Shown here: piece by piece, positions 1-64,000 of the stretch
Layout of the letters: each line of letters starts with the position of its first letter
Numbering within the stretch: position 1 is the first letter of the stretch
Assembly (NCBI GenBank): GCA_015492305.1
Contig: WGFJ01000140.1
Span: forward strand, 287 to 64,286
DNA: 64,000 nucleotides
Reading direction: 5' to 3'
Origin: Deltaproteobacteria bacterium
Lineage (GTDB): Bacteria > Desulfobacterota > GWC2-55-46 > S146-80
Program-made: the position numbers and the translations under genes
Notes under the pieces: generated by a model
Seen by the model: the letters and a program-made list of their open reading frames with translations, nothing else
Database searches by the model: none
What the model was told of the DNA's origin: nothing

Positions 1-159
1 CACTACGTGGTTGTCTTCGGATACGATGATGAAAGAAGGGAGGTCATCGTCCACTCGGGAAGGGAGAGGGGTAAGAGGTTGAGCTACAGCGAGTTCCTCA
101 AGATGTGGAAGGCAACCGATTACTGGACGCTTATACTCATCCCTGAGGGGGAAGATTGA
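1..159 (+). CDS. 3' fragment of an upstream gene (possible papain-like/C39-like cysteine peptidase C-terminus)
   Basis: Frame-1 ORF runs in from the window edge and ends with TGA at 157-159 (…HYVVVFGYDDERREVIVHSG…EFLKMW…*). The HxVVxxGYD-like motif only weakly suggests a C39-like fold. Confidence 0.3.
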   Translation, partial: HYVVVFGYDDERREVIVHSGRERGKRLSYSEFLKMWKATDYWTLILIPEGED

Positions 160-1334
160 AGCTTTACGACTTCATAGTCATAGGCGGAGGACCAACAGGG
201 CTCTACACGGCATGGCAGCTTGCCAGAAGGGGCTTTGAAGGGCTCGTTGTGGAAGAGCATCCCATCATCGGGGTGCCAAGGTATTGCAGCGGTGTGGTAG
301 GAAGGGAGGCCTTTGAGAGGTTTTCACTGCCCAGGGAGTCCATCCAGAGGGAGATGGAATCGGTTGTCATCTGCTCACCTTCAGGCAGGAGGCTCAGGAT
401 AGCAAGGGAGGATACAGGGGCCTACATCATAGACAGGAGCCTCTTTGATCAGGGCCTCTACACAAGGGCATCAGAAGAAGGGGTGAAGGTGAGGATATCA
501 TCACGGTGCAAGGATATCCGCGTGGGGACCAGGGGGGTGGAGATAACCCTTGAAAGCTTCGGCAAGAGGATGGATCTGATGTCAAGGGTGGTTGTGATTG
601 CAACAGGCGTGAACTATGCCTTCCACAGAAAGCTCGGTTTCAGGCCTCCCGGCATGTTCCTTGATACCTGTCAGGTAGATGTTGAGGGGGTCGGATTCCA
701 GGAGGTGGAGGTCTACCTTGGCAGGATGGTGGCCCCAAACTCCTTTGCCTGGGTGGTCCCGGTTACCGGTGGGGTGGCACGGGTGGGGGTGAGCACCTAC
801 AGGGATTCGAACCTCTACCTCCGCAGGTTCCTCTCCTCTCCAGCCCTGAGGGAGAGGGTCCTCAAGGTGAAGGGAAGGATGAAGAGGAAGCCCATACCCA
901 TAAGCCCTGTTGAGAGGAGCTACAGGGACAGGGTCATCCTCCTTGGAGATGCCGCAGGGCAGGTAAAGGTCACCACAGGAGGGGGGGTATTCTACGGTCT
1001 CCTGTGTGCAGAGGCTGCTGTGGATGTCCTCTCAGAGGCATTGAGGACCGACAGGTTCAACGGGACCTTCAGGGCCTATGAGAGGCTCTGGAGGGAAAGG
1101 ATAGGCAGGGAGTTGAGGATAGGGGCCATCTTCAGGAAGATCTTCTCCTGTCTTGAGGATGAGGAGATAGAGAGGCTCATCGACTTCGTCTCAACCGCTG
1201 AAGGACACCACCTCGTATCAACGAAGGGAAGCTTTGACTGGCATGGGAGGCTCCTCCTCGAGTTCCTGAAGGTCCCCTTCCTGTGGAAGGGTGCATACAG
1301 GGCCCTGAAAGGATACCTCAAGGACCTCAGGTGA
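156..1334 (+). CDS. FAD-dependent geranylgeranyl reductase family oxidoreductase
   Basis: N-terminal Rossmann GxGxxG motif (DFIVIGGGPTGLYTAWQLARRG), about 390 aa. TTG start overlaps the upstream stop as TTGA, with GAGGGGGAAG as ribosome-binding site. Confidence 0.7.
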   Translation: MKLYDFIVIGGGPTGLYTAWQLARRGFEGLVVEEHPIIGVPRYCSGVVGREAFERFSLPRESIQREMESVVICSPSGRRLRIAREDTGAYIIDRSLFDQGLYTRASEEGVKVRISSRCKDIRVGTRGVEITLESFGKRMDLMSRVVVIATGVNYAFHRKLGFRPPGMFLDTCQVDVEGVGFQEVEVYLGRMVAPNSFAWVVPVTGGVARVGVSTYRDSNLYLRRFLSSPALRERVLKVKGRMKRKPIPISPVERSYRDRVILLGDAAGQVKVTTGGGVFYGLLCAEAAVDVLSEALRTDRFNGTFRAYERLWRERIGRELRIGAIFRKIFSCLEDEEIERLIDFVSTAEGHHLVSTKGSFDWHGRLLLEFLKVPFLWKGAYRALKGYLKDLR

Positions 1335-1335
1335 A

Positions 1336-1977
1336 TCACCGGACCCGCCACTCTGAAAAGACCATCCTCAGCCTGTAACCCTCACCAACGGCCTCAACCT
1401 CCTTGAGCCCTCCCCCCTCAAAGGTGTTCTTCTGGCTGTATATGAGGTTGCCCTTTGCATAGACCCTGAAACCAAGGGGCACCCATCCATCAGGGTCCAT
1501 GACCAGCCTGAGATGAAGGCCTCCTGCCCTCAAGGTGAGGTGGTAAAGGCCTCCTTTCCTTTCAACACTCCCATCCTCTACTGTCACAGGCGGGTAGCCC
1601 AGGATGGCCGATGAGAGGGCAATGGGCACGATGGCTATGCCTTCAACAACAACCCTCCCACCAGGAGGGACCCTCCTTTTGTAGGACCTGTTATCCCGGA
1701 TGGCGAGGAAGGTGAGCCGTCCTCTGGAATAGGAAATGGAATAGAGGGGCCTCAGGAAGGGATCCACCACATCGATCCTGAAGGAACCATCAGGCCCTGC
1801 AGATACAAAGGCCTGCCCCACCACCTCCCTCTCTTCTGCCTGGAGGAGAAAGGAGGCATAACCGGAGACCTCACCCCTTGTCAACCTTCCATAGATTTCC
1901 TGAAGATCCTGGGGTGGAAGCTTGGCAGTAGCGCATCCGGAAAGCAGAAGGAGGAAGAGCCAGAAGGCCCGTCTCAC
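1336..1977 (-). CDS. lipoprotein, LolB/DUF4292-like
   Basis: Signal peptide with lipobox LLSGC. A beta-rich 213-aa protein immediately downstream of, and overlapping, a TPR protein, as is typical for LolB-like lipoproteins. Confidence 0.5.
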   Translation of the reverse strand: MRRAFWLFLLLLSGCATAKLPPQDLQEIYGRLTRGEVSGYASFLLQAEEREVVGQAFVSAGPDGSFRIDVVDPFLRPLYSISYSRGRLTFLAIRDNRSYKRRVPPGGRVVVEGIAIVPIALSSAILGYPPVTVEDGSVERKGGLYHLTLRAGGLHLRLVMDPDGWVPLGFRVYAKGNLIYSQKNTFEGGGLKEVEAVGEGYRLRMVFSEWRVR

Positions 1978-3662
1978 CGGGTAAGTCCCAGTTCCTTTTT
2001 GACCGCCTCGATCTTCTTCAGGACCTCATCCCTCTTCTCGAGGTCGTAGGACCTCTCATAGAGTTCCAGGGCCTTCTCCTTCATGCTCTTCTTGTAGTAA
2101 GCATCTCCAAGGTGTTCGGTTATGATGGGATCGTCAGGGGTATAACGGACAGCCTTCTCAAGGAGTTCTATGGCCTTCTCGTAGTTGCCCTTCTTGAAGT
2201 AGACCCAGCCAAGGCTGTCGATGATGTAACCACTGTTTGGCTTTATCTCCAGGGCCTTCTTTATCAACCTCTCTGCCTCATCAAGGAGGATACCCTTCTC
2301 CGCATAGGTGTAGCCAAGGTAGTTGAGGGCCTCCGCAAAGTCAGGTTTGAGGCTTATGCTCTTTTTCATCGCCTCTATCATCTTCTCGTCTTCGTCAAGG
2401 TCGTCGTAGAGGACACCCAGGGTAAAGTAAAGGTAGGGGTCATCGGGGTGGAGGGAAAGGGCCCTCTTGATACTCTCTATACCCTCCCTGATCCTCCCCG
2501 CCTCCTTGTAGACATTGGCAAGGATCCTGTAGACATCCACATTCTTTGTCTTCTTCGCAACCCCCTCAAAGTAGCTTATGGCCTCGTCAAGCATCCCCAT
2601 CTCCTTATAGATCATGGCTATCTGCAAGAGGGCATCCCTGTAAACAGGTGATGATGGGGGGATGGGCTTCAATACCTCAAGGGCCTTCTCATACTCACCC
2701 TTCTGGCTGTAGGCCACTCCAAGATAGTACCTCACCTCATGGGCCTGGGGATCTGCTGCAAGGGCAAGGTTGAACTGGGTTATGGCCTCATCCACCTTCC
2801 CCTGTTCCATGTATATGAGGCCTATCTTCACCATGGCGTCGACCTTGTTGCTGCCGAAGCGCTCAAGCTCCCTGTACTCCTTTATGGCCTCCTCGTACCT
2901 CTTCTCCCTTATGAGGAGCTGACCCAGCCTGCGGCGGAGGTTTTCATTGCCAGGCCTCAGCTGGAGCGCCCTCTTGTAGGCCTCTATGGCCTTATCCCTC
3001 TTGTTCATAAACTCATAGACAAGGCCAAGGTCTATCAGGGCACCGTAGAAGTCGGGGTGATACTCAAGGGCCTTGAGCAGATACTCTTCGGCCTTCTTGT
3101 AGTCGCCCTTGTCCGCATAGGCCCTTCCAAGGTAGTAATGGGCCATGACAGAATCGGGCTTTCTCTCCTTGTATTTGAGGAGGATCTCAATGGCCTTGTC
3201 ATACTCCTTGAGATCGCTGTAGAGGGCAGAGAGGAGTATGTAGGCCTTCTCGTTATCCGGATCGAGCTGGAGGACCTTCTTATACTCCTCTATGGCATCC
3301 CTTGTCCTCTTCTGGGCCGTATAGAGATCGCCAAGGAGGAGGTGGGCCTTACTGTAATCCTCGTGTTCAAGTGCCTCCTTGAGTTCCTTGATGGCCTCCT
3401 CTATCAGCCCCTTCCTCAGGTAGAGGGAGGCAAGCTCTGTGTGGAGGAGGGCAGAGAAGGGATCGGCCTTGAGGGCCTTCTTATACTCGGCGATGGCCTT
3501 GTCTATCTTCCCTTCTTTCAGGTAGAGCTGGGCTATGGCGTAGTGCTCATAGGGGTTACCACTCCTTGAAAAGAAGGAGAAGGCCCTGGCTTGAGAAAGG
3601 GGAAAAAAGAAAAGGGATAGGGTTATGATTGCAATAAAAAAGGACTTCCTATATATTAACAT
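1974..3662 (-). CDS. tetratricopeptide (TPR) repeat protein with N-terminal signal/anchor
   Basis: About 15 tandem 34-aa repeats with the A/L/Y/G/P pattern (…AxxxYxxALxxDP…). Hydrophobic N-terminus. Confidence 0.85.
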   Translation of the reverse strand: MLIYRKSFFIAIITLSLFFFPLSQARAFSFFSRSGNPYEHYAIAQLYLKEGKIDKAIAEYKKALKADPFSALLHTELASLYLRKGLIEEAIKELKEALEHEDYSKAHLLLGDLYTAQKRTRDAIEEYKKVLQLDPDNEKAYILLSALYSDLKEYDKAIEILLKYKERKPDSVMAHYYLGRAYADKGDYKKAEEYLLKALEYHPDFYGALIDLGLVYEFMNKRDKAIEAYKRALQLRPGNENLRRRLGQLLIREKRYEEAIKEYRELERFGSNKVDAMVKIGLIYMEQGKVDEAITQFNLALAADPQAHEVRYYLGVAYSQKGEYEKALEVLKPIPPSSPVYRDALLQIAMIYKEMGMLDEAISYFEGVAKKTKNVDVYRILANVYKEAGRIREGIESIKRALSLHPDDPYLYFTLGVLYDDLDEDEKMIEAMKKSISLKPDFAEALNYLGYTYAEKGILLDEAERLIKKALEIKPNSGYIIDSLGWVYFKKGNYEKAIELLEKAVRYTPDDPIITEHLGDAYYKKSMKEKALELYERSYDLEKRDEVLKKIEAVKKELGLTR

Positions 3663-3715
3663 GGCCTTAAAAATTAAGATATCACAGCCCCTCTGCGGAG
3701 GTCAACCTCTAAGTT

Positions 3716-4900
3716 ATGGAAACCCTGACGGCATTGCTCCTCATAGCCATCATCTCCTATGTGAGTAACAGGATCACCCCTGTCCTTGTGAGGCTCCCCA
3801 TAGGGGCCCAGCATGTCCTGTTTACAGGCACAGAATACCTCTTTCTCGGACTCCTCCTCGGTCCTTATCTGATAGGCTTTTTGTCGAAGGAGGTCCTTGA
3901 CCAACTCAGACCCTTTGTCAGTCTTGCCCTGGGTTGGATCGGACTCCTCTACGGTCTCCAGTTCAACTGGCGGGACATAAGGACCTTTCCCCTCATCTAC
4001 ATGCCCATAGCCTTCCTCCAGGCCCTGATAACCATGGGTATAGTCTTCATTGTCTTCTACCCTGTACTCGGTTATCTCCTTGGAGGGAACAGGCTCCTCT
4101 ATCCCCTTCTCATTGCCCTTTCCGCATCGGCCTCCCTCACCTCACCCTCTGCAATTGCGGTCCTTCACAGGAGGGTGGAGATAAAGGAAAGGGACCTCGT
4201 CACCCTTGTCAGGTACATATCCGGCATAGATAGCCTGATAGGTATAACCATCTTCGGCCTCACCTTTGCCATCTTCCACATCACCTACGGCTACAACCAG
4301 GGACTCCTACCACTGGAGTGGTTCCTGCTCACCATCGGCCTATCCCTCTTCCTTGCCATGATCTTTAACCTCTGCCTGCTCCTCCCTTTAACGAGCAATG
4401 AGTTTCTCGCTGTAACAACGGGGATGGTGGTATTCTCCAGCGGTGTGGCCTCCTTCCTCTACCTCTCTCCCCTCTTTGTGAGCATGGTCATGGGCCTCAT
4501 CATCGCGAATACCTCTTCAAAGCGTGAGATCCTCTATGAGAACCTGGTGAGGGGAGAAAGGCCCTTCTACATCATCTTCGTGATCATAGTTGGAGGGCTA
4601 TGGACTGTCGAGCCCCTCTGGGGAGGCATAGGGGCCCTCATATACACCCTTGCCAGGGTGGCCGGGAAGTACCTTGGAGGGATATACGCTACCGCGATCT
4701 TCAAACCCCCCTTTCCCATACCCAGAGACCTTGGCCTTGCCCTGCTCTCCCAGGGAGGGGTTGCCATTGCCATAGCAGCAAGCCTCCAGCAGACATACCA
4801 GACCACCCTCACGCCCACAGTAATGACCATCATCCTCACAGGGGTCATCATAAACGAATTCCTCGGTCCCAGATACCTTATGAAGGTCCTGAGCAAATGA
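3716..4900 (+). CDS. cation:proton antiporter (Na+/H+ exchanger family)
   Basis: Polytopic membrane protein of about 12 TM segments with a CPA-family layout. Confidence 0.6.
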   Translation: METLTALLLIAIISYVSNRITPVLVRLPIGAQHVLFTGTEYLFLGLLLGPYLIGFLSKEVLDQLRPFVSLALGWIGLLYGLQFNWRDIRTFPLIYMPIAFLQALITMGIVFIVFYPVLGYLLGGNRLLYPLLIALSASASLTSPSAIAVLHRRVEIKERDLVTLVRYISGIDSLIGITIFGLTFAIFHITYGYNQGLLPLEWFLLTIGLSLFLAMIFNLCLLLPLTSNEFLAVTTGMVVFSSGVASFLYLSPLFVSMVMGLIIANTSSKREILYENLVRGERPFYIIFVIIVGGLWTVEPLWGGIGALIYTLARVAGKYLGGIYATAIFKPPFPIPRDLGLALLSQGGVAIAIAASLQQTYQTTLTPTVMTIILTGVIINEFLGPRYLMKVLSK

Positions 4901-6198
4901 AGATGGGAAGGGTCTTTATACTCATCATCCTCTTCCTCTCCATGTTCATGCTCCTCAGATTCTTCGAAAAGGGGCTTGTCAACGAGGAGGCCCTGCCCAC
5001 ACTGTCCCTTGGCTTCGTGCTGGTCTCTGCCTTCCTCTTCGGAAAGACGGTGAAGGACTACAGCCTTCCCATGGTCACCGGCTATCTGATCCTTGGTATC
5101 CTCTCAGGCCCATATGTGATGAACCTCATCTCCCATGAAACAACACAGGCCCTCAGGCTGATAGACGAGATCGCCCTGAGCCTCATAGCCCTCACAGCCG
5201 GGGGTGAATTGAGGATGAAGGAGATGAGGAACCTGTGGAAACCCCTCTTTTACATCTCCCTTGTCCTTACAGGGGTGGTTACAGCAGGGATCGCCATCTT
5301 TACCTTCCTCTTTCTCTACCTCAAGCCACTCCCCGGTGCCGAGGGTCTTCTGGTCAACCTGTTCATAGGGCTCATACTCGGGATATGGGCTGTGAACAGC
5401 TCTCCAGACATCACCATCGGGGTGATCACAGAATACAGGGCAAAGGGAAAGTTGACGGAAACCATCCTTGGTGTCACCATCCTGAAGGATATACTGGTCA
5501 TAGCCCTCTTCACCATACTCCTTTCCTTCGGTCAGAACCTCTTTACCCCTGAGAGGGGAAGCGAACCTGTCTTCCCCCTCCTGGCCAGAAAGATCCTGGG
5601 TTCCTTCCTTGCAGGGACAGGCTTTGGATGGCTGATGGCCATGTACCTCAAGAGGGTAGGTAAGGAGGTTACCCTCTTTCTCGTGGGCTCAGCCCTCTTT
5701 ATTACATCCTTTTCCCACTCCTATGGCCTGGAACCCATCCTTGTGGCCGTTGCTGCAGGCTTCTTTGTGGAGAACTTCTCAGAGGAGGGGGAATCCTTCA
5801 TAAAGGCCGTTGAAAGGGGATCCCTGCCCATCTATGCCATCTTCTTTGCCATAGCAGGGGCCTCCCTTGATATAGAGGGTTTCAGGAGGATGTGGCTTAT
5901 AGGGGCCGTGTTTGCGGCCCTCAGGGTCCTCACCATCTATGTGGGAAGCAGATTCGGGGCCTCACTAGCTGAAGCGGAAAAGGAGATAGGCCATTACACC
6001 TGGCTTGGCCTCATCTCCCAGGCAGGGGTGACCCTTGGACTTGCCATCATGGTGGAAAGGAGGTTTCCCCTGTGGGGGATGGGGTTCAAGGAGCTTGCCC
6101 TTGCCATCATCGTCTTCAACCTCCTTCTGGGTCCCTTCACCCTCCAGTATGCCCTTAAGAGGGCAGGGGAGATAGAAGGGGGTCAGCCCTCAAGATAG
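4897..6198 (+). CDS. cation:proton antiporter (Na+/H+ exchanger family), second tandem copy
   Basis: ATG at 4897 overlaps the previous stop (ATGA). Membrane protein of about 433 aa with a CPA-like layout. The ORF-track N-terminal extension from 4600 lies inside the previous gene and was discarded. Confidence 0.6.
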   Translation: MKMGRVFILIILFLSMFMLLRFFEKGLVNEEALPTLSLGFVLVSAFLFGKTVKDYSLPMVTGYLILGILSGPYVMNLISHETTQALRLIDEIALSLIALTAGGELRMKEMRNLWKPLFYISLVLTGVVTAGIAIFTFLFLYLKPLPGAEGLLVNLFIGLILGIWAVNSSPDITIGVITEYRAKGKLTETILGVTILKDILVIALFTILLSFGQNLFTPERGSEPVFPLLARKILGSFLAGTGFGWLMAMYLKRVGKEVTLFLVGSALFITSFSHSYGLEPILVAVAAGFFVENFSEEGESFIKAVERGSLPIYAIFFAIAGASLDIEGFRRMWLIGAVFAALRVLTIYVGSRFGASLAEAEKEIGHYTWLGLISQAGVTLGLAIMVERRFPLWGMGFKELALAIIVFNLLLGPFTLQYALKRAGEIEGGQPSR

Positions 6199-6911
6199 AG
6201 CCAGAACTCCCTGTTCCCCTTTGCCCCTCTCAGGGGGGACTCTACCACCCCCTTTACCCTTAGACCAAGGGACCTGGAAAAGGTCTTCAACCTCTCTATC
6301 ACCTTCCTGTGTTTCTCAGGGTCCCTGACCACTCCTCCCTTTCCCACCTCCCCCTTACCCACCTCGAACTGGGGTTTGATAAGGGCAAGGATTATCCCCC
6401 CTTTCTTCAGGAACTCCATGGCCTTCGGTATCACCTTCTCAAGGGATATGAAGGAGACATCTATGGTGATGAGGTCGACCTTCTCACCCACCTCCTCGTA
6501 ATCAAGGTACCGGATGTTCCTCCTCTCCAAGAGGATGACCCTTTCGTCCTGCCTCAGCTTCCAGTCAAGGAGACCATAGCCCACATCAACGGCATAGACC
6601 TTCCTGGCACCGAACTTGAGGAGACAATCCGTAAAACCTCCTGTGCTGGCACCGATATCCATGGCCTTCTTCCCCTTCACATCTATGGAGAAGGCCTTCA
6701 GGGCCCCTTCAAGCTTTACCCCTCCACGGCTCACATAGGGAAGGGGTTCCACGATCCTTATGTCGCTATCTTCAGGGACAAGCTTCCCTGCCTTATCCAC
6801 GGGGACACCATCAACAAGGACCCGTCCCTCAAGGATGAGGGCCCTTGCCTTCTCCCTCGTCTCTACAAGCCCCTTTTCAAGGATGAGTTTATCGAGACGC
6901 TCTTTTCCCAA
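6183..6911 (-). CDS. tlyA: TlyA family rRNA (cytidine-2'-O)-methyltransferase
   Basis: S4 RNA-binding N-terminus followed by an FtsJ-like methyltransferase domain ([14 protein letters not shown]…DVSFISL). Confidence 0.85.
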
Positions 6912-8784
6912 GCCCTGTTTCCTGGAGGAGGAGGGATCTTGCTGAGGCCTTTATCCCCTCTTCGTCTATCCCGCACTGCTTCCTTAACTCCTCCTGGCTG
7001 CCGTGCCTGATGAAGGCATCGGGGATACCAAGCCTCCTTACAGTCACACCCCTTACGGATCTCCTCTCGAGCATCTCAAGGACAGCACTCCCGAAGCCAC
7101 CCATGAGGGTATTCTCCTCAACGGTAAGGATCCTGTTTGTCCTGTTGAGGTAGGAAAGGATGAGTTCCTCATCTATGGGCTTTGCAAAGCGGGCATTTAT
7201 GACCGCCACCTTGAACCCTTCCTTTTCAAGCTCTTCGGCAGCCTTAAGAGAGGGGTGTACCGTGCTCCCTATGGCAATGATCAGAAGGTCGGTACCGTCC
7301 TTCAGGACCTCACCCCTGCCAAGCTCTATGGAGCCGGTCTCAAAGGACCTGCCAACCCCCTTTCCTCTGGGATAGCGTATGGCCACAGGTCCCTTCAGTT
7401 CAAGGGCCTTCTCAAGCATGGCTGGCAACTCCACCTCATCCCTCGGGGCCATGACCACCATATTCGGTATATGCCTCAGATAGGAGAGATCGAACAGGCC
7501 GTGGTGGGTAGGCCCGTCTGCCCCCACGATACCTGCCCTGTCGATGGCGAAGATCACATGGAGGTCCTGAAGGCAGACATCATGGATGATCTGGTCAAAG
7601 GCCCTCTGGAGGAAGGTGGAGTATATGGCCACCACAGGGACGAATCCAGAGATGGCAAGGCCTGCAGCAAAGGTTACGGCATGCTGTTCGGCTATCCCCA
7701 CATCGAAGAACCTATCGGGGAAGACCCTGCTGAAGGCATCGAGCCCGGTCCCCTCGGGCATGGCTGCTGTTATGGCAACAATCCTCTCATCCCTTCTGGC
7801 AAGTTCTATGAGGGTACGGCTGAAGACCTCTGTGTAGGTTGGGACCTTCCCCCTGGAAAGGGGCTTACCCGTTGCAACATCAAATGGTCCCACACCGTGG
7901 AACCTGGATGGATCCTCCTCGGCAGGCCTGTAACCCTTGCCCTTCTTTGTAAGGACATGGACAAGGAGGGGTCCCTTTGCATCCTTTATACCCTCCAGTG
8001 TCTCTATCAGCTGGCCCATGTTGTGCCCGTCTATAGGACCGATGTAGTTGAAGCCAAGGCCTTCGAAGAGCATCCCAGGGGTCAGGAGGGATATAATGGA
8101 GTCCTCGGCCTTCTTGGCGATGGAGACCATCCCATCCCCTATCCTGGGTATGAAGTGAAGGAAGGACTGGATCTCCCTCTTAAGCTTGTTTGCAAACCTG
8201 CCCGTCACCTTCCTGCTGAGGAAGGAGGCAAGGGCCCCGACATTCCTGGCTATGGACATCTCGTTATCGTTGAGGATGACGATGATATCCTTCTTGAGGT
8301 GACCTGCCTGGTTCAGGGCCTCAAAGGCCATGCCGGCCGTCATGGCCCCATCCCCTATAACGGCGATCACCTTGTAGTCCTTTCCCTCAAGATCCCTGGC
8401 TGAGACCATACCGAGTCCGGCAGAGATAGAGGTGCTGCTGTGGCCGGCAACAAAGGCATCGTAGGGGCTCTCAGAGGGGGTGGTAAAACCGCTTATCCCC
8501 CCTGACTGCCTCAGGGTATGGAAGACCTTCCTCCTGCCTGTGAGGATCTTGTGGGCATAGGCCTGATGCCCCACATCCCATATGATCCTGTCCCTGGGGG
8601 CATCAAAGACACGGTGGATGGCTATGGCAAGCTCAACGGCACCAAGGCTTGACGCAAGGTGGCCGCCTGTCTTTGAGACCGTATCGATGATGAGTTCCCT
8701 TATCTCTCCTGCAAGGCTTGAGAGTTCCTCCAGGGAGAGGGACTTCAGGTCCTGTGGTCCGTCTATCCTCTCAAGGATGCTCAT
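6889..8784 (-). CDS. dxs: 1-deoxy-D-xylulose-5-phosphate synthase
   Basis: DXS-typical N-terminus ([13 protein letters not shown]…[16 protein letters not shown]), transketolase-like TPP domains, 631 aa. Confidence 0.95.
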
Positions 8785-9665
8785 TTTGTCCTCTTCCCTA
8801 TGTATCTTGCAATGGCAGAGAGGGTTGAAGCCCGCTCACCCAGCACCGAAAGGGAGGATATGGCCCGATCGATGAGCTCCTCAACCCTCCTCTTCGATTC
8901 ATCAAGGCCCACAAGGGAAGGGTATGTGGCCTTCCCCTTCAGGGCATCCACCCCTGTCTCCTTGCCCATGACCTCCCTCTCACCCTCCACATCGAGTATA
9001 TCATCCACTATCTGAAAGGCAAGACCCACGGCCTCCCCGTAGTCTGTGAGGGCCTGCAACTCCCTTGCACCTGCCCCGGCCATCATGGCACCTGCCCTTA
9101 TGGAGGCAAGTATGAGGGCCCCTGTCTTGTGGATGTGGATGTATTCAAGGGTGGGGAAGTCAACGCTTTTCCCCTGCGACTCTATGTCAACGGCCTGCCC
9201 GCCAACCATACCCATGGAACCTGCAGCCCTGGCTATCTCCCTCACCACCCTCATGACCTTGGAGGGATCATGGTCCTCATCCATCGCAGCTATCACCTCA
9301 AAGGCCAGGGTAAGGAGGGCATCACCAGCCAGGATGGCCATGGCCTCCCCGTAGACCTTGTGGCAGGTGGGTTTCCCCCTCCTCCAGTCATCATCATCCA
9401 TTGCAGGGAGGTCGTCGTGTATGAGCGAATAGGTGTGGATGAGTTCTATGGCACATGCAAGGGGCATGACCTCTTCACCCCTTCTGCCGAGGGCTTCAGC
9501 GGTTGCGATGGTGAATATGGGCCTTATCCTCTTGCCACCTGCAAAGGTGCTGTACCGCATTGCCCTGTGAAGGGTCCTGGGGAAGTCCTCTTCCCCCGGG
9601 AGATACCTCTCAAGGGCCTCCTCCACCTCGACCCTTTTCTCCTCAAGGTACCTTTCAATATCCAA
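8781..9665 (-). CDS. ispA: (2E,6E)-farnesyl diphosphate synthase / polyprenyl synthetase
   Basis: Both Asp-rich motifs present ([17 protein letters not shown] and the second DDxxD). Classic ispA-dxs linkage. Confidence 0.9.
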
Positions 9666-9677
9666 AGAAACCTCCTT

Positions 9678-10718
9678 TCAGGGAGACCTGATAGAGGATA
9701 GGGGCACAAGCTCTATGCCCTCCTCCTCAAAGACAGGTAGCATCTCCCTTATGGCCTTTACCGTTGAAGGACGGGGATGCCCTATGGCGATGGCAACCCC
9801 CTTTCTCTTTGCCTTCTCCATGAGCCTCCTCAACTGCCCCTTGATGTAGTCCACATCCCTCTTGTTATCTATAAAGACATCCCTTTCCAGTGCCCTGATC
9901 CCCATCTTCCTTGCAAGGAGATAGCCCTTGGAATCAGGGGTTGTCTTGCTGTCAAGGTAGAGAAGCCCCCTGCCCTTCAGTTCCCCGAGGACAACCTTCA
10001 TGAGCCTCTGGTCTGCACTGAACCTGGATCCCATATGGTTGTTCACCCCTGTTAGATAGGGAAGGGCCTCAAGATCCCTTCTTACCATCTCCCTCACCTC
10101 TTCCTCAGACATATTGGTAAAAAGGGCCCCCTTACCCGGGTCCTCTCCGGGATCCCTTGCTTCCATGGGAAGGTGGAGGAGTACCTCCCTTCCCCTCTTC
10201 CTTGCTTCCTCTGCAATCCATCTCGAGTAGGGACGATAGGGGAGGATGGAAAGGGTCACTGGAAGCTCTATCACCTCCTCGGCTATCCTCGGGTTGTGCC
10301 CCAAGTCGTCTATGACAATGGCCACCCTGGCCCTGTAGGCCTTGGGAGGATAGAGGATGATCCTCCTCACCAGCCTGTCCCCCTCAAGGACCCTCAAGGC
10401 GGTATAACCCTTCCATGCCTCTGCAATCACAGTTGCCCTGTATCCTGCCCTGTTAAGGGCCCTCTCCATCCCCTTCCTCACCTCTTCAGGATGGAGCCCT
10501 TTCGGCAGGACAAAGGCCATGGCCTCACCCTTTTTCTCCTTCAGACCCATGGGAAGGAGGGCTCCCCTGATAAGGCCATCTATACTTCTTGCAGGGACCC
10601 TTCCCTTCCGGGGCTCCTCCCTCAAGAAGACCAGGGAAACCACCACAGCCACAACGATGAGAAAGGCCCCACCTATAAAGAGCAAGGGGGCCTTCTTCTT
10701 CCTTTTTCGCCTCGCCAT
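9678..10718 (-). CDS. divergent polysaccharide deacetylase family protein (YibQ-like)
   Basis: N-terminal membrane anchor followed by a YibQ/DUF610-like domain (AIVIDDLGHN…LPY…NHMGSRFS). Conserved position after ctpA. Confidence 0.65.
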   Translation of the reverse strand: MARRKRKKKAPLLFIGGAFLIVVAVVVSLVFLREEPRKGRVPARSIDGLIRGALLPMGLKEKKGEAMAFVLPKGLHPEEVRKGMERALNRAGYRATVIAEAWKGYTALRVLEGDRLVRRIILYPPKAYRARVAIVIDDLGHNPRIAEEVIELPVTLSILPYRPYSRWIAEEARKRGREVLLHLPMEARDPGEDPGKGALFTNMSEEEVREMVRRDLEALPYLTGVNNHMGSRFSADQRLMKVVLGELKGRGLLYLDSKTTPDSKGYLLARKMGIRALERDVFIDNKRDVDYIKGQLRRLMEKAKRKGVAIAIGHPRPSTVKAIREMLPVFEEEGIELVPLSSIRSP

Positions 10719-10719
10719 A

Positions 10720-12006
10720 TCAGAAGGCGAACTGCTCTTTGAAGATGTACCACCCCTTTAGATAGTCGAGGGCCGTCTTCAACTGGAAGTCCTCTATCTC
10801 CTCTTCTCCTTTGGCCTTTTTCTCTTCCTTCCCCTCACCCTTGGGCCCTTCGAGATGGCCCTCAAGGTCCTTTTCCCTGGGGTGCTTGACTTCCGGCTTC
10901 TTCTCCACCACCCTCTCCTCCACCACGATATCTGGAACTATGCCTCGGGCCTGGATGGAGACCCCTGAGGGTGTGTAGTATTTGGAGGTGGTTATCCTGA
11001 GGGCCGAACCATCTTCAAGGGGGATGATGGACTGGACAGAGCCCTTCCCGAAGGTGGTGGTCCCCATGATGACTGCCCTCTTGTGATCCTTAAGGGCCCC
11101 TGCCACTATCTCAGAGGCACTTGCACTGCCACCGTTTACAAGGACGATCATGGGATAGGTGGGCTCCGTTCCATCCATCTTTGCCTCAAAGCGCATCTCC
11201 TGCTCCTTTATCCTTCCCTTGGTGTACACGATAAGGCCTTTGGTAAGGAAGATATCGGATACAGAAACAGCCTGATCCAGAAGGCCACCGGGGTTGTTTC
11301 TAAGATCAAGGATGAGCCCTTTTAGCCCTCCTGATTCCTCCTCCAATCCTTTGAGGGCCTTCTTCAGTTCCTCATCGGTGCCCTGCTGGAAGTTTATGAT
11401 CCTCACATAACCAAAACCATCTTCAAGGAGCCTTGATTTAACACTCCTGATGTGGATGATGTCCCTTACGATCTCAAAGGGCCTCGGCTTCTCAAAGCCC
11501 TCCCTCATGATCCATATGGTCACCTTCGTTCCCTTCGGCCCCCTGAGAAGCTTGACGGCCTCGTTGAGGGTCATGCCCTTGGTGGGCTTGTCCTCGATTT
11601 TGACGATCTTGTCCCCTGCCTTTATCCCTGCCCTGTAGGCGGGTGTGTCCTCTATGGGGGACACAACCGTGAGGACACCATCCTTTATGGTTATCTCTAT
11701 GCCAAGCCCCCCAAAGGTCCCCCTTGTCTCCACCTGCATCTCCCTGTACTCCTCAGGGGTCATAAAGGAGGAATGGGGATCAAGGTTGGTTACCATCCCC
11801 TTTATGGCGTTGTAGATGAGCTCTGATGGGTCCACCTCTTCAACATAGCTATCCTCAACGATCGTCAGGGCCTCTGTGAATATCTTTATCTTTTCATAGG
11901 TCTTCCTGGAGACCGCATAGACACCAGGGCTTACCGTTGCCACTGTAACCCCGAAGATGATGAAAAAGAGTGTGATGAATGTTACCTTTTTGATACCCCT
12001 TTCCAT
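10720..12006 (-). CDS. ctpA: carboxyl-terminal processing protease (S41)
   Basis: PDZ domain plus S41 catalytic core (NPGGLLDQAV…GGSASASEIVAGALKD). Start moved to the internal ATG at 12006, which sits behind a strong GGAAGGAGGA ribosome-binding site and opens a signal peptide. Confidence 0.9.
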   Translation of the reverse strand: MERGIKKVTFITLFFIIFGVTVATVSPGVYAVSRKTYEKIKIFTEALTIVEDSYVEEVDPSELIYNAIKGMVTNLDPHSSFMTPEEYREMQVETRGTFGGLGIEITIKDGVLTVVSPIEDTPAYRAGIKAGDKIVKIEDKPTKGMTLNEAVKLLRGPKGTKVTIWIMREGFEKPRPFEIVRDIIHIRSVKSRLLEDGFGYVRIINFQQGTDEELKKALKGLEEESGGLKGLILDLRNNPGGLLDQAVSVSDIFLTKGLIVYTKGRIKEQEMRFEAKMDGTEPTYPMIVLVNGGSASASEIVAGALKDHKRAVIMGTTTFGKGSVQSIIPLEDGSALRITTSKYYTPSGVSIQARGIVPDIVVEERVVEKKPEVKHPREKDLEGHLEGPKGEGKEEKKAKGEEEIEDFQLKTALDYLKGWYIFKEQFAF

Positions 12007-12023
12007 GTAGATCCTCCTTCCTT

Positions 12024-13187
12024 TTATCTCATAGAGACCCACTCAAGGGGGTCCCTTGGCATACCGTGGTACCGTATCTCAAAGTAGAGGCGGGGTCCTT
12101 TCAGGGACCCTGTATCTCCCACAAGGGCCACTACCTCACCCTTTTCCACCTCCTCCCCGACCTTCTTGAGTATCTCCGAGAGGTGGGCAAAGACGGTGTA
12201 GTACCCGTCTCCATGGTCGATGATCATGGTGAGACCGTATCCACCGAACCAGTCGGCAAATATGACCTTCCCATGGTATACTGCCCTTACCTTCGCACCC
12301 ATGGGTGCCTTTATCTCTATCCCCTTGTTGAATATGGGGGCATTGAACCTTGGATCTCTCCTCTTCCCGTAGAAGGAGACAACCGTCCCCTTTACAGGCA
12401 TCTTGAGGGAGCCCTTCATGGATGGAAAGCCCCTTCCAGAAGACCCCCTTCCATACCTCCTCCTCAACTCCTCTATCCTTGATGTGAGTCTCAGGGAGGC
12501 ATCCTCCATCTCCTTGAGGGCTATAAGGCTGAGTTCTCTATTGCTCCTTATGGTCCTGAGGACCTTCCTCCTCCTGGCCTTCTGAGAGAGCAGTTCACGT
12601 CTTCTGTCCCTGAGTCTTTCCTTTAACGCAAGCAGCCCCTTTTCCCTCTTTCTGAGCCGCTCCACTTCAGAGGCCAGTTCCTCCTGTATGGTGTGGTATG
12701 TCTCCATGAGGTTGAGATCATACCTTGCAAGGGCCTCAAGGTATCGGTACCTGCGCTCAAGGGAGGGCAGGTCCTGAGAGGAGAAGAGGAAGTCCACCAT
12801 CCTTCCCCTCTGCATCTTGTAGGCCACAACCACCCTCTGCTTCAACCTCTCCCTGAGGGAGACCTTCTTTGCCCTCAACCCCTCTATCCTCTCCTTAAGG
12901 AGTCTTACCTCTCCTTTCAGGTCCTCTATCCTCTCCTCTACCTCCCTGAGGGCCCTCTCCTTCTCCTTGATCTCCCTGTCCATGGCGGCTATGGCCTCAA
13001 TGAGGGACCTCTCCTTCAACCCGAGGGCCCTGAGCCTCTCCTTTCTTGCCCTGATGGCATCCTGCAACTCCACCAGTTCCCTCTCTTTCCTGACAAGCTC
13101 CTTCTTGAGCCCCCCTGCCTCACCCCAGACCCTGAGGGGGACAAGGAGGGTAAGGAGGGTAAGGGGCAATATCCACCAACTCCTCAC
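12024..13187 (-). CDS. envC: murein hydrolase activator EnvC-like M23 peptidase with coiled-coil region
   Basis: Signal peptide, a long coiled-coil region, and a C-terminal LytM/M23 domain (IIDHGDGYYTVFAHLSE). Confidence 0.85.
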   Translation of the reverse strand: MRSWWILPLTLLTLLVPLRVWGEAGGLKKELVRKERELVELQDAIRARKERLRALGLKERSLIEAIAAMDREIKEKERALREVEERIEDLKGEVRLLKERIEGLRAKKVSLRERLKQRVVVAYKMQRGRMVDFLFSSQDLPSLERRYRYLEALARYDLNLMETYHTIQEELASEVERLRKREKGLLALKERLRDRRRELLSQKARRRKVLRTIRSNRELSLIALKEMEDASLRLTSRIEELRRRYGRGSSGRGFPSMKGSLKMPVKGTVVSFYGKRRDPRFNAPIFNKGIEIKAPMGAKVRAVYHGKVIFADWFGGYGLTMIIDHGDGYYTVFAHLSEILKKVGEEVEKGEVVALVGDTGSLKGPRLYFEIRYHGMPRDPLEWVSMR

Positions 13188-13188
13188 C

Positions 13189-14097
13189 TCAGGCTGCCTC
13201 CAGAAACCTCTTCACGGCAAAGGAACTGCCGGCGATCCCAAGGGCCCCACCAAGGAGGACCATGAAGAGGAGAAGCCCTGCCATGGGCACACGTGGAGAG
13301 GGGTTGCCACTCAGTATCATGAAGAAGGGACCGAGTTTCGGGAAGATCGCAGAATGCAACCCAAGGACTATGAGGGCACCTGTAAAGGCACCTATCGTGC
13401 CCTGAAGGAAGCCTTCTATAAGGAAGGGCATCTTTATGAACCTTTCCGTGGCACCAACGAGTTCCATGATCTCTATCTCATCCTTCCTCGAAAACATGGT
13501 CAGCCTGATGGTATTTGAGACGATAAGCACAATGGTGAGGAAGAGGAAGAGGCTCAGGGCAACAAGGGATACCCTGAAGAGCTTCAGGATGGTGGCAAGC
13601 CTCTTTAACCATTGCCCTCCAAAATCCACATCCTCAACCCCCTTGAGCCTCCCTATCTCCCTGGCTATCCTCTCCACACCCTCCACCTCCATGCCACTCC
13701 TCACTCTCACCTCAAGCGAAGATGGAAGGGGGTTCTCGTCAAGGTCCTCCACCACATCGGAAAGGCTTGAAAGCTCCCTTTTGAAGAGTCTGTAGGCCTC
13801 TTCCTTTGAAATATACCTTACTCCTTCAACTCCGTCAATAGCCCTGATCCGGTCCATGAGTGCCTTCAGGGTGGCCCTATCGATCCCTTCCTCCAGGTAT
13901 GCACTGATACCCATCCTCTCCTCCCACCTGTCAACCACCCCTTTTGTGTAGAGGAAGAGGAGGGAGAAGATCCCGAAGATGGCCATGGAGAAGGTGATGA
14001 TAACTACCGTGACTATGTTAAGGAACAGGTGCCTCTTTATGCCCTTCAGCGCCTTTGCGAGGAAGTAGTAAGGATAGTTAACCCCCCTCATCACCAT
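13189..14097 (-). CDS. ftsX: cell division permease-like protein FtsX
   Basis: Four-TM FtsX architecture immediately after ftsE. Confidence 0.85.
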   Translation of the reverse strand: MVMRGVNYPYYFLAKALKGIKRHLFLNIVTVVIITFSMAIFGIFSLLFLYTKGVVDRWEERMGISAYLEEGIDRATLKALMDRIRAIDGVEGVRYISKEEAYRLFKRELSSLSDVVEDLDENPLPSSLEVRVRSGMEVEGVERIAREIGRLKGVEDVDFGGQWLKRLATILKLFRVSLVALSLFLFLTIVLIVSNTIRLTMFSRKDEIEIMELVGATERFIKMPFLIEGFLQGTIGAFTGALIVLGLHSAIFPKLGPFFMILSGNPSPRVPMAGLLLFMVLLGGALGIAGSSFAVKRFLEAA

Positions 14098-14117
14098 CCC
14101 ATGAGACCCCTGAAGGA

Positions 14118-14798
14118 TCAGGTCCCCTCCGCCACCCTCTCTGTGGCCTCAACAACCCTGCCCCTGTCAAGGCCAATGACCCTGTTACCGTATCTTGAGA
14201 CCAGTTCGTAGTTATGGGTGGCCATCACTATGGTGGTGCCCCTGGTGTTGATCTCCTCAAATATCTCCATGATGCGGCATGCCATCTCGTTATCCAGGTT
14301 GCCTGTAGGTTCATCGGCAAGGAGTATCTTCGGTTCCTTTACAAGGGCCCTTGCTATGGCCACCCTCTGCTGCTCACCACCGGAAAGGACAGCGGCCTTC
14401 CTGGCCATCTTGCCGTGGAGCCCCACCATCCCGAGGACACGGAGGACCCTCTTCCTTATCTCCCTTGGCGGTGTGCCAAGGGCCTCCAGGGCAAAGGCGA
14501 CATTTTCATAGACCGTCCAGTGAGGTATGAGCTTGAAGTCCTGGAATACAAGACCTATGTTCCTCCTGAAGAAGGGCACCTCCTTCCTGGGAAGCTTGAT
14601 GAGGTTCCTCCCATCTATGATGATCTGACCGGAGGTGGGTCTCTCCTCACGGAAGAGGAGGCGTAAAAGGGTGGTCTTCCCGGCCCCGCTTGGCCCTGTG
14701 AGAAAGGCAAACTCACCCTTCTCTATGTGGAGACTGACCTCGTGAAGGGCTGTTACCCCTTCGGGATACCTCTTTGAGACCCTAAAAAGACGGATCAT
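14118..14798 (-). CDS. ftsE: cell division ATP-binding protein FtsE
   Basis: ABC ATPase with Walker A (GPSGAGKTT), signature motif (LSGGEQQR) and Walker B. Confidence 0.9.
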
Positions 14799-14806
14799 CT
14801 GGCACC

Positions 14807-15235
14807 TTATGGATGCTCCTCAACCCAGATCTCTCCCTTCTCGGTGAACTCCTTCTTCCATATAGGTGTGATCCTTTTGAGCTCGGATATGCACCACTCA
14901 CAGCACATGAAGGCATCGTTTCTGTGCTGGGAGGCAACAACTATCAGGACGATGTTCTCCCCTATGCCTATCTTTCCGACCCTGTGGACAATGGCAACCT
15001 CAAGGACGTTGAAGTTCTTAAGGGCCCTGTTCCTGATCTCGGCAAGCTTCTTCTCTGCCATGCCTTCATAGTGTTCAAACTCAAGGCCCTGAATCCTCTC
15101 CCCCCTCGATATGTCCCTTCCTGTTCCAAGGAATGTGACAACAGCCCCTATGGCCTTTGAGGTCTTCTTGACCCGTTCTATCTCCTCATCTATGGAGAAA
15201 TCCTCCCTCTGGACCCTTACCATCTCCATCATCAA
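14807..15235 (-). CDS. moaE: molybdopterin synthase catalytic subunit MoaE
   Basis: MoaE-like 142-aa protein overlapping moaD. Confidence 0.75.
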   Translation of the reverse strand: MMMEMVRVQREDFSIDEEIERVKKTSKAIGAVVTFLGTGRDISRGERIQGLEFEHYEGMAEKKLAEIRNRALKNFNVLEVAIVHRVGKIGIGENIVLIVVASQHRNDAFMCCEWCISELKRITPIWKKEFTEKGEIWVEEHP

Positions 15236-15480
15236 CCTCCTGAAAAGGGTGGAAGGAAGGCCACCTCATCTCCGTCCTTTATCACCGTTTCAGGGGTGGC
15301 AAACTCCTGGTTGACCGAGACAAGAAGCCTCCGCCCCCTCAGGTACTCCTCCATCTGGGGAAACATCTCCATCACCTTCTCCTCCAGATCCCTGAGGGTG
15401 ATGTTCCCGGAAACGGGTATCTCCACCACCTCTTTGCCCACCCGGTCTTTGAGAATGGCAAAGAATCTTACCCTTACCAT
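15232..15480 (-). CDS. moaD: molybdopterin synthase sulfur-carrier subunit MoaD (ThiS/MoaD fold)
   Basis: An 82-aa protein ending in Gly-Gly that is translationally coupled to moaE. Confidence 0.75.
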   Translation of the reverse strand: MVRVRFFAILKDRVGKEVVEIPVSGNITLRDLEEKVMEMFPQMEEYLRGRRLLVSVNQEFATPETVIKDGDEVAFLPPFSGG

Positions 15481-15606
15481 AGCATCTCTCCATCAGATTT
15501 TGTAAATATTACCAGAATATGGGAAAAAGACCAATGAAAATCGTTTCATCAAGGAGGGAGGTCCCTCCCAGATATGGCAGATCAGGAAGGAACCACGGGA
15601 GGGAAG

Positions 15607-16509
15607 CTATCTAATTTGTGGCACGATCCACTTTCCATCTATGCGACAGGCAAGACCGTAGTATCTCCCTTTTATATCCCCTGAGGTGACGGTCTGGCGG
15701 TACCTGCGGCAGTAGAGGCCACCCTTTGTCCTGAAGGTACCGAGAGACACCACCTCTCCAGACACGCCACTATCAGGATCGGCCCACCTCACTGGCACAC
15801 CACTTCTGTTGAACTCAAGGGCCCTCTGAAAGCTGTCATCCATAAGTCTCACTGCCTGTTGAGGGAGACTGTCACGGGGTGGAAGGACTGCAAGGAGTTC
15901 CACCCGTCTTTCAGGCTTCCTCTTCACATTCCTGATAAACACCACATAGTGTCCCACCTCCGGGACGTAGTACCAGGTTCGTATCTCCCGTAACCTGTAT
16001 CTCCTGTTAAACCTCTTGCACTCGATCTTCCATGCATTGAAGTCTCCTATAAGTACAGATATACGCTCCCCACCAATCACCCTACAGAACCAGTACCTGT
16101 AGTAAGGCCTTTCAGGTCCATCAAGCTCCCGCCACCGTCCTTTTTCAAGGAAGTTAAAGGACCTGCCAGGATACAGAGGCCAGAGAGAGTCTGATCCATC
16201 TTTGCCGAAGACACCTGGAAGGGGAGAGAAGGACCTCCTGCCCTCTCTTTTCCTTGTCTTCCAGGATGAAGCAGGCAGTATGAAATCCCTTGATCCCCTG
16301 TAGATCTTTCCACGGTGATTCACCCAGAAGACCTCTCCTCCCCTTACCTCTGTAACCCTTTCCCATCCTCCATTGGAGTATAGATAGGTAGTGCCTTTGA
16401 CATAAAGGGGAAGGTCCGGTCCCTGGAGATCAGGCCTTACACCCTGTATCCCCCCAATACAGCCTGGAAGTACAGCTATCAGCAGAAGGAGAATTACGAT
16501 ACGACCCAT
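15607..16509 (-). CDS. lipoprotein with C-terminal 17-kDa-surface-antigen-like domain
   Basis: Lipobox LPGC. C-terminus …GTFRTKGGLYCRRYRQTV…GRYYGLACRIDGKWIV carries the YCRxY / ACRxxDGxW motif pattern I recognise from 17-kDa surface-antigen (COG4520-type) domains. Confidence 0.6.
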   Translation of the reverse strand: MGRIVILLLLIAVLPGCIGGIQGVRPDLQGPDLPLYVKGTTYLYSNGGWERVTEVRGGEVFWVNHRGKIYRGSRDFILPASSWKTRKREGRRSFSPLPGVFGKDGSDSLWPLYPGRSFNFLEKGRWRELDGPERPYYRYWFCRVIGGERISVLIGDFNAWKIECKRFNRRYRLREIRTWYYVPEVGHYVVFIRNVKRKPERRVELLAVLPPRDSLPQQAVRLMDDSFQRALEFNRSGVPVRWADPDSGVSGEVVSLGTFRTKGGLYCRRYRQTVTSGDIKGRYYGLACRIDGKWIVPQIR

Positions 16510-16523
16510 CGATCAAACCCCTC

Positions 16524-17159
16524 CTACATGTTTTTGTCCACATCTCCAAAGAGTATCATCCTGGTCCTCCACCGCCCTTCAGGGGTCCTGTATGCAAGTC
16601 CATACACCTCCTGCCTACCCCTCCCATGGACCACCTCTATCCGATACTGTCGATAGTAACGTCCCTCCCTGTCCCGGTAGGTCTTTACAGGGGTAACAAC
16701 GACCCTGTAACCATTCCTCTGTGGTGTCCAGACCATGGACTTGCCACTTACATTAAACTCGAGGACCTCATTCACCACATCATCCAGTTCAGTCTGGAAG
16801 GGCAGAGAGAGCGCCGGTTGCCTCACCCTTTCCCTGTCCAGTAACAGGCCTGCCCCAAACCCAAGGATTACCATCACAATCCCTGCAGCGATCCTGATCA
16901 GTCCCGATCTGAGACCGTTCTTCCCACTTTCTACCCTGTGGGACCTTATCCCATCCACCACCTCTTCCGGCACCTCTTCTTCATTCAAAAGCCTCTTCAT
17001 GCTGGCCTTCAGCCTTGCATTCACACATACCGCCTCAAGAAAGCGGGCCCGCACCTCTCCATCCCTTCTCAGGGCCTCTTCAACCTCATCCATCTCCTGA
17101 GGCTCCAGCTCCCCATCGATATAGGCTGAAAGCCTGATCTCATCGACCCTCCTATTCAT
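16524..17159 (-). CDS. anti-sigma factor (single TM) with periplasmic 17-kDa-antigen-like domain
   Basis: N-terminal anti-sigma domain (LSAYIDGELEPQEMDEVEEAL), one TM segment, and a C-terminal domain (…YYRQYRIEVVHGRGRQEVYGLAYRTPEGRWRT) homologous to the C-terminus of the downstream lipoprotein. Overlaps the ECF sigma stop. Confidence 0.7.
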   Translation of the reverse strand: MNRRVDEIRLSAYIDGELEPQEMDEVEEALRRDGEVRARFLEAVCVNARLKASMKRLLNEEEVPEEVVDGIRSHRVESGKNGLRSGLIRIAAGIVMVILGFGAGLLLDRERVRQPALSLPFQTELDDVVNEVLEFNVSGKSMVWTPQRNGYRVVVTPVKTYRDREGRYYRQYRIEVVHGRGRQEVYGLAYRTPEGRWRTRMILFGDVDKNM

Positions 17160-17724
17160 CGTTGCACACCTCCTCAGCAGCCCTGTAACTCCTGGCCCTT
17201 AGGTTGCCGTAAAACAGATCGGCCAGCATCTTTCTGGCCCTCGCAACACGGCTTGCCACAGTTCCTGCTGGTATGCCAAGGATATCTGCAGTCTCTGCGT
17301 AGGAGTATCCCTCCACACATACCAGCATGATGACCACCCTGTGTTCCTCCGGAAGAAGTCCAAAGGCCTTCCTGATATCCAGGGATATATCTATCGGGAC
17401 CTCCCTCCTCTTCCTCTCCATGCCTGCTTCGTAGATGGCATTCCTGTTGTAAAGGTTCTGGGTCCTTGTCCTGCGGAGCCCATCGAGCCAGCAGGTATAG
17501 AGGATCCTGAAGACCCAGCCATCGAAGTTCGTGCCATCCTTGAACTGATCGAAACGGCTGAGGACCTTCTCACAGGCCATCTGAACCAGTTCATCTGCCC
17601 TTTCCCCATCCTTGGCGATACCCATGGCAAAGCGCCGCAGGCGCGGAAGGAGGTCAACAAGCCTGTCCTTGAGCATCTCCTTCCGCACTTTGCCATCCAT
17701 GGAGGGTCCCCCCTGTGACCTCAC
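17152..17724 (-). CDS. RNA polymerase ECF-type sigma-70 factor
   Basis: Sigma-70 region 2 and region 4 motifs (…FDGWVFRILYTCWLD…; LPEEHRVVIMLVCVEGYSYAETADILGIPAGTVASR). Confidence 0.9.
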   Translation of the reverse strand: MRSQGGPSMDGKVRKEMLKDRLVDLLPRLRRFAMGIAKDGERADELVQMACEKVLSRFDQFKDGTNFDGWVFRILYTCWLDGLRRTRTQNLYNRNAIYEAGMERKRREVPIDISLDIRKAFGLLPEEHRVVIMLVCVEGYSYAETADILGIPAGTVASRVARARKMLADLFYGNLRARSYRAAEEVCNDE

Positions 17725-18443
17725 CGGATCCCACCCGGGGCCTGACCGGAAGGTGAGGTGCCTGTAGTCCCTTCTGTTGAACCACCACCTGTTGAACCGG
17801 TTGCACCACCTCCAGTCTGATCAGAGGCGGTTCCGGATGAACCCCAGTTGCCGACAAGTCCAGCCTCCTCGGCAGCCGAGACTGGAGAGAGATCACCGAT
17901 ACCACCTATCCCAATACCTACAGAACCGGGACCACTACCCTGACCCATGGAGTGGCTCTCATCATCGTTGTGGCTACCTCTGGATGAGCTATGGTCATCC
18001 GAGTCGTGCCCCTCATCACTTGAATGATCGTCATCTTCACCCTCATTGTGGTCATCTCCAGAGTGATCATCGTCCTCACCATCGTGGCCTGAACTGTCAT
18101 CGCTGCCATCACCATCGTCATCGCCATCGCTACTGCCGTCGTCATCCCCAGAGCCGCCATCACCACTATCACCATCATCACCACTGCTGTCACCATCGCC
18201 GCTATCACCGTCACCGCCGCCATCACCGTCACCATCCCCACCATCGCCGCCTCCGTCTCCCCCACCATCTCCATCTCCACCATCATCCGCCATGGTTACA
18301 GACTTGGACCATCCCATCTTCTTTGCATCGAAGTGGTATGGAAAGGCAATGATTGCAAGGGCGTAAAAGAACACAAGGAAGGTAAAAACCATCCTCTGGA
18401 CCGGGCCCCTGCAGCTGGCAAAGAGTTCTCTCAACCATGTCAT
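17721..18443 (-). CDS. membrane-anchored low-complexity acidic protein (Asp/Gly/Ser/His-rich), possible metal-binding protein
   Basis: One N-terminal TM helix followed by about 200 aa of D/G/S repeats and an H-D-E-rich block (HDGEDDDHSGDDHNEGEDDDHSSDEGHDSDDH). Same strand as its neighbours and its stop overlaps the ECF sigma start. The alternative frames of the repeat tract give implausible H/R-rich or M/V/T-rich ORFs. Confidence 0.45.
   Translation of the reverse strand: MTWLRELFASCRGPVQRMVFTFLVFFYALAIIAFPYHFDAKKMGWSKSVTMADDGGDGDGGGDGGGDGGDGDGDGGGDGDSGDGDSSGDDGDSGDGGSGDDDGSSDGDDDGDGSDDSSGHDGEDDDHSGDDHNEGEDDDHSSDEGHDSDDHSSSRGSHNDDESHSMGQGSGPGSVGIGIGGIGDLSPVSAAEEAGLVGNWGSSGTASDQTGGGATGSTGGGSTEGTTGTSPSGQAPGGIR
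17990..18290. repeat. imperfect GAT/GGT/GGC-type triplet-repeat tract (coding microsatellite)
   Basis: About 300 bp of 3-nt periodic low-complexity DNA that gives rise to the D/G-rich protein and to the spurious overlapping ORFs on both strands. Confidence 0.7.
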
Positions 18444-18538
18444 GGCTCAAACCTCCTTCCTCAAAGTCTCCTCTCACCCTTTATAACGATCCAGAGGGGT
18501 ATTTTCTTCCACCCTTATCGGAGCCCCTTCACAATCCT

Positions 18539-19633
18539 TTAACCCTGCCGATGCCTGTACCACACATTGCAGGTCCCATCGAAGGATACCATGCAGGGCC
18601 CATAAGGGGTTTGGGGGGTGCACCTCCTGCCAAAGAGGGGGCAGGAGGGAGGATCTATCTTGCCTATCATGATGAGGTGGCAGGAACAGCCAGGGTTGAG
18701 ATCAAGGGAAGGCTCTCTCAAATCGATGGAGAAGCGCTTCCTTGCATCGATCCTGTCATATTCACCCTTCAAGATAAGCCCTGACCTTGGAAGCCTTCCT
18801 ATCCCCCTCCAGTAGGCATCCGAAACGGTGAAGACCTCCGCCATTGCCTCCTTTGCCTTCCTGTTGCCAGCCTCCTTTACAGCCCTCCTGTATGCGTTCT
18901 CACACAGGGCCTTACCATCCTTTATCTGCCTTCCTATCATGAGGATCGCCGTAAGCACATCAACAGGCTCAAAACCTGCCGACACAACAGGCATCCCGTA
19001 TGCCTCTGGGAAGATCCGGTACTCCTCAAGGCCCATCACGGTGGTCACATGACCGGGGATGATGAACCCGTCTATCCTTATATCACCCACACCAAGGAGG
19101 AACTCCATGGCAGGGGGGATGAGTCTGTGGGACACGAGGAAACTCAGGTTCCTGGGCACCCCCTGAAGGATCATGGCCGCCACCCCGCAGGCGGTGGTCT
19201 CGAAACCAACGGAAAAGAAGACCACCTCCTCTGTGGGATTCCTCTCCGCAAGCTGGAGGGCATCGAAGGGGCTGTAAACGATCCTCACATCCCCGCCCCT
19301 TGCCTTTGCATCCAGGAGGGAACCGGAAGGGGTTGGTATCCTCACCATGTCCCCAAAGGTGGCGAGGATCACCCCCTTTTCAAGGGAGAGCCTCATGGCC
19401 ATCTCTATGTCCTCCACAGGGCAGACACAGACAGGGCATCCAGGCCCTGCTATCACCCTGATGGTCGAGGGAAGGAGTTCTCTCAGGCCAAAACGGGCTA
19501 TACTGTTCTCATGGGTCCCGCAGACATGCATGATCCTTATGGACCTTGGCATGGAGAGGGACCTCAGGGCTTCAACAACCCTTTCCACAAGGGCGCTATC
19601 TCTGAAAGGCTCAACAACCCCCATGGTCTTCAA
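18539..19633 (-). CDS. hypD: [NiFe]-hydrogenase maturation factor HypD
   Basis: HypD hallmark motifs MHVCGTHE and GPGCPVCV, plus C-terminal Cys motifs. 364 aa. Confidence 0.9.
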   Translation of the reverse strand: MKTMGVVEPFRDSALVERVVEALRSLSMPRSIRIMHVCGTHENSIARFGLRELLPSTIRVIAGPGCPVCVCPVEDIEMAMRLSLEKGVILATFGDMVRIPTPSGSLLDAKARGGDVRIVYSPFDALQLAERNPTEEVVFFSVGFETTACGVAAMILQGVPRNLSFLVSHRLIPPAMEFLLGVGDIRIDGFIIPGHVTTVMGLEEYRIFPEAYGMPVVSAGFEPVDVLTAILMIGRQIKDGKALCENAYRRAVKEAGNRKAKEAMAEVFTVSDAYWRGIGRLPRSGLILKGEYDRIDARKRFSIDLREPSLDLNPGCSCHLIMIGKIDPPSCPLFGRRCTPQTPYGPCMVSFDGTCNVWYRHRQG

Positions 19634-21503
19634 GGATGGTGGGATCCGGTATCCGCACAGGTCTTATCCCCTCGAGGTCTCCCTCAAGCCCCTCAGGGAT
19701 GTCAAAGCTGCTCCTCACAAGGGAAGGCAGATCTGGAGGAAGGGAAGAGGTTGCCTTCCTGAAAAGCTCTGCATAGAGGGAAAGTTTCTTCCTCCTCCCG
19801 GAAGGGGTATCGTTGTGGCGCATCGTGAGCCTCGGGATCATGTAAAGGGCCTCTTCAAGGGTATGGGCCACATAGAGGAGGCTCGAGGGATGGGTGGTAA
19901 CCTCAAGGGTCTCATCGAGACGGGCATCCCTTATGAGGGACACCTCCTCACCCTCGAACCTTACACCGTATCCCCTTCCCCTTGGCCCGAGAAGCACCGG
20001 GATGCCAAGCCTCATGGCACCGAACAGTGTGGCAAGGGCCTTCTGGGTGAAGCCACCCCACAGGACCAGAAGGGCCCCGACCCTGTTCAATATGTAGTCG
20101 GCTATCCCCCTGTAGTTCCCCTCGATAGGGCGATGGGAGACCACAGAGGCTATCTTTATGCAGGCACCGATGAAGTGGGAGGCAGAAAGGCAGGAACCGA
20201 GGTTCACCAGATTGCCGGCATCGAAATCATCCCCATGGGCCTGGAAGAGAGGGCTACCCTTGCCTATCTCTATGGCCGAACACCCCCCTGTTGCCACCAC
20301 AAAACCCATGGAGAGGAGTTCCCTTGCAAGCCTCTGGATATCCGATGGGTCCTCTTCAGGACAGCCGAAGAGCCCAACAAGTCCCGGTATCTCGCCCATC
20401 ACTATGGAAGGGGCTATCCCCCTTATCTCCCCATCCCTCACAGGGCCTCTGCCTATCCTCAAGATCCCCCTTTCTCCTTCCATCTTCTTACTGTCGAAGC
20501 TGGAGGCAACTATGAGAGAGACCTCTGCCGCCTTTCCTTTATGGAAGATGACCCCCTTCCCCTCAAGGGATAGTCTTTCTGCTGCCTCTTCCGGTGACAG
20601 TGGAGTGAGGTCCTTGAGGCCAAGGACGGTCTCCTGGGCCGTTGCGATGACGGGTATACCCATCCTGCCAGCCGTCTCCACCACATCTGGCCTGATACAC
20701 TGGGTATCGAGGATCACAAGGTCCGCTATACCGGAGGCAACTATGGGTATCTGATCCGCCTGGTTCCCTATGATCCTGAGGCCGTGGTGGTGGCGGGAGA
20801 GATCATGGGCTGCACAGCAAAGCCCCCCGACATCGATCTTCCCCTCAAGGCCCCTCTCCTTCAAGAGCCTCAGGATCTCAACACCCACATGGGAGTTGTG
20901 GCCTATGACAAGGATAAGGGGCCTCCCTTTCCCTCCTATACCAGCAAGGGGGGAGTTGGATTCACCCCTTGGCATACCAAGGGCAGAGATCTGGATCACA
21001 TCACCCACCTCAAGGGCAAGGTTGTCAAGCATACCTGCATGGAGGGCCTTGCTCACAAAGTCAAGAAGCTCCCCTTCCCCACCGTAGTGGATCGATGAGA
21101 GCAGGTGTGCCAGCTCTTCCTCTATGTAGTCTATTATGGCCTCAACCTCACCTGCCCTCTCCGGTCTCGCACCTGTGATGAGGGTGCAGAGGGGGGTCCT
21201 GATGCCACTTTTCCCCATGTCTATAGAAAAGTCCCCGAACCTCTCGGTAAGGTCCCTGAAAACCCTCCTTGCAAGGGAGGTATGTCCTGAAAGACCGATA
21301 ACCACTTGGAGGAGAAGAGCCCTTCCCAGAAAGCCCTCCCTCTTGATACCGCACCTGCCCTTTCCCCCTTCTTTGAAGCTGCATGGACCAAGGGCACAGA
21401 GGGTACAGACCTTCGATGGAAGGGAGAGGTGGGGTTTGTATGTCCTGAGTAGCCTCAGATCCCAGCTTCTAAGGGTGGAGATGTCGGGAAGGCCAGAGAT
21501 CAT
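19611..21503 (-). CDS. Ni-CODH/HCP-superfamily protein, CooS-like (carbon-monoxide dehydrogenase catalytic-subunit family)
   Basis: N-terminal C-x2-C-x4-GPC-x9-CG motif (CTLCALGPC…GRCG) as in CooS B/D-cluster ligands. Later GHN…GLCCAAHDL…DTQCIRP…GGC…GSC blocks align with CooS C-cluster ligand positions. 630 aa. The 3' end overlaps hypD by 23 bp. Confidence 0.55.
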   Translation of the reverse strand: MISGLPDISTLRSWDLRLLRTYKPHLSLPSKVCTLCALGPCSFKEGGKGRCGIKREGFLGRALLLQVVIGLSGHTSLARRVFRDLTERFGDFSIDMGKSGIRTPLCTLITGARPERAGEVEAIIDYIEEELAHLLSSIHYGGEGELLDFVSKALHAGMLDNLALEVGDVIQISALGMPRGESNSPLAGIGGKGRPLILVIGHNSHVGVEILRLLKERGLEGKIDVGGLCCAAHDLSRHHHGLRIIGNQADQIPIVASGIADLVILDTQCIRPDVVETAGRMGIPVIATAQETVLGLKDLTPLSPEEAAERLSLEGKGVIFHKGKAAEVSLIVASSFDSKKMEGERGILRIGRGPVRDGEIRGIAPSIVMGEIPGLVGLFGCPEEDPSDIQRLARELLSMGFVVATGGCSAIEIGKGSPLFQAHGDDFDAGNLVNLGSCLSASHFIGACIKIASVVSHRPIEGNYRGIADYILNRVGALLVLWGGFTQKALATLFGAMRLGIPVLLGPRGRGYGVRFEGEEVSLIRDARLDETLEVTTHPSSLLYVAHTLEEALYMIPRLTMRHNDTPSGRRKKLSLYAELFRKATSSLPPDLPSLVRSSFDIPEGLEGDLEGIRPVRIPDPTILEDHGGC

Positions 21504-21614
21504 ACCGTTGAGGATACCACTCCAGAGGCAGGGGGGTCAAGGTGTAGTCCCCAATCCAACCCCTCGGTAGAAAAAGGTTTCATAGAGGTTGACTATTGTG
21601 ATATATTTTCCCGG

Positions 21615-22013
21615 ATGCGAAGGATAACCGAAAGATGGCTAAAGCAGGCAGAGGCAGACCTTTCTGCAGCAATGGATAGCCTTGAAGATGGGCATTATGA
21701 GTGGTGCTGTTTTCAAGCACAGCAATCAGCAGAAAAGGCCCTGAAGGCCTTTTTATACGAACATGGCTATACATCAGTAATCACCCATTCTTTAAAGGAA
21801 CTTATAAGGGAGTGCTCGAAGATAGAAGGAGGCCTTTCCTCTCTTTCTACAGAGGCAAGGAAACTTGATATGTTCTACATTCCCACAAGGTATCCTAACG
21901 GTCTGGGTGGAGACCTTGCTCCAGTTGAATTTTATGAAGAGGAAGATGCAAGGGAATGCCTAAGCTATGCAGAATCGATATTGAAAGAAGTGAAGAAGTA
22001 CTTGAAGAGTTGA
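21615..22013 (+). CDS. HEPN domain protein (putative toxin/RNase component)
   Basis: HEPN-like helical protein of 132 aa paired with a downstream nucleotidyltransferase. Lies in a local AT-rich islet. Confidence 0.6.
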   Translation: MRRITERWLKQAEADLSAAMDSLEDGHYEWCCFQAQQSAEKALKAFLYEHGYTSVITHSLKELIRECSKIEGGLSSLSTEARKLDMFYIPTRYPNGLGGDLAPVEFYEEEDARECLSYAESILKEVKKYLKS

Positions 22014-22291
22014 AAGGGTTCATCAATAAACTGAAGGAAACCCTCCCAGTGGATGAGGTCTATCTATACGGTTCTTTTGCAAAGGGCCAGGTCCATGAAG
22101 GCAGTGACATTGATCTCATAATAGTGGGTAACTTTCGAGAGAGATTCTTTGAGAGGATAGGAAGGATACTCGACATGACAGATCTGCCTGTAGAACCCCT
22201 TGTCTATACCCATGAAGAGTTTCAAAGGATGAAGGATGAAGGGAATCCCTTTATCAAAGAAGTGCTGAAAGAAGCGAAAAAACTTCTGTAG
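21956..22291 (+). CDS. nucleotidyltransferase (MNT) domain protein, partner of HEPN
   Basis: Pol-beta-like nucleotidyltransferase motif GSFAKG…SDIDL. An alternative TTG start at 22010 would give a 4-bp TTGA overlap with the HEPN stop. Confidence 0.65.
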   Translation: MPKLCRIDIERSEEVLEELKGFINKLKETLPVDEVYLYGSFAKGQVHEGSDIDLIIVGNFRERFFERIGRILDMTDLPVEPLVYTHEEFQRMKDEGNPFIKEVLKEAKKLL

Positions 22292-22356
22292 AGAGAACCC
22301 CCCATGCTTCAGGACAGATGGTGTGCGCTGATGGTGGATCGCAGGAAATGGATGCC

Positions 22357-22623
22357 TCAATCATCAAAGCCCGAACCAATCCTTCGCCCCGAGGTGCCGT
22401 AGGGGCTCTGCTCCTGGAAGAGGTCCTCTATCAGATCAAGGGTCTCCCTTGCAGCCTCCTCATCGATCTTACCAATGGCAAAGCCTGCATGGACAAGGAT
22501 GTAGTCCCCCTCCCTCACATCCTCAAGGAGGAGGAGGGATACCTCCCTCTCCACACCCCTGTATTCCACAATCCCTGATCCATCCCTTATCCTCTTCACC
22601 TTCATGGGGATGGCAAGGCACAT
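22357..22623 (-). CDS. hypC: hydrogenase maturation factor HypC/HupF
   Basis: Starts MCLAIP (the essential Cys2). 88 aa. Confidence 0.9.
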   Translation of the reverse strand: MCLAIPMKVKRIRDGSGIVEYRGVEREVSLLLLEDVREGDYILVHAGFAIGKIDEEAARETLDLIEDLFQEQSPYGTSGRRIGSGFDD

Positions 22624-22965
22624 TCAATCCACCTCCATGTAGAGGACCCTCATCTCGTCATCACCTGTAACCCTGAACCGCCTGCCCCTGCAGATGGGAC
22701 AGGAAAATACAAAGCCCTCCACCTCAAACCTGCCACCACAGTCGCTGCACAACCCCTTCACAGGTTCCTTATCCACCTCAAGGAAGGCCGCACTGGCCAC
22801 GGTCCCCTTCTTGAGGGCATCGAAGCAGAAGGTAAGGGAGGAAGGTTCCACACAGGAAAATCCCCCTATCCTCACACTTACCTTCTTCACCCTTGCCACA
22901 CCCTCCCTCCTTGCGTGGTCCTCAACTATCCTGAGGATGCTCCTTGCTATTGCAAGTTCATGCAC
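22624..22965 (-). CDS. hypA: hydrogenase nickel-insertion protein HypA
   Basis: N-terminal MHE motif and a zinc site CxxC…CxxC (CSDCGG…CPIC). 113 aa. Confidence 0.9.
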   Translation of the reverse strand: MHELAIARSILRIVEDHARREGVARVKKVSVRIGGFSCVEPSSLTFCFDALKKGTVASAAFLEVDKEPVKGLCSDCGGRFEVEGFVFSCPICRGRRFRVTGDDEMRVLYMEVD

Positions 22966-23414
22966 CTCCTGACCTCCCTGAGGACAACCTCTGCTGCCTT
23001 CGGAATGGAGGCCTCCACCTCAGGGGTAAGGCCTATCCCCTGACATACCCTGCCAGGTTCTATCCCCACGATCCTCCCCTCAGGCCTCCTCCCTTTCATC
23101 AGGGTAAAGAGGGAGAAGACCTCCCTCAGGTCCACCTCGTGGAGGGAAAGCTTCTGGGCCGTCCTTGATGGGACCTCACTTATGTCGAAGGTGTAGATGG
23201 AGCCAGGCCTTCCACCGCCCCTGAAGGCATCCACCACCACAATACCATCCGCACCTTCAAGGTAAGGGAAGAGCTTGAGGCCACCTGTTCCTCCATCGAT
23301 GGCCTCAACACCTTCTGGCAGGCCCCCCTTTTCCAGGAGGTACTCCACCACCCTGACACCCACAGCCTCATCACCCATGAGGAGATTGCCCACCCCTATC
23401 ACCCTTACCCTCAT
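22947..23414 (-). CDS. hyaD: hydrogenase maturation endopeptidase (HyaD/HybD family)
   Basis: Start moved to the internal ATG (MRVRVIGVGNLLMGDEAVGVRVVE…), which matches the protease N-terminus consensus and abuts the cytochrome b stop (overlap at 23414). The His-rich ORF extension upstream is judged non-coding. Confidence 0.8.
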   Translation of the reverse strand: MRVRVIGVGNLLMGDEAVGVRVVEYLLEKGGLPEGVEAIDGGTGGLKLFPYLEGADGIVVVDAFRGGGRPGSIYTFDISEVPSRTAQKLSLHEVDLREVFSLFTLMKGRRPEGRIVGIEPGRVCQGIGLTPEVEASIPKAAEVVLREVRRCMNLQ

Positions 23415-24061
23415 TACTGCGATCCCCTGACCTTCTTCAGCTTGTACCCTGTGAAGATGGATGTGAAGGTCCTGTCCCTGTCGGTAAGGTCCTTGAGTAT
23501 CCCCATGTATATGTGGACAGGGATGGTGATGATAAAGATCCACATCACCGCAAAGTGGATGAGTCTTGTTACAGGCATACCTCCCAGAAGCCTGTTCACC
23601 CATCCGAAGGCGGCCTGAGAATCAAAGAGGCCAAAAACACTGCCGCTGTAGAGGGCAAAGCCTGTGAAGATCTGGACGATTATGAGGAGTCCCCACACAA
23701 AGTAGGTGAGGGCCTGAAGGGGGTTGAACCTCTCGTAGTCCTTGTGGGTATCCTTGAGGAAGAGATAATAACCCAGGATATCGGGTATATCCCTTATGAG
23801 GCTCCACCTTGGCAGCAGGGCACCGATATCGTTGAAGTATATGTAGGCTATGAGGCTCAGGATGAGGATGTACATGGAGAGGAAGTGGAGGAACCTCATC
23901 CAGCTCATCAGGTAACCACCCTCACTCCCTGGGATGAAGGGTGCATAGATGTAGTACCCGGTGAAGATGAGGACGAAGATGGCGATGGCCCTCACCCAGT
24001 GGTTTATCCTGTATGCAAGGTTCCACTCATAGACAAGCTCGTATCTCTCCTTAGCCATCAC
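23414..24061 (-). CDS. hyaC: Ni/Fe-hydrogenase b-type cytochrome subunit
   Basis: Four-TM cytochrome b (…NHWVRAIAIFVLIFTGYYIY…) placed after the large subunit. Confidence 0.85.
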   Translation of the reverse strand: MMAKERYELVYEWNLAYRINHWVRAIAIFVLIFTGYYIYAPFIPGSEGGYLMSWMRFLHFLSMYILILSLIAYIYFNDIGALLPRWSLIRDIPDILGYYLFLKDTHKDYERFNPLQALTYFVWGLLIIVQIFTGFALYSGSVFGLFDSQAAFGWVNRLLGGMPVTRLIHFAVMWIFIITIPVHIYMGILKDLTDRDRTFTSIFTGYKLKKVRGSQ

Positions 24062-24068
24062 CCACCTC

Positions 24069-25661
24069 CTACGAGACCCTGAACCTGTAGACCTCGTTTG
24101 TTTCAGGGTCTATTATGTGGACGGTACAGGCGATACAGGGATCAAAGGAGTGAACAACCCTGAGGACCTCAAGGGGCCTCTTGGGGTCCACCACAGGTGT
24201 TCCAATGAGGGCCTCCTCAATGGGTCCCCTCACCCCGTTCCCATCCCTGGGGGAGACATTCCACGCCGTGGGGGTGATCACCTGATACCTTTCGACCCTG
24301 CCATTCTTCAGGGTGTACCAGTGGCCAAGGGCACCCCTCGGTGCCTCCCACAGACCCACCCCTTCACCTGAATCAGGTGGTTCGTGGGGGGTAAACATCT
24401 CCTTCCTTCCGGCCTTGAGATTCTCGATGAGTTCCATGGTCCACTCCACCATGGAATCGGCTATGAGCTTTGCCTCAAGGGCCCTTGCAGCTGCCCTTCC
24501 AAGGGTGGACATGAGGACATCGTATCTTCCGGAAAGGCCAAGTCTGTCAAGGGTATTATCTATGAGGGTCCTTGCCTTCTCCCTCCCGGACACATAGGCA
24601 ACGAGCATCCTCGCCAGGGCCCCTACCTCCATGGGCCTGTCTCCAAGCCTCGGTGCCTTCGCCCAGCTGTATTTGGCCTCGGTGTCGTAACCTGTAAAAT
24701 CGGGCTCTGTCACACCTTTGCTTGGGTGGAGGGCCGGCCCGTCCTTGTACCAGCTATGGGTCACATGTTCCCTCACATCCTCCTGGTTTACCTCATTGCG
24801 CTTGAGTTCCCAGTTGTATATGGCACCCATGGGGAGGGTCCTCTTTGTGGGATCGAAGCTCTTGTCCTCAAAGACTCCCCAGGCAAGGAAGTTTCCAACA
24901 CCCTTTCCGATGGTGGCATACTCCAGGTAGTAAGGCGCTATGGCTATTACATCCTCCACAAAGACCTCATCTATCCACTTCTGTATCTTCTTGAGCCTGA
25001 AGAGGAAGTTCTGGAGATCCTCAACACCAGGGGTGCATGTCACCCCTCCAGGTGGTGTCCCCTGGATCATGGGCATCTTCCCGCCGAAGAAGGCAGAAAG
25101 GTGAGAGGCCTCAGCCTGCATCTCAAGGGCCTCAAGGTAATGGGCCACAACAAGGAGGTTCAGATCAGGTGGGAGCTTGTATGCAGGATGGCCCCAGTAG
25201 GCGTTTGCAAAGGGACCGAGTTGTCCGCTCTCCACAAAGGCCTTGAGCCTTGCCTGGACATCCTTCAGGTACTTTTCGCGGGGCAGGGCATTTAGAGCAC
25301 TCACAACATCCACATAGTCAAGCCCGTTCAGGTGGTAGAACCAGAGGATATGGGAATGGAGGAACTGGGAACCTTCCACAAGGTTCCTTATGATCCTTCC
25401 ATTGTCAGGGGGCCTTATGCCGTAGGAATCCTCAATGCACATGGCTGATGTATGGGCATGGGAGGTGGGGCAGACCCCGCAGATCCGCTGGGTGAGGATC
25501 CACGCATCCCGCGGATCCCTTCCCTCAAGGATGATCTCAAACCCCCTGAAGAGGGTTCCAGAGGTCCATGCATCCTTCACCTTGCCATCTTCCACCTCAA
25601 CCTCTATGCCGAGATGGCCCTCTATCCTGGGGATGGGATCTATGACTACCCTCTTTGCCAT
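24069..25661 (-). CDS. hyaB: [NiFe] hydrogenase large subunit, group 1 (membrane-bound uptake type)
   Basis: N-terminal RIEGH, the L1 motif RICGVCPTSH, and C-terminal DPCIACTVH followed by a cleavable tail. Confidence 0.9.
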   Translation of the reverse strand: MAKRVVIDPIPRIEGHLGIEVEVEDGKVKDAWTSGTLFRGFEIILEGRDPRDAWILTQRICGVCPTSHAHTSAMCIEDSYGIRPPDNGRIIRNLVEGSQFLHSHILWFYHLNGLDYVDVVSALNALPREKYLKDVQARLKAFVESGQLGPFANAYWGHPAYKLPPDLNLLVVAHYLEALEMQAEASHLSAFFGGKMPMIQGTPPGGVTCTPGVEDLQNFLFRLKKIQKWIDEVFVEDVIAIAPYYLEYATIGKGVGNFLAWGVFEDKSFDPTKRTLPMGAIYNWELKRNEVNQEDVREHVTHSWYKDGPALHPSKGVTEPDFTGYDTEAKYSWAKAPRLGDRPMEVGALARMLVAYVSGREKARTLIDNTLDRLGLSGRYDVLMSTLGRAAARALEAKLIADSMVEWTMELIENLKAGRKEMFTPHEPPDSGEGVGLWEAPRGALGHWYTLKNGRVERYQVITPTAWNVSPRDGNGVRGPIEEALIGTPVVDPKRPLEVLRVVHSFDPCIACTVHIIDPETNEVYRFRVS

Positions 25662-26725
25662 TACTCCTCACCCCCTTCCTTCTTGCCCTTTGTCCTGCCC
25701 TTCAGGGCTGAAGCCACAAAGTGGATACCTATGCCAGCAGCCGTTGCAACACCAAGGGTGGCACCTATCTTGTCTGCCGTATTCTCCACACCCTTGAAGA
25801 TGGGGATGGCAACACCTGGCAGTGCAGCCCTGAAGGGGCTGAAGGCATCAGGCCATCCAGGCTCGGTACAGCCTGTGCACCCGTAGCCTGTCTGAACACA
25901 CCAGCTTATCTTGTCGTTCCACCTCACAAGGGGACAGTTTGAAAAGGTATTCGGTCCCTTGCAGCCCATCTTGTAAAGGCATTTCCTCTCCCAGGCCTCC
26001 TCTGAACCGAACTCCTCCACAAAGACACCCTGATCGAAGTGGGCCCTCCTCGGACAGTTGTCGTGTATCCTTGTACCGTAGATCATCTTTGGCCTTCCAT
26101 ACCTGTCCAGTTCAGGAAGCCTTCCGAAGAGGAGGTTGTGGACGATGGTGGCAATCACCCATTCAGGGTTGACAGGACATCCCGGAAGATTCACCACCTG
26201 CCTCCCGAGGTACTCCCCGACCCCCTTGATACCGGCAGGGTTCGGCCTTGCCCCTGGCACCCCTCCATAGGTGGCACATGCACCGATGGCTATTATGGCC
26301 TTCGCCTTTTCAGAGGCCTCCTTCAGGATATCCATCATATCCCTTCTCCCTATCATCCCGTATCCACGCTTCGTGGGGACCCCTCCCTCTACGATGAGGA
26401 AGTAACCCCCTTCTTCTATGGATCTCTTCAGGATCTCTTCTGACTGGGTGCCTGCTGCAGCCATGATGGTCTCATGGTAGTCGATGCTCAGGATGTCAAG
26501 GACGAGTTCGGCAGCAGATGGATAGGTGGCTTTGATCACCGATTCGGTGCATCCTGTATCGGATGCGAAGTGGAGCCACACAACGGAAGGTCTTCTGGAG
26601 GCCTTCTCTATGGCCGATGCAATCTTCGGGATGTAGAGGTCGGAAAGGCCGAGCATGGAGGCAAGGAGCCCGCAGAACCTGAGGAACTCCCTTCGGTCAA
26701 GCTCTTTCAAAAGATAGTGCTTCAT
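25661..26725 (-). CDS. hyaA: [NiFe] hydrogenase small subunit, group 1, Tat-exported
   Basis: Twin-arginine signal (RREFLRF), Fe-S cluster cysteines, and a C-terminal hydrophobic anchor. Start set at MKHYLL, which has an AAAGGAGGGGG ribosome-binding site. Confidence 0.9.
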   Translation of the reverse strand: MKHYLLKELDRREFLRFCGLLASMLGLSDLYIPKIASAIEKASRRPSVVWLHFASDTGCTESVIKATYPSAAELVLDILSIDYHETIMAAAGTQSEEILKRSIEEGGYFLIVEGGVPTKRGYGMIGRRDMMDILKEASEKAKAIIAIGACATYGGVPGARPNPAGIKGVGEYLGRQVVNLPGCPVNPEWVIATIVHNLLFGRLPELDRYGRPKMIYGTRIHDNCPRRAHFDQGVFVEEFGSEEAWERKCLYKMGCKGPNTFSNCPLVRWNDKISWCVQTGYGCTGCTEPGWPDAFSPFRAALPGVAIPIFKGVENTADKIGATLGVATAAGIGIHFVASALKGRTKGKKEGGEE

Positions 26726-26807
26726 ACACCCCCCTCCTTTCAGCAAACGGTCCTAATACACCTGCCTCAACAGTCTATCACCTCCTTCCTCAAAGGACTT
26801 TTTTAAA

Positions 26808-26813
26808 ATTATA
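26808..26813 (-). promoter_or_regulatory. putative -10 element (TATAAT on minus strand) upstream of hyaA
   Basis: Perfect TATAAT in the 89-bp AT-rich gap between the two hydrogenase operons. The -35 is weak (ATGCAA). Confidence 0.3.
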
Positions 26814-26835
26814 GCAGATCATTACAACCTTTGCA

Positions 26836-28116
26836 TTAATCCCTTCTTATTTCAACCTTCAGGAGATGGGTGGAACAGGATATGCAGGGATCGTAGTTCC
26901 TTATGGTCTGTTCACTCCTGAAGGTGAGTTCCTCCTCTGCCATGTGGAGGTTCATCTCCACAAACTTCCTCAGGTCCTCCTCCATGACCCCCTGGTTCTG
27001 GGAGGTGGGTGGAACTATCTTTGCATCCCTTATTATGCCCCTACCGTCTATGGTGTACCTGTGGTAGAGTATCCCCCTTGGAGCCTCGGTGCATCCGTAT
27101 CCAGTGCCTTCCCTGACCTCAAATTCAATCGATGCCTCCCCTGGCTCTTCATACCCCTCAACGATACCCACTGCCTCATCGAAGGCATGGAGTATCTCAA
27201 TGGTCCTCACCACTATGGAAAGGAAGGGATTCCTGCAGGGAGGGACAAGACCCACCTCCCTTGCAATCTCCCTTGCAATGGGCCTCAACCTCTCGAAGTT
27301 CAGGTTGAACCTTGCAAGGGGTCCAACAAGGTAATGGCCCCTTTCCTTCAATCTGGAGTGGAGGGCCGTTGAATGGGGGACCTGCTCCTCCACGAAGTGG
27401 TCGTCATAATCCCTCACATCTATGTCAAGGCCCTTGTTCGAGACAATCCTCCCCTCATTCATGGGGTATTCATCGGGATGGGAGAGGGCCACAAACTCGT
27501 AGTCCCTCTCAAGATCAGGGAAGGGCAGGGTCGAAGCCCATCTCACCATCTCCACCGCCAGATCCCTTCCCCTTTTGAGGTCCTCAAGTATCCCCCTGAG
27601 CTCCTCCTTCCCCGGCACCCTGTAGAATCCCCCCACCCTGAGGTTCACAGGGTGGATCTCCCTCCCACCCACAAGGGCCACAAGGGCATTGCCTATGCGC
27701 TTTAGATTCAGCCCTTTCTCCACCACATCCCTGTGGTCCCCTGCCATCTCCATGGCGCTCTGGTAACCAAGGAAGTCAGGGGCATGGAGGAGGAAGACAT
27801 GGAGGGCATGGCTCTCGATCCACTCCCCGCAGTAGATAAGCCTCCTCAGGGTCCTGAGACCGCCGCCCACCTTCACACCCAGAAGGTCCTCCATGGCATG
27901 GGATGAGCTCATCTGGTAGGCCACAGGGCATATGCCACATATCCTTGCCGTTATGTCAGGGGCCTCGTCGAAACGTCTGCCCCTCAGGAAGGCCTCAAAG
28001 AACCTTGGCGGTTCAAAGATGTTCAACCTCACCTCCTGCACCTTCCCGCCCTTCACCCTCACATAGATCCCTCCCTCACCTTCCACACGGGCAAGGTTAC
28101 CCACCTTTATCCTCAT
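26836..28116 (-). CDS. [NiFe] hydrogenase large subunit, group 3b (sulfhydrogenase alpha-like)
   Basis: RICGICP…H motif and C-terminal DPCISCSTH. Size of 426 aa matches the short cytoplasmic group-3 type. Confidence 0.85.
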
Positions 28117-28892
28117 GCCCCCTCCCCTTCAAAGGACCTTGCAAAGGGTGCAAGGGCCCCTTCTATGTTGAAGGTCCTGAGTCTCCTTACAAGTTCCTCC
28201 CTCTCCATGCCGTATCTTTCGATCCACCATCTGCCAAGGGATTCCATGTTCACCGTCTCCGAAGGGCCGTAACATCCGTAGCACCCCCTCCTGTAGGAAG
28301 GACAGATGGCACCGCAACCGCCATGGGTCACGGGTCCCATGCAGGGCACCCCCTCTGATACCATGACGCAGACATTGTCCTTCATCTTGCACTCAAGGCA
28401 CAGGCTGTGGGAGGGGATGCTGGGGGTGCGACCGTTAAGGAGGGAGATCAGGACATATAGGAGCTGGTGCTTGTTTATGGGGCAACCCCTCAACTCAAGG
28501 TCAACCTTCACATGATGGGATACAGGGGTTGAATCCTTAAGGGTATCGATGTACTCGGGCCTTGCATACACAAGGGATGTAAACTCCTCAACATCCCTCA
28601 GGTTCCTCAGGGCCTGTATCCCCCCTGCCGTTGCACAGGCCCCTATGGCTATGAGGTACCTTGAGGCCCTCCTTATCCTTTTTATCCTTTCCACATCATG
28701 GGGTGTTGTGATGGAACCCTCTACAAGGGAGATGTGGTATGGCCCCTTCTCAACCCTTCGTGAGGCCTCAAGGAAGTAGGCCACCTCCACCGCCTCTGAA
28801 AGGGGCAGGAGTTCCTCCTCGCAGTCAAGGAGGCTGAGCTGGCACCCGTCACAGGAGGCAAACTTCCACACAGCAAGCCTTATCTTCCTCAT
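28113..28892 (-). CDS. [NiFe] hydrogenase small subunit, group 3b (delta-like)
   Basis: N-terminal CDGCQ, proximal and distal Fe-S cysteines, 259 aa. Overlaps its neighbours by 4 bp. Confidence 0.8.
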
Positions 28893-29713
28893 ACCTCCTT
28901 CCTCCAGATGAGTTCCTTCACCGTGTCATACCTGAAGACAGGACCATCCTTACACACAAAGTAGGGTCCAAACTGACAGTGGCCGCAAAGCCCTATGGCG
29001 CACTTCATATTCCTCTCCATGGAGAGGAATATCTTCTCCTCCTTCAGTCCTGCCTCCATAAGGGCCCTCACGGTAAAGCGCATCATCACCTCGGGTCCAC
29101 ATACCATGGCTGTTGTGTGGTATGGATCGAAGCGGGCCCTCTCAATAAGGGCCGTTACCACACCAACATTGCCCTTCCATGTGGAGGATGCGGAATCCAC
29201 GGTCACATCCACATACATGTCGAACCTCCCCCTCCACCTGTGGAGTTCCCTCTTGTAGAGGAGGTCATCCGGTGTCCTTGCACCGTAGAGGAGGAGGAAT
29301 CTGCCAAAGTCCTTCCTCCTTGAGAGGACATCGTAGACCACAGGCCTTAAAGGGGCAAGCCCAACCCCCCCTGCCACAAGGAGGATATCGTCACCCCTGG
29401 CCTCATCCACAGGCCATGGGTTACCAAAGGGCCCCCTCACGCCTATGGGGTCCCCCTTTTTCAGTCTCCCTATAAGGCCCGTGACAGAACCCACCATCCT
29501 CACCGTATGGACCACCCTGTCCATCTTTCCAGGGTCTCCGCTTATGGAGATGGGCACCTCCCCTGCACCAGGGAGGTAGAGCATGTTGAACTGACCCGGC
29601 CTGAACCGGAAGGGCCTCCCGTAGCCTTCCAGGGTAAGGGTCACAACATCCCCTGTCTCCCTCCTTATCTGTCCTACAGAGAGGATGGCTGGAATGAGGG
29701 GGTGGCCCATCAC
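28889..29713 (-). CDS. sulfhydrogenase gamma-like FAD/NAD(P)-binding subunit with [2Fe-2S] site
   Basis: PyrK-like oxidoreductase fold with C-terminal [10 protein letters not shown]. Confidence 0.75.
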
Positions 29714-30180
29714 CTTCCCTTTGGAGATCCGTAGACATCAAGGAGCTGCAGCCTTGTTGCCTGGAGCCTCTTATACATGATGTAGCTGAAGCGTTTCAGG
29801 AACTCATAGCCGAGTTCGTGGTCCTCCTCGCACTTCTTCCTGAGACAGTTGCCGTCAAGGGCAAGGGCCCTTGTGAGCTCCAGTGCCCTTGCATCAAAGA
29901 TCCAGTGGTATGGAGGTATGAGCCAGGAAAAGCCAAGGATGTCACCGTCATGGAGGGTCTGGATGGTTATGGGTGGCCTTCCCGGCACCCCTATCTCGAT
30001 GGCCACCCTCCCATACCTGATGAGGTAGAAGTAGTCTGCCTCCTCCCCTTCACGGAATATGTACTCCCCTTCGTTGAACCTCACATTCCTTGCACAGGAA
30101 ACGATCCTCTTCAGGATATCCTCCCTAAGCCCCTTGGAGAAGGGATGTTCCCTTAAAAGGCGCTCAAGATCCTCCATCAT
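29710..30180 (-). CDS. cyclic nucleotide-binding domain protein
   Basis: cNMP-binding beta-barrel motif (FREGEEADYFYLIRYGRVAIEI). ATG start at 30180 overlaps the upstream stop as ATGA, and the stop overlaps the gamma-subunit start. Confidence 0.6.
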   Translation of the reverse strand: MMEDLERLLREHPFSKGLREDILKRIVSCARNVRFNEGEYIFREGEEADYFYLIRYGRVAIEIGVPGRPPITIQTLHDGDILGFSWLIPPYHWIFDARALELTRALALDGNCLRKKCEEDHELGYEFLKRFSYIMYKRLQATRLQLLDVYGSPKGR

Positions 30181-31271
30181 CCACCTCCCTTTCTCAATTC
30201 CTCCACCACCTCGGTAATGTCTATCCCCACAGGACACCATGTTATGCACCTGCCACACCCCACACACCCAGGGGTGCCGAACTGATCTATCCAGGTGGCA
30301 AGCTTATGGGTGATCCAGTGGCGGTACCTTGAAGCTATGGAAGAGCGGATACTCCCTCCATGGAGGTATGTGAAGTCAAGGGTGAAGCAGGAATCCCATC
30401 TCTGCCACCTCTCTGCCGATCCATCGAGGGCCATCCTGTCCTCAAGGGTGGTACAGAAGCAGGTGGGGCACACAAAGGTGCAGTTCCCGCAGGCAAGGCA
30501 CCTCTTTTCCACATCCCTCCAGTATGGATGATCATGGCTCCTGTAGAGGAGTTCCTTGAGTCCATCCCTCTCAAGGGCCCTTCCCATCCTCCCCTTTGCC
30601 CCTTCGATAAGCCCCTCAGCCTCCCTTATCTGCGCTGGAGAGGCCTCCATCGATGGTATCCTCTCCAGAAGGCCCTTTCCCCTCTGTGAGCCTGCCTGTA
30701 TGAGGAAGTAGTGCTCCTTGCCAGAGACCTCTGTGAGGATGAGGTCGGCACCATCTCCTACCTCTGGGCCTGTCCCCATGGACAGACAGAAACATGTACC
30801 CCCTGGATGGGTGCAGTTCACCGCTATTATGAGGCTTTTCTCCCTCCTCCTGAGGTAGTGGGGGTCCCTGTACTCACCTTCTAAAAGGACCCTGTCCCGG
30901 ATGGAGATCCCTGCTACATCGCAGGGTCTTACAAGGAAGGCAAACCCCGGATCATCCCCATCCTCCTCTTCAACCCCTCTTCCATCGGATGAGACCCTGA
31001 AGAGGAGCCTTTCAGGGGGATTGAGAAAGTATTTCGGTGAACCCGGACCAACCGCGTAACCGAAAAAGAGATCCCCTTCCTGTCTCAGACGATACCTACC
31101 TGCCCCCTGCTCATCCCTGTATCCCTCGGGCAGGTCCCCTATGGACCCTATCTCCCCGTAGTGTATTGCACCATCCCTTACAAGGGGACCCACGACCGTG
31201 TAACCCTCTTCCCTGAGGGCCCTTAAGAGCCCTTCAAGGCCTTCCTTTCCTATCACCCTTACGGTCATCAT
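30177..31271 (-). CDS. sulfhydrogenase beta-like 4Fe-4S subunit
   Basis: Ferredoxin-type cysteine clusters (CLACGNCTFVCPTCFC; GCVGCGRCITWCP). 364 aa. Confidence 0.75.
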   Translation of the reverse strand: MMTVRVIGKEGLEGLLRALREEGYTVVGPLVRDGAIHYGEIGSIGDLPEGYRDEQGAGRYRLRQEGDLFFGYAVGPGSPKYFLNPPERLLFRVSSDGRGVEEEDGDDPGFAFLVRPCDVAGISIRDRVLLEGEYRDPHYLRRREKSLIIAVNCTHPGGTCFCLSMGTGPEVGDGADLILTEVSGKEHYFLIQAGSQRGKGLLERIPSMEASPAQIREAEGLIEGAKGRMGRALERDGLKELLYRSHDHPYWRDVEKRCLACGNCTFVCPTCFCTTLEDRMALDGSAERWQRWDSCFTLDFTYLHGGSIRSSIASRYRHWITHKLATWIDQFGTPGCVGCGRCITWCPVGIDITEVVEELRKGGG

Positions 31272-31290
31272 GTCTTTAAGAGCAGGGCCT

Positions 31291-31677
31291 TCAAGGGGTC
31301 CTTCCCTTTGAGGAGACCCTGATTATGGTCTTCAGGTTCCCCCTGGGGTTGAAATCCCCTATGACCTCTATGAATCTCGGCTTCAGGACCTTCTGAAGGT
31401 CGTCGTATATCCTGTTTGTAGCCGCCTCATGGGAGATGTACCGGTCCCTGAAGGAGTTGAGGTAGAGCTTCAGGGACTTGAGCTCGACTATGTACCTGTC
31501 GGGGATGTAGTTGATCCTTATGGTGGCATAGTCTGGATAGCCAGACCTCGGACAGAGGCAGCTGAACTCTGGAAAGGAGAGCTCTATGAGATAGTCCCTG
31601 TCAGGACAGGGGTTCTCCCATACCTCAAGCCTCACCTCCTTTATGGCCTTCTCTCCATACCTGAGTCCGTCTGCCAT
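31291..31677 (-). CDS. queF: NADPH-dependent 7-cyano-7-deazaguanine reductase (preQ1 synthase)
   Basis: QueF motifs [19 protein letters not shown] and [13 protein letters not shown]. Start set at the internal MADGLRY, giving a type-I size of 129 aa. Confidence 0.8.
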
Positions 31678-31746
31678 ACCCAAATTATAGTGTAAAAGAC
31701 ACCCTAAAGGAAGTCCTTTCCAATAGTCCTTGAAAGGGGGGATGAT

Positions 31747-32289
31747 TTGAGGTATAACCCTCTCTCTAAAGCCATGATCACTAACAAAGGGAACATGCTC
31801 TTTCCAACCATCTTCATGGCCCTTGCGGCTGCTGTACTCCTGTACGCTGGTTACAGGAAAGGGGTCCATGTGAAGGGGCTTATGTGGGGGCTCACAATGA
31901 CCCTCAAGATCCTTCCCCTCGTCTTCCTCGCACTCCTTGTGGCAGGGATGGTTCAGCTCCTCATACCCAGGGAGTCCATCTCGGCATGGATCGGATCAGG
32001 GGCAGGGCTGAGGGGTATCATACTTGGTTCCATAGCCGGAAGCCTCTCCCCTGGAGGCCCCTATGTGAGCCTTCCCATAGCCCTTGCACTCCTCCACTCA
32101 GGTGCAAGTATAGGGACGGTGGTGTCCTTCCTTACAGCCTGGTCCCTTATGGCTGTCTCAAGGCTTCCCATGGAGATCGGTTTCCTCGGGTGGAAGGTCA
32201 CGGTGATACGGGTGATGAGCACATTCTTCTTCCCACCTGTTGCAGGCCTTATCGCCCAGACCCTCTTCGGTAGCAGGACAGGAGGATAG
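31747..32289 (+). CDS. small polytopic membrane protein, putative permease
   Basis: Four to five predicted TM segments. First gene of a plus-strand block and adjacent to the nrdD-like start. Confidence 0.35.
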
Positions 32290-32291
32290 AG

Positions 32292-34247
32292 ATGACCGAC
32301 CCCTCCGATCTCCCAAGGGAGAGGATAACGGACCTCACCCTCTTTGTAAGGACATCATCGGAGGAGATGAGTCCCTGGAACAGGGAGAGGATAGTGGATG
32401 CCCTCATGAGGGAAACCCCACTTGACTACGAGTCAGCCGTTGCCATAAGCAGGGAGATAGAAGACTTCATCTTCCGGTCCGGATTGAGGCACATAACCAC
32501 ACCCCTCATAAGGGAACTCGTGGACACCAAGCTGATCGAAAGGGGCTTTGAGGGTATCTACAGGAGGCACAGGAGGCTTGGAGTACCCGTCTACGATGTG
32601 GAGAACCTCCTCTTCCATTCAGGGAAGGAGAATGCCAACATACCCCACTCACCAGAGGCATCCAGCCACATACTTTCAGAACTGATAAAGAAGGAGTATG
32701 CCCTTGAAGCGGTCTTCTCCCCTGAGGTGAGGGATGCCCACATCAGGGGAGACATACACATCCATGGCCTTGGTTTCATAGACAGGCCTTACTCCACCTA
32801 TCAAAACCTCGAGGGCCTCAAGGAAGGAGGCCTTGACCTTTCCTTTCCCCCTGTTAAGGCAGGACCTGCCAGACATGCAGATGCACTCCTGTCCCAGATG
32901 ATAAGGCTCTCAAGCCTCCTTCAGGCCCACTATGCAGCCTCCATAGGGTGGTACGGTGTCAACCTGTCCTTTGCCCCCTATCTCAGGGGGATGGACTACA
33001 GAGGAATAAGGCAGATCGCCCAGAGGATGGTCTTTGAATTCTCCCAGCTTGGGGCAGGCAGGGGTGGACAGGCCATATTCTCAACGATCCACATAGACCT
33101 CAAGCCTTCCCGGGGTGCTACAGCCATAGGACCGGGTGGCAGTCGATGCGGCACCTACGGGGATTACAGGAAAGAGGCAAGGCTCTTTGCCATGGCCCTT
33201 ATGGAGGTCTACAGGGAGGGGGATGCCTCTGGCAAGCCCCTCTTCTTCCCCCAGCCCTGGTTCCACATATGGGAAGAAACCCTGGAGGATAGAGAACTCC
33301 TGTCGTTGCTCCTGGCTGTGTGTCAGGAAAAGGGTGTGCCCCACATCCTCTTTGAAAGAGGGGATGGAAGGACCCTTCTGGAAGGTCCCTTCCCCTCCAT
33401 CTCCATCCTCCAGAATGTGAGCATCAACCTCCCGAGGATCGGATACCGGATCAGAGGAGGGCAGGATCCGGATAGGGAGCTTGAAAGGGTGGTGGAGATT
33501 GCCATAAGGGCCCATGTCGAGAAGAGGGAGTTCCTCAGAAGGCTTGCAGAAAAGGAGAAGGGACCACTGAGCTTTGTGGTGGAAAAGGGCTTCTTCTCCC
33601 CGGACAGGGCAGTGGCCTTTGTGGGTATAATAGGCCTTCCCGAGTACCTTCATATCATCGGAAAGGAGGGGGATGGAGGGGAGGCGGCAGGGGTCCTCAA
33701 AAGGCTTGAGAGGCTGGTAACCCGGATGGGCAAGAGGCACATGCTTCAGGCCTGCCTCACCCAGACCCCTGGGGAGAGCACGGCCCACCGCTTTGCAAAG
33801 CTCGACCTCAAGTACCATGCCCCTCTGAGTGGAAGGAACATAAGGGGTGACATCGCAAAGGGAGAGATCTATTACAACACATCCCTCCTGCCCATCTCTT
33901 CCGAGGTGGAGCCCTTTGAGAGGGCAAGGTACGAGGGGGCCTTGCAGCCCCACATAAGGGGGGAGACCTTTACCAACATCTATCTCGAAGGAAGGCCCTT
34001 CAGGGAGGACTTCATAGAGAGGCTCTTCAGGAAAACAGGGGTAAGGTCCATCTCCCTGTCTCCGGACTTTACCTTGTGCATGGACTGTGGTATCTCCATA
34101 GAGGGGATCCGGGAAAGGTGCGGGTCCTGCGGTTCCAGCAGGGTCGACTACATCTCAAGGGTTACAACCTACTACTCCCTTCTCTCCAACTGGAACAGGG
34201 GGAAGGTGGGAGAATGGAAGGAGAGGTTCAGATGGAAGGGCTGGTAA
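32292..34247 (+). CDS. anaerobic ribonucleoside-triphosphate reductase (NrdD)-like protein with atypical radical-site motif
   Basis: Length of 651 aa, an ATP-cone-like N-terminus, and a C-terminal Zn ribbon (CMDCG…CGSCG). This is followed by SRVTTYYS where NrdD carries the RVCGY glycyl-radical motif. Confidence 0.5.
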   Translation: MTDPSDLPRERITDLTLFVRTSSEEMSPWNRERIVDALMRETPLDYESAVAISREIEDFIFRSGLRHITTPLIRELVDTKLIERGFEGIYRRHRRLGVPVYDVENLLFHSGKENANIPHSPEASSHILSELIKKEYALEAVFSPEVRDAHIRGDIHIHGLGFIDRPYSTYQNLEGLKEGGLDLSFPPVKAGPARHADALLSQMIRLSSLLQAHYAASIGWYGVNLSFAPYLRGMDYRGIRQIAQRMVFEFSQLGAGRGGQAIFSTIHIDLKPSRGATAIGPGGSRCGTYGDYRKEARLFAMALMEVYREGDASGKPLFFPQPWFHIWEETLEDRELLSLLLAVCQEKGVPHILFERGDGRTLLEGPFPSISILQNVSINLPRIGYRIRGGQDPDRELERVVEIAIRAHVEKREFLRRLAEKEKGPLSFVVEKGFFSPDRAVAFVGIIGLPEYLHIIGKEGDGGEAAGVLKRLERLVTRMGKRHMLQACLTQTPGESTAHRFAKLDLKYHAPLSGRNIRGDIAKGEIYYNTSLLPISSEVEPFERARYEGALQPHIRGETFTNIYLEGRPFREDFIERLFRKTGVRSISLSPDFTLCMDCGISIEGIRERCGSCGSSRVDYISRVTTYYSLLSNWNRGKVGEWKERFRWKGW

Positions 34248-34822
34248 CAAAGGTTTATAAAGAGAGCATAGCCGTCAAGGAGGCCTTTTTCAAGGAGGAG
34301 ACCCACAGGATCATCGAGGTGGCAAGCCTCATAGCCGAGACCTTCACCAGAGGAAACAAACTACTCCTCATTGGAAATGGCGGAAGCGCTGCAGATGCCC
34401 AGCACATAGCCGCTGAGTTTGTAAACCGTTTCAGGATCGAGAGACCTCCACTGCCTGCCCTTGCCCTCACAACGGACACATCCATCATAACGAGTATAGG
34501 GAACGATTACGAGTTCAGACAGATCTTCGCAAAGCAGGTGAAGGCCCTTGGAAAGGAGGGAGACATCCTCATGGCCATAAGCACAAGCGGCTCCTCACCC
34601 AACATACTGGAAGCCATAAAGGCGGCAAGGAAGATGGATATAAAAGTGATCGGCCTTACAGGCAGGGATGGAGGTGAGATGGCCGGGATGGTGGATATAC
34701 CCCTTGTGGTGAGGAGTGATAACACACCAAGGATACAGGAAGTCCACATCACCGTTGGACACATCCTCTGTGAACTCGTGGATTACATCCTCTTCAAAAA
34801 GCCCCTTGAGGAGGTGGAATGA
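34232..34822 (+). CDS. gmhA: SIS-domain phosphoheptose isomerase
   Basis: GmhA-like motifs (LLIGNGGSAADAQHIAAEF…ISTSGSSPN). Start set at the ATG that has a GGAAGGAGAGG ribosome-binding site; 34214 is an alternative. Confidence 0.8.
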   Translation: MEGLVTKVYKESIAVKEAFFKEETHRIIEVASLIAETFTRGNKLLLIGNGGSAADAQHIAAEFVNRFRIERPPLPALALTTDTSIITSIGNDYEFRQIFAKQVKALGKEGDILMAISTSGSSPNILEAIKAARKMDIKVIGLTGRDGGEMAGMVDIPLVVRSDNTPRIQEVHITVGHILCELVDYILFKKPLEEVE

Positions 34823-35757
34823 AGAGGTGGGAACCCCTCTCCTTTGAAGGGGTGAAGAGGAGATCCATAGGGGAGAGGGCAAGCAAGGTAAGGGAAGGGG
34901 ACCTCGCCACACCCCTGAAGAAGGGAGCCTCCTTAAGGGAGTTCCTGGAAGGGCTCCCTGACATCCTCGGAGCAAGGGACCTCATAGCCCTTGCAAAGGA
35001 GATAGGGGAATCGAGGAAGAAGGGAAGGCCAGTCATCCTCGGGATGGGTGCCCATGTCATAAAGACCGGTCTTTCCCCGGTGATCATAGACCTCATGGAG
35101 GAAGACATCATCACAGGTGTTGCCATGAATGGTGCCGGGATCGTCCATGACTTCGAGCTTGCCCTTGCCGGAAAGACATCGGAGGATGTGGACAGGGAGA
35201 TAGACGAGGGGATGTTCGGCATGACCGAAGAAACGGGAAAGATCCTGAACAGCGCCATAAAGAGAGGGGTTGAGAGGGGCTACGGCATAGGGGAGGCCGT
35301 GGGCAGGGAGATACTGGAGTCCTGCCCGAACAGGGAGATCAGCATCCTTGCGGCAGGGGTGAGGCTGAACAAGCCTGTAACCGTCCATGTGGCCCTTGGC
35401 ACCGACATCATCCACATCCACCCTGAGGTGGACGGGAAGGCCATAGGGGAGGGAGGGATGAGGGACTTCCGCATATTCTGTGGCCTTGTTAAAGACCTCG
35501 AAGGAGGGGCCTACATCAATGCGGGATCTGCTGTGATACTGCCAGAGGTCTTCCTGAAGGCCCTTACCCTTGTGAGGAACCTCGGCTACAGGGTGGAAAG
35601 GTTTGTCACGGCAAACATGGACTTCATCCAGCACTATAGACCCCTTACCAATGTGGTAAGGAGGCCCACAAAGAAGGGAGGAAAGGGTTTTTCACTAACA
35701 GGCCACCATGAGATAATGCTCCCCCTCCTTGCAGCCGCCGTAAAGGAGTATATGTGA
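34819..35757 (+). CDS. deoxyhypusine synthase family protein (DHS-like NAD-binding)
   Basis: The segment LGMGAHVIKTGLSPVIIDLMEEDIITGVAMNGAGIVHDFELAL aligns by eye with the DHS core (LGLAGAMVPAG…VTTGANLTHD). Confidence 0.55.
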   Translation: MKRWEPLSFEGVKRRSIGERASKVREGDLATPLKKGASLREFLEGLPDILGARDLIALAKEIGESRKKGRPVILGMGAHVIKTGLSPVIIDLMEEDIITGVAMNGAGIVHDFELALAGKTSEDVDREIDEGMFGMTEETGKILNSAIKRGVERGYGIGEAVGREILESCPNREISILAAGVRLNKPVTVHVALGTDIIHIHPEVDGKAIGEGGMRDFRIFCGLVKDLEGGAYINAGSAVILPEVFLKALTLVRNLGYRVERFVTANMDFIQHYRPLTNVVRRPTKKGGKGFSLTGHHEIMLPLLAAAVKEYM

Positions 35758-35761
35758 GGCC

Positions 35762-36979
35762 CTACGCCTCTATTGTCCTTCCCTTCCTCGGGATCACTAC
35801 TATCTTCGATGGATCAACGGTGTAGCGGAGACGATCCTTCTTCGGATCAAAGCCTATCTCCTCACCCTCCTCTATTACATTGTGCTTGTCCACAATCACC
35901 CTCTTCAACCTGCACCCCTTCTTGAGAACAACACCCTCCATGATGATACACTCCTCAACAGAAGCACCTTCCTCAACAACCACACCGCTCCTGAGGATCG
36001 AATCCCTGATAAGGCCCCCATGGATCACCGTTCCCTCTGCAATGGAGGAGTTCACCACCTCTCCACCGAAGATCCTCACAGAGGGACCACCTTCAACGCC
36101 GGAATGGATGGGCCAGTCCTGATTGTCCAGTTCGAACCTTGGCTCTTTGCCGAGCATGTCCATGTGGGCGTTGAAGTAGGAGGATATGGTCCCCACATCC
36201 CTCCAGTAGGCCCTCTCCTCGTAGGGTCTTATGCCTGGAACCACGTTGGTCGCAAAGTCATAGGCATAGACCCTACCGGTCCTCACAAGGTCCGGTATCA
36301 CATGGGCACCGAAGTCGTGTTGATCCTTCTTCTGGGCCTTTATAAGGGCCTCTACAAGGACATCCCTGTTGAAGATGTAATTCCCCATGGAGACATAGGC
36401 CATGGATGGGTTGCCGGGCATGGGAGTGGGACTTTCAGGCTTTTCCTGAAACCCAACAATCCTGTTCTCCTCATCTGCCACGATCACACCAAAGGCAGAT
36501 GCCTCTTCAAGGGGCACAGGCCTTGCGGCCACGGTAACAGAAGCCCCCCTGGAGAGGTGGAAATCCACCATCTGCCTCACATCCATCCTGTATATGTGAT
36601 CTGCGCCAAAGATGATGACGATCTCAGGGTTGTGGTCGTTTATGAGGTTTATGTTCTGAAAGACCGCATCCGCTGTCCCCTGAAACCACTCAGGTCCCAC
36701 CCTCATCTGGGGAGGGACTATGGCTATAAAGTGATCCCTCACAAGGGGGGAAAAGACCCAGTTCTGCCTCACGTGCTCGATAAGGGACTGGGATTTGTAC
36801 TGGACAAGGAGGTATATGGAGTAGATGTGGGAGTTTATGAGGTTGCTGAGCACGAAATCCACGATCCTGAACCTCCCACCGAAGGGGACAGCAGGCTTCG
36901 AGCGGTAGGCTGTAAGGGGATAGAGCCTCTCCCCCTTTCCCCCGGCAAGGACAAAGGCAAGTATCTTTGGATGGGCCAA
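35762..36979 (-). CDS. glgC: glucose-1-phosphate adenylyltransferase
   Basis: N-terminal LAGGKGERLYPLT…KPAVPFGG, with a left-handed beta-helix C-terminus. TTG start. Confidence 0.9.
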   Translation of the reverse strand: MAHPKILAFVLAGGKGERLYPLTAYRSKPAVPFGGRFRIVDFVLSNLINSHIYSIYLLVQYKSQSLIEHVRQNWVFSPLVRDHFIAIVPPQMRVGPEWFQGTADAVFQNINLINDHNPEIVIIFGADHIYRMDVRQMVDFHLSRGASVTVAARPVPLEEASAFGVIVADEENRIVGFQEKPESPTPMPGNPSMAYVSMGNYIFNRDVLVEALIKAQKKDQHDFGAHVIPDLVRTGRVYAYDFATNVVPGIRPYEERAYWRDVGTISSYFNAHMDMLGKEPRFELDNQDWPIHSGVEGGPSVRIFGGEVVNSSIAEGTVIHGGLIRDSILRSGVVVEEGASVEECIIMEGVVLKKGCRLKRVIVDKHNVIEEGEEIGFDPKKDRLRYTVDPSKIVVIPRKGRTIEA

Positions 36980-37082
36980 GGACCACCTCCTTCTGGAATC
37001 TCGCCAAGATTATAGCATCCCTTCTGCAGAAGGACAAGTGAGGGCAGGATCCGTTGATGATGAAATCAAAGGCAAAAGGTGG

Positions 37083-37088
37083 TATAGT
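37083..37088 (+). promoter_or_regulatory. putative extended -10 (TGgTATAGT) immediately upstream of ku
   Basis: TATAGT preceded by TG and ending 6 nt before the ku ATG at 37095, which implies a leaderless transcript. The -35 is poor. Confidence 0.25.
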
Positions 37089-37094
37089 TATGGT

Positions 37095-37862
37095 ATGAAG
37101 GCGATCTGGAAGGGAAGCATAACCCTTGCCCTGGTGAGCATCCCTGTCAAGGTCTACGGGGCCACCCACCACAGGGGCATAAGCTTCAGGCTCCTCCACA
37201 GGCCCTGCTCTACCCCCTTGAGATACGAGAAGTTCTGTCCCACCTGCAACAGGGAGGTTGGAAGGGAAGAGATAGTCCATGGCTACGAATACGAGAAGGG
37301 GAGGTTTGTGACCATCACCGATGAAGAGCTTGAAAAGGTGGCCATCAAGACCTCCAAGGCCATAGAGATCCTGAAGTTTGTGGATCCCAGGGAGGTGGAA
37401 CCCACCTTCTACGACAGGGCCTTCTACCTTGAACCCCAGGAAGGGGGTGAGAGGGCCTACACCCTCCTCAGGGAGATCATGAGGATGACCGACAAGGTAG
37501 GTCTTGCAAAGATAGCCATGAGGGAGAGGGAGCACATAGGGGTGATAAGGATCTGGGGGAAGACGCTCGTCCTCCACACCCTTTACTACGCGGACGAGGT
37601 CATGAGGCCAGAGGCCCTGCACATCCCAGAGGGAATCCGTCTCGAAGAGGAGGAACTTTCCCTTGCAAGGGAACTGGTCAAGCACTTCACAGGCCCCTTT
37701 GACATCGAGAGATACCACGATGAGTTCAGGGAATCCCTCATGGAACTCATAAGGGCAAAGATAGAAGGTAAGGAGATAAAGGTCCCCCCGAAGAGGGAGG
37801 TCGAGAAGGTTGTAAGCCTCATGGAGGCCCTGAAGAAGAGCCTGGAAAAGAAGGCGGTATAG
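37095..37862 (+). CDS. ku: Ku protein (non-homologous end joining)
   Basis: Canonical N-terminus MKAIWKGSITLALVSIPVKVY. The upstream ORF-track GTG extension was rejected. Confidence 0.9.
   Translation: MKAIWKGSITLALVSIPVKVYGATHHRGISFRLLHRPCSTPLRYEKFCPTCNREVGREEIVHGYEYEKGRFVTITDEELEKVAIKTSKAIEILKFVDPREVEPTFYDRAFYLEPQEGGERAYTLLREIMRMTDKVGLAKIAMREREHIGVIRIWGKTLVLHTLYYADEVMRPEALHIPEGIRLEEEELSLARELVKHFTGPFDIERYHDEFRESLMELIRAKIEGKEIKVPPKREVEKVVSLMEALKKSLEKKAV
37818..37858. repeat. 41-bp direct repeat, copy 1 (encodes the Ku C-terminus)
   Basis: CTCATGGAGGCCCTGAAGAAGAGCCTGGAAAAGAAGGCGGT is identical to 38438-38478. Confidence 0.95.
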
Positions 37863-37875
37863 CCTGCTGCAAACC

Positions 37876-38199
37876 TTGAGTGCCGATATCCTGGAATTTA
37901 TCCGGTCTTGCGTAAGAGATCACAGGGTGTATTGGACCTATCATGTCAATATGCGGTTGAGGGAACGCTTCATACCCCGTAAAGCCATCCTGGCTTCGGT
38001 GGATTCATATGAGATAATCGAAGAGTATCCGGATGATAAATACTTACCGAGCTATCTGATCTATGCAGAGTACGAAGGGGAGGTCTTCCATATCCACATC
38101 GCTACCGACATGGATAACAACAACATAAGGATAGTGACGGCCTATAAGCCCACCATAGATAAGTGGGAGAAGGATTTCAAAACAAGGAGGAAGAAATGA
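37876..38199 (+). CDS. DUF4258-like protein (putative toxin-antitoxin component)
   Basis: A 107-aa protein that I recognise as DUF4258-like. Lower-GC codon usage than its surroundings. Confidence 0.5.
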   Translation: MSADILEFIRSCVRDHRVYWTYHVNMRLRERFIPRKAILASVDSYEIIEEYPDDKYLPSYLIYAEYEGEVFHIHIATDMDNNNIRIVTAYKPTIDKWEKDFKTRRKK

Positions 38200-38417
38200 A
38201 TTGCCGTATCTGTGGGGGAAAGCTGGAGAGTGTTATCACCGATATGCCCTTCAAGGTCAGGAACAACTCCATCGTTATCATAAAAAAACTGCCCCTTCTA
38301 CAGTGCAAAAACTGCAATGAATACCTCATCGAGGATGCCGTGATGGAAAAGGTGGATGAGATCCTGGCCAGAGTCGACCAGACAGCAGAGCTTGAGGTCC
38401 TAAGCTATGCTGTATAA
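38196..38417 (+). CDS. YgiT-type zinc-finger protein (MqsA-like N-terminal domain), putative antitoxin
   Basis: Start set at MNCRICGG. Carries CxxC…CxxC (CRICGG…CKNCNE), as in YgiT/MqsA zinc-finger domains. Confidence 0.55.
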   Translation: MNCRICGGKLESVITDMPFKVRNNSIVIIKKLPLLQCKNCNEYLIEDAVMEKVDEILARVDQTAELEVLSYAV

Positions 38418-38437
38418 AGAACATATGGACCTTTGGT

Positions 38438-38478
38438 CTCATGGAGGCCCTGAAGAAGAGCCTGGAAAAGAAGGCGGT
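38438..38478. repeat. 41-bp direct repeat, copy 2 (encodes the LigD C-terminus on the minus strand)
   Basis: Identical to 37818-37858. The minus-strand translation …PPSFPGSSSGPP* forms the ligase C-terminus. Confidence 0.95.
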
Positions 38479-39410
38479 GTGAGGCACTCTTCAGGTCCCT
38501 TATCATCCCTTATGCCCTTGAAGGAAGGGGCCCTGAGTTTCCCATCCACAGTCCACTCCTGAAAGGAGACCCTTACCACCATCTCGGGCCTGCACCAGAA
38601 GACCCTCCTCTTCAACCTCGGTTCCACCTCAAAGGGGCAACTCCCTGTTGCAAGCCTCTTCAGCCTCTTGTTGATCACCTCCATATCCCTTGCATCGAAG
38701 CCTGTTCCCACCTGTCCGATGTGGACAAGCCTCCCTTTATGAAAGAGGCCAAGGACAAGGGAGCCAAAAAGACCCCTTCTCTCCCCCTCACCCTCAAGGT
38801 AACCGCACACAACGGCATCCACATCCATCACCCCCTTCACCTTGAGCCAGTAGCTCGACCTTACTCCGGGCAGATAGGGGCTATCCTTCCTCTTTGCCAT
38901 TATCCCCTCGAACCCAAGGGAAAGTGCCTCTCTGTAAAGGGCCTTTCCCCTTGGATAGACCTCCGAGAGGATCACATTCTCACCAAGGGGAAAAAGCCCT
39001 TCAAGTATCCTTCTCCTCTCCACAAGGGGCATCTTCATCAGGTCCTTTCCATCTATGGAGAGGAGATCGAAGACCACATATGTAGCAGGCAGGATACGGG
39101 AAAGGATCTCCACCCTGAAGGGATCCTCCACATGCTCCCTTTCCTGGAGCTTCCTGAAGTCTGGCCTCCCACCTTCAAGGACCACTATCTCACCATCAAG
39201 GATGGCTGAAGATGCCCTCAAGGATGCGGGAAGATCCCGGAACTCTGGATACCTCCTGGTTATGTCCAGGAGCCTCCTGTTCTGCAGCCTGACCCTCCCC
39301 TCCTCAACAAAGGCAATGCACCTTGTGCCGTCCCACTTCAGTTCATAGAGGTAGTCCTCTGAATCTATGGGAGGGGAAGACAGGGCAAGCATGGGGCGGA
39401 TCTGCTTCAT
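38439..39410 (-). CDS. ligD: ATP-dependent DNA ligase (LigD ligase-domain-only type)
   Basis: Adenylation motif I (ELKWDGTRC) and the downstream ligase motifs. 323 aa with no polymerase or phosphoesterase domains. Confidence 0.85.
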   Translation of the reverse strand: MKQIRPMLALSSPPIDSEDYLYELKWDGTRCIAFVEEGRVRLQNRRLLDITRRYPEFRDLPASLRASSAILDGEIVVLEGGRPDFRKLQEREHVEDPFRVEILSRILPATYVVFDLLSIDGKDLMKMPLVERRRILEGLFPLGENVILSEVYPRGKALYREALSLGFEGIMAKRKDSPYLPGVRSSYWLKVKGVMDVDAVVCGYLEGEGERRGLFGSLVLGLFHKGRLVHIGQVGTGFDARDMEVINKRLKRLATGSCPFEVEPRLKRRVFWCRPEMVVRVSFQEWTVDGKLRAPSFKGIRDDKGPEECLTPPSFPGSSSGPP

Positions 39411-39550
39411 ACCCCTTTAATACACCAATCCCTCCTCTTTGTATAGCCTTTCATGCGGGATCTACAAAAGGGTTTGAATCGGTCCCGCTAAGTGCTAAAA
39501 TAAAAGATCCTTTAGAGGGGTTAAGACAGGATTCTCTACAAGGAGTGGGT

Positions 39551-40654
39551 ATGAAGGTTTGCAACAAGGTGAAAGAGGCCTTCCAGGAGAAGGCCCTCTG
39601 GGATGACTGGAGATGGCAGTTCAGGAACAGGATAAGGGACCTTGAAGGCCTGAAGCGTTTCGTAAACCTCACACCTGAAGAGGAGGCAGGTATAAGGTGG
39701 GCCGAAGAGAGGTTCCCCATGGCCATAACCCCCTACCTCCTCTCCCTTATAGATCCCCTTGATCCCGAGTGCCCCGTAAGGAAGCAGGTGATCCCGAGGA
39801 TAGATGAGGCCTTTGTAGCCAGAGGGGACCTCTCTGACCCCTGCGGGGAGGAAAGCCATTCCCCTGTCCCTGGCCTTGTCCACAGGTATCCTGACAGGGT
39901 CCTTCTCCTTGTAACCGACACCTGCGCCTCCTACTGCAGGTACTGCACAAGGAGAAGGAGGGTAGGAGAAGAGGAAAGGGACAGCAGCATTGAGGAAGCC
40001 ATAGAGTACATCAGAAAGAACAGGTCCGTCAGGGACGTCCTCCTTTCCGGTGGAGACCCCCTGATACTGAGCACCGAAAGGCTTGAGGCCATCCTCAAGA
40101 GGATAAGGGAGATACCCCATGTGGAGATAATAAGGATAGGCACAAGGGTGCCTGTAAACCTCCCCCAGAGGATAGATCAGGACCTTACAGGGATGCTCAG
40201 AAGGTATCATCCCATCTTCATGAGCATCCACTTCAGCCATCCAAAGGAGATCACACCGGAGTGTGGAAGGGCCCTCTCGGCCCTTGCAGATGCAGGGATA
40301 CCCCTCGGGAGCCAGACGGTCCTCCTCAGGGGCATAAACGATGATCCCGAGACCATGAAGACCCTGATGCATGGACTCCTCAAGCACAGGGTACGCCCCT
40401 ACTACCTCTACCAGGCAGACCTCGTCCCAGGGACATCCCACTTCAGGACCCCTGTGAGAAAGGGGATAGAGATCATAGAGAGGCTGAGGGGATTCACAAC
40501 GGGCTATGCCGTTCCCACCTTTGTGATAGATGCCCCTGGAGGCGGGGGCAAGGTCCCTGTTGGGCCTGAATATGTGATAAAGATGGACAAGGGGAAGGTC
40601 CTCTTCAGGAACTACGAGGGCAAGACCTTTGAGTATATAGAGCCAGAGGAATGA
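39551..40654 (+). CDS. KamA-family radical SAM protein (lysine 2,3-aminomutase-like)
   Basis: CxxxCxxC in the KamA context (TDTCASYCRYCTRR) and KamA family blocks. Start set at the MKVCNKV ATG, giving 367 aa. Confidence 0.8.
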   Translation: MKVCNKVKEAFQEKALWDDWRWQFRNRIRDLEGLKRFVNLTPEEEAGIRWAEERFPMAITPYLLSLIDPLDPECPVRKQVIPRIDEAFVARGDLSDPCGEESHSPVPGLVHRYPDRVLLLVTDTCASYCRYCTRRRRVGEEERDSSIEEAIEYIRKNRSVRDVLLSGGDPLILSTERLEAILKRIREIPHVEIIRIGTRVPVNLPQRIDQDLTGMLRRYHPIFMSIHFSHPKEITPECGRALSALADAGIPLGSQTVLLRGINDDPETMKTLMHGLLKHRVRPYYLYQADLVPGTSHFRTPVRKGIEIIERLRGFTTGYAVPTFVIDAPGGGGKVPVGPEYVIKMDKGKVLFRNYEGKTFEYIEPEE

Positions 40655-42178
40655 CTACGTGAGGGCCCTGTCAAGGGTCCTGTACTGGATGGCCTCGGAG
40701 AGGTGGGGAGGTCTTATCTCGGATGAACCATCAAGGTCGGCAACGGTTCTGGCCACCTTGAGGATCCTGGTGTAGGCCCTTGCGGAGAGTCCAAGCCTCT
40801 CCACAGCAACCTCAAGGAGCCTTTTACACTCACTATCCAGCCTGCAGTACCTCCTTATGAGCCTCAGGGGCATCTGGGCATTTGAATGGATGCCTGTCCC
40901 CTTAAAGCGCTCCCTTTGCATAGACCTTGCCCTCTCAACCCTTTCCTTTATGCTTTCAGACCCTTCCCCTTCCCCCTCCGCGGATAGATCCCTGTAGCTC
41001 AAGGAAGGGACATCCAGGTGGATGTCTATCCTGTCCAGGATGGGACCGGATATCTTGGATCTGTAACGCTGTATCTGGAGGGGCGTACACCTGCACTGGT
41101 GCCGACTATCCCCCCAGAAACCGCAGGGACATGGGTTCATGGCCGCTATGAGCATGAAACGGGCCGGGTAGGTGATGGACTGGACAGCCCTTGAGATGGT
41201 CACCCTCCCGTCCTCAAGGGGCTGTCTCAGCACCTCCAACACATTCTTCCTGAACTCGGGGAACTCGTCAAGGAAGAGGACCCCGTTATGGGCAAGGGAT
41301 ATCTCCCCTGGCCTCGGGATGCTTCCCCCTCCCACAAGGGCGATATCCGATATGGTGTGATGGGGTGCCCTGAAGGGTCTCCTCATTATAAGACCCGTCC
41401 TGCCATCGAGGAGGCCGACCACGCTGTAGATCTTCGTAACCTCAAGGGCCTCTTCAAAGGTCATGTCCGGGAGGATGGTGGGGACCCTCCGTGCAAGCAT
41501 GGTCTTTCCAGCCCCTGGAGGCCCTATCATGATCACATTGTGGCCTCCTGCAGCAGCCACCTCAAGGGCCCTCTTTGCGTACTCCTGCCCCTTTACCTCG
41601 GAAAAATCCACATCCTCACCGTCTTCTATCCCCCTTTCCCCTTCCCCATGGAAGGGTTCGATGGTCCTTTCCCCTCTCAGGTGCTCCACCAGATGGGAGA
41701 GGGTCTTCACCCCTATGGCCTCCGTCCCCTCCACAAGGGATGCCTCCGGGCAGTTCCCTTCCGGAAGGAAGATGGTCCTCACCCCCTTCTTTCTGGCCAT
41801 GATGGCCATGGGAAGGACACCCTTGACGGTCTTCACCCTTCCATCAAGGGCAAGCTCCCCAAGGATGAGGGATGATGAGACCCTTTCCTGGGGTATGACC
41901 CCCTGGGCCGCAAGGATGGCTACCGCTGTGGGGAGATCGAAGAGGCTTCCTTCCTTCTTTATATCGGCAGGGGCAAGGTTTACAGTGACCCTTCCCGATG
42001 GGAAGGGATAACCGGAGTTCTTGATGGCCGCCTTTACCCTGTCCCTGCTCTCCTTTACAGCGCTGTCAGGGAGACCAACGGTGGAAAAGACCGGAAGCCC
42101 CTGAGATATATCCACCTCCACCTCAACAAGGCAGGCATCGATCCCTATGAGGGTGGCGCTTAAGGTCCTTGAAAGCAA
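40655..42178 (-). CDS. YifB/ComM family Mg-chelatase-like AAA+ ATPase
   Basis: N-terminal Lon-like substrate domain, Walker A ([13 protein letters not shown]), and the family C-terminal domain. 507 aa. Confidence 0.85.
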
Positions 42179-42188
42179 GGGCCTCTCC

Positions 42189-42806
42189 TCAACCTCCCTT
42201 TCTGCCTATCTGGAAGGGGAAATCGCCATATGGGTCAAAGTCATCTGCCTTGGGAGGGTTCTCCTCAAGCCACTTCTCGTAAAGTCTCCTGCGCCTTTCA
42301 GACTCCTCTTCCCATTTGGCCCATCTCTCCTCCATTGCCTCCCTTTCCCTCTTGAAGAGGGCAAGACGGTTCTCCCATCCACCGTCCTTCCTCAGCTCCT
42401 CTGCCACATAGGGGTAAAACCTCCTCACCCACTCAGGAAGGAGCATGAGCCTCACCTTCACAGGGAGGACCTTCACATAAAAGGGCAGCTCCATATCCTC
42501 AACGAGGAAGGCCTTTATGGCATATGGGAAGTCCACCCAGTACCAGAAGGCCCTCTTGCCCTTCCCCATTACGGTGGCATCATCAGGGAAGTGTCCTGGT
42601 AGCGCATTGTTTGTCATGAGAAGGTGGTCATGGACGAGATAGGCCTCCTCTATGACCGGTTTGTATTCGGCAATACCGCCAAAGGCCATCTCTGGCATGT
42701 CATGATCAAGGCGCAGGGTGTATCTCAGATGGCCCTTCACAAGGCCGGTAAAAAGGTATGCCAGAAGGCCTGCAATCACCAGGGTTCCAAGTATGTACCT
42801 CTTCAT
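42189..42806 (-). CDS. hypothetical membrane-anchored protein
   Basis: N-terminal TM helix, a W/Y/F-rich body and a charged coiled C-terminal tail. Sits 10 bp upstream of the YifB-like gene on the same strand. Confidence 0.4.
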
Positions 42807-42974
42807 CCAGACCCCCTACTTCAAAATTTGTAGTAAGCATGTAGTATGCCATAGATACCCAGGAAAGTCAATCCTTATAGAACCACAGGCCATGAACCTA
42901 TTTTTTACCATTGTTCTCAACCAGTCAAGCCTTTTGTCTTGTAAAAACCTCGCTCAGAAGAGAAAATATACCGG

Positions 42975-43709
42975 ATGAGGAGGTTCTTCAGTCAGGAGAT
43001 AGATGAGAAAAAAGGCACCATACTCCTCAATGGTGAAGAGTACCACCATCTGCGTGATGTCCTCAGGCTCTCTGAAGGGGAAAGGGTCATCGTCCTGGAT
43101 GGCAGGGGGAGGGAGTATCTTGCCTCTGTGGAGGAATTGAAAAAGGGTAAGGGGGTGCTCCGGATCCTGGATGTAAGGGTTGCAAGGGCTCCAGGGATCA
43201 GGGTATCCCTTGCCCAGGCCTTACCAAAGGCCTCCAAGATGGATCTCATAGTCCAGAAGACCACCGAACTCGGGGTCTGGGAGGTGTACCCCCTTTTCAC
43301 CGAAAGATCCATACCAAGGTTGAAGGGACAAAGGGCAGAGGAGAGGGTAAAAAGGTGGAGAAGGATAGCCATAGAGGCCATAAAGCAGTGCCGATCCCCC
43401 TTCCTGCCCTCGATCCATCCCATCCACTCCTTTGAGGAATTCCTCAAGCTCCCCTTTGATGGCCTGAAGCTCCTCTTCTGGGAAGGTGAGGAAAGGAGGA
43501 GGTTGAGGGACCTTGAAGATCCTATAAGGTCATCAGATGCCCTCCTTGTGGCCATAGGCCCTGAAGGAGGCTTCTCTGAAAAGGAGGTGGACATGGCCTC
43601 CCAGGCAGGCTTCATCACTGTGGGTCTTGGCGAGAGGGTCCTGAGGACAGAAACGGCCCCTATATCCATCATCTCTATCCTCCTTTACATAGGTGGAGAG
43701 ATGGGTTAG
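42975..43709 (+). CDS. rsmE: 16S rRNA (uracil1498-N3)-methyltransferase
   Basis: RsmE-like PUA plus SPOUT fold (…GPEGGFSEKEV…). 244 aa. Confidence 0.8.
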   Translation: MRRFFSQEIDEKKGTILLNGEEYHHLRDVLRLSEGERVIVLDGRGREYLASVEELKKGKGVLRILDVRVARAPGIRVSLAQALPKASKMDLIVQKTTELGVWEVYPLFTERSIPRLKGQRAEERVKRWRRIAIEAIKQCRSPFLPSIHPIHSFEEFLKLPFDGLKLLFWEGEERRRLRDLEDPIRSSDALLVAIGPEGGFSEKEVDMASQAGFITVGLGERVLRTETAPISIISILLYIGGEMG

Positions 43710-43768
43710 TTCTTTTGAAACTTCTTCACCATTCTGCTAAAATGAGAAAAACAGGAAAGGAGGGAGCC

Positions 43769-44437
43769 ATGGCTGAAAGATGGAAGGAGGAAAGGGAGAG
43801 GTATGAGAAGAAGGTAGAAGAAAAGCTGAAGGAATGGAGAGAAGGGCTGAAAGGGATCGAAGAGGGGATCAAAGGGCTTACCGGAAAGGCAAGGGAAACA
43901 TCTGAGAGCGCCCTCCAGGAACTGAAAGAGATGGTTGAGAATGCCCAGGAAAGGCTGAAGGGGTTGAGGGAGAAGGGTGAAGAGGCCTGGAAGGAAGGAA
44001 AGGAAAGCATGAACAAGCTCCTCAAAGGGATCGAGGATTCCTATGGGGAGCTAAAAGAGAGGGTGGAAAAGGGTGTTGGAACGGCGAGGGAAGAGATGGC
44101 CAGGCTCCAGGAAAAGGTGAGTGTATCCACCCTCTGGGAGAGGATAGAGAAAGGGCTTGATGAGGCATGGGAGGCCTCAAAGAAGACAGCCCAGTGGGTT
44201 ACAAAGGAGGTTGGCAAGGCCACGAAGAAGACGAAACTCGTCATAGAAAACCACAGGATACAGGGTCAGATAACGAAACTCCTCGCCCAGGTGGGAAATG
44301 AGGTATACACCACCATAGTCAAGGAAGGAAAGAGGAGCTTTGTCCCCAATTCGGAGGTGAAGGACCTCCTTGAAAGGGTAAAAGGACTTGAGGAGGAGAT
44401 GAACAAGAACCTCGAGGAGATGAAAAAGGAACCCTGA
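43769..44437 (+). CDS. coiled-coil protein (phasin/apolipoprotein-like amphipathic helices)
   Basis: Highly charged E/K/L-rich heptad-repeat protein. Start set at the ATG that has an AAAGGAGGGAG ribosome-binding site. Confidence 0.45.
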   Translation: MAERWKEERERYEKKVEEKLKEWREGLKGIEEGIKGLTGKARETSESALQELKEMVENAQERLKGLREKGEEAWKEGKESMNKLLKGIEDSYGELKERVEKGVGTAREEMARLQEKVSVSTLWERIEKGLDEAWEASKKTAQWVTKEVGKATKKTKLVIENHRIQGQITKLLAQVGNEVYTTIVKEGKRSFVPNSEVKDLLERVKGLEEEMNKNLEEMKKEP

Positions 44438-44457
44438 GGCCCTGGTCCCGATGGATT

Positions 44458-45057
44458 ATGGCAAATCTCATAACCCTCTTAAGGCTTCCCCTTCTGTTTG
44501 CGGTCATCCTCCTCATCTACATGGAGGGACCCTTGAGGTTTTTGGCGCCCCCCTTGATTGCCATCCTCTTTTTGATGGACTGGATGGACGGGCTCGTTGC
44601 AAGACAAAGGGCAGAGGTATCCGAACTTGGAAGCATACTTGACATAGCCATAGACAGGGTTGTGGAAAGCCTCCTGTGGGTGGTATTTGCGGATATAGAC
44701 ATGGTCCCTGTATGGGCCCCCCTCCTCGTCATAACAAGGGGATTCATCGGTGACACCATAAGGGGATATGCCCTCTCAAAGGGGCTAACCCCTTTTGAGA
44801 TGATGGAGTCCGGGATAGGTCACTTCCTCGTCTCCTCAAGGTTCATGAGGGGCCTTTACGGGATTGCAAAGGTAACCATCTTCGTCACCCTCTCTCTGGT
44901 CCTCGCCCTGAAGCCATATGTGGGAGAGATACCCAGGGGGGTGGAATCCTCCATGTACTGGGGTGTTGTCCTTGTTGTTGGGCTGTGTGTCCTGAGGGGG
45001 TTGCCAGTGGTTATTGAGGGAAGGAGGCTCTTCTCCTACGGGGGGAAGTCCCTGTGA
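44458..45057 (+). CDS. CDP-alcohol phosphatidyltransferase family protein
   Basis: Membrane protein carrying the D-G-x2-A-R motif (DWMDGLVAR…). Confidence 0.75.
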   Translation: MANLITLLRLPLLFAVILLIYMEGPLRFLAPPLIAILFLMDWMDGLVARQRAEVSELGSILDIAIDRVVESLLWVVFADIDMVPVWAPLLVITRGFIGDTIRGYALSKGLTPFEMMESGIGHFLVSSRFMRGLYGIAKVTIFVTLSLVLALKPYVGEIPRGVESSMYWGVVLVVGLCVLRGLPVVIEGRRLFSYGGKSL

Positions 45058-45740
45058 GAAGGGCTGCATTCTTCGATCTTGACGGCACCCTTTTGGAGGG
45101 ATCGAGTGAGAGGGTCTTTATAAGGTATCTGATCGAGAGGAAGGCAATGGGTCTCAAAGGGCTCTTTCGCCTCCTTCCCCCTCTTCGGAGGGATCTGGTA
45201 AGGGCTATGAAGGGAAACAAGCTCTACCTGAAGGATATGGATGCAGGGTATGTAGAGGCCCTCTCCCTGAGGTGTTTCAGAGAGAGGATATCCCCGCTCC
45301 TGTCACCCCCTGTGATTGAGAGGGTTGAATTCCACAGGAAGAGGGGCGATCTCCTTGTTCTCCTTACAGGTTCACTGGAGTTCCTTGCAGAACCTGTGGG
45401 GTCCCACCTGGGGATCCCTGTGGTCATTGCAACAAGGCTTGGAAGGGCAAATGGCTCACTCACAGGCACCATACAAGGGCTCCACCCCTATGGGGATAAC
45501 AAGCTAAAGCTGCTCCGAGAGTTATCTGAAAGGGAGGGAATCGATCTCAAAGGGTCATGGGCATACGGTAACAGCTTTTCCGATCGAAAGGTGCTAAAGG
45601 CCGTTGGAAACCCGGTTGCCGTCAACCCGGATCCCCTCCTGTGGTTCCTTGCAAGGATGAAAGGATGGGAGATAATCACAACCAGGGAGGTGTGCCATGG
45701 CGAGAAAGAAGGCCCTTCTTGTAATAGACATGCTCAATGA
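45054..45740 (+). CDS. HAD-IB family hydrolase (phosphoserine phosphatase-like)
   Basis: DLDGT motif at the N-terminus and a HAD-IB cap. Confidence 0.7.
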   Translation: MRRAAFFDLDGTLLEGSSERVFIRYLIERKAMGLKGLFRLLPPLRRDLVRAMKGNKLYLKDMDAGYVEALSLRCFRERISPLLSPPVIERVEFHRKRGDLLVLLTGSLEFLAEPVGSHLGIPVVIATRLGRANGSLTGTIQGLHPYGDNKLKLLRELSEREGIDLKGSWAYGNSFSDRKVLKAVGNPVAVNPDPLLWFLARMKGWEIITTREVCHGEKEGPSCNRHAQ

Positions 45741-46215
45741 CTTTGTGAGGGAAGGGGCCCCACTTGAGGTCCCTGAAACAAGGAAGATCATACCCAACAT
45801 AGCAAAGAGGATAGAAGAGGCAAGGAAGGAAGGGATACCTGTCATATACCTCTGCGACAACCACAGGGAGGATGACCCTGAGTTCAAGGTGTGGCCAAGA
45901 CACGCCGTTAAGGGGACAAAGGGGGCCGAAGTGGTGGAGGAACTCAGGCCCCAGCCAGGAGATATGGTTGTTCCAAAGGTCAGCTATTCCGGTTTCTTCC
46001 AGACCGACCTTGATGAAAGGCTGAAGTCCTTAGAGGTAGAGGAACTCATCCTCACCGGGTGTGTAACCAACATATGCGTCCTCTACACCGCTGTGGATGC
46101 CTATATGAGGGGTTACTACGTGGATGTTCCAGAAGACTCTGTGGCAGCCCTTAACCCTGAAGACCACCGCTTCGCCCTGAGGCAGATAAAGGAAGTGTTG
46201 AAACCAAGGCGCTGA
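45697..46215 (+). CDS. isochorismatase-family cysteine hydrolase (nicotinamidase-like)
   Basis: [11 protein letters not shown]-terminus with a catalytic Cys in the context [10 protein letters not shown]. Confidence 0.75.
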
Positions 46216-46219
46216 TTCT

Positions 46220-47344
46220 GTGAGGCAGGATATCAAACTCTTTAAGGTAATAGGAATACAGATCTCCATAGACTACTCGTGGTTCATCATCTTTGCACTT
46301 GTTGCCTGGAGCCTTGCCCAGGGATACTTCCCCTACTTCAGACCCGGCCTTACCGTGGGAAGCTACTGGTTCATGGGCTTCCTCTCCTCCCTCCTCCTCT
46401 TTGCCTCCGTTGTGGTCCATGAACTCTGCCATTCCTATGTGGCAAAGAGGATGGGGGTGGATATAAAGGAGATCACCCTCTTCATCTTCGGTGGTGTGGC
46501 CCAGCTATCCAGGGAACCGGACAGGGCCGAAGAGGAACTGAAGATAGCCATAGCCGGTCCTGCTGCAAGCATTGCCCTTGCCGTATTCTTCTTCCTCCTG
46601 ACAAAGGCGGTAGCGACCCTCCACCCCACTTCCATATTCATCGACATCTTCCGCTACACCTTCATCATCAACATAGTCCTTGCCGTCTTCAACCTCATAC
46701 CTGGCTTCCCCCTCGACGGTGGGAGGATACTCAGGGCCATATGGTGGTGGAAGACGGCAGACCTTGAGAGGGCCACCCAGGTGGCAAGCAATGCTGGAAA
46801 GGCGTTCTCCACCTTCCTCATATTCCTGGGGATACTCCAGATCCTCAGGCTGAACATAATAGGCGGTGTATGGGCCATACTCATAGGTATGTTCCTCCGC
46901 CAGGCAGCGGAAAGCAGCTATCAGCAACTGGTTGTAAAGAGGATACTGTGGGGTATAAAGGTGAGGGACATAATGACAAGGGACCCGGTAGCCGTGGATA
47001 GCACCATGCCCCTTGAGAGGGTGGTGGAGGAGTACTTCTTCCATCATCCCTACGTGAGCTATCCCGTCCTTGAAGGCGGGAAGGTGATCGGTCTCCTCAC
47101 CCTCCAGGACATAAGGAGGGTGCCAAAGGAGGAATGGGGAAGGCTCACAGCAGGTGAGGTTGTGGAGAGGCTCGATGAGGACCTCTTCCTGCACCCTGAT
47201 GACAGGGTATCGGAGGCCCTTGAGAAGATGATAAACCTGGGCAGGGGTAGGCTGGTCGTTGTTGAAGGAGAGAGGCTCACTGGCATCGTGACAAGGAGGG
47301 ATATAATGAAACTCCTCGAGGTGAGGAGGATCGTTGGAGGGTGA
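46220..47344 (+). CDS. site-2 protease (M50) family protein with tandem CBS domains
   Basis: HExxH in a TM helix (HELCHSY), an LDG motif, and a C-terminal CBS pair. Confidence 0.85.
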
Positions 47345-47723
47345 AAGGGACCTGAAACTGAGGCCCATAGGCTTCATCGTCTCTCCCTACAAGACCATGG
47401 AGGAGGCACCAAGGCAGGGCTTCCTCTCCCGGCAGCCATCAAGGATCGTCATCTACGAGGCATACAGGAAGGGCCTTGATGGCATCAAGGCAGGGATGGA
47501 GCTGGATGTCCTGTACTGGATGGACAGGGCGGAAAGGGAAAGGCTCTACAGCGAAGGAAAGGGACGGGGGGTCTTCCTCACCCGAAGCCCCCACAGACCA
47601 AACCCCATCGGGGTCTCCACCGTAAAGGTCCTTGAAGTGGGGGATGGGGAAGTGGTTGTGAGGGGTCTTGATGCCATCGATGGGACCCCTGTGCTGGACA
47701 TAAAACCTGCCATCAAGGGATAG
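47334..47723 (+). CDS. TrmO/TsaA-family tRNA methyltransferase (UPF0066)
   Basis: [10 protein letters not shown]…[11 protein letters not shown] family signature. 129 aa. Confidence 0.7.
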
Positions 47724-47724
47724 G

Positions 47725-49473
47725 ATGGAGAATTCAGAGATAGCAAGGATCCTCAACGAGATCGCCGATCTTCTGGAGATCAAGGGCGACAACCCCTTCA
47801 GGATACGCTCCTACAGGAATGCAGCCCTCACCATAGAGAACCTGCCCTTCCACCTGGAGACAATGGTAAGGGAGGATGAGTCAAGACTGGACGAAATACC
47901 CAGGATAGGTAAGGGGCTCCACGAAAAGATAGTGGAGATAGTGAATACAGGAAGGTGCAGGTACCATGAAGACCTCCTGAAGGAGATACCCCATTCCCTC
48001 CTCGATCTCCTCAGGATCTCCGGTCTCGGACCGAAGAAGGTCCAGACCCTGTGGAAGGAGCTTGGTGTCACCAGTATCGACGACCTCGAGAGGGTGCTTA
48101 AGGCCGGCCTCATAAAGAAACTCCCCGGCATGGGGGCAAAGACGGAGGAGAAGATCCTGAGGTCCCTTGAGGAATTCAAGAAAAGGATGGGAAGGTTCAA
48201 GCTTGCAACCGCCCTCACCTACGCCCAGGCCCTTGTCTCCTATCTGCGGGAACTGGACGGTATCTACCAGGTGGAGCCTGCAGGCAGTCTGAGGAGGAGG
48301 AAGGACACCATAGGTGACATCGATATCCTTGTTACCTGCAGAAAGGGAGTCCCTGTGATGGAGAGGTTCGTGAATTACAGGGAGGTCAGGGAGGTCCTCG
48401 CAAAGGGTGATACCAAATCCAGTGTCATCCTCAAGTGCGGGATCCAGACCGATCTAAGGGTCCTGAGCAAGGAATCGTTCGGGGCGGCCCTCCATTACTT
48501 CACCGGCTCAAAGAACCACAACATAGCCATAAGGGAGAGGGCCAGGAAGAGGGGACTCAAGATAAGCGAATACGGCATATTCAGGGAGGATACAGGTGAG
48601 AGGATAGGAGGGGAGAGGGAGGAGGATGTCTTCAGGTCTGTGGGACTGCCCTTCATAGCCCCTGAACTCAGAGAGAACAGGGGAGAGATAGAGGCAGCAG
48701 AAGAGGGAAGGCTCCCGAAGCTCATCGAGTTGAGGGATATCAAGGGGGACCTCCAGATCCATACAAGGGAGAGTGACGGGGCAAACACCATTGAGGAGAT
48801 GGCTGCCTCGGCCCTTGAGATGGGTTACCAATACATCGCCATAACGGAGCACTCAAAGGCCGTTAGCGTTGCAAAGGGGCTCGATGAGGGAAGGGTCCTT
48901 GAACATATGAAGAGGATTGAAGAGGTGGACAGGAGGTTCAAGGAGAAGGGTCTGAGGGTGCTCAAGGGGATAGAGGTGGACATACTCCCCTCCGGAGACC
49001 TCGATCTGGATGGTGAGGTCCTGAAGAGGCTCGATATCGTTGTCGGCGCCGTCCATTCGAAGTTCAACATGACAAAGGAGGAGATGACGGAAAGGGTGAT
49101 AAGGGCCATTGAGACGGGCCTTATCGACATCCTTGCCCATCCCACAGGAAGGCTCATAGGTGAGAGGGAGCCCTACCCCATCGACATGGAGAGGGTCATG
49201 GATGTGGCAAAGAGGTTCGGCGTCATCATGGAGCTCAATGCCTATCCCGATCGCCTTGACCTCAACGACATCCACTGCAAGCTTGCCAAGGACAAGGGGG
49301 TCATGGTGGCCATCTCCACAGACTCACACAACAGGATGCACCTGTGGAACATGAAGTACGGGATCTACACGGCAAGAAGGGGATGGCTCGAGAAGGAGGA
49401 TGTACTCAACACAAGGAGCTACACGGACCTCTTGAAGGTCATAGAGGAGAGGAGGGGGCTTCCCTCTCCATGA
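47725..49473 (+). CDS. polX: DNA polymerase X with C-terminal PHP 3'-5' exonuclease domain
   Basis: N-terminal HhH (IADLLEIKG…FRIRSYRNAA), Pol-beta nucleotidyltransferase GS…DIDIL, and C-terminal PHP His motifs. Confidence 0.9.
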   Translation: MENSEIARILNEIADLLEIKGDNPFRIRSYRNAALTIENLPFHLETMVREDESRLDEIPRIGKGLHEKIVEIVNTGRCRYHEDLLKEIPHSLLDLLRISGLGPKKVQTLWKELGVTSIDDLERVLKAGLIKKLPGMGAKTEEKILRSLEEFKKRMGRFKLATALTYAQALVSYLRELDGIYQVEPAGSLRRRKDTIGDIDILVTCRKGVPVMERFVNYREVREVLAKGDTKSSVILKCGIQTDLRVLSKESFGAALHYFTGSKNHNIAIRERARKRGLKISEYGIFREDTGERIGGEREEDVFRSVGLPFIAPELRENRGEIEAAEEGRLPKLIELRDIKGDLQIHTRESDGANTIEEMAASALEMGYQYIAITEHSKAVSVAKGLDEGRVLEHMKRIEEVDRRFKEKGLRVLKGIEVDILPSGDLDLDGEVLKRLDIVVGAVHSKFNMTKEEMTERVIRAIETGLIDILAHPTGRLIGEREPYPIDMERVMDVAKRFGVIMELNAYPDRLDLNDIHCKLAKDKGVMVAISTDSHNRMHLWNMKYGIYTARRGWLEKEDVLNTRSYTDLLKVIEERRGLPSP

Positions 49474-49479
49474 GCCCCC

Positions 49480-51084
49480 TTACTCCTCGTAGAAGCTCTT
49501 GAGGAGCTTTATCCTGCTCGGGTGGCGAAGCCTCTTTATGGCCTTGGCTTCTATCTGCCTTATCCTCTCCCTTGTAACACCAAGGACCTGTCCCACATCC
49601 TCGAGGGTGTGATCATGCTTTTCGCCTATCCCGAACCTCATCCTCAGCACCTTCTCCTCCCTCGGGCTCAATGTGGCAAGGACCTTGCGCGTGAGCTCTG
49701 CAAGATTCCTCTCCACCGCATAGTCTGCAGGTGATACGGCCTTCTCATCCTCTATGAAGTCTCCGAGGGAACTCTCCTCATCGTCACCTATGGGTGTCTC
49801 AAGGGACAGGGTCTGCTTTGTGAGCCTCAGGGTCTTCCTCACCTTGGATGCAGGTATGCCAAGCCTCTCACCGATCTCTTCAGGGGTTGGCTCCCTGCCG
49901 AGCTCCTTCAGGAGCTGCCTTGAGGTCTGAAGGAGCCTGTTTATGGTCTCTATCATGTGGACAGGGATCCTTATGGTCCTGCCATAATCTGCAATGGCCC
50001 TTGTTATGGCCTGACGGATCCACCAGGTCGCATAGGTGCTGAACTTGTAACCCTTTCTGTAATCGAACTTGTCCACCGCCTTCATAAGGCCTATGTTGCC
50101 TTCCTGAACCAGATCGGAGAACTTGAGGCCCAGGTTCACATACTTCTTGGCGATGCTGATGACCAGACGCAGGTTGGCTTCGATGAGCTTGTTCTTGGCC
50201 CTCTTGACCATCCACTTGTACACCTTCAGGTCCTTGGTAAGGGCCTTGAGTTCCTCCCATCCCATACCAAGGGTCCTTGTGGCAACCTCTATCCTGCGCC
50301 TTGCCCTCTCCTTCCTCCTCTCATCCTCGCCTCTGGCGATGATCTCCTGCTCCTTTTCAAGGAGATTGACAAGCCTTTCCAGCCTCTCAGCCATCCTCTC
50401 TATCCAGTTCTGACTTATGTTCAGATCGTAGAGGATCTTCTGTATCTGCCTGTTGAGGACGGTCAGCCTCCCCTTGAGGGATGCCCTCCTCCGTGGAGGG
50501 AGATCCCTGGCTGAAAGGGCCTCAAGGACCTGCCTCTTCTTTGCCGACAGGCCCTCCAGTTCCTCTATCTTCTTCAGGACCCCCTCCACATACTCCTCGT
50601 TGTAGGAGATCCCCTCCTCTATATCTTCGATGAAGTCTTTGAGGGAAACCTTTCCCTTCTTGAGCAATCTTCCAAACTTGAGGACCTCCCTTTCTGCAAA
50701 GATGGTGGAAAGGAGGAGCTTCCTCATCTCCCTCTTTCCTTCCTCCATCTGCTTTGCCAGCATGATCTCTGCCTCACGGCTGAGCAGCGGTATGGCCCCC
50801 ATCTCCCTCATGTATATCCTCACCGGGTCCTCTGTCCGCTCTATCTCAAAGAGTTCCTCCTTTTCCTCTTCCTCCTCAAGCTCATACTCCTCCTTTGCCT
50901 TGGAGGCATCATCGACCACATCTATCCCCATCTCCCCGAGGGTCTCAAGGAAGTTATCTATCTCGTCTACGGAAAAATCCTCATCAGGTATGGCATCATT
51001 TATCTCATCATAGGTGAGGAACCCTCTGCTCCTACCCTTGTTTATGAGCTGTCTCACATCCTCCTTTATATCCTTTGACATCAA
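49480..51084 (-). CDS. rpoD: RNA polymerase primary sigma factor
   Basis: Region 1.1 through region 4 present, including the RpoD box and …[28 protein letters not shown]…. Confidence 0.95.
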
Positions 51085-51213
51085 GACCTCCTTAATGTAA
51101 AGTATTCTACATCAAGATTACTACAAAAGCCCCTCACTGTCAAGTTGAGGGCCTTTTCCCTTGACATCGGGAAAGGGATTAGGTATTTTTGTAGTAAAAG
51201 GAAGGTAGAAACT

Positions 51214-51411
51214 ATGGCTAAAGCCCCTGCTGGGAAAAAGATCCTCAACACCCATATATCGGTTGAAGAGTACAACTTTTTAAAAGATATGGCAGCGAGA
51301 AACGCTATGACTATTACAATGTACCTCAGGGGTTTGATAAGGGCCGAAATGGACAAGTTGAGTAAAGAGTCTAACCTCAAAAGACTCCCCAAGGTTCAGG
51401 GCCTTAGATAA
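51214..51411 (+). CDS. putative small ribbon-helix-helix (CopG/Arc-like) protein
   Basis: A 65-aa ORF with a beta-strand (KKILNTHIS) followed by two helices. AAGGAAGG ribosome-binding site. Codon usage (AGA, TTA, ATT, ACT) differs from the rest of the genome. Confidence 0.3.
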   Translation: MAKAPAGKKILNTHISVEEYNFLKDMAARNAMTITMYLRGLIRAEMDKLSKESNLKRLPKVQGLR

Positions 51412-51468
51412 CCTTCCAAATTATATTAATATAATACATTCAGGACCAAAAGACAAGGAAAATTTTCC

Positions 51469-51497
51469 TTGACACTTTATCAAGGATGGTTTAAAAG
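51469..51497 (+). promoter_or_regulatory. putative sigma70-like promoter for rplM-rpsI (TTGACA-17-TAAAAG)
   Basis: Perfect -35 TTGACA with a 17-nt spacer and an imperfect -10, lying 40 bp upstream of rplM. Confidence 0.3.
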
Positions 51498-51536
51498 ATC
51501 CTTCTACTTTTCGAAAAAGACTGGAGGGTTTCCGTC

Positions 51537-51971
51537 ATGATGAAAACCACTTTCCCGACAAAGGAAGGGATAGAAAGGAAGTGGTTCCTTGTTGATGCAC
51601 AGGGTAAGACCCTTGGAAGGCTGGCATCACAGATAGCCAAGATCCTGAGGGGGAAGACAAAGCCAACCTACACGCCCCATCTTGACACCGGTGACTTTGT
51701 GGTTGTTGTCAACGCCGAGAAGGTGGCTGTAACAGGCAGAAAGCTCACGGACAAGGTCTACTACTGGCATTCCATGTACCCAGGGGGGCTTAAGTCAAGG
51801 ACCCTGAAGCAGCTACTGGAGGAAAAGCCTGAAGAGGTGATAATCCGTGCCGTAAAGGGGATGCTGCCCAAGACGCCCCTTGGACGGAAGATGCTGAAGA
51901 AGCTCAAGGTCTACAGAGGACCAGATCATCCCCATCAGGCCCAGAGGCCTCAGGAGATAGACCTGGTTTAG
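51537..51971 (+). CDS. rplM: 50S ribosomal protein L13
   Basis: L13 signature ([16 protein letters not shown]…). Confidence 0.95.
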
Positions 51972-51997
51972 ACCATAAATAAGAAAAGGGTGAGGAT

Positions 51998-52393
51998 ATG
52001 GAAGAGAAGAGATACTACGCAACGGGCAGGAGGAAGACATCGGTAGCACGGGTCTGGTTGATCCCCGGCGAAGGGGGCACCATCACGGTGAACGACAGGC
52101 CTGTGGAGGAGTACTTTGGCAGGCCAACCCTCATAAAGCTCATCCAGCAACCCCTGGAGCTTACAAATGCCCTCTCCCGCTACAGTGTCAAGGCAACGGT
52201 AAGTGGAGGCGGGATATCAAGCCAGGCCGGTGCCATAAGGCATGGTCTGGGCAGAGCCCTTGCAGAACTCTTCCCCGACTACAGACCGACCCTCAAGAAG
52301 CTTGGTCTCCTCACCAGGGACCCGAGGATGAAGGAGCGCAAGAAGTACGGCCAGCCCGGGGCAAGGAAGAAATTCCAGTGGACAAAGAGATAG
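51998..52393 (+). CDS. rpsI: 30S ribosomal protein S9
   Basis: S9 signature (GGGISSQAGAIRHG…RKKFQWTKR). Confidence 0.95.
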   Translation: MEEKRYYATGRRKTSVARVWLIPGEGGTITVNDRPVEEYFGRPTLIKLIQQPLELTNALSRYSVKATVSGGGISSQAGAIRHGLGRALAELFPDYRPTLKKLGLLTRDPRMKERKKYGQPGARKKFQWTKR

Positions 52394-52409
52394 GGTAGGA
52401 TCCCACCGG

Positions 52410-52444
52410 AAGGGGAAGGCAGAGGCCTTCCCCTTTTGTTTTTG
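52410..52444 (+). terminator. Rho-independent terminator after rpsI
   Basis: Perfect 11-bp GC-rich stem AAGGGGAAGGC / GCCTTCCCCTT with an AGAG loop, followed by TTGTTTTTGG. Confidence 0.8.
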
Positions 52445-52454
52445 GTTCGATCAG

Positions 52455-53477
52455 ATGATAGATGTCGGAGTGATAGGGGCAAGTGGCTACACAGGCCTGG
52501 AATTGTTGAGGCTCCTCTCCACCCATCCAGAGGTCCGCATAACCTTCGTAACTTCCCGTCAGTACAGGGGCTTGAAGGTCGAAGATGTATTCCCCCCTTT
52601 CAGGGGGCTTCTCTCTCTCACCTTCTCAGACCCTTCAGAGGTCCCTGACAGACCAGCTGACATCGTCTTCACAGCCCTGCCCCATCTGGAATCGATGAAG
52701 ATTGTGCCCCGCATCCTTGAGAGGGGGATCAGGGTCATAGACCTCAGTGCAGACTTCAGACTCAAGGATCCTGAACTCTACAGGGGGTTCTACGGTGACC
52801 ACGATGCCCCTCACCTCTTGAGGGAATCCATCTATGGTGTGCCTGAACTCCACAGGGAGGAGATCAGGAAGGGCAGGTTGATAGCAAACCCTGGATGCTA
52901 TGCCATCGCCTCCATACTCGGCCTTGCCCCCCTTGCAGGTAGAGGTCTCCTAAAGGGGATGGCTATCGTTGATGCCAAGTCAGGGGTCTCTGGAGCAGGT
53001 AGGGCCCCTACCCTTACAAACTCATTCGTAGAGGTCAATGAAGCCTTCAGCCCCTACAAAGTGGCCCGGCACAGACACACCCCTGAGATAGAGCAGGAGA
53101 TAGAGGCCATCAAGGGGTCGGCGGTAAGGATACTCTTCGTGCCCCACCTCCTCCCTGTGAACAGGGGCATCCTCGCAACCATCTACACGCCCTGGGATGG
53201 GGATGATGCATCCCTCCACAGCCTTTACAGCGATTTCTACCACGATGAACCCTTTGTCCACATCCTGCCACCGGACAGGCTACCCAACATAGCCTATGTG
53301 AGAGGTTCCAACAACTGCATGATCTCCACAAGGGTGGACAGGAGATCGGGCAATGCCATAATCCTTGTTGCCATCGACAACCTGGGGAAAGGAGCTGCAG
53401 GCAACGCCGTGCAGAACATGAACATCGCTGCAAACCTTCCTGAGGAAATGGGGCTCACCCCTCCCTTCTACCCTTGA
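52455..53477 (+). CDS. argC: N-acetyl-gamma-glutamyl-phosphate reductase
   Basis: N-terminal GASGYTGLEL and the catalytic Cys in PGCYA. Confidence 0.9.
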   Translation: MIDVGVIGASGYTGLELLRLLSTHPEVRITFVTSRQYRGLKVEDVFPPFRGLLSLTFSDPSEVPDRPADIVFTALPHLESMKIVPRILERGIRVIDLSADFRLKDPELYRGFYGDHDAPHLLRESIYGVPELHREEIRKGRLIANPGCYAIASILGLAPLAGRGLLKGMAIVDAKSGVSGAGRAPTLTNSFVEVNEAFSPYKVARHRHTPEIEQEIEAIKGSAVRILFVPHLLPVNRGILATIYTPWDGDDASLHSLYSDFYHDEPFVHILPPDRLPNIAYVRGSNNCMISTRVDRRSGNAIILVAIDNLGKGAAGNAVQNMNIAANLPEEMGLTPPFYP

Positions 53478-53519
53478 AATGACTTGACATACCTCCACCT
53501 TTCTATTATGAATTAGGCT

Positions 53520-55076
53520 ATGAGCCGCACGAAGGGGCCCGAAAGGGAGAGGTGGAGTTCCAGGGTTGGTCTCATCCTCGCCATGGCAGGCAACGCCATA
53601 GGCCTTGGCAACTTCCTCAGATTCCCTGTGCAGGCCGTTGAGAACGGTGGCGGTGCCTACATCATACCCTACTTCATATCCTTCATACTCCTTGGCATAC
53701 CCCTTATGTGGATAGAGTGGAGCATAGGCAGGTATGGTGGCTCCCTCAACCACGGTACCGCACCGGGTATGTTCGATGCCCTCTGGAAGAATCCGATAGC
53801 CAAATACATAGGTATCCTCGGCATATTCATTCCCCTTATAATCCTCACCTACTACACCTACATTGCCTCCTGGACCCTTGCCTTTTCCATCTTCTCCCTC
53901 CTCGGCCTCCTGCCAGAGGGAAGGATTGCGGATGGCATAACCCCAGCCCAGTATCTCAAGCCCTTTGAGGAGTATCTTGGTAGCTTCATAGGGGCCACAG
54001 GGAAGGGTATCTTCCTGACACCGGATCTGTGGGCTTACATATTCTTCCTCTTCACCGTTGCCTTCAGCCTCTACATACTCTCAAGGGGTGTGGCAGGCGG
54101 GATAGAGAGGCTTGCAGACTTTGCCATCCCCACCCTCTTTGTGATGGCCCTGATCCTCTTTGTAAGGGTCCTCACCCTTGAATCGCCCACAGGTGCGGAT
54201 GTCTCCCCTGTGGATGGGCTGGCATTCCTCTGGGAACCCAGGTTCGAGGGCCTGACAAGTCCAAAGGTCTGGCTTGCAGCGGCAGGGCAGATATTCTTCA
54301 CCTTAAGCCTTGGCCTCGGGGCCATACTCACCTATGCAAGCTACCTAAGGAGGGATGACGACATAGCCCTCAACGGACTCACCACGGCCTCCCTCAATGA
54401 GTTTGCAGAGATCGTCCTTGGCGGGACCATATCCATAGTATCTGCTGTCGTATTCTTCGGTGTAGCCGGTGCGAAGGATGCAGCAAGCGGGGCCTTCAAG
54501 CTCGGCTTCATAAGCATGCCGGCCATCCTCTCCCACATGCCCCTTGGCAACCTTTTCGGCTTCATGTGGTTCTTCCTCCTCTTCTTTGCTGCGATCACAT
54601 CCGTCATGGCCCTTTCCCAGCCGGTCATTGCCTTCTTTGAGGATGAGCTCTTCTGGAGCAGGAAGAAATCCGTTGCCGTCCTTGGCATCATCTTCTTCGT
54701 ATCAGCCCACCTCCCCATATTCCTGAAGGGGGCCCTTGATGAGATGGACTTCTGGGCAGGGACCTTCGGCCTTGTTGTCTTTGCCCTCTTCGAGGTGGTG
54801 ATATTCGTGTGGATCTTCGGTTCCGAGAGGGCATGGGAGGAGATAAACAGGAGCGCCCAGATAAGGATACCCCACATCTTCTACTTCATCATGAAGTACA
54901 TAACCCCCCTGTTCCTCATAGTGATCCTTGCAACCTGGAGCTACACGGAACTTCCCAAGGTCCTGGCAAAGAAGGATGGGACCATATGGATCACAAGGAT
55001 ATTCCTCATCCTCGTGCTCCTGGGCCTCTTTGCCCTTGTGAGGATGGCCTGGGAGAAGAGGGAGGCAAAGGGATGA
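53520..55076 (+). CDS. sodium-dependent transporter, NSS (SNF) family
   Basis: NSS signature at the N-terminus (MAGNAIGLGNFLRFP) and 12 TM segments. Confidence 0.9.
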   Translation: MSRTKGPERERWSSRVGLILAMAGNAIGLGNFLRFPVQAVENGGGAYIIPYFISFILLGIPLMWIEWSIGRYGGSLNHGTAPGMFDALWKNPIAKYIGILGIFIPLIILTYYTYIASWTLAFSIFSLLGLLPEGRIADGITPAQYLKPFEEYLGSFIGATGKGIFLTPDLWAYIFFLFTVAFSLYILSRGVAGGIERLADFAIPTLFVMALILFVRVLTLESPTGADVSPVDGLAFLWEPRFEGLTSPKVWLAAAGQIFFTLSLGLGAILTYASYLRRDDDIALNGLTTASLNEFAEIVLGGTISIVSAVVFFGVAGAKDAASGAFKLGFISMPAILSHMPLGNLFGFMWFFLLFFAAITSVMALSQPVIAFFEDELFWSRKKSVAVLGIIFFVSAHLPIFLKGALDEMDFWAGTFGLVVFALFEVVIFVWIFGSERAWEEINRSAQIRIPHIFYFIMKYITPLFLIVILATWSYTELPKVLAKKDGTIWITRIFLILVLLGLFALVRMAWEKREAKG

Positions 55077-55168
55077 GCCTTTCTGGCTGGATCATGCTCA
55101 TCCTGTCCTGGGGGGTAGTGACTGCCCTTGTGGCCTTCTGCTTTTACAAGGTCTTTACAGCAAGATAA
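55073..55168 (+). CDS. putative NSS-associated small membrane protein (31 aa)
   Basis: ATG overlaps the transporter stop as ATGA. Single TM (MSLSGWIMLILSWGVVTALVAFCFYKVFTAR). Confidence 0.4.
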   Translation: MSLSGWIMLILSWGVVTALVAFCFYKVFTAR

Positions 55169-55203
55169 GCCATTCTGAAAGTATCCCTAAAGGAGGAAAA
55201 GAC

Positions 55204-56586
55204 GTGCATAGAGATGTGGATTCCCTCTACCAGTCCCTCAAAGGCATCATGGAAGGGAGGGAAGGGAAGGTAGAGGTAGTGGACAGGGAGAGGTTCATAA
55301 AAGGCCTTGATGACCTGGTAAGGGAAGGGGTCTTCAACCCAGAAAGGGAGGTGAGGGGCCACGCAAGGTGGATCATACGGTCAGCGGCACTCTCGGATGG
55401 CATACATCCCTCCTCCATCATCGACCTCTACGATGCCATGGGAAGGGAAGAGGTTGGAGGCTTCACGGTCCCTGCCATAAACATAAGGGGATTGACCTAC
55501 GACATGGCAAGGGCCGTATTCAGGGCTGCCATGGAGGGGGAGGTTGGTGCCTTTATATTCGAGATCGCAAGGTCTGAGATGGGCTATACGGACCAATCCC
55601 CTTCCGAGTACTCGGCTGTGATCATGGCTGCTGCCCTGCGGGAGGGCTTCAGGGGCCCTGTCTTCATACAGGGTGATCACTTCCAGGTGAAGAGGGATCG
55701 CTTCAAGGGGGATAGAGAGGTAGAAATAGAGGAACTCAAGGCACTCATAAGGAGATCGATAGCATCCGGTTTCTACAACATCGACATAGATGCATCCACC
55801 CTGGTGGATCTGGAGAAGAAAGGTCTCGTGGAACAGCAGAGGGACAACTTTGAGATCACCGCCCTCTTCACCGACTACATACGATCAGTGGAACCCGAAG
55901 GGATAACCATAACCATCGGGGGGGAGATAGGGGAGGTGGGTGGCAAGAACTCCACACCTGAGGAACTGAGGGCCTTTATGGATGGATACCTATCAAGCCT
56001 CGGGAAGGGGGTAAAGGGACTCAGCAAGATAAGCGTTCAGACAGGTACAACCCATGGAGGCGTTGTCCTTCCGGATGGTTCCATAGCGAGGGTGAAGATC
56101 GACTTCGACACACTTGAAAGGCTCTCAAAGATCGCAAGGAAGGAGTATGGCCTTGCAGGCTGCGTCCAGCACGGGGCCTCGACCCTCCCTGATGAGGCCT
56201 TCCACCTCTTCCCTGAAAAGGGAACGGCAGAGATCCATCTTGCCACAGCCTTTCAGAACATGGTCTACGATGATCCATCCTTTCCGCATGACCTGAGGGA
56301 GGAGATCTACTCCTACCTCAAAGAGAAGCACAGAGGGGAATGGAAGGAGGGCGAGACGGAGGAACAGTTCATCTACAAGACGAGGAAGAAGGCCTTCGGC
56401 CCCTTCAAGAAGAGGTTCTGGGATCTTCCGGAAGCCTACCGGGAGGGCTTGAGGGAACGGTTGAAGGACCGGTTCCTCTTCCTCTTTGAGAAGTTGAAGG
56501 TCTTCGGAACAAAGGAGATAGTGGATAGATGGGTGAAACCGCTACCCACCAGGATCGACCTCCAGGGGGAGATAGAAAACTCGTGA
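55204..56586 (+). CDS. class II fructose-bisphosphate aldolase family protein (long form)
   Basis: Class II aldolase blocks (VPAINIRG…; IQGDHF; …HG…GG). GTG start with an AAAGGAGG ribosome-binding site. 460 aa. Confidence 0.75.
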   Translation: MHRDVDSLYQSLKGIMEGREGKVEVVDRERFIKGLDDLVREGVFNPEREVRGHARWIIRSAALSDGIHPSSIIDLYDAMGREEVGGFTVPAINIRGLTYDMARAVFRAAMEGEVGAFIFEIARSEMGYTDQSPSEYSAVIMAAALREGFRGPVFIQGDHFQVKRDRFKGDREVEIEELKALIRRSIASGFYNIDIDASTLVDLEKKGLVEQQRDNFEITALFTDYIRSVEPEGITITIGGEIGEVGGKNSTPEELRAFMDGYLSSLGKGVKGLSKISVQTGTTHGGVVLPDGSIARVKIDFDTLERLSKIARKEYGLAGCVQHGASTLPDEAFHLFPEKGTAEIHLATAFQNMVYDDPSFPHDLREEIYSYLKEKHRGEWKEGETEEQFIYKTRKKAFGPFKKRFWDLPEAYREGLRERLKDRFLFLFEKLKVFGTKEIVDRWVKPLPTRIDLQGEIENS

Positions 56587-56596
56587 GGAGGAAGTC

Positions 56597-57625
56597 ATGA
56601 AGATAGGTGTCCTTACAGGCGGTGGGGATTGCCCTGGTTTGAATGCAGCCATAAGGGCTGTTGTGAGGAGGGCCATCCAGTACGACTACGAGGTGATAGG
56701 CATTAGGGATGGATGGAAGGGCCTTGTTGATGTGGATCTGATCCCCCTTACCAGGGACTCTGTATCGGGCATCCATGTGAAGGGAGGCACCATCCTCGGC
56801 ACCTCCAGGACCAACCCATTCAAGGATGAGGACACAGCCAGCCGGGTGATAGAGAACATAAAGGGTTGTGGATTCGATGCCCTGGTGTGCATAGGTGGAA
56901 ACGATACCCTTGGTGTGGCAGACAAGCTCTACAAGAGGGGGATCAACACCGTTGGCGTCCCCAAGACGATAGACAACGACCTCTGCGGTACGGACTACAC
57001 CTTTGGTTTCGACACAGCCGTATCCATCGTCACCGAGGCCATAGACCGCCTTCACTCCACCACAGAGGCCCACCACAGGGTCATGGTGGTGGAGGTGATG
57101 GGAAGACACGCAGGGTGGATAGCCACATACGGAGGGCTTGCAGGAGGGGCCCACCTCATTCTGATACCAGAAAAGCCCTTCACCCTTGATGATGTCTGCA
57201 GGGTCATCGAGAGGAGGCGGGCAAGGGGAAAGTACTTCAGCATCATTGTGGTTGCAGAGGGGGCGAAACCAGAGGGTCTTGAGGGCTATATAACAAGGGA
57301 GAGCAAGAGGGATGAATTCGGGAATGTCATACTCGGTGGCATAGGGTGGTTCCTTGCAGAGGAGATAGAGAAGAGGACCGGCATGGAAACGAGGTATGTG
57401 GTCCTCGGCCACCTGCAGAGGGGTGGAACACCCACGGCCTTCGACAGGATACTTGCCACACGTCTGGGTGTGGCAGCGGTGGATCTCGTGAAGGATGGTG
57501 TATTCGGCAGGATGGTGGCCCTCCAGGGAAACCGTATCACCCATATCCCCCTTGAAGAGGGGGTGAAGGAGATAAAGCAGGTGGATATGGACCTATACAG
57601 GGTGGCAGAGGTCTTCTTCGGGTAG
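56597..57625 (+). CDS. pfk: 6-phosphofructokinase, probably pyrophosphate-dependent
   Basis: PFK N-terminus GVLTGGGDCPGLNAAIR. The nucleotide-specificity positions read GGND and PKTIDND, that is Asp at the E. coli Gly104 position and Lys at the Gly124 position, which is the PPi-PFK pattern. Confidence 0.85.
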   Translation: MKIGVLTGGGDCPGLNAAIRAVVRRAIQYDYEVIGIRDGWKGLVDVDLIPLTRDSVSGIHVKGGTILGTSRTNPFKDEDTASRVIENIKGCGFDALVCIGGNDTLGVADKLYKRGINTVGVPKTIDNDLCGTDYTFGFDTAVSIVTEAIDRLHSTTEAHHRVMVVEVMGRHAGWIATYGGLAGGAHLILIPEKPFTLDDVCRVIERRRARGKYFSIIVVAEGAKPEGLEGYITRESKRDEFGNVILGGIGWFLAEEIEKRTGMETRYVVLGHLQRGGTPTAFDRILATRLGVAAVDLVKDGVFGRMVALQGNRITHIPLEEGVKEIKQVDMDLYRVAEVFFG

Positions 57626-57994
57626 ATGGCAGACTCTGTGAGGGTAGACAAGTGGCTCTGGGCTGCAAGGTTCTTCAAGACAAGATCCCTTGCCCAGAAG
57701 GCCTGTAATGGTGGAAAGGTGGATGTAAACGGGGTAGCAGCAAAACCCCACAAACCCGTAAGGGTGGGAGACATCGTGGAGTTTACCCTGGGTGAGTGGA
57801 GGAGGAAGGTAAGGGTCCTGAAACTCTCGGAACAACGGGGGCCTGCCCCTGTTGCAAGAGAGCTATACGAGGATATGAGCCCTCCCCCTCCAAGGAGGGA
57901 AAGGGCCTTTGCTCCACCACCTCTCCGTGAAAGGGGTTCAGGAAGACCCACCAAGAAGGAAAGGAGACAGCTGAAGAAGTTAAGAGGAAGGTGA
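57626..57994 (+). CDS. hslR: ribosome-associated heat-shock protein Hsp15 (S4 domain)
   Basis: Family N-terminus [19 protein letters not shown]… followed by a basic C-terminal tail. Confidence 0.8.
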
Positions 57995-58897
57995 GGCAGC
58001 CTTCTTCCTTGCGTCTACACCGAATCTTTCGGCGAGCTCATCGGCAAGGGCCTGTATCCTCTCTATCTCCCTCTTCCCCTCCTCGCTCTTGAAGAGATGG
58101 GCAAACCTCTTCTGTAGCTTCAGGTACTCCACAACAGGCTTCCTCTTTGCAAGTCTCTTCACATTGGTTATCTTCCCGTTTTCCATCTCATAGAGGGGGA
58201 AGAGCCCGGTCTCCACAACGAGCTTTGCGATCTTTATGGTAAGGGCAGGGTCGCTCCCCCACCCCAGGGGACAGGGCACATAGAGGTGGATATACTTGGG
58301 CCCCCTGATGGAGAGGGCCTTCTTCACCTTCCTCTGAAGGTCCTGGGGATAGCCCACAGATGCTGTGGCCACATACGGGATGTGATGGGCCGCCGCTATG
58401 GCAGGCATGTCCTTCTTGTTGGTCCTGTTGCCCCATGATTGCTTACCGGCAGGGCTTGTTGTGGTATGGGCATCGAGCGGTGTAAGCCCGCTCCTCTGGA
58501 CACCTGTGTTCATGTAGGCCTCATTGTCGTAGCATATGTAGAGGACATTGTCCCCCCTCTCGAGCATACCGCTCAAGGCCTGAAGACCTATATCGGCCGT
58601 TCCACCATCCCCACCCTGGGCTATGATATTGATATCCTCTTTACCCATGGCCTTCAGGGCTGCAGCAACACCTGATGCCACGGCTGCTGCATTCTCAAAG
58701 AGGGAGTGTATCCATGGTATCTCCCATGATGACTGGGGATACCTTGAAGAGAAGACCTCAAGGCACCCTGTAGCACAGGTGGCTATCGTCTTTGGACCTG
58801 CTGCATTCAGCACAAGCCTTGCACCAAGGGCCTCCCCGCAGCCTGTACAGGCCGTGTGACCCGGTGCAAAGAGGTTCTGGTTGTAAAGGTTACGCAT
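57980..58897 (-). CDS. porB: pyruvate:ferredoxin oxidoreductase beta subunit (TPP-binding)
   Basis: TPP motif GDGG…N. Sits 3' of porA. Confidence 0.9.
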
Positions 58898-60068
58898 ATC
58901 TCCTTCCCTCCACTTCTTCTTTCAGATCCAGGAAGACAGGCTCCATCGTATCCACCTCATACAGGGAAAGGGCCTGTCTCACCGTTCCCTCGTTCACCTC
59001 CCTGCCGCCAAGGCCAGCCACAAACCCCTTGACCTTTGGGGCCTTTTCGAGGCCATAGAGGGCCTCCTTCACATCTGCCGCAAGTCCCCCTGTAGAGCCA
59101 AGGGATATATCCTTCTCGATCACGATCACCCCTTCCATACCTTTGAGGGCCTCCCTCACAGCCTCCTTGGGGAAGGGCCTGTAAGACCTTACCTTCAGGG
59201 CCCCTACCTTCCGTCCTTCCTTCCTGAGTCTGTCCACCGTATCCTTTATCACCCCCACAGCGGTACCCATGGATACGATGGCTATATCTGCATCGTCGAG
59301 TCTGTAAGGCTCTATCAGCCCTCCAGAGTACCTGCCGAAGACGGAGGAGAACTCCTCTGCCACCTCTTCGATGACCCCCTTTGCCCTCTCCATGGCCATC
59401 TGGATCTGGTACCTTGTCTCCATGTAGCCCTCCGGGCCCATGAGATAGCCAAAGGTAAGGGGGTTTTCGGGGGTGAGGTAGTGCTGGGGTTTATAGGGCG
59501 GGAGGAAACGATCCACCTCCTCCTGGGAGGGTATATCAACGGGCTCTATGGAATGGGTGATCAGGAACCCATCCATGCAGACCATAACAGGGAGCATGAT
59601 ATCCTCCCTCTCTGCTATCCTGTAGGCCTGTATGTGCATGTCACAGGCCTCCTGGTTGTCCTCGGCATACAGCTGGATCCATCCTGTATCCCTTGCAGCC
59701 ATGGAGTCCTGGTAGTCGTTCCAGATGTTTATGGGTGCGGAGACAGCCCTGTTCACCCCGCCAAGGACAACAGGGAGCCTGAGGCCTGCAATGTTGTAGA
59801 GGACCTCAACCATGAGGAGCATCCCCTGGGATGTGGTGGCTGTATATGTCCTTGCCCCTGTTGCACTTGCCCCGAGGACAACAGAGGCTGCGGAGTGTTC
59901 ACTCTCCACATTCACATACTCGGCCTTCAGTTCCCCATCGGCCACCATCTTTGCAAGGGCTTCCACTATGTGGGTCTGGGGTGTTATAGGATAGGCGGCT
60001 ACCACAAGGGGCCTGCACAGCTTCACCACCTCTGCAACGGCCTTCGAACCTTCAATGGCCTTTAGCAT
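58890..60068 (-). CDS. porA: pyruvate:ferredoxin oxidoreductase alpha subunit
   Basis: PorA-like N-terminus (…YPITPQT…SEHSAAS…). Confidence 0.9.
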
Positions 60069-60069
60069 C

Positions 60070-60333
60070 TCACACCTCCTCTCTCACCATCTCTATGTCA
60101 TTGACAGGGCATTCCTCAGCACATATACCACACCCCTTACAGTAATCCGGGTCTGCCTGATAGGTTGCCTCCTTCCCCTTACCCGATCCGGAGACACAAC
60201 CCTCGGGACAGAAGATGACACAGTTGTTGCACCCTATACATTTGTCGTGGAGGTATTTGGGCCAGAAGACCCTCCAGCTTCCTGTCTTGTTCTCCCTGCT
60301 TGTGCCAGGTATGGCAAAGACATTGAGCTCCAT
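60070..60333 (-). CDS. porD: pyruvate:ferredoxin oxidoreductase delta subunit (2x[4Fe-4S] ferredoxin)
   Basis: Two CxxCxxCxxxCP motifs in 87 aa. Confidence 0.9.
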   Translation of the reverse strand: MELNVFAIPGTSRENKTGSWRVFWPKYLHDKCIGCNNCVIFCPEGCVSGSGKGKEATYQADPDYCKGCGICAEECPVNDIEMVREEV

Positions 60334-60336
60334 GTT

Positions 60337-60876
60337 TCACCCCTTCATCCTTTTATATGCCTCCTCTGCTGCCTTTATGTTCTTTTCGGCAAGAGGAGGA
60401 GGAAACCTCTCCATGATGCCCTTCTTTATGCCATCAAGGCTCACAACACCGGTTGCACCTGCGAAGGCACCCAGAAGGGTCGTATTCGGTATGGGCCTTC
60501 CAAGGATCTCGAGGGCTATGGTGGTGGCCGGGATGGTAAGGACCTTGAAGCCATTGCCTATGTGGAGTTCCTGAGGGGCCTTTTCTGTATTCACTATGAC
60601 CATCCCCCCCTCTTTGAGGCCCTTAAGGACATCCACACCCTGGAAGAGGGTGGGGTCCTGGATGATGAGGTAGTCAGGGGTGTAGACCTGCGTCTTCGAT
60701 CTCACCTTGCCATCACTTATCTTCACATAGGCCTCAACAGGGGCCCCCATCCTCTCTGAACCAAAACTGGGAAAGGCTTGGGAGTATTTTCCATCGCAGA
60801 AGGCAGCCACTGCAAGGAGCTCTGCAGCGGTAACAACCCCCTGCCCCCCCCTTCCATGGATCCTTATCTCCTTCAT
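60337..60876 (-). CDS. porG: pyruvate:ferredoxin oxidoreductase gamma subunit
   Basis: Start set at MKEIRIHGRGGQGVV, the typical gamma-subunit N-terminus, with a GGAGGAG ribosome-binding site. Confidence 0.85.
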   Translation of the reverse strand: MKEIRIHGRGGQGVVTAAELLAVAAFCDGKYSQAFPSFGSERMGAPVEAYVKISDGKVRSKTQVYTPDYLIIQDPTLFQGVDVLKGLKEGGMVIVNTEKAPQELHIGNGFKVLTIPATTIALEILGRPIPNTTLLGAFAGATGVVSLDGIKKGIMERFPPPLAEKNIKAAEEAYKRMKG

Positions 60877-60912
60877 CCGCTCCTCCTGATAAGGGATAGA
60901 GGACTCTAAAAT

Positions 60913-60940
60913 ATCATAAAGGGCAGGGTTTGAAAAGTCA
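60913..60940 (-). promoter_or_regulatory. putative sigma70-like promoter for porGDAB (TTGACT-17-TATGAT)
   Basis: On the minus strand, -35 lies at 60940..60935 and -10 at 60918..60913. The TSS would then sit about 30 nt upstream of the porG ATG. Confidence 0.45.
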
Positions 60941-60943
60941 AAA

Positions 60944-61717
60944 TTGAAGCCATCCAGTCCCTCTGGCGGGTTGACCATCAGGGGTCCTTATGCTACAATC
61001 CCCGTCGTGTTCACCTTCCGGATCGCATCAACAGACAGGGAGAAGGAAGAGATATACAGGCTCAGGTACCAGGTGTATTGCCTTGAGTGCGGATACGAAT
61101 CGCCCGAGGACTACCCTGATGGCCTGGAGACCGACGAATATGATAGATACTCTGTCCATTTCCTTGCCGTTGATGGTGATCAGAATGTCGTTGGCACTGT
61201 AAGGCTCATCCTCCATTCGGAACTCGGCTTCCCCATAGAGAAGCACTGCAGGTTCCATGTGGATGTTTCAAAGATCCCCCACAACACCCTTGCAGAGATA
61301 TCGCGTCTTGCCATCAGCAAGATGTACAGAAGAAGGGCCTACGACAGACTCTACGGGGAGAGTGAACTCCACATGAAGAAACCCAACCTCTATGAGAGGA
61401 GGCACCGCCACGAAATCCTGCTTGGCCTTTTGAAGGTCATGTACAGGGAGAGCAAGTGGCTCGGCCTTACCCACTGGTATGCCGTAATGGAGGATAGTCT
61501 CTTTGAGCTGCTCAAGCGCTACGGCTTCCTCTTCAATCGCATAGGGGAGAAGGTGGATTACCACGGCATAAGGGCCCCCTATGTGGCAAGGATAGGGAAC
61601 ATAGAGAGCCTCATAGCAAGGACAAGACCAGAGCTCTTCCAGTTCTTCACCGACTGGAAGAGGCTTATCACCATCAACTCGGAGGATATACCCCCCTTGA
61701 GGAATACCTTCAAATAA
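60944..61717 (+). CDS. GNAT-like N-acyl amino acid synthase / PEP-CTERM-exosortase-system-associated acyltransferase family
   Basis: Family-typical N-terminus (FRIASTDREKEEIYRLRYQVYCLECGY…DEYD…FLAV). True start uncertain: the TTG at 60944 or the GTG at 61007, which lies just downstream of the predicted promoter. Confidence 0.55.
   Translation: MKPSSPSGGLTIRGPYATIPVVFTFRIASTDREKEEIYRLRYQVYCLECGYESPEDYPDGLETDEYDRYSVHFLAVDGDQNVVGTVRLILHSELGFPIEKHCRFHVDVSKIPHNTLAEISRLAISKMYRRRAYDRLYGESELHMKKPNLYERRHRHEILLGLLKVMYRESKWLGLTHWYAVMEDSLFELLKRYGFLFNRIGEKVDYHGIRAPYVARIGNIESLIARTRPELFQFFTDWKRLITINSEDIPPLRNTFK
60971..60999 (+). promoter_or_regulatory. putative divergent sigma70-like promoter (TTGACC-17-TACAAT) for the acyltransferase gene
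   Basis: Near-consensus hexamers with an exact 17-nt spacer. Lies inside the ORF-track N-terminal extension of the next gene. Confidence 0.4.
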
Positions 61718-61810
61718 AGGATGGATCCCTTCCCTTTAACCCTTGAAGAAACCTATTCTTTATGGTATCTTCCTTCCATTCAGGAAAATTTCCCATGGTA
61801 AGGACCCATC

Positions 61811-62449
61811 ATGGCTTCGGTTAAGAAACCTGTAAAGGTCGTTGTGGCCCTGAGTAATGACCTCTTAAACGAAGGGATATGCAGACTGCTCTCCGATGCC
61901 GATGACATCGAAACACAGGTGCTCAAATACGGTTCCTCCCCTTCACACCTCTTTGAGAAATCTCCCCCTGATCTCATCCTTGTCGACTTCATCACCCTCT
62001 TCAACACCTTCTACGAGGTGAGGGACATAAACTGGAAGGGTAGCTTTATCCTTATAGATACTGCCTGCGGGGAGGAGAACATAGTCTCTGCCCTCCTCAG
62101 GTTCAGGCTTGCAGGTATACTAAAGGGAGATACCACCCCGGAGATGCTCAAGAAGTGCATAAGGGTCGTATCTAAGGGGGAGGTATGGATGGACAACAAG
62201 ACCATAGGTGATATACTAAAGGGGCTTTCAACAGGTGGTCCAAAGCCTTATGTCACCCAGAAGCTCTCCCACAGGGAGCGGGAGATAGTGTCCCTTGTAA
62301 GCCAGGGCTACAGGAACAAGGAGATAAGCGCAAAGCTCGGGATAAGCGAACAGACAGTGAAGTCCCATCTCTACAAGATATTTCAGAAGCTGAACATCCA
62401 GAACAGGGCCCAGTTGATCGTCTACGCCATGAAGCACAACCTCCTTTAG
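61811..62449 (+). CDS. LuxR-family transcriptional regulator with N-terminal receiver-like domain (EpsA-like)
   Basis: C-terminal GerE/LuxR helix-turn-helix (LSHREREIVSLVSQGYRNKEISAKLGISEQTVKSHL). The receiver-like N-terminus lacks a clear phosphorylation signature. Confidence 0.75.
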   Translation: MASVKKPVKVVVALSNDLLNEGICRLLSDADDIETQVLKYGSSPSHLFEKSPPDLILVDFITLFNTFYEVRDINWKGSFILIDTACGEENIVSALLRFRLAGILKGDTTPEMLKKCIRVVSKGEVWMDNKTIGDILKGLSTGGPKPYVTQKLSHREREIVSLVSQGYRNKEISAKLGISEQTVKSHLYKIFQKLNIQNRAQLIVYAMKHNLL

Positions 62450-62536
62450 ACCCTGCCACTCATGGATTAGCCCCCTCTATCTAACACTAAAGTTTTAACA
62501 CTTTTTACAAAAATATCCTCCCCTTTAGTTTAACTC

Positions 62537-62551
62537 TTTACAGTCTGTAAA
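62537..62551. promoter_or_regulatory. 15-bp perfect palindrome TTTACAGtCTGTAAA upstream of the TPR lipoprotein gene
   Basis: A perfect inverted repeat in the AT-rich 200-bp leader, suggesting an operator for a dimeric regulator. The LuxR-type regulator encoded immediately upstream is a candidate. Confidence 0.35.
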
Positions 62552-62652
62552 TTTAACCCCCTCGATTAGCAAAATTCTATCCCCTTGGTGATTGATAGGT
62601 CCCTGCCTTTTCCCTATAGTTTTATCTAAAAATCGAAAAAGGCGGTGAAGAG

Positions 62653-64000
62653 ATGTCCAGGCTGGTAGTGGTATCACTGCTCCTCCTTTCCATCCTTGGC
62701 TGCGGTAAGGATACATCCGTAGAGGCTGAAAAGCACTTCAAGAGGGCCACAGAATATCAGCAAGAAGGCAATCTGAGGGGTGCATTCATAGAGCTAAAGA
62801 ACGCCGTGGATCTCGCACCTGATCGGGTGGACTACAGGAAGGAGCTTGCCCTTGTCTACTACAAGCTCGGACGGTATGAATCGGCCCTCAAGGAGTTTGA
62901 GGCCGTCCTCAAGGAAGACCCTGCCTCAAAGGATTCCCTCCTTTACATCAGCAGGATATACCTTGAGAAAGGCCAGTTCGACAAGGCCCTTGAATCTGCC
63001 CAGAGGCTCCTCGATGCAGGGGGGCCATCAAGAGAGGCCCTCTATGTAATGGCCTCTGCACGGATGGGCAAAGGGGACCTCCAGAAGGCAAAGAAGATGT
63101 ACTTGAAGATCCTTGAGATGGAGCCCAGTGACAGTAAGGCCCTCTTGGGGCTTGCCAGGGTCTACACAGAAGAGGGGAACTACGAGGAGGCGGAAAGGCA
63201 GATCAAGAGGGCAAAGGAAGGTGGAGAGTCCATCGATATCCTCTACGCCGAGGCAGAGCTTGAGGCCAGGCGCTCAAGGTACAAGGAGGCTGCAGAGATA
63301 CTCAAGAGGATCCTGGAGATGGACCCCGATCAGCCAAGGGCCTATATACTGCTCACCACAGCCTATCTTGGCCTTAAGGACTTTGAGAAGGCCAAGGAGG
63401 AGGCTGAGGAACTCATCAAGAGATATCCCAAAAGGCCAGAAGGTTATTACTTCAAAGGCCTCTCCCTCCTTTCAGGAACCAACAGGGTAAAGGAGGCCAT
63501 CGAGTACCTTCAGAAGGCAACCACCATCTATCCTGGATACCTTCTTGCCCATTACTTCCTTGCCCTTGCCCACTACAAGGATCGCAACTACGAACAGGCC
63601 ATAAGCGAACTCCAGATGGTCCTCAACATAGATCCCAACTTCCACAGGGCCCGCTTACCCCTTGCCATCCTCTACCTCACAAAGGGGTATCTCGACGATG
63701 CCCTCAGGGAGGCGGGAAGGGCCGTTGAAAAGGACCCCAAGAATCCCCTTGCCCACAATATCCTTGGAACAGCCTACATCATGAAGGGGGAACACGACAG
63801 GGGGCTTGAAGAGTTCAAAAAGGCCCTTGACCTGGACCCGGACTTCACCGACACCTACGCAAGGCTTGGTGGTTACTACCTCACAACGGGTAACATCGAG
63901 GAGGCCATAAAGGAGTACAGGGCAGCCCTGAAGATAGATCCAAGACTCCTCAACATAAGGATCTTCCTCGGAATGGCCCACATGAGGAAGGGAGAGTACG
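62653..64000 (+). CDS. TPR-repeat lipoprotein (PrsT-like, PEP-CTERM system type), 5' part; continues beyond the window
   Basis: Lipoprotein signal (LLLSILGCGKD) followed by uninterrupted TPR repeats to the window edge, with no stop codon. Confidence 0.7.
   Translation, partial: MSRLVVVSLLLLSILGCGKDTSVEAEKHFKRATEYQQEGNLRGAFIELKNAVDLAPDRVDYRKELALVYYKLGRYESALKEFEAVLKEDPASKDSLLYISRIYLEKGQFDKALESAQRLLDAGGPSREALYVMASARMGKGDLQKAKKMYLKILEMEPSDSKALLGLARVYTEEGNYEEAERQIKRAKEGGESIDILYAEAELEARRSRYKEAAEILKRILEMDPDQPRAYILLTTAYLGLKDFEKAKEEAEELIKRYPKRPEGYYFKGLSLLSGTNRVKEAIEYLQKATTIYPGYLLAHYFLALAHYKDRNYEQAISELQMVLNIDPNFHRARLPLAILYLTKGYLDDALREAGRAVEKDPKNPLAHNILGTAYIMKGEHDRGLEEFKKALDLDPDFTDTYARLGGYYLTTGNIEEAIKEYRAALKIDPRLLNIRIFLGMAHMRKGEY

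Follow-up and report, generated by a model that had tools for sequence, protein, structure and literature searches.

A four-gene ECF sigma cassette with a polyanionic protein and a shared 17-kDa-antigen-type domain as a candidate envelope-signalling unit

Bacteria rely to a large extent on pairs of ECF sigma and anti-sigma factors for envelope signalling, and for most groups of such pairs the input is unknown. In the window, i.e. the whole 64-kb stretch of DNA that was analysed, such a pair is flanked by genes for an acidic membrane protein and a lipoprotein and follows hypD. This arrangement raises the question whether the four genes respond to metals in the service of hydrogenase maturation or form a signalling unit of their own, and what the anti-sigma factor would then perceive. 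Evidence from sequence and gene neighbourhoods supports the view that the four genes represent a widely conserved functional unit, and its position beside hypD looks incidental.

Layout of the cassette and its products

According to the open reading frame calls, the four minus-strand genes lie where a sequence-only reading had placed them and are tightly packed, and their junctions agree with the translational coupling, or near coupling, ascribed to them by that reading. The features of the region are as follows.

18539-19633, minus strand: hypD, ending 95 nt upstream of the acidic protein gene
18485-18510, minus strand: predicted ECF-type promoter (-35 and -10 elements GGAAGAA-N15-CGTT) in the gap between hypD and the acidic protein gene, ending 42 nt upstream of the ATG of the latter
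17721-18443, minus strand: open reading frame of the acidic protein (240 aa; membrane-anchored, polyanionic, low-complexity)
18336-18392, minus strand: hydrophobic anchor near the N-terminus of the acidic protein (about residues 18-36; hydropathy)
17949-18293, minus strand: D/G/S(H) repeat region of the acidic protein (residues 51-165; composition)
17841-17891, minus strand: conserved short motif LSPVSAAEEAGLVGNWG of the acidic protein (residues 185-201)
17152-17724, minus strand: gene for an ECF (group IV) sigma-70 factor (190 aa from GTG)
16524-17159, minus strand: gene for a single-pass anti-sigma factor (211 aa)
16842-16904, minus strand: transmembrane helix of the anti-sigma factor (residues ~86-106; single segment by hydropathy)
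16560-16787, minus strand: periplasmic PF16998-like sensor of the anti-sigma factor (residues ~125-200)
15607-16509, minus strand: gene for a basic lipoprotein (300 aa) with the lipobox LPGC at Cys17
15883-16392, minus strand: YmcC/GfcB-fold beta domain of the lipoprotein (residues 40-209)
15619-15861, minus strand: PF16998 domain of the lipoprotein (residues 217-297)
15560-15594, minus strand: GC-rich hairpin directly 3' of the lipoprotein stop codon (predicted stem GGUUCCUUCC/GGGAGGGACC)

The acidic protein and sigma genes overlap by 4 nt, or are separated by 20 nt if the sigma factor starts at the alternative ATG at 17700 (182 aa, as called in the source contig). The anti-sigma gene extends over the sigma stop codon with an 8-nt overlap, and a gap of 14 nt precedes the lipoprotein gene. 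The GC-rich hairpin is a possible, albeit weak, candidate for the operon end; it is devoid of a clear U-tract, its fragment z-score is only -0.68 and it was not called by the terminator scan. In the region 15300-18700, scanning for sigma-70 promoters and terminators yielded nothing above shuffled expectation, and an Rfam scan of the whole window returned zero RNA families and hence no riboswitch or other RNA leader.

Upstream of the acidic protein gene, the consensus GGAWRAA-N15-CGTT finds its sole match within the 64-kb window (0.03 expected). In related loci the same consensus occurs 27 times in 483 kb, against 0.58 expected, and orthologous acidic protein genes are preceded by it in the corresponding place. 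From sequence, the cassette is predicted to stand behind a conserved ECF promoter of its own, located between hypD and the acidic protein gene. Further copies of the motif lie 5' of paralogous lipoprotein genes (L010, L013, L029), of a gene for a 10-haem cytochrome (L011) and of a cytochrome-like gene (L005); the predicted regulon beyond the operon differs among genomes.

The sigma factor comprises regions 2 and 4 only (Sigma70_r2, E 2.5e-10; Sigma70_r4_2, E 4.3e-15; TIGR02937, 81.8 bits against a cut-off of 42.9), and its 190 aa lie within the range of about 170-200 aa that is typical of group IV factors. Such factors are further marked by a neighbouring gene for the cognate anti-sigma factor and by autoregulation from a promoter with an AAC-like -35 and a CGT -10 element; the adjoining anti-sigma gene and the GGAWRAA-N15-CGTT site upstream of the operon, predicted in silico only, agree with this. 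In the anti-sigma factor, residues 9-31 match zf-HC2 (23.9 bits against a cut-off of 22.2), and an anti-sigma domain of this kind at the N-terminus, with a single transmembrane helix behind it, is the architecture of class I membrane anti-sigma factors. The zinc motif H-x3-C-x2-C is absent from the N-terminal 60 residues, which contain a single Cys; hence, the protein is regarded as a non-zinc member of the ZAS/zf-HC2 type.

The acidic protein matched no Pfam or NCBIfam family. Its single hydrophobic segment spans approximately residues 14-40 by hydropathy, and since Arg residues lie on the N-terminal side of the anchor, the acidic region of this inner-membrane-anchored protein is implied to face the periplasm. 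In two orthologues (L013, L039) the anchor is replaced by a twin-arginine-like export signal, RRxALAxLG. With 42 D, 35 G, 20 S and 8 H, residues 51-165 reach a net charge of -46; they are encoded by imperfect tandem repeats of 6-33 nt, and this region is hypervariable in both sequence and length across orthologues. The short motif further downstream is followed in the window's protein by a G/S/T-rich tail of 39 aa. All that acidic proteins have in common is the N-terminal anchor and this motif, LSPVSxxEEAxLVGNW, of which a variant without Trp ('cl6') occurs in Desulfobulbales.

Linkage in relatives and the hydrogenase question

A survey of gene neighbourhoods corroborated the proposed linkage of the four genes. 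The order acidic protein, sigma factor, anti-sigma factor and lipoprotein is kept in about 25 loci from Desulfobacterota and metagenomes (L001-L017, L029, L034, L044-L059), and more distant loci, including L041 and L043, contain all four parts in divergent or rearranged form. In addition, a scan of metagenomes with the back-translated motif recovered 12 acidic proteins, and all of those with enough flanking DNA (11/11) are encoded next to an ECF sigma gene. A minimal version is present in one alphaproteobacterial genome (L039), in which a motif-bearing low-complexity protein and a sigma/anti-sigma pair occur together with a PF16998-only lipoprotein of 120 aa; the motif protein thus accompanies PF16998 also in the absence of a YmcC-like domain.

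Across relatives, the acidic protein gene lies upstream of either the sigma gene or the lipoprotein gene. The latter arrangement is that of Desulfobulbales loci (including L018-L025, L030, L031 and L033), where the acidic protein gene directly precedes the lipoprotein gene and tblastn detected no sigma or anti-sigma gene between the two or elsewhere in the locus. Moreover, both proteins are fused into one chain in 11 protein clusters (P0018-P0028). Because the acidic protein and the lipoprotein are found together without the regulators, and also fused, they look, by sequence, like the older core pair of the system.

The same survey bears on the proposal of a metal-responsive unit tied to hydrogenase maturation, in which a D/G/H-rich protein would bind Ni or Zn and be co-transcribed with hypD. 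In this genome the cassette indeed follows hypD on the same strand at a distance of 95 nt, downstream of a cluster comprising NiFe hydrogenase genes, hypA and hypC, with no terminator predicted after hypD, and the acidic segment carries its 8 His amid Asp. On the other hand, tblastn detected hypD, cdhA, moaD and moaE in 0/34 related loci; linkage to hyp genes is confined to the source contig, and moaDE is retained by a relative of 79% identity. The neighbours found in relatives are mutually unrelated (cytochromes, NapA/NapD, EF-G, AsmA), and the cassette is preceded by its own conserved promoter. The description of the acidic protein as D/G/H-rich holds with respect to its acidic, D/G-rich character but overstates its His content, which amounts to 9 of 240 residues. 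In relatives His is sporadic, and many orthologues contain none at all, being poly-D or D/G/S only, so that Ni or His-mediated binding was rejected as a conserved property. Neither the hydrogenase link nor the Ni response is thus upheld, and this reading is considered very improbable. Multihaem cytochromes were likewise rejected as a universal partner, as they occur in some loci only (L001, L002, L011 and one JGI contig) and not in the window.

The shared PF16998-type domain and its candidate ligand

The sequence-only reading had further claimed that the C-termini of the anti-sigma factor and the lipoprotein are homologous and belong to the 17-kDa-antigen type. Direct comparison substantiates the homology, with 38% identity over 88 aa in BLASTP (E 7e-11) and a profile-profile probability of 98.6% in hhalign (E 1.1e-15, 71 columns). 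The family found by HMM search is PF16998 (17kDa_Anti_2), of which the lipoprotein is a member (27.3 bits against a gathering score of 26.6); the window's anti-sigma factor stays below this threshold at 19.2-21.7 bits. Farther full-length relatives of the anti-sigma factor, combining zf-HC2 with a PF16998-type domain, score above it, and PF16998 was matched by 11/11 domains sampled from both protein classes. The domain features invariant Trp, Arg and Tyr residues. It also occurs twice in a Trypsin_2 protein, which hints at a peptide- or protein-binding role. Searches of PDB sequences with profiles of the lipoprotein and of the shared domain gave no meaningful match.

The reading that we favour, tentatively and at somewhat less than even confidence, is a self-contained and self-regulated envelope-signalling cassette in which the acidic protein is a binding partner of both PF16998 domains, so that its free or occupied share is read out by the anti-sigma factor. 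Binding would be mediated by the LSPVSxxEEAxLVGNW motif, by negative charge or by both. Given such binding, the lipoprotein and the anti-sigma factor would be rivals for one partner. Should the acidic chain become more or less abundant or occupied, possibly because cations or polycations neutralise it, the lipoprotein is lost or the envelope is altered, the occupancy of the anti-sigma sensor would shift as well. Inactivation of the anti-sigma factor would follow, presumably through the kind of regulated proteolysis that acts on other single-pass anti-sigma factors, and the freed sigma factor would raise transcription of the entire cassette and, in some genomes, of genes for paralogous lipoproteins and for c-type cytochromes of the periplasm. 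Physiologically, this would most likely serve periplasmic cation or envelope homeostasis and not hydrogenase maturation. A more specific version, in which the disordered polyanionic periplasmic protein is the sensing element, its motif is the ligand shared by both PF16998 domains, and competitive sequestration with cation- or envelope-dependent availability sets sigma activity, is possible but rather doubtful.

The charges of the proteins would suit such an interaction, since a lipoprotein of +23 (pI 10.2) and anti-sigma sensors that all have a pI of 9.2-9.9 face an acidic region of -46, and in fused forms most bodies are close to neutral (net -6 to +8), in keeping with this trend. The trend is not universal, as three unfused lipoproteins are near neutral too. 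In an AF2 model of a natural acidic protein-lipoprotein fusion (P0028), the acidic part is of low confidence, with a pLDDT of about 50 in the motif region, and docking was not predicted.

Two other readings make use of the same shared domain. In the first, which corresponds to the homotypic sensor/ligand pair suggested earlier, the PF16998 domain of the lipoprotein would pair with that of the anti-sigma factor and shield it from the site-1 protease in the manner of RseB, and the acidic protein would merely modulate or localise the lipoprotein. The lipoprotein, however, retains both PF16998 and its acidic partner in lineages lacking an adjoining anti-sigma gene as well as in the fusion proteins. 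This argues for a role of the domain that is independent of the anti-sigma factor, and we regard the shielding function as unlikely. The second envisages one common ligand for both domains, a small molecule or a product of the envelope instead of the acidic protein, with the anti-sigma factor sensing it and the induced lipoprotein and acidic protein forming a protective output, e.g. by ligand or cation binding or buffering, a logic resembling that of BlaR1 and beta-lactamase. A domain common to sensor and operon-encoded effector, a sigma-dependent predicted promoter preceding all members of the operon, and invariant Trp, Arg and Tyr residues that could make a ligand pocket are in accordance with this proposal. 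It leaves unexplained, however, why the short motif is the sole conserved part of the exported region of the acidic protein, why PF16998 proteins are accompanied by this motif down to the minimal version and why the acidic protein is fused to a lipoprotein body; we consider it quite unlikely. Within the favoured reading of a shared acidic partner, the earlier idea that the lipoprotein imitates the anti-sigma sensor domain, or is its competitor, stays alive, because the sensor domain is shared and the pairing is kept even in the minimal alphaproteobacterial version.

Relation to known systems

The four-gene cassette is apparently unstudied so far. A literature search on the shared domain family and on anti-sigma factors that carry it found no description of the module, and the paper that reclassified ECF sigma factors does not mention it in its main text. 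The earlier assertion of novelty accordingly stands for the module but not for the anti-sigma architecture itself, which is common in databases (450 clusters of full-length relatives at 50% identity, E<=1e-10). With the tempting but unsupported link to hydrogenase maturation removed, the cassette supplies explicit candidate inputs, i.e. a polyanionic disordered protein with a single motif and a lipoprotein copying the sensor domain, as well as a recognisable promoter that might drive reporters, which renders its signalling logic directly testable.

Among ECF sigma factors, those of the EcfG type are similar in several respects: 5uxx is the closest solved sigma structure by sequence (E 2.7e-19), together with SigH of M. 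tuberculosis; similarity to PhyR_sigma2 of Pfam is detectable; and the -10 element CGTT is alike. Promoters of EcfG-type factors follow GGAAC-N16/17-CGTT, whereas the -35 element here is GGATAAA. Furthermore, the partner is not NepR but a membrane anti-sigma factor of 211 aa with a zf-HC2-type N-terminus, and no receiver-domain PhyR gene is present in the operon or nearby, which sets the cassette apart from the EcfG/NepR/PhyR general stress response.

The sigmaE-RseA-RseB system of E. coli and AlgU-MucA-MucB of P. aeruginosa share with the cassette an autoregulated ECF sigma factor and a single-pass anti-sigma factor, co-transcribed with an accessory protein of the periplasm whose fold is LolA-like, an open beta-barrel. 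Peptide motifs at the C-termini of envelope proteins probably take part in triggering these systems. In the test for membership of the RseB/MucB guards, no match to the MucB_RseB sequence family was obtained.

The core pair, in turn, resembles E. coli GfcA-GfcB (YmcD-YmcC) and YjbE-YjbF of group 4 capsule/exopolysaccharide operons, in which the gene of a YmcC-fold lipoprotein is directly preceded by that of a membrane or secreted protein which is small and of low complexity (PMC8592465). The window's lipoprotein shows the YmcC fold of YjbF/GfcB lipoproteins but no match to PF11102 at E<=1, for which E. coli GfcB itself scored 234 bits, and hhalign gave 1.5% probability against E. coli GfcB. 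No partner gene of the GfcC/YjbG, GfcD/YjbH or Wza-like type was recognised in the neighbourhoods examined. In contrast to GfcA/YjbE, the low-complexity protein is acidic instead of Thr-rich and bears a conserved motif, and beyond what the GfcB/YjbF systems contain, the cassette comes with an ECF switch and an additional domain, PF16998.

The shared C-terminal domain belongs to the family of the rickettsial 17-kDa genus-common antigen, or 'RT0821/Lpp0805 family surface protein' (PF16998, PF16587), which has long been in use as a rickettsial diagnostic marker and which, to our knowledge, is functionally uncharacterised and has no known ligand. If the motif of the acidic protein were its ligand, peptide-motif binding would be the first molecular function assigned to this domain. 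The 17-kDa antigens are small stand-alone lipoproteins, whereas in the cassette both an anti-sigma factor and a YmcC-fold lipoprotein carry the domain as a fused part.

Organisation and predicted promoter of the cassette

Four genes on the minus strand are tightly packed, as the sequence-only reading had described, and a predicted promoter precedes them:

17721-18443, minus strand: acidic protein gene (ORF)
17152-17724, minus strand: ECF sigma gene (ORF; Pfam and NCBIfam)
16524-17159, minus strand: anti-sigma gene (ORF; zf-HC2-type N-terminus)
15607-16509, minus strand: lipoprotein gene (ORF; PF16998)
18485-18510, minus strand: predicted ECF-type promoter, GGAWRAA-N15-CGTT (pattern match in the gap between hypD and the acidic gene)

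The acidic gene, which begins 95 nt after the end of hypD, overlaps the sigma gene by 4 nt, or is separated from it by 20 nt if the ATG start of sigma is taken as in the source contig. Sigma and anti-sigma genes overlap by 8 nt, while 14 nt separate the latter from the lipoprotein gene. Pfam and NCBIfam confirmed the identity of the ECF sigma factor and the zf-HC2 type of the anti-sigma N-terminus; the lipoprotein matches PF16998 (17kDa_Anti_2) in Pfam, and the anti-sigma match is sub-threshold. The acidic protein carries a single N-terminal hydrophobic anchor followed by a D/G/S stretch of 115 residues, with a net charge of -46 and 8 histidines only, which is encoded by imperfect short tandem repeats.

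Regions upstream of acidic genes share the pattern gGGATAAAaa-N-CGTTat. For GGAWRAA-N15-CGTT, the 64-kb window has a single match (0.03 expected by chance) and 483 kb of related loci have 27 (0.58 expected), mostly just upstream of acidic genes. In locus L053 such a site precedes a stand-alone PF16998 gene, in L011 a divergent 10-haem cytochrome gene and in L005 a cytochrome-like gene, and the sigma gene of L043 has the close variant GGATAAG-N15-CGTT; the acidic-lipoprotein pairs of Desulfobulbales loci (group B below) have no such motif upstream. As judged from the pattern, the conserved site is the typical autoregulatory layout of ECF systems, so that the cassette would not need transcription of hypD. 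Lipoprotein paralogues lie beside the module at L010 5418-6302, L013 2900-3835 and L029 1959-2894. A separate GGATAAA-N15-CGTT site precedes each of them, and this points to sigma control of a small lipoprotein family.

The module often has periplasmic redox proteins encoded beside it (L011 6517-8250, minus strand; L001 1944-3695; L005 3557-4054; L010 11066-12380). They comprise multihaem cytochromes (10-haem and others; one carries a MopE copper-binding motif), a cytochrome c' and a cytochrome b561, and a predicted sigma-dependent promoter precedes two of their genes. No multihaem cytochrome is encoded in the window.

Conservation and genomic context

The four-gene cassette is real and ancient, and the literature searched apparently holds no description of it. 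Word-indexed protein searches returned few homologues, whose contigs show the same gene order with an upstream D/G-rich ORF ending LSPVSxxEEAxLVGNWG. Scanning one genome per species with a lipoprotein profile yielded 26 loci, all from Desulfobacterota, which were sorted into three groups by ORF tables and tblastn. In group A, made up of Desulfobacterales and relatives, the genes stand in the window order of acidic protein, sigma, anti-sigma and lipoprotein. In group B, which consists of Desulfobulbales (among them the cultured Desulfoprunum benzoelyticum and Desulfobulbus sp. Tol-SR), the lipoprotein gene directly follows the acidic gene without sigma or anti-sigma. In the third group, acidic protein and lipoprotein body form one fused chain of 490-534 aa; it covers Desulfosediminicola flagellatus, Desulfopila sp. 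IMCC35008 and another nine clusters. Since the two proteins are paired without regulators in group B and fused elsewhere, they are, on this comparative evidence, the core pair, to which sigma and anti-sigma appear to have been added.

When the profile of the full-length anti-sigma was used for an exhaustive HMM search, 450 clusters (50% identity) passed E<=1e-10 and 3167 passed E<=1e-3, with full-length coverage in most top matches; sampled relatives, one of them alphaproteobacterial, combine zf-HC2 and PF16998. The module recurred in all four loci of distant anti-sigma relatives examined. In L041 and L043 the motif recurs in an acidic protein whose gene is divergently transcribed, alongside sigma, anti-sigma and a lipoprotein homologue of 289-314 aa. 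The minimal form in L039 comprises a Gly/Ser-rich exported protein ending LSKDEEAAAIAKGWQ, a PF16998-only lipoprotein of 120 aa and sigma/anti-sigma. A Logan contig repeated the order sigma, anti-sigma, 326-aa gene. As an independent check, metagenomes were scanned with back-translated EEAGLVGNW: 12 of 16 matches were acidic proteins, and an ECF sigma gene followed all 11 motif-bearing acidic genes with enough flanking DNA. Some low-complexity orthologues (L013 10-498; L039 3750-4139 and 2658-3053) are Gly/Ser-rich, not Asp-rich, and start with a twin-arginine-like RRxALAxLG signal, not a plain hydrophobic anchor.

In the source contig, NiFe hydrogenase genes, hycI, hypA, hypC, a Prismane-like gene and hypD lie upstream of the cassette, and the earlier reading had suggested a metal-responsive unit, possibly for nickel, linked to hydrogenase maturation. 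In a relative with 79% identity moaDE is retained downstream; hypD, cdhA, moaD and moaE were found in none of the 34 related loci compared by tblastn, flanking genes vary from one locus to another, and many acidic-protein orthologues lack histidine. The suggested link to hydrogenase and nickel is thus not supported, and we conclude from the comparison of loci that the adjacency to hypD is probably incidental.

The neighbourhood has further features of its own. The Prismane/CdhA-like gene (19611-21503, minus strand; 630 aa; TIGR00314 545 bits, below the cut-off of 781) lies after hypC and before hypD, sharing 23 nt with the start of the latter, and is unusual in a cluster of hyp maturation genes. 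A toxin-antitoxin-like HEPN and nucleotidyltransferase pair (~21615-22291, plus strand) sits inside the hydrogenase/hyp cluster on the opposite strand, coinciding with a G+C dip to 0.45. Beyond moaDE, the strand that carries the module continues with ordinary cell-division and envelope genes (12024-14798, minus strand, and on downstream): ftsE, ftsX, an EnvC-like M23 peptidase, a CtpB-like S41 protease and a polysaccharide deacetylase.

The shared PF16998 domain and a possible mode of signalling

The C-termini of anti-sigma and lipoprotein share 38% identity over 88 residues (BLASTP, E 7e-11), and the homology claimed from sequence alone was borne out by profile-profile comparison (98.6% probability, E 1.1e-15). 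All 11 sampled domains, from both protein classes, match PF16998, with invariant Leu-Glu, Trp, Thr, Gly, Arg-x-Tyr, Gly, Arg and Trp. In the confident AF2 model of the lipoprotein (pLDDT 90.3, 29-sequence alignment), residues 40-209 form an all-beta N-domain, and one helix and a four- to five-stranded sheet make up the C-domain (217-297); sequence search found no solved relative of the PF16998 domain. In P0157, a 583-aa metagenome representative, a Trypsin_2 protease domain precedes two 17-kDa-antigen-type domains (PF16998, PF16587), which occupy the sites where PDZ domains normally stand in HtrA-family proteases.

We infer that the PF16998 domain may bind the acidic protein, because LSPVSxxEEAxLVGNW is the sole conserved part of the exported region and accompanies PF16998 proteins even where the YmcC-like lipoprotein N-domain is missing, because the charges of the separate proteins are complementary (-46 versus +23 and +5) and the fused-form bodies mostly near neutral, and because a trypsin-like protease with two such domains suggests a peptide-binding role. 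Anti-sigma and lipoprotein would then compete for the acidic chain, whose free or occupied state the anti-sigma would thereby report. Much of the same data would also be explained by an RseB-like guard, in which the two PF16998 domains pair directly, or by a non-protein ligand common to these domains; the AF2 model of a natural acidic-lipoprotein fusion showed no docking.

Among known systems, E. coli gfcA, upstream of gfcB, encodes a Thr-rich low-complexity membrane protein (PMC8592465), and gfcA-gfcB is a loose analogue of the acidic protein-lipoprotein pair. Neither GfcC nor GfcD, the partners in the Gfc system, was recognised in the loci examined here. Signalling by an ECF sigma/anti-sigma pair together with an accessory lipoprotein is of a known kind; the new features are three, namely the polyanionic partner protein, the domain common to sensor and lipoprotein, and the promoter.

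Follow-up and report, generated by a model that had tools for sequence, protein, structure and literature searches.

The gene considered here lies at 17721..18443 on the minus strand of the window (the whole 64-kb stretch of DNA that was analysed), where the listed open reading frame encodes 240 AA plus a stop codon; it is the first gene of an ECF sigma operon. An AGGAGG ribosome-binding site, read directly from the sequence at 18452..18457 (minus strand), stands 8 nt upstream of the ATG, and the exact 240-AA protein is carried as a called gene by four public contigs. The stop codon of hypD (18539) is separated from that ATG (18443) by a 95-nt spacer.

The encoded protein falls into a series of distinct segments, all given here on the minus strand. 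AA 14-33 (18345..18404) form a predicted transmembrane helix or signal anchor, modelled as a helix by AF2 with a pLDDT of 78-88. This is followed by a conserved juxtamembrane segment, FPYHFDAKKMGWSKSVTMA, at AA 34-52 (18288..18344), in which alignments A4 and A6 show P35 and A52 as invariant and Y36 and D39 as almost so, and which ends in the invariant Ala, in an AxA-like context. Then come a (DG)n/(DGS)n low-complexity tract at AA 53-119 (18087..18287), with a pLDDT of about 50 and so predicted to be disordered, and an H/D/E/S block at AA 120-164 (17952..18086), whose translation has 8 His residues and contains exactly HDGEDDDHSGDDHNEGEDDDHSSDEGHDSDDH. A conserved C-terminal motif, DLSPVSAAEEAGLVGNWG, a putative docking peptide, occupies AA 184-201 (17841..17894), and the protein ends in a 39-AA tail rich in G, S and T (AA 202-240, 17724..17840) that is unique to the copy of this organism; 40 AA follow the conserved Trp here, as against 1-19 AA in 34 other members of the family described below.

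Together the D/G/S tract and the H/D/E block make up about 130 AA, of which 33% are Gly, 32% Asp, 17% Ser and 6% His, and the mature part of the protein, 188 residues including the 8 His, has a net charge of about -50. The only structure in the AF2 monomer is the transmembrane helix, a low-confidence beta-hairpin at AA 36-47 and a 4-residue helix in the C-terminal motif, the pLDDT elsewhere being about 50. Scans of the protein against Pfam (E<=0.01) and NCBIfam gave no match. Across the family, Lys and Arg are more frequent on the N-terminal than on the C-terminal flank of the anchor (means of 3.2 and 1.9), so that an N-in orientation appears to be favoured; an extracytoplasmic location is predicted for the tract, which follows such a signal anchor. 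Its topology and any cleavage are what we infer from these sequence features.

Reading frame and repeat DNA

The triplet-periodic tract described in the first-pass annotation is present where it was placed, and the single-TM D/G/S/H low-complexity protein recognized there is the product of a real gene, with an AGGAGG ribosome-binding site and with termini that are conserved in some 35 homologues. Long ORFs cross the tract in three frames, those in the other frames lying at 17777..18352 on the plus strand and 17918..18286 on the minus strand, and one might suppose that a low-complexity tract lacking stops has been mistaken for a gene, or that the product comes from another frame. This is scarcely credible: only the minus-strand D/G frame links a conserved transmembrane anchor to a conserved C-terminal motif, as it does in the approximately 35 homologues, it has the ribosome-binding site as well as a conserved promoter motif, and an indel that distinguishes strains is in frame. 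The ORFs in other frames, which are not what the homologues conserve, are stop-free by-products expected of a low-complexity tract; the minus-strand frame had been correctly preferred.

Tandem Repeats Finder reports overlapping arrays at 18105..18287 with periods of 6, 9, 12, 15, 18 and 33, all multiples of 3, as expected of coding low complexity, and the GC skew across the tract goes down to -0.50. The DNA of the tract is degenerate, the best perfect tandem runs being 2.5 copies of a 6-mer and 1.67 copies of an 18-mer, and the codon usage is mixed (GAT 29 and GAC 13 for Asp; GGT 22, GGC 11, GGA 5 and GGG 5 for Gly); long perfect tandem repeats of many identical units, of the kind found in a simple-sequence contingency locus, are absent from it. 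The suggestion that this is a hotspot of length variation has some support in the family, in which the tract does vary in length: loci L020 and L021, with 12 substitutions between them in 10.1 kb, have a sole internal indel, 15 nt long and in frame, which lies inside the tract, while the poly-Asp run is of unequal length in L044, L045 and L048. For this organism the suggestion is weakened by the imperfection of the DNA repeat and by the lack of any length difference among three identical assemblies, which probably come from the same sample and are thus probably not independent.

A protein family with conserved ends

In homologue searches with the whole protein, D/G words dominate, and 8000 candidates yielded 2 matches; a query made by splicing the anchor to the C-terminal motif (alignment A4) outperformed it. 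The full-length alignment A6 gave 229 matches among representative proteins, mostly to the transmembrane and D/G part only. For family membership a match covering the C-terminal motif was required, and those to the transmembrane and D/G part only were left out. The search for orthologues with the conserved TM anchor, proposed in the first-pass annotation, was productive: about 35 homologues keep both anchor and C-terminal motif, none with a Pfam or NCBIfam match, and they include about 30 full-length clusters among 1.84 billion representative proteins. This is a previously unannotated protein family, with no name in Pfam, NCBIfam or its source records. Nearly all of its members come from metagenomic contigs, mainly of marine and estuarine sediments, the exception being L006, from an uncultured alphaproteobacterial MAG; a scan of a genome collection with the anti-sigma alignment found distant relatives only, L006 among them. 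The Haliea locus L007 was set aside, the gene adjoining its ECF pair being an unrelated acidic-repeat S8 protease. The closest related species is represented by P0018, with a lipoprotein 79% identical to the one here, on a contig that stops short of the acidic gene. A search of the literature turned up nothing relevant on aspartate-rich or low-complexity partners of ECF systems, nor on 17kDa_Anti_2.

Alignments of 13 to 35 sequences show conservation in three blocks: the anchor with its PYxFD...A segment, a variable tract, and the LVGNWG motif. The consensus of the last is LSPVSxxEEAxLVGNWG, and L185, E193, A194, L196, V197, G198, N199, W200 and G201 are invariant in 13 sequences; distant members have LIGNWG, VVGNWD, LLGKWG or LVGRWA. 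Between the conserved ends the homologues have (DG)n, (DDG)n, up to about 70 consecutive Asp, (DSDH)n, (GHGE)n or poly-Gly. From 68% Asp at one end of the range to 53% Gly at the other, with 0-12% His, these linkers are 46 to 130 AA long (201 AA in L006). The His-bearing second half of the tract is found in many homologues, though not in all, and no conserved His position was found in the family alignment.

The residue at -3 of the invariant Ala is A, L, V, T or I, in contexts such as AHA, AIA, AFA, LLA and TMA, and this raises the possibility of a cleavable signal peptide, with the released acidic polypeptide, or its LVGNWG fragment, acting either as a ligand, diffusible or directed to the outer membrane, or as a peptide that activates a protease; the model for the latter would be the activation of DegS by OMP C-termini. 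In all members the invariant Ala, with its small or aliphatic residue at -3, comes just before the tract, and in all but the present one the motif ends only 1-19 residues from the C-terminus. The putative AxA-like site, with this Ala at -1, lies some 17 residues past the hydrophobic core, though, unusually far for signal peptidase I (in typical signal peptides the cleavage site is nearer the core); the motif is not at the extreme C-terminus, with 39 residues beyond it in this organism; and the conservation of the PYxFD juxtamembrane segment suggests that it is part of the mature protein. We consider a processed signal of this type unlikely.

The ECF operon, its probable promoter and the hydrogenase genes

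Downstream of the acidic gene lie three others on the same strand. The first, at 17152..17700, encodes an ECF sigma factor of 182 AA from an ATG at 17700, 20 nt past the stop codon of the acidic gene; it matches Pfam Sigma70_r2 and Sigma70_r4_2, has sigma2 and sigma4 domains only, and scores 82 bits against the NCBIfam sigma70-ECF superfamily model TIGR02937 (cut-off 42.9). Directly downstream and overlapping the sigma stop, a layout kept in L004 and elsewhere, is the gene for an anti-sigma factor (16524..17159), with a zf-HC2 N-terminus (23.9 bits, cut-off 22.2), a transmembrane segment and a basic periplasmic domain of pI 9.8 that resembles 17kDa_Anti_2, that Pfam match being weak; it is 44% identical to its L004 orthologue. 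The last gene (15607..16509) encodes a basic lipoprotein with the lipobox LPGC, a net charge of +23 and a pI of 10.2, made up of a beta-barrel-like N-domain and a 17kDa_Anti_2 C-domain; the N-domain has a likeness to LolA/YmcC-like lipoproteins and a weaker one to the sigma-E regulators MucB and RseB. The possibility that the lipoprotein is a Cys/His protease, raised by its conserved C142 and H187, was rejected in view of an all-beta, barrel-like fold and the lack of protease matches.

The order acidic protein, ECF sigma, zf-HC2 anti-sigma, basic lipoprotein is that of a conserved four-gene operon. For the synteny count, loci were taken that hold the sigma, anti-sigma and lipoprotein genes together with upstream DNA; in all of the approximately 23 with enough flanking DNA, the ECF sigma, zf-HC2 anti-sigma and strongly basic lipoprotein genes adjoin the acidic gene. 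It is directly upstream and co-directional in L004, L016, L018, L020/21, L023, L025, L027 and L028, again in L044-48, L053, L060, L065 and L072, and likewise in the distant members L082, L083 and L084/85; in the distant L006 and L087 it is adjacent to the same module but divergent. It was never seen apart from the sigma/anti-sigma pair in these loci, unlike the lipoprotein paralogues, and the family accompanies one ECF module obligately.

The spacer between hypD and the acidic gene holds the promoter motif GGAAGAA-N15-CGTTAT at 18483..18510 on the minus strand, with its -35 element at 18505..18510 and its -10 element at 18483..18488. As GGAWRAA-N15-CGTTAT, it has a single exact site in the window, where 0.11 would be expected by chance even with one mismatch allowed. 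In 14 distinct loci the motif precedes the homologous gene by 23-65 nt, its consensus being gGGAaAAAAA...ttGAA.CGTTAT, and it is present too in L081, L083 and L084; it also stands upstream of stand-alone lipoprotein paralogues (L056, L077) and of extra 17kDa-like genes. A scan for sigma-70 promoters and terminators found nothing exceeding shuffled expectation. From its conservation and its resemblance to ECF promoters, this is probably an ECF-type promoter, and its presence in the spacer suggests that the gene heads its own transcription unit, outside the hyp operon. Since it looks like the promoter of the sigma factor itself, the module would be autoregulated.

The neighbourhood on the other side had led the first-pass annotation to regard a nickel-buffering role next to hypD as conceivable. 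A His-rich nickel store for [NiFe]-hydrogenase maturation, resembling a HypB N-terminus or Hpn-like protein and replacing a missing HypB, could be argued for on several grounds: hypD precedes the gene by 95 nt, and the cluster also includes hycI, hypA, hypC and a [NiFe] hydrogenase; the acidic block of the tract holds 8 His; and, as had been noted, the window has no hypB signature. Signatures of hypE and hypF are also missing from the 64-kb window, the hyp genes of this genome being dispersed, so the absence of hypB is uninformative. The adjacency to hyp genes is found in this organism only, where hypD is the upstream neighbour solely in its contigs L001-L003, while the ECF module is retained in more than 20 other loci, whose upstream genes are unrelated, for example those for a sigma-54 response regulator, Hsp33 and cytochromes. 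A conserved ECF-type promoter motif of its own precedes the gene in the spacer, and the tract is predicted to be extracytoplasmic, as are its partners, whereas nickel insertion by HypA/HypB takes place in the cytoplasm. The segments with which it might be compared, HypB N-termini, Hpn and Hpn-like proteins and the SlyD tail, share its low complexity, with His and acidic residues, and its location near hyp genes, this in one organism. The HypB N-terminal and Hpn-like segments belong to cytoplasmic proteins and have tens of percent of His; here His makes up 6% of the tract and is absent from many members, there is no GTPase, chaperone or other Pfam domain, and the hyp synteny is not conserved. 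The annotation of this gene as nickel storage for hydrogenase maturation, suggested by adjacency to hypD alone, is tempting but is not supported and appears to be wrong, and its removal is one outcome of this analysis; we consider such a role very improbable.

Possible roles of the acidic protein

ECF sigma/anti-sigma pairs are the most numerous of bacterial envelope-signalling devices, and for most ECF groups the input signal is, to our knowledge, not known. The architecture of the present companion is unusual, consisting of an anchor, a hypervariable, polyanionic, disordered tract (with up to about 70 consecutive Asp) and an invariant, putative docking peptide. The reading we prefer, to which we would give about an even chance, is that a small envelope protein, with the tract as its disordered and mostly polyanionic middle part, heads the four-gene ECF operon and serves the module as a docking accessory. 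The N-terminal helix would hold the protein in the inner membrane, leaving the tract on the outside, or signal peptidase might instead cleave at the AxA-like site, behind its invariant Ala. The tract would be a flexible, negatively charged tether or spacer, which may bind cations, and the C-terminal peptide LSPVSxxEEAxLVGNWG would dock onto a partner encoded in the same operon, the candidates being the anti-sigma factor, through its basic periplasmic domain, and the lipoprotein, through its paralogous domain. Such binding might modulate the release of sigma, in the way that CnrX acts on CnrY or RseB on RseA. A tether rather than a specific chemistry is suggested by the wide variation of the linker in composition and length while the motif stays invariant; slippage and unequal exchange in the degenerate triplet repeat could account for a fast drift of both properties between lineages. 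The charges of the supposed partners are opposite, from -42 to -76 for the acidic protein against +8 to +34 for the lipoprotein and a pI of about 9-10 for the anti-sigma periplasmic domain; in the 13 pairs compared, how negative the tract is does not covary with how positive the lipoprotein is (Spearman -0.13, p=0.67). Because the same promoter motif also precedes lipoprotein paralogues and 17kDa-like genes, the acidic gene could be one more product of the regulon rather than a regulator.

The closest known parallel in layout is CnrYXH/NccYXH of Cupriavidus metallidurans, with the sensor CnrX, the anti-sigma CnrY and the sigma factor CnrH. In CnrYXH, a membrane-anchored periplasmic accessory protein modulates the anti-sigma factor through periplasmic contact (PMC6851896). 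Both operons have an extra single-pass membrane protein with a periplasmic part, predicted in the present case, alongside an ECF sigma and a single-pass anti-sigma, and in both the extra gene precedes that for sigma; the CnrYXH operon is autoregulated, as is proposed here from the promoter motif. The two differ in several respects. CnrX folds into a four-helix bundle, is dimeric and carries a defined His/Glu/Met metal site, while the acidic protein is predicted to be disordered, has a short C-terminal motif in place of a domain, and in a test for CnrX-type sensors showed no Pfam match of the heavy-metal-resistance type, disorder in AF2 and no conserved His or other metal ligands. The anti-sigma here is of the zf-HC2 type with a 17kDa_Anti_2-like periplasmic domain, there is a fourth gene, for the lipoprotein, and efflux genes are lacking. 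As for RseA/RseB (MucA/MucB), the sigma factor scores far under the cut-off of every NCBIfam equivalog and is not an RpoE orthologue, and the likeness of the lipoprotein to RseB/MucB is weak and generic to beta-barrel lipoproteins; we know of no acidic disordered partner in a sigma-E system.

The main rival of the docking-tether reading is a sigma-induced periplasmic polyanion, a sponge or buffer for cations (Ca2+, Mg2+, Fe2+, or Ni/Zn/Co bound through Asp and His) or a shield for the envelope, in which the anchor and C-terminal motif would only position the protein; we rate this as a definite possibility, though the less probable of the two. The net charge is negative in 34 of the 35 members, down to -76, His makes up at least 5% of the tract in 13 of the 35, some of which have (DSDH)n or (GHGE)n runs resembling arrays of metal ligands, DxDxDG-like strings occur within the (DG)n runs, and the gene stands behind a presumed sigma-dependent promoter, like other genes of the regulon. 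The composition is not conserved, however, with 9% Asp in the poly-Gly linker of L006, 5% Asp in P0036, a net positive charge in P0141 and at most 1% His in 10 of the 35; the strictly conserved part, a short peptide motif, is of a type usual in protein docking; the gene keeps to the sigma/anti-sigma pair, as the lipoprotein paralogues do not; and the neighbourhoods of the family loci show no recurring metal transporter or efflux genes. SilE and PcoE, disordered periplasmic metal sponges with Met/His motifs and under two-component control, are similar in being secreted or periplasmic disordered polypeptides rich in potential cation ligands; they are not known to be related in sequence to the present family, in which it is the anchor and putative docking motif that are conserved and not the composition. 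The poly-Asp and (DG)n runs also resemble eukaryotic biomineralisation proteins, and the Asp-rich mineral- or Ca-binding proteins (Aspein/Asprich, calsequestrin-type polyanions) bear comparison too, likewise with no known relationship in sequence. The Gly- and Asp-rich repetition recalls the RTX nonapeptides; unlike the RTX beta-roll, the tract is predicted by AF2 to be disordered, and it has no GGxGxDxUx periodicity, no hydrophobic or aliphatic positions and no HemolysinCabind Pfam match. If it does act as a cation sponge, this would be a new periplasmic buffering protein, known mainly from marine and estuarine sediment metagenomes.

A more specific form of the docking reading, which is speculative and unlikely, is that a membrane-tethered polyelectrolyte with a docking peptide at its tip represents an undescribed class of third component, in which extension or collapse of the chain sets the reach of LVGNWG and thereby the activity of sigma. 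Chain extension would answer to divalent cations, metals, ionic strength, pH or periplasmic width, it would determine whether LVGNWG can reach the basic domains of the anti-sigma or the lipoprotein, and rapid, slippage-driven changes in the tract might retune the set-point between lineages. Were the tract the sensing element, it would be a rare case of a bacterial low-complexity region as a signalling input, and on the polyelectrolyte mechanism a physical property of that region would be converted into sigma-factor activity. The conserved partners and conserved promoter make the family directly testable.

The acidic gene and its repeat tract

The acidic gene (17721..18443, minus strand) encodes 240 aa and has a ribosome-binding site, AGGAGG, 8 nt 5' of its ATG. 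A hydrophobic helix (residues 14-33) is followed by the segment FPYHFDAKKMGWSKSVTMA (34-52), (DG)n/(DGS)n runs (53-119), an H/D/E/S block with 8 His (120-164) that includes the string quoted in the first-pass annotation, a Gly-rich stretch, the C-terminal motif DLSPVSAAEEAGLVGNWG (184-201) and a G/S/T tail formed by the last 39 aa. Gly (33%) and Asp (32%) make up most of the tract, with 17% Ser and 6% His, and the mature part of the protein has a net charge of about -50. Overlapping arrays were detected at 18105..18287 by Tandem Repeats Finder, with periods of 6, 9, 12, 15, 18 and 33, all multiples of three; the DNA itself is degenerate, with synonymous codons mixed across the tract and longest perfect runs of 2.5 copies of a 6-mer and 1.67 copies of an 18-mer. 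The ORF, the arrays and the AGGAGG site bear out the coding D/G/S/H tract that had been proposed here, and that the ORF is not a gene at all is scarcely credible. The protein has no match in Pfam or NCBIfam.

Throughout the family, the anchor precedes a conserved Pro-aromatic-x-Phe-Asp segment, the residue immediately N-terminal of the tract is an invariant Ala with AxA-like surroundings, and the C-terminal motif is (L/V)SP(V/M)(S/T)xxEEAx(L/V)(V/I/L)GxW, 1-19 residues from the C-terminus in the family and 40 in the window's copy. The latter has a 39-aa G/S/T-rich extension (17724..17840, minus strand) after the conserved GNWG; in 34/34 other members examined the C-terminus is reached 1-19 residues past the Trp. 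The middle is not conserved, being 46-130 aa long (201 aa at L006, a locus from an alphaproteobacterial MAG) and, over 35 members, 5-68% Asp, 3-53% Gly and 0-12% His; His makes up at least 5% of it in 13 members and at most 1% in 10, and all but one of the 35 have a negative net charge. The types seen are (DG)n, (DDG)n, an unbroken run of about 70 Asp, (DSDH)n, (GHGE)n, poly-Gly and a DRER repeat. In the AF2 model of the acidic protein the sole structured elements are the TM helix, a short hairpin and, within the motif, a helix of 4 residues; the remainder has a pLDDT of about 50. Given this variability and predicted disorder, the tract behaves as a fast-evolving disordered linker, usually polyanionic, between two conserved ends.

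The tract had also been called a length-variation hotspot. In the family its length does vary, as indels between homologues show: L020 and L021, near-identical contigs with 12 substitutions across 10.1 kb, have as their sole internal indel a 15-nt in-frame unit (DDGDD) inside the tract, and poly-Asp length varies among loci L044, L045 and L048. Even the poly-Asp tracts use interspersed GAT and GAC codons, so they are not perfect microsatellites. For the window's own organism no length variation is documented; an identical protein is found on four public contigs, and the three compared, which have the same nucleotide sequence for the gene, probably come from one sample and are therefore uninformative on polymorphism.

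The cassette, its putative promoter and the hyp genes

Downstream on the same strand lie genes for an ECF sigma factor (17152..17700), whose ATG is 20 nt past the acidic-gene stop, a zf-HC2 anti-sigma factor with a 17kDa_Anti_2-like periplasmic domain (16524..17159) and a lipoprotein whose C-terminal domain is 17kDa_Anti_2 (15607..16509). Upstream are hypD (18539..19633) and, further on, genes for a CdhA-like Prismane protein, hypC, hypA, hycI and a [NiFe] hydrogenase. Whole-protein searching gave two distant homologues, both with the anchor, D/G tract and C-terminal motif; one of them, at L004, is in the same four-gene cassette, with a sigma-54 two-component system upstream, not hyp genes. 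A metagenome scan with the lipoprotein yielded 63 loci, and wherever sigma, anti-sigma, lipoprotein and upstream DNA were all present, the gene directly upstream on the same strand has the same architecture. More members were gained with a spliced anchor-plus-motif profile and an exhaustive HMMER search; the same cassette surrounds the distant members at L082, L083 and L084/85, while at L087 (5001..5582, plus strand) and L006 (4349..5200, minus strand) the acidic gene is divergent from the module yet adjacent to it. In the L006 copy a poly-Gly run of about 35 residues leads into DH-rich repeats, and the motif is degenerate (LSRAEEAAAMAHGW).

When upstream regions were aligned, a bipartite motif, gGGA(a/t)AAAAA...ttGAA.CGTTAT, proved to be conserved. 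It is found in 14 distinct loci, 23-65 nt 5' of the start codon, and its GGA-rich -35 element, 16-nt spacer and CGTT -10 element are laid out as in ECF promoters. Within the 64-kb window GGAWRAA-N15-CGTTAT is matched exactly once, at 18483..18510 (minus strand), in the 95 nt that separate hypD from the acidic ORF, against a chance expectation of 0.11 matches even with one mismatch allowed; it was not found upstream of the L006 or L087 acidic gene. From these sequences we infer that the acidic gene would head an autoregulated ECF operon, one probably transcribed separately from the hyp genes. Some public gene calls for homologues begin 5' of or across the motif (L004 2440..2532; L081 225..353) and so are probably N-terminally over-extended, the true start likely being the Met just before the TM helix. 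At related loci the motif occurs once upstream of the acidic gene, with additional copies (L044 221-248, L045 1011-1038, L048 2271-2298, L065 2791-2818, L056 1066-1093, L077 5149-5176, L084 433-460) before other genes: additional 17kDa_Anti_2-like genes of about 160 aa that lie upstream of the acidic one, paralogues of the basic lipoprotein that stand alone, and a gene for 311 aa. These copies suggest a small regulon encoding beta-rich proteins of the periplasm.

A nickel-buffering role next to hypD had been thought conceivable because this hyp region has no HypB. That proposal fails on synteny, since hypD adjoins the acidic gene only in the window's own contigs, on the position of the promoter motif in the intervening spacer, and on predicted topology and His content; a nickel store is thus very improbable. 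The missing hypB is uninformative, as hypE and hypF are also absent within the window.

The CdhA-like (Prismane/CODH-alpha) protein, of 630 aa, is encoded between hypC and hypD (19611..21503, minus strand), its stop overlapping the start of hypD. Its match to TIGR00314 (1.9e-163) stays under the cut-off and covers only about half of the model. To our knowledge the source of the CO ligand in [NiFe] hydrogenases of anaerobes is still an open question, which makes the translational coupling of a CODH-like gene to hypD in an anaerobe intriguing. Inserted between hypC and the CdhA-like gene is a HEPN/nucleotidyltransferase pair encoded on the other strand (21615..22013 and 21956..22291, plus).

Operon partners and a candidate role

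The structure model of the lipoprotein is confident (pLDDT 84.6), with an all-beta, barrel-like N-domain and a helix/beta C-domain. The lipoprotein is very basic throughout (net +8 to +34, pI 9.3-11.3) and the anti-sigma periplasmic domain mildly so; the acidic protein, at -42 to -76 across the loci compared, is thus complementary in sign to its partners, though no covariation was seen between the charge magnitudes of acidic protein and lipoprotein. The anti-sigma periplasmic domain and the lipoprotein C-terminal domain are paralogous (reciprocal phmmer, about 1e-9), so the operon carries two copies of one small basic domain.

We give roughly even chances to the acidic protein being an accessory component of an envelope-signalling module made up of ECF sigma, anti-sigma and lipoprotein. 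It would act as a disordered polyanionic tether, membrane-anchored or possibly cleaved, whose invariant C-terminal peptide may dock on a partner from the same operon, and through this docking it would modulate how the sigma factor is released. In function, the nearest parallels are CnrX-CnrY-CnrH (PMC6851896) and RseB-RseA. The main rival, a sigma-induced cation sponge in the periplasm, is a possible but distinctly less probable account of the same polyanionic product; that the protein is instead processed to a peptide signal seems unlikely.

ECF modules with accessory proteins are already known; the acidic accessory family and its architecture have no description in Pfam, NCBIfam or the literature searched, and none of its members is named or assigned a Pfam domain in any source. 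The family is rare and comes mainly from marine and estuarine sediment metagenomes. An acidic repeat protein of a different kind is found at L007, from a Haliea MAG, where an ECF sigma/anti-sigma pair, its anti-sigma related to that of the module, lies beside a divergently transcribed gene (3613..5385, minus strand) for a 591-aa protein that combines a long acidic (E/V/S/T) repeat region with an S8 protease domain of the subtilisin-like type.

Follow-up and report, generated by a model that had tools for sequence, protein, structure and literature searches.

A minimal Cdh-type Ni-CO dehydrogenase encoded between hypC and hypD is a candidate CO source for [NiFe]-hydrogenase maturation

The hyp locus and its CO dehydrogenase gene

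The window, by which we mean the whole 64-kb stretch of DNA that was analyzed, carries a set of hyp genes beside two [NiFe]-hydrogenase operons, and among the hyp genes lies an ORF, hereafter X, that encodes a homolog of Ni-CO dehydrogenase (Ni-CODH). The features of this region are as follows.

18539–19633, minus strand: hypD, the [4Fe-4S] scaffold for Fe(CN)2CO assembly (PF01924, 3.4e-138; TIGR00075, 439 bits, cut-off 193)
19611–21503, minus strand: X, a 630-aa minimal Cdh-type Ni-CODH assigned to structural group A-3 (ORF call, Pfam, and NCBIfam)
21615–22013, plus strand: HEPN gene (PF05168, 8e-35)
21956–22291, plus strand: MNT-type nucleotidyltransferase gene (PF01909, 5e-13)
22357–22623, minus strand: hypC, an Fe-binding chaperone with an N-terminal Met-Cys (MCLAIPMKV; PF01455, 1.7e-27; TIGR00074)
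22624–22965, minus strand: hypA, a nickel metallochaperone (PF01155, 1.9e-31; TIGR00100, 104.5 bits, cut-off 88)
22947–23414, minus strand: HycI-type hydrogenase maturation endopeptidase (PF01750)
23414–26746, minus strand: structural genes of a periplasmic uptake-type [NiFe]-hydrogenase (PF01058 with PF14720, PF00374, and PF01292), consisting of the next three genes
23414–24061, minus strand: cytochrome b of the uptake-type hydrogenase
24069–25661, minus strand: large subunit of the uptake-type hydrogenase
25661–26746, minus strand: small subunit of the uptake-type hydrogenase, with an RREFLR twin-arginine motif
26836–31271, minus strand: second, cytoplasmic [NiFe]-hydrogenase operon, group 3b-like (Pfam families of the called genes)

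The original prediction, made from the sequence of this locus, had described X as a Ni-CODH homolog overlapping hypD, and this was confirmed. The product of X matched the Prismane/CO dehydrogenase family PF03063 (E = 4e-46), and the stop of X overlapped the start of hypD by 23 nt when hypD was read from the TTG at 19633 (the longest ORF) and by 14 nt (ATGGGGGTTGTTGA) when it was read from the ATG at 19624, which is the start in public gene calls. X does lie between hypC/hypA and hypD, as had also been claimed, but hypC is not its direct neighbor, because the HEPN and MNT genes stand in between. These two genes are a toxin–antitoxin-like pair that represents a local insertion between hypC and X and stands outside the system; the pair was absent from the syntenic relative L021, in which X is 67% identical. 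A scan for promoters and terminators around X returned sites no more frequently than in shuffled sequence and therefore says nothing on the transcription of X and hypD after this insertion. The Rfam scan of the window gave zero matches.

The second hydrogenase operon encodes a large subunit, a small subunit, an NAD/FAD Fe-S subunit, a cNMP-binding protein, and a Fer4_22 subunit. Judged by this subunit composition, the enzyme looks like a group 3b hydrogenase, and it is likely a further client of the hyp genes. HypB, HypE, and HypF were absent from the window, as originally stated, by Pfam searches of its main ORFs as well as tblastn searches with the HypB, HypE, and HypF proteins of the related locus L001. 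Within the window, no ACS/CdhB-E, CooF, or CooC (the Ni-insertion ATPase) was found, and genes for cdhB, cdhC, cdhD, cdhE, and the epsilon subunit were missing both from the window and from every related locus examined.

Family, clusters, and active-site residues of X

X had been called CooS-like. Its place in the Ni-CODH family was upheld, but the CooS type was not: the TIGR00314 (cdhA) model scored 545 bits and the TIGR01702 (CooS) model 72 bits, both below their equivalog cut-offs of 781 and 478, respectively. In a comparison with the PDB sequences 8riu, 9c0q, and 3cf4, the best sequence match of X was CdhA (E = 9e-131). An AF2 model of X (pTM 0.84) was searched with Foldseek, and the top matches were all CODHs, the nearest being CdhA with TM-scores (TMq) of 0.73–0.75, whereas TM-scores against CooS structures reached only 0.44–0.50. 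In a neighbor-joining distance tree with CdhA as the outgroup, calculated without support values, X grouped with A-3 members of clade A, apart from CdhA.

Structural group A-3 of Ni-CODH clade A was described with seven members, two from 'Deltaproteobacteria' and five from Nitrospinae MAGs, with OGW06734 as the representative; the group is confined to bacteria and has in no case been encountered together with ACS (Inoue et al. 2019, PMC6344411). X resembles this group in that the D-cluster cysteines and the E/F clusters are absent and the full H-C-C-C-C-C C-cluster set is present together with the His and Lys. The A-3 members OGP32043 (= L010), OGP47341 (= L007), and OGW12281 (= L014, P0043) fall in the X clade, and X itself is assigned to structural group A-3 on these sequence features. 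It differs in that the X of the window belongs to a Nitrospirota subclade that lies outside the 2019 set and is 43–48% identical to the A-3 members. Neither a function nor a context was assigned to A-3 by Inoue et al. (2019, PMC6344411), although one hypA-hypC-CODH-hypD cluster appears in their supplementary table only, without discussion. A full-text search, with most subscription journals outside its coverage, found no paper in which a CODH gene in the hypC-hypD interval is discussed.

The ligands of X were assigned by motif alignment to CdhA (8riu, 9c0q, and 3cf4) and to D. vulgaris CooS, and conservation was read from alignment A1, which contains 27 sequences and in which family members are 43–67% identical to the X of the window. 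All of the motifs listed in the original prediction (C-x2-C-x4-C...C, GHN, GLCC, DTQC, GGC, and GSC) were found, and C381 in FGCPEE, which had been missed, was added to them. The B-cluster cysteines are C33, C36, C41, and C51 (C33-x2-C36-x4-C41...C51), the C-cluster ligands are H202 (GHN), C229/C230 (GLCC), C269 (DTQC), C381 (FGCPEE), C408 (GGC), and C438 (GSC), and the acid–base residues are H74 (SGHT) and K488 (TQKA), the latter aligning with the lysine in the SEKA motif of D. vulgaris CooS. Each of these residues was invariant in the 27 family members. The reference C-cluster ligands, H261, C295, C333, C446, C476, and C526 of ChCODH-II, comprise one His and five Cys. The retention of these ligands in the X family is not automatic, because other short CdhA-like paralogs have lost their C-cluster/active-site ligands. 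An apparent absence from X of a Ni-ligand cysteine and the catalytic lysine (VGALLV versus VGACG and GPRGRGY versus GPHxxKY in CdhA) was considered and dropped, since genuine CdhA proteins do not conserve the VGACG cysteine; there is no ligand loss in X because the true equivalents are C438 (GSC) and K488 (TQKA). A HypE-like end was also considered, as the terminus of X (...HGGC) resembles the 'PRIC' of HypE, and was dropped because this cysteine is not shared across the family.

The other clusters of CODHs are missing from X. The D-cluster is absent, with S30 and T34 in the places of C73 and C77 of the C-x2-C-C motif in CdhA, and it is likewise missing in groups A-2 to A-6 (PMC6344411). The E/F [4Fe-4S] ferredoxin insert is absent as well, residues 333–342 of X spanning residues 375–469 of 8riu, and no Fer4 Pfam domain was found in X family members, unlike in true CdhA matches. 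Compared with CdhA, the alpha subunit of archaeal acetyl-CoA decarbonylase/synthase (PDB 3cf4, 9c0q, and 8riu), X shares the B- and C-cluster ligands and the acid–base residues but lacks approximately 35–40 N-terminal residues, both D-cluster cysteines, and the E/F insert of approximately 94 residues; in addition, cdhB, cdhC, cdhD, and cdhE accompany CdhA and not X. Alignment thus bore out the presence of a complete C-cluster set, and X is assigned to the archaeal-type CdhA lineage (clade A) of Ni-CODHs as a truncated member that belongs neither to HCP nor to a degenerate clade. X is best explained as a minimal and monofunctional Ni,Fe-CO dehydrogenase, with predicted activity, that descends from the CdhA lineage of archaea.

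Alternatively, X might carry a C-cluster-like site that serves other chemistry of the Hyp pathway, such as cyanide or thiocyanate handling or an Fe-S or Ni store, and might not be a true CO/CO2 enzyme. Cyanide and thiocyanate are known CODH ligands. Two family-specific differences from CdhA were consistently observed beside C-cluster ligands, namely GHN-S in place of GHN-V (S204) and GSCVS-A-SH in place of GSCVS-N-AH (A441), degenerate short paralogs exist, and the Prismane superfamily includes non-CODH enzymes, e.g., HCP (PMC6344411), all of which would favor such a role. However, all residues known to be necessary for CO/CO2 catalysis, including the acid–base His and Lys, are invariant in the family, and the structures nearest to X, at the TM-scores given above, are active CODHs. 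We consider this explanation very unlikely.

Gene neighborhoods of X in relatives

The neighborhoods of X were compared among relatives, all of which are known from MAGs or metagenome contigs of uncultured sources; the genome and metagenome scans used two peptide patterns each, so that the locus counts below are lower bounds. The Nitrospirota clade was represented by eight distinct proteins (the window, L021, L050, L053, L001, L054, L049, and L002). In all eight loci, hypD lay directly downstream of X, with an X/hypD overlap of 14–23 nt in seven and a gap of 45 nt in L053, and hypC lay directly upstream of X in six. The other hyp genes were rearranged around hypC-X-hypD: the order was hypA-hypC-X-hypD-hypE-hypF in L050 and hypA-hypB-hypF-hypC-X-hypD in L001 and L049, whereas L002 kept X-hypD only. 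These results indicate that, in the Nitrospirota lineage to which the window belongs, X has a fixed place in the hyp operon, between hypC and hypD, and that its translation is probably coupled to that of hypD. The suggestion that X occupies the position of hypB, hypE, or hypF did not survive this comparison. X is not a stand-in for these genes, because relatives carry them as well as X, with hypB and hypF upstream (L001 and L049) or hypE and hypF downstream (L050).

The original prediction had made conserved hyp linkage its test, and linkage was found in the Nitrospirota and in part of the 'Deltaproteobacteria' clade but not in the Nitrospinota. In the 'Deltaproteobacteria' groundwater clade (46–47% identity), the order hypA-hypC-X-hypD was present in L010/L040 and L011, where no hydrogenase structural genes were nearby. 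Other members of this clade had hypC-X without hypD (L005, L029–31, and L038), and in L033 and L039, also without hypD, one unrelated ORF parted hypC and X. Approximately half of the clade had no hyp neighbor; in these loci, X was flanked by ubiA and an ArsS-like radical-SAM gene or adjoined cbiG. In the Nitrospinota clade, X adjoined purM in all members. Upstream of X in this clade lies a 348-aa AIRS/AIRS_C gene, which had been considered as a possible HypE and was identified as PurM (TIGR00878, 407 bits); therefore, there is no hyp link in the Nitrospinota clade. The hyp linkage of X is real yet not universal.

The loci without hyp genes are compatible with another explanation, in which X is a small CODH of ordinary, stand-alone type whose physiological role is unrelated and which resides in hyp operons because it is a nickel enzyme that lacks CooC and relies on HypA and HypB to insert its Ni. 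The window lacks CooC, hypA is two genes upstream of X, X stands apart from hyp genes in many genomes, and for another CODH group (D-1), Inoue et al. (2019, PMC6344411) report an association with HypA and HypB. However, the conserved neighbors of X are hypC and hypD, which encode the Fe(CN)2CO scaffold, and not the Ni chaperones. X is separated from hypA/hypB by hypF and hypC in L001 and L049, L002 retains X-hypD alone, and several loci have hypC-X alone. We regard this explanation as unlikely.

Possible roles of X in hydrogenase maturation

Fe(CN)2CO is assembled on HypC-HypD, and the origin of its CO ligand in anaerobes, described as unresolved in the original prediction, is still so, being the most pressing open question of the field in a 2025 review (PMC12134894). 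The review considers CO2, formate, and formyl groups as candidate anaerobic sources and names no enzyme; it also reports that free CO at approximately 10 nM suffices for incorporation and that aerobes use a dedicated CO-producing enzyme, HypX (PMC12134894). The gene order and the intact active site of X point to a minimal CO2-reducing CODH that gives CO to the HypC-HypD scaffold, a reading to which we assign a nearly even chance. In this scheme, electrons would enter X via the B-cluster, CO2 would be reduced to CO at the C-cluster, and the CO would pass to the iron on the HypC-HypD scaffold to become the single carbonyl of Fe(CN)2CO. We infer the presence of Ni in X, perhaps loaded by the adjacent HypA, as well as the CO2-reducing direction, HypCD as the destination of the CO, and the identity of the electron donor. 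Consistent with CO supply, the window lacks the usual CODH partners (ACS/CdhB-E, CooF, and CooC), and X lacks the clusters that usually join CODHs to outside redox partners. More specifically, X may be dedicated to the maturation of [NiFe]-hydrogenases as an anaerobic CO synthase: a Ni-CODH with two clusters, docked on HypC-HypD, would reduce CO2 to the carbonyl ligand in situ. We hold this version tentatively, at somewhat below an even chance.

As CODHs are reversible and the active site of X is intact, X could also oxidize CO. CO is a competitive inhibitor of [NiFe]-hydrogenases, and X might clear it as an inhibitor or as a mis-ligand in cofactor assembly, with which cotranscription with hydrogenase and hyp genes would fit. 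In another variant, CO oxidation (approximately −520 mV) might feed low-potential electrons to the [4Fe-4S] cluster and cysteine pair of HypD for reductive cyanide transfer, the physiological electron donor to HypD being unresolved (PMC12134894). However, a protective enzyme would be expected beside the structural genes, whereas X is located between hypC and hypD, even in hyp-only operons (L010, L011, and L049); the electron-donor role needs a CO supply, and none is evident; and CooF or another acceptor is absent. CO oxidation by X is therefore judged improbable.

For the supply of CO by X, the closest functional comparison is HypX. Both are additional hyp-operon genes beyond hypA-F, and both would provide CO for Fe(CN)2CO on HypCD, which for X is a proposal only (PMC12134894). 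The two differ in fold and chemistry, which are unrelated, as HypX converts N10-formyl-THF via formyl-CoA to CO. HypX is O2-tolerant and CO-producing, and X would be its anaerobic, CO2-based counterpart. The coo/ECH systems, which combine CooS-CooF-CooC with an energy-converting hydrogenase, similarly place a Ni-CODH near hydrogenase genes and, in some cases (e.g., Thermincola potens), near hypA or hypD. However, their enzymes are clade F CooS with a D-cluster, accompanied by CooF, CooC, and a group 4 hydrogenase, and serve CO-driven H2 production, whereas X is Cdh-type, lacks CooF and CooC, and is located inside the hypC-hypD pair beside uptake-type and group 3b-like hydrogenases.

Several observations count against CO supply. 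The hyp linkage is missing in the Nitrospinota and in approximately half of the 'Deltaproteobacteria' clade, CooC is missing from the window, the electron path into the B-cluster is not evident without the D, E, and F clusters, and the S204/A441-type differences from CdhA lie beside C-cluster ligands. To our knowledge, most anaerobes with [NiFe]-hydrogenases, including E. coli, lack X. [quoted passage not shown]

Taken together, the gene for an enzyme from a family with the chemistry of CO2/CO interconversion is located between two scaffold genes, hypC and hypD, with start and stop codons coupled to the neighboring genes in several lineages. With its intact active site and the recurrence of the hypC-X-hypD order in several uncultured anaerobes, X is a candidate, open to experiment, for the supplier of the hydrogenase CO ligand under anaerobic conditions. 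If the CO synthase reading is true, X would be the first identified enzyme of anaerobic CO-ligand biosynthesis and would represent a second route that evolved independently of HypX. Even a route confined to some Nitrospirota and related groundwater bacteria would mean that CO2-derived CO, free or channeled, can serve the anaerobic pathway. X would also offer the smallest natural Ni-CODH, with B- and C-clusters only, for studies of CO2 reduction.

The X locus in the window

X, the 630-aa CODH-family protein under study, lies on the reverse strand among hydrogenase maturation genes.

Genes at the X locus (window coordinates)
18539-19633, reverse: hypD, directly downstream of X (PF01924, E = 3e-138; TIGR00075)
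19611-21503, reverse: X, 630 aa (Pfam PF03063, Prismane/CO dehydrogenase, E = 4e-46)
21615-22013, forward: HEPN protein, between hypC and X (Pfam)
21956-22291, forward: MNT-type nucleotidyltransferase, between hypC and X (Pfam)
22357-22623, reverse: hypC, upstream of X
22624-22965, reverse: hypA, upstream of hypC
26836-31271, reverse: second, group-3b-like hydrogenase operon, farther upstream than the uptake-type [NiFe]-hydrogenase genes

The ORF and its overlap with hypD were confirmed. The junction reads ...GAAGACCATGGGGGTTGTTGA, and the overlap is 14 nt if hypD starts at ATG 19624 or 23 nt if it starts at TTG 19633. The original prediction placed X between hypC/hypA and hypD; the order held, but it did not mention the toxin-antitoxin-like HEPN/MNT ORFs, which separate hypC from X on the opposite strand and interrupt an otherwise unbroken hypC-X-hypD unit. 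This pair is missing from L021, a locus with a 67% identical X and synteny otherwise kept, and is a local insertion. Comparable pairs adjoin hypD in L049 and occur twice in L024.

Beyond hypA, the same strand encodes a HycI-type endopeptidase, a cytochrome b, and the large and then the small subunit of an uptake-type [NiFe]-hydrogenase. As predicted, no hypB, hypE or hypF was found in the 64 kb, either by Pfam analysis of the main ORFs or by tblastn with a relative's HypB/HypE/HypF. The suggestion that X takes their place failed: relatives encode these genes too, so X is no substitute for them. Across the 64 kb, Pfam scans of the main ORFs gave no match to cooC, cooF, or ACS.

Several other features of the window were recorded. 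The group-3b-like operon carries an unusual component, a 155-aa cNMP-binding-domain gene (about 29710-30177 in public gene calls) between the Fer4_22 and NAD/FAD Fe-S subunits. Directly downstream of hypD is a 240-aa protein (17721-18443, reverse) without a Pfam match, in which a hydrophobic N-terminal stretch precedes an extremely acidic, Asp/Gly/Ser/His-rich low-complexity region; an ECF sigma factor (17152-17724) and a possible anti-sigma protein (16524-17159) follow. L021 lacks this entire module and has thiS-moaE directly after hypD. Genes for a Ku protein (37038-37862) and an ATP-dependent DNA ligase (38439-39410) may together form a bacterial NHEJ pair, and 47725-49473 encodes a PolX-family polymerase that has a PHP domain.

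Family and catalytic residues of X

X had been described as CooS-type, an identity that did not survive: it scored 72 bits against the CooS model TIGR01702 vs 545 bits against its top NCBIfam model, TIGR00314 (cdhA, archaeal ACDS alpha subunit; cut-off of 781 not reached). The closest solved structures were CdhA chains (8riu, E = 9e-131, then 9c0q and 3cf4), and an AlphaFold2 model that drew on 27 family members (mean pLDDT 80.9, pTM 0.84) gave TM scores of 0.73-0.75 to CdhA vs 0.44-0.50 to CooS structures. X is of the Cdh type. Each CdhA alignment fell into two parts, skipping about 94 CdhA residues (query 333-342 vs 8riu 375-469); in CdhA, this ferredoxin-like insert carries the E and F clusters, and X lacks it. 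The 55 nearest full-length relatives carried PF03063 alone, and database CdhA homologues have Fer4 Pfam domains. In the D-cluster motif of CdhA, C-x2-C-C, X has Ser30 and Thr34 in place of both D-cluster cysteines.

Ligands were assigned by motif-level alignment (GHN, LCC, (D/Y)QC, VGC(N), TGC, GSCV, and SEKA) to CdhA and D. vulgaris CooS rather than from a metal-bound structure. In an alignment of 27 sequences 43-67% identical to X, the predicted conservation of the C-cluster was borne out, with H202 (GHN), C229/C230 (LCC), C269 (DTQC), C381 (FGCPE), C408 (GGC), and C438 (GSC) invariant, as were the B-cluster cysteines C33, C36, C41, and C51 and the acid-base residues H74 and K488 (TQKA). Judged from these residues, the catalytic site was shown to be intact and under selection. 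This retention is meaningful because most C-cluster and B-cluster ligands are gone from certain other short CdhA-like lineages of 630-760 aa (P0150, P0157-P0161, and P0167, which may be pseudo-CODHs). Another protein, P0141, kept the cysteines and has GHD where GHN is expected. Only nine positions differed consistently between the X family and CdhA, two of them next to ligands: residue 204 (GHN-S vs GHN-V in CdhA) and residue 441 (GSCVS-A-SH vs GSCVS-N-AH in CdhA and GSCVDN in CooS). Both substitutions were kept across all three clades, with or without hyp neighbours. Against this background of an apparently intact site, non-CODH chemistry by X is improbable.

A full C-cluster and acid-base pair without D, E, and F clusters is exactly the feature set of CODH structural group A-3, which has seven members from bacterial MAGs, is never found with ACS and has no assigned function (Inoue et al. 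2019, PMC6344411). Our locus set includes three of the seven (OGP32043, L010; OGP47341, L007; OGW12281, P0043), which a neighbour-joining tree placed together with X and away from CdhA. X adds a new member, from a Nitrospirota subclade, to this catalogued, uncharacterised group. The family is rare: an exhaustive HMM search through 1.84 billion cluster representatives returned only 84 at E <= 1e-30, just a handful of them full-length short forms.

Gene order among relatives of X

The comparison covered 17 loci from genomes, 20 from metagenomes, and the contigs of eleven chosen proteins, all from MAGs or metagenome contigs; because the genome and metagenome searches each relied on just two peptide patterns, the locus counts are lower bounds. 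We used tblastn, Pfam, and NCBIfam to annotate the neighbours. A distance (neighbour-joining) tree without support values gave three clades: N (Nitrospirota/Thermodesulfovibrionia; 8 distinct proteins, relatives 54-67% identical to X), D ('Deltaproteobacteria'/Thermodesulfobacteriota groundwater MAGs; 45-50%), and S (Nitrospinota; 42-43%).

Gene order around X
N, window: hycI-hypA-hypC-(HEPN/MNT)-X-hypD
N, L021: hycI-hypA-hypC-X-hypD
N, L050: hycI-hypA-hypC-X-hypD-hypE-hypF
N, L053: hypA-hypC-X-hypD
N, L001 and L049: hypA-hypB-hypF-hypC-X-hypD
N, L054: hypF-hypC-X-hypD
N, L002: X-hypD only
D, L010/L040 and L011: hypA-hypC-X-hypD, no hydrogenase structural genes nearby
D, L005 (with hycI-hypA), L029-31, L038: hypC-X without hypD
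D, L033 and L039: hypC-X without hypD, one unrelated ORF between
D, L003, L006-L009: ubiA-X-arsS (convergent), no hyp
D, L052: X adjoins cbiG, no hyp
D, L004: X divergent from a group-3 hydrogenase large subunit
S, all loci with upstream flank: purM-X, then a 217-aa ORF in most, no hyp

In clade N, hypD lay directly downstream of X in 8/8 loci, overlapping it by 14-23 nt in seven (a 45-nt gap in L053), and hypC lay directly upstream in 6/8; this hypC-X-hypD core was kept while the outer hyp genes changed order. The clade D hypC proteins all start MCLAIPMKI, like genuine HypC. The predicted hyp linkage thus held for clade N and part of clade D, but not for the rest of D or for clade S; it covers only part of the X family. 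The simplest history, on a tree lacking support values, is an ancestral hypC-X-hypD in clades N and D that eroded later in D. An AIRS-domain gene upstream of X in clade S was considered as HypE and rejected, being identified as PurM.

Many clade D loci (L003, L006-L009, L024, L025, L034-L036, and others) share a backbone in which X comes after ornithine/DAP decarboxylase and UbiA prenyltransferase and before two further genes, a convergent one for an ArsS-like radical SAM protein (TIGR04167, 468 bits) and one for a CMD/AhpD-like protein. At the same spot, some members have hycI, hypA, and hypC and others do not. The HypA adjoining hypC-X in L010 (9546-9788), L011 (9531-9773), L005 (1791-2042), and L050 (1097-1363) has only 80-88 aa vs 113 aa in the window, keeping the N-terminal MHE Ni-binding start and apparently losing the C-terminal zinc-finger part.

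Possible role in hydrogenase maturation

HypC and HypD hold the iron that receives two CN and one CO, and the anaerobic CO source and its enzyme are an open question; CO2 is one candidate source, with the weak HypCD ATPase speculated to drive its reduction (PMC12134894). The place of X between the two genes for this Fe(CN)2CO assembly scaffold is conserved. From this position and the intact site, we tentatively favour the reading that X reduces CO2 to CO and supplies it to HypC-HypD; its Ni could plausibly be inserted by the neighbouring HypA. That X is a stand-alone CODH, found beside hyp genes because it needs them for its own Ni insertion, is doubtful, since the neighbours that are conserved are hypC and hypD, not hypA and hypB.

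X lacks any cluster that usually links CODH to external partners. About 10 nM free CO suffices to outcompete the endogenous precursor (PMC12134894). Because trace amounts of CO would do, Nernst reasoning suggests that at nanomolar CO the CO2/CO couple has an effective potential much less negative than its standard value of -520 mV; one B-cluster receiving electrons from ferredoxin or a similar donor could therefore be enough. The opposite direction, in which X oxidises CO for its removal or to donate electrons to HypD, is unlikely.

In aerobes, CO is produced by an additional enzyme, HypX (PMC12134894), and the logic proposed for X in the hyp operon is analogous. One example of a hyp operon with such a CODH (GWC2_42_11) can be made out from COG numbers in a table supplementing Inoue et al. 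2019 (PMC6344411), undiscussed. A 2025-26 preprint on CODH genomic context ties clade A to ACS only and places hydrogenase and maturation genes mostly with clade F, and a 2025 maturation review does not mention CODH (PMC12134894). Full-text searching, with subscription journals mostly outside its coverage, found no further literature on a CODH in a hypC-hypD setting. Overall, the original observation was confirmed with corrections and its interpretation partly supported. Taken as a system, a Cdh-type CODH embedded in a hyp operon represents a new form of the Hyp maturation machinery, and hypC-X-hypD, with its predicted function, is a strong and specific lead from genomics on the recognised question of the anaerobic CO source.
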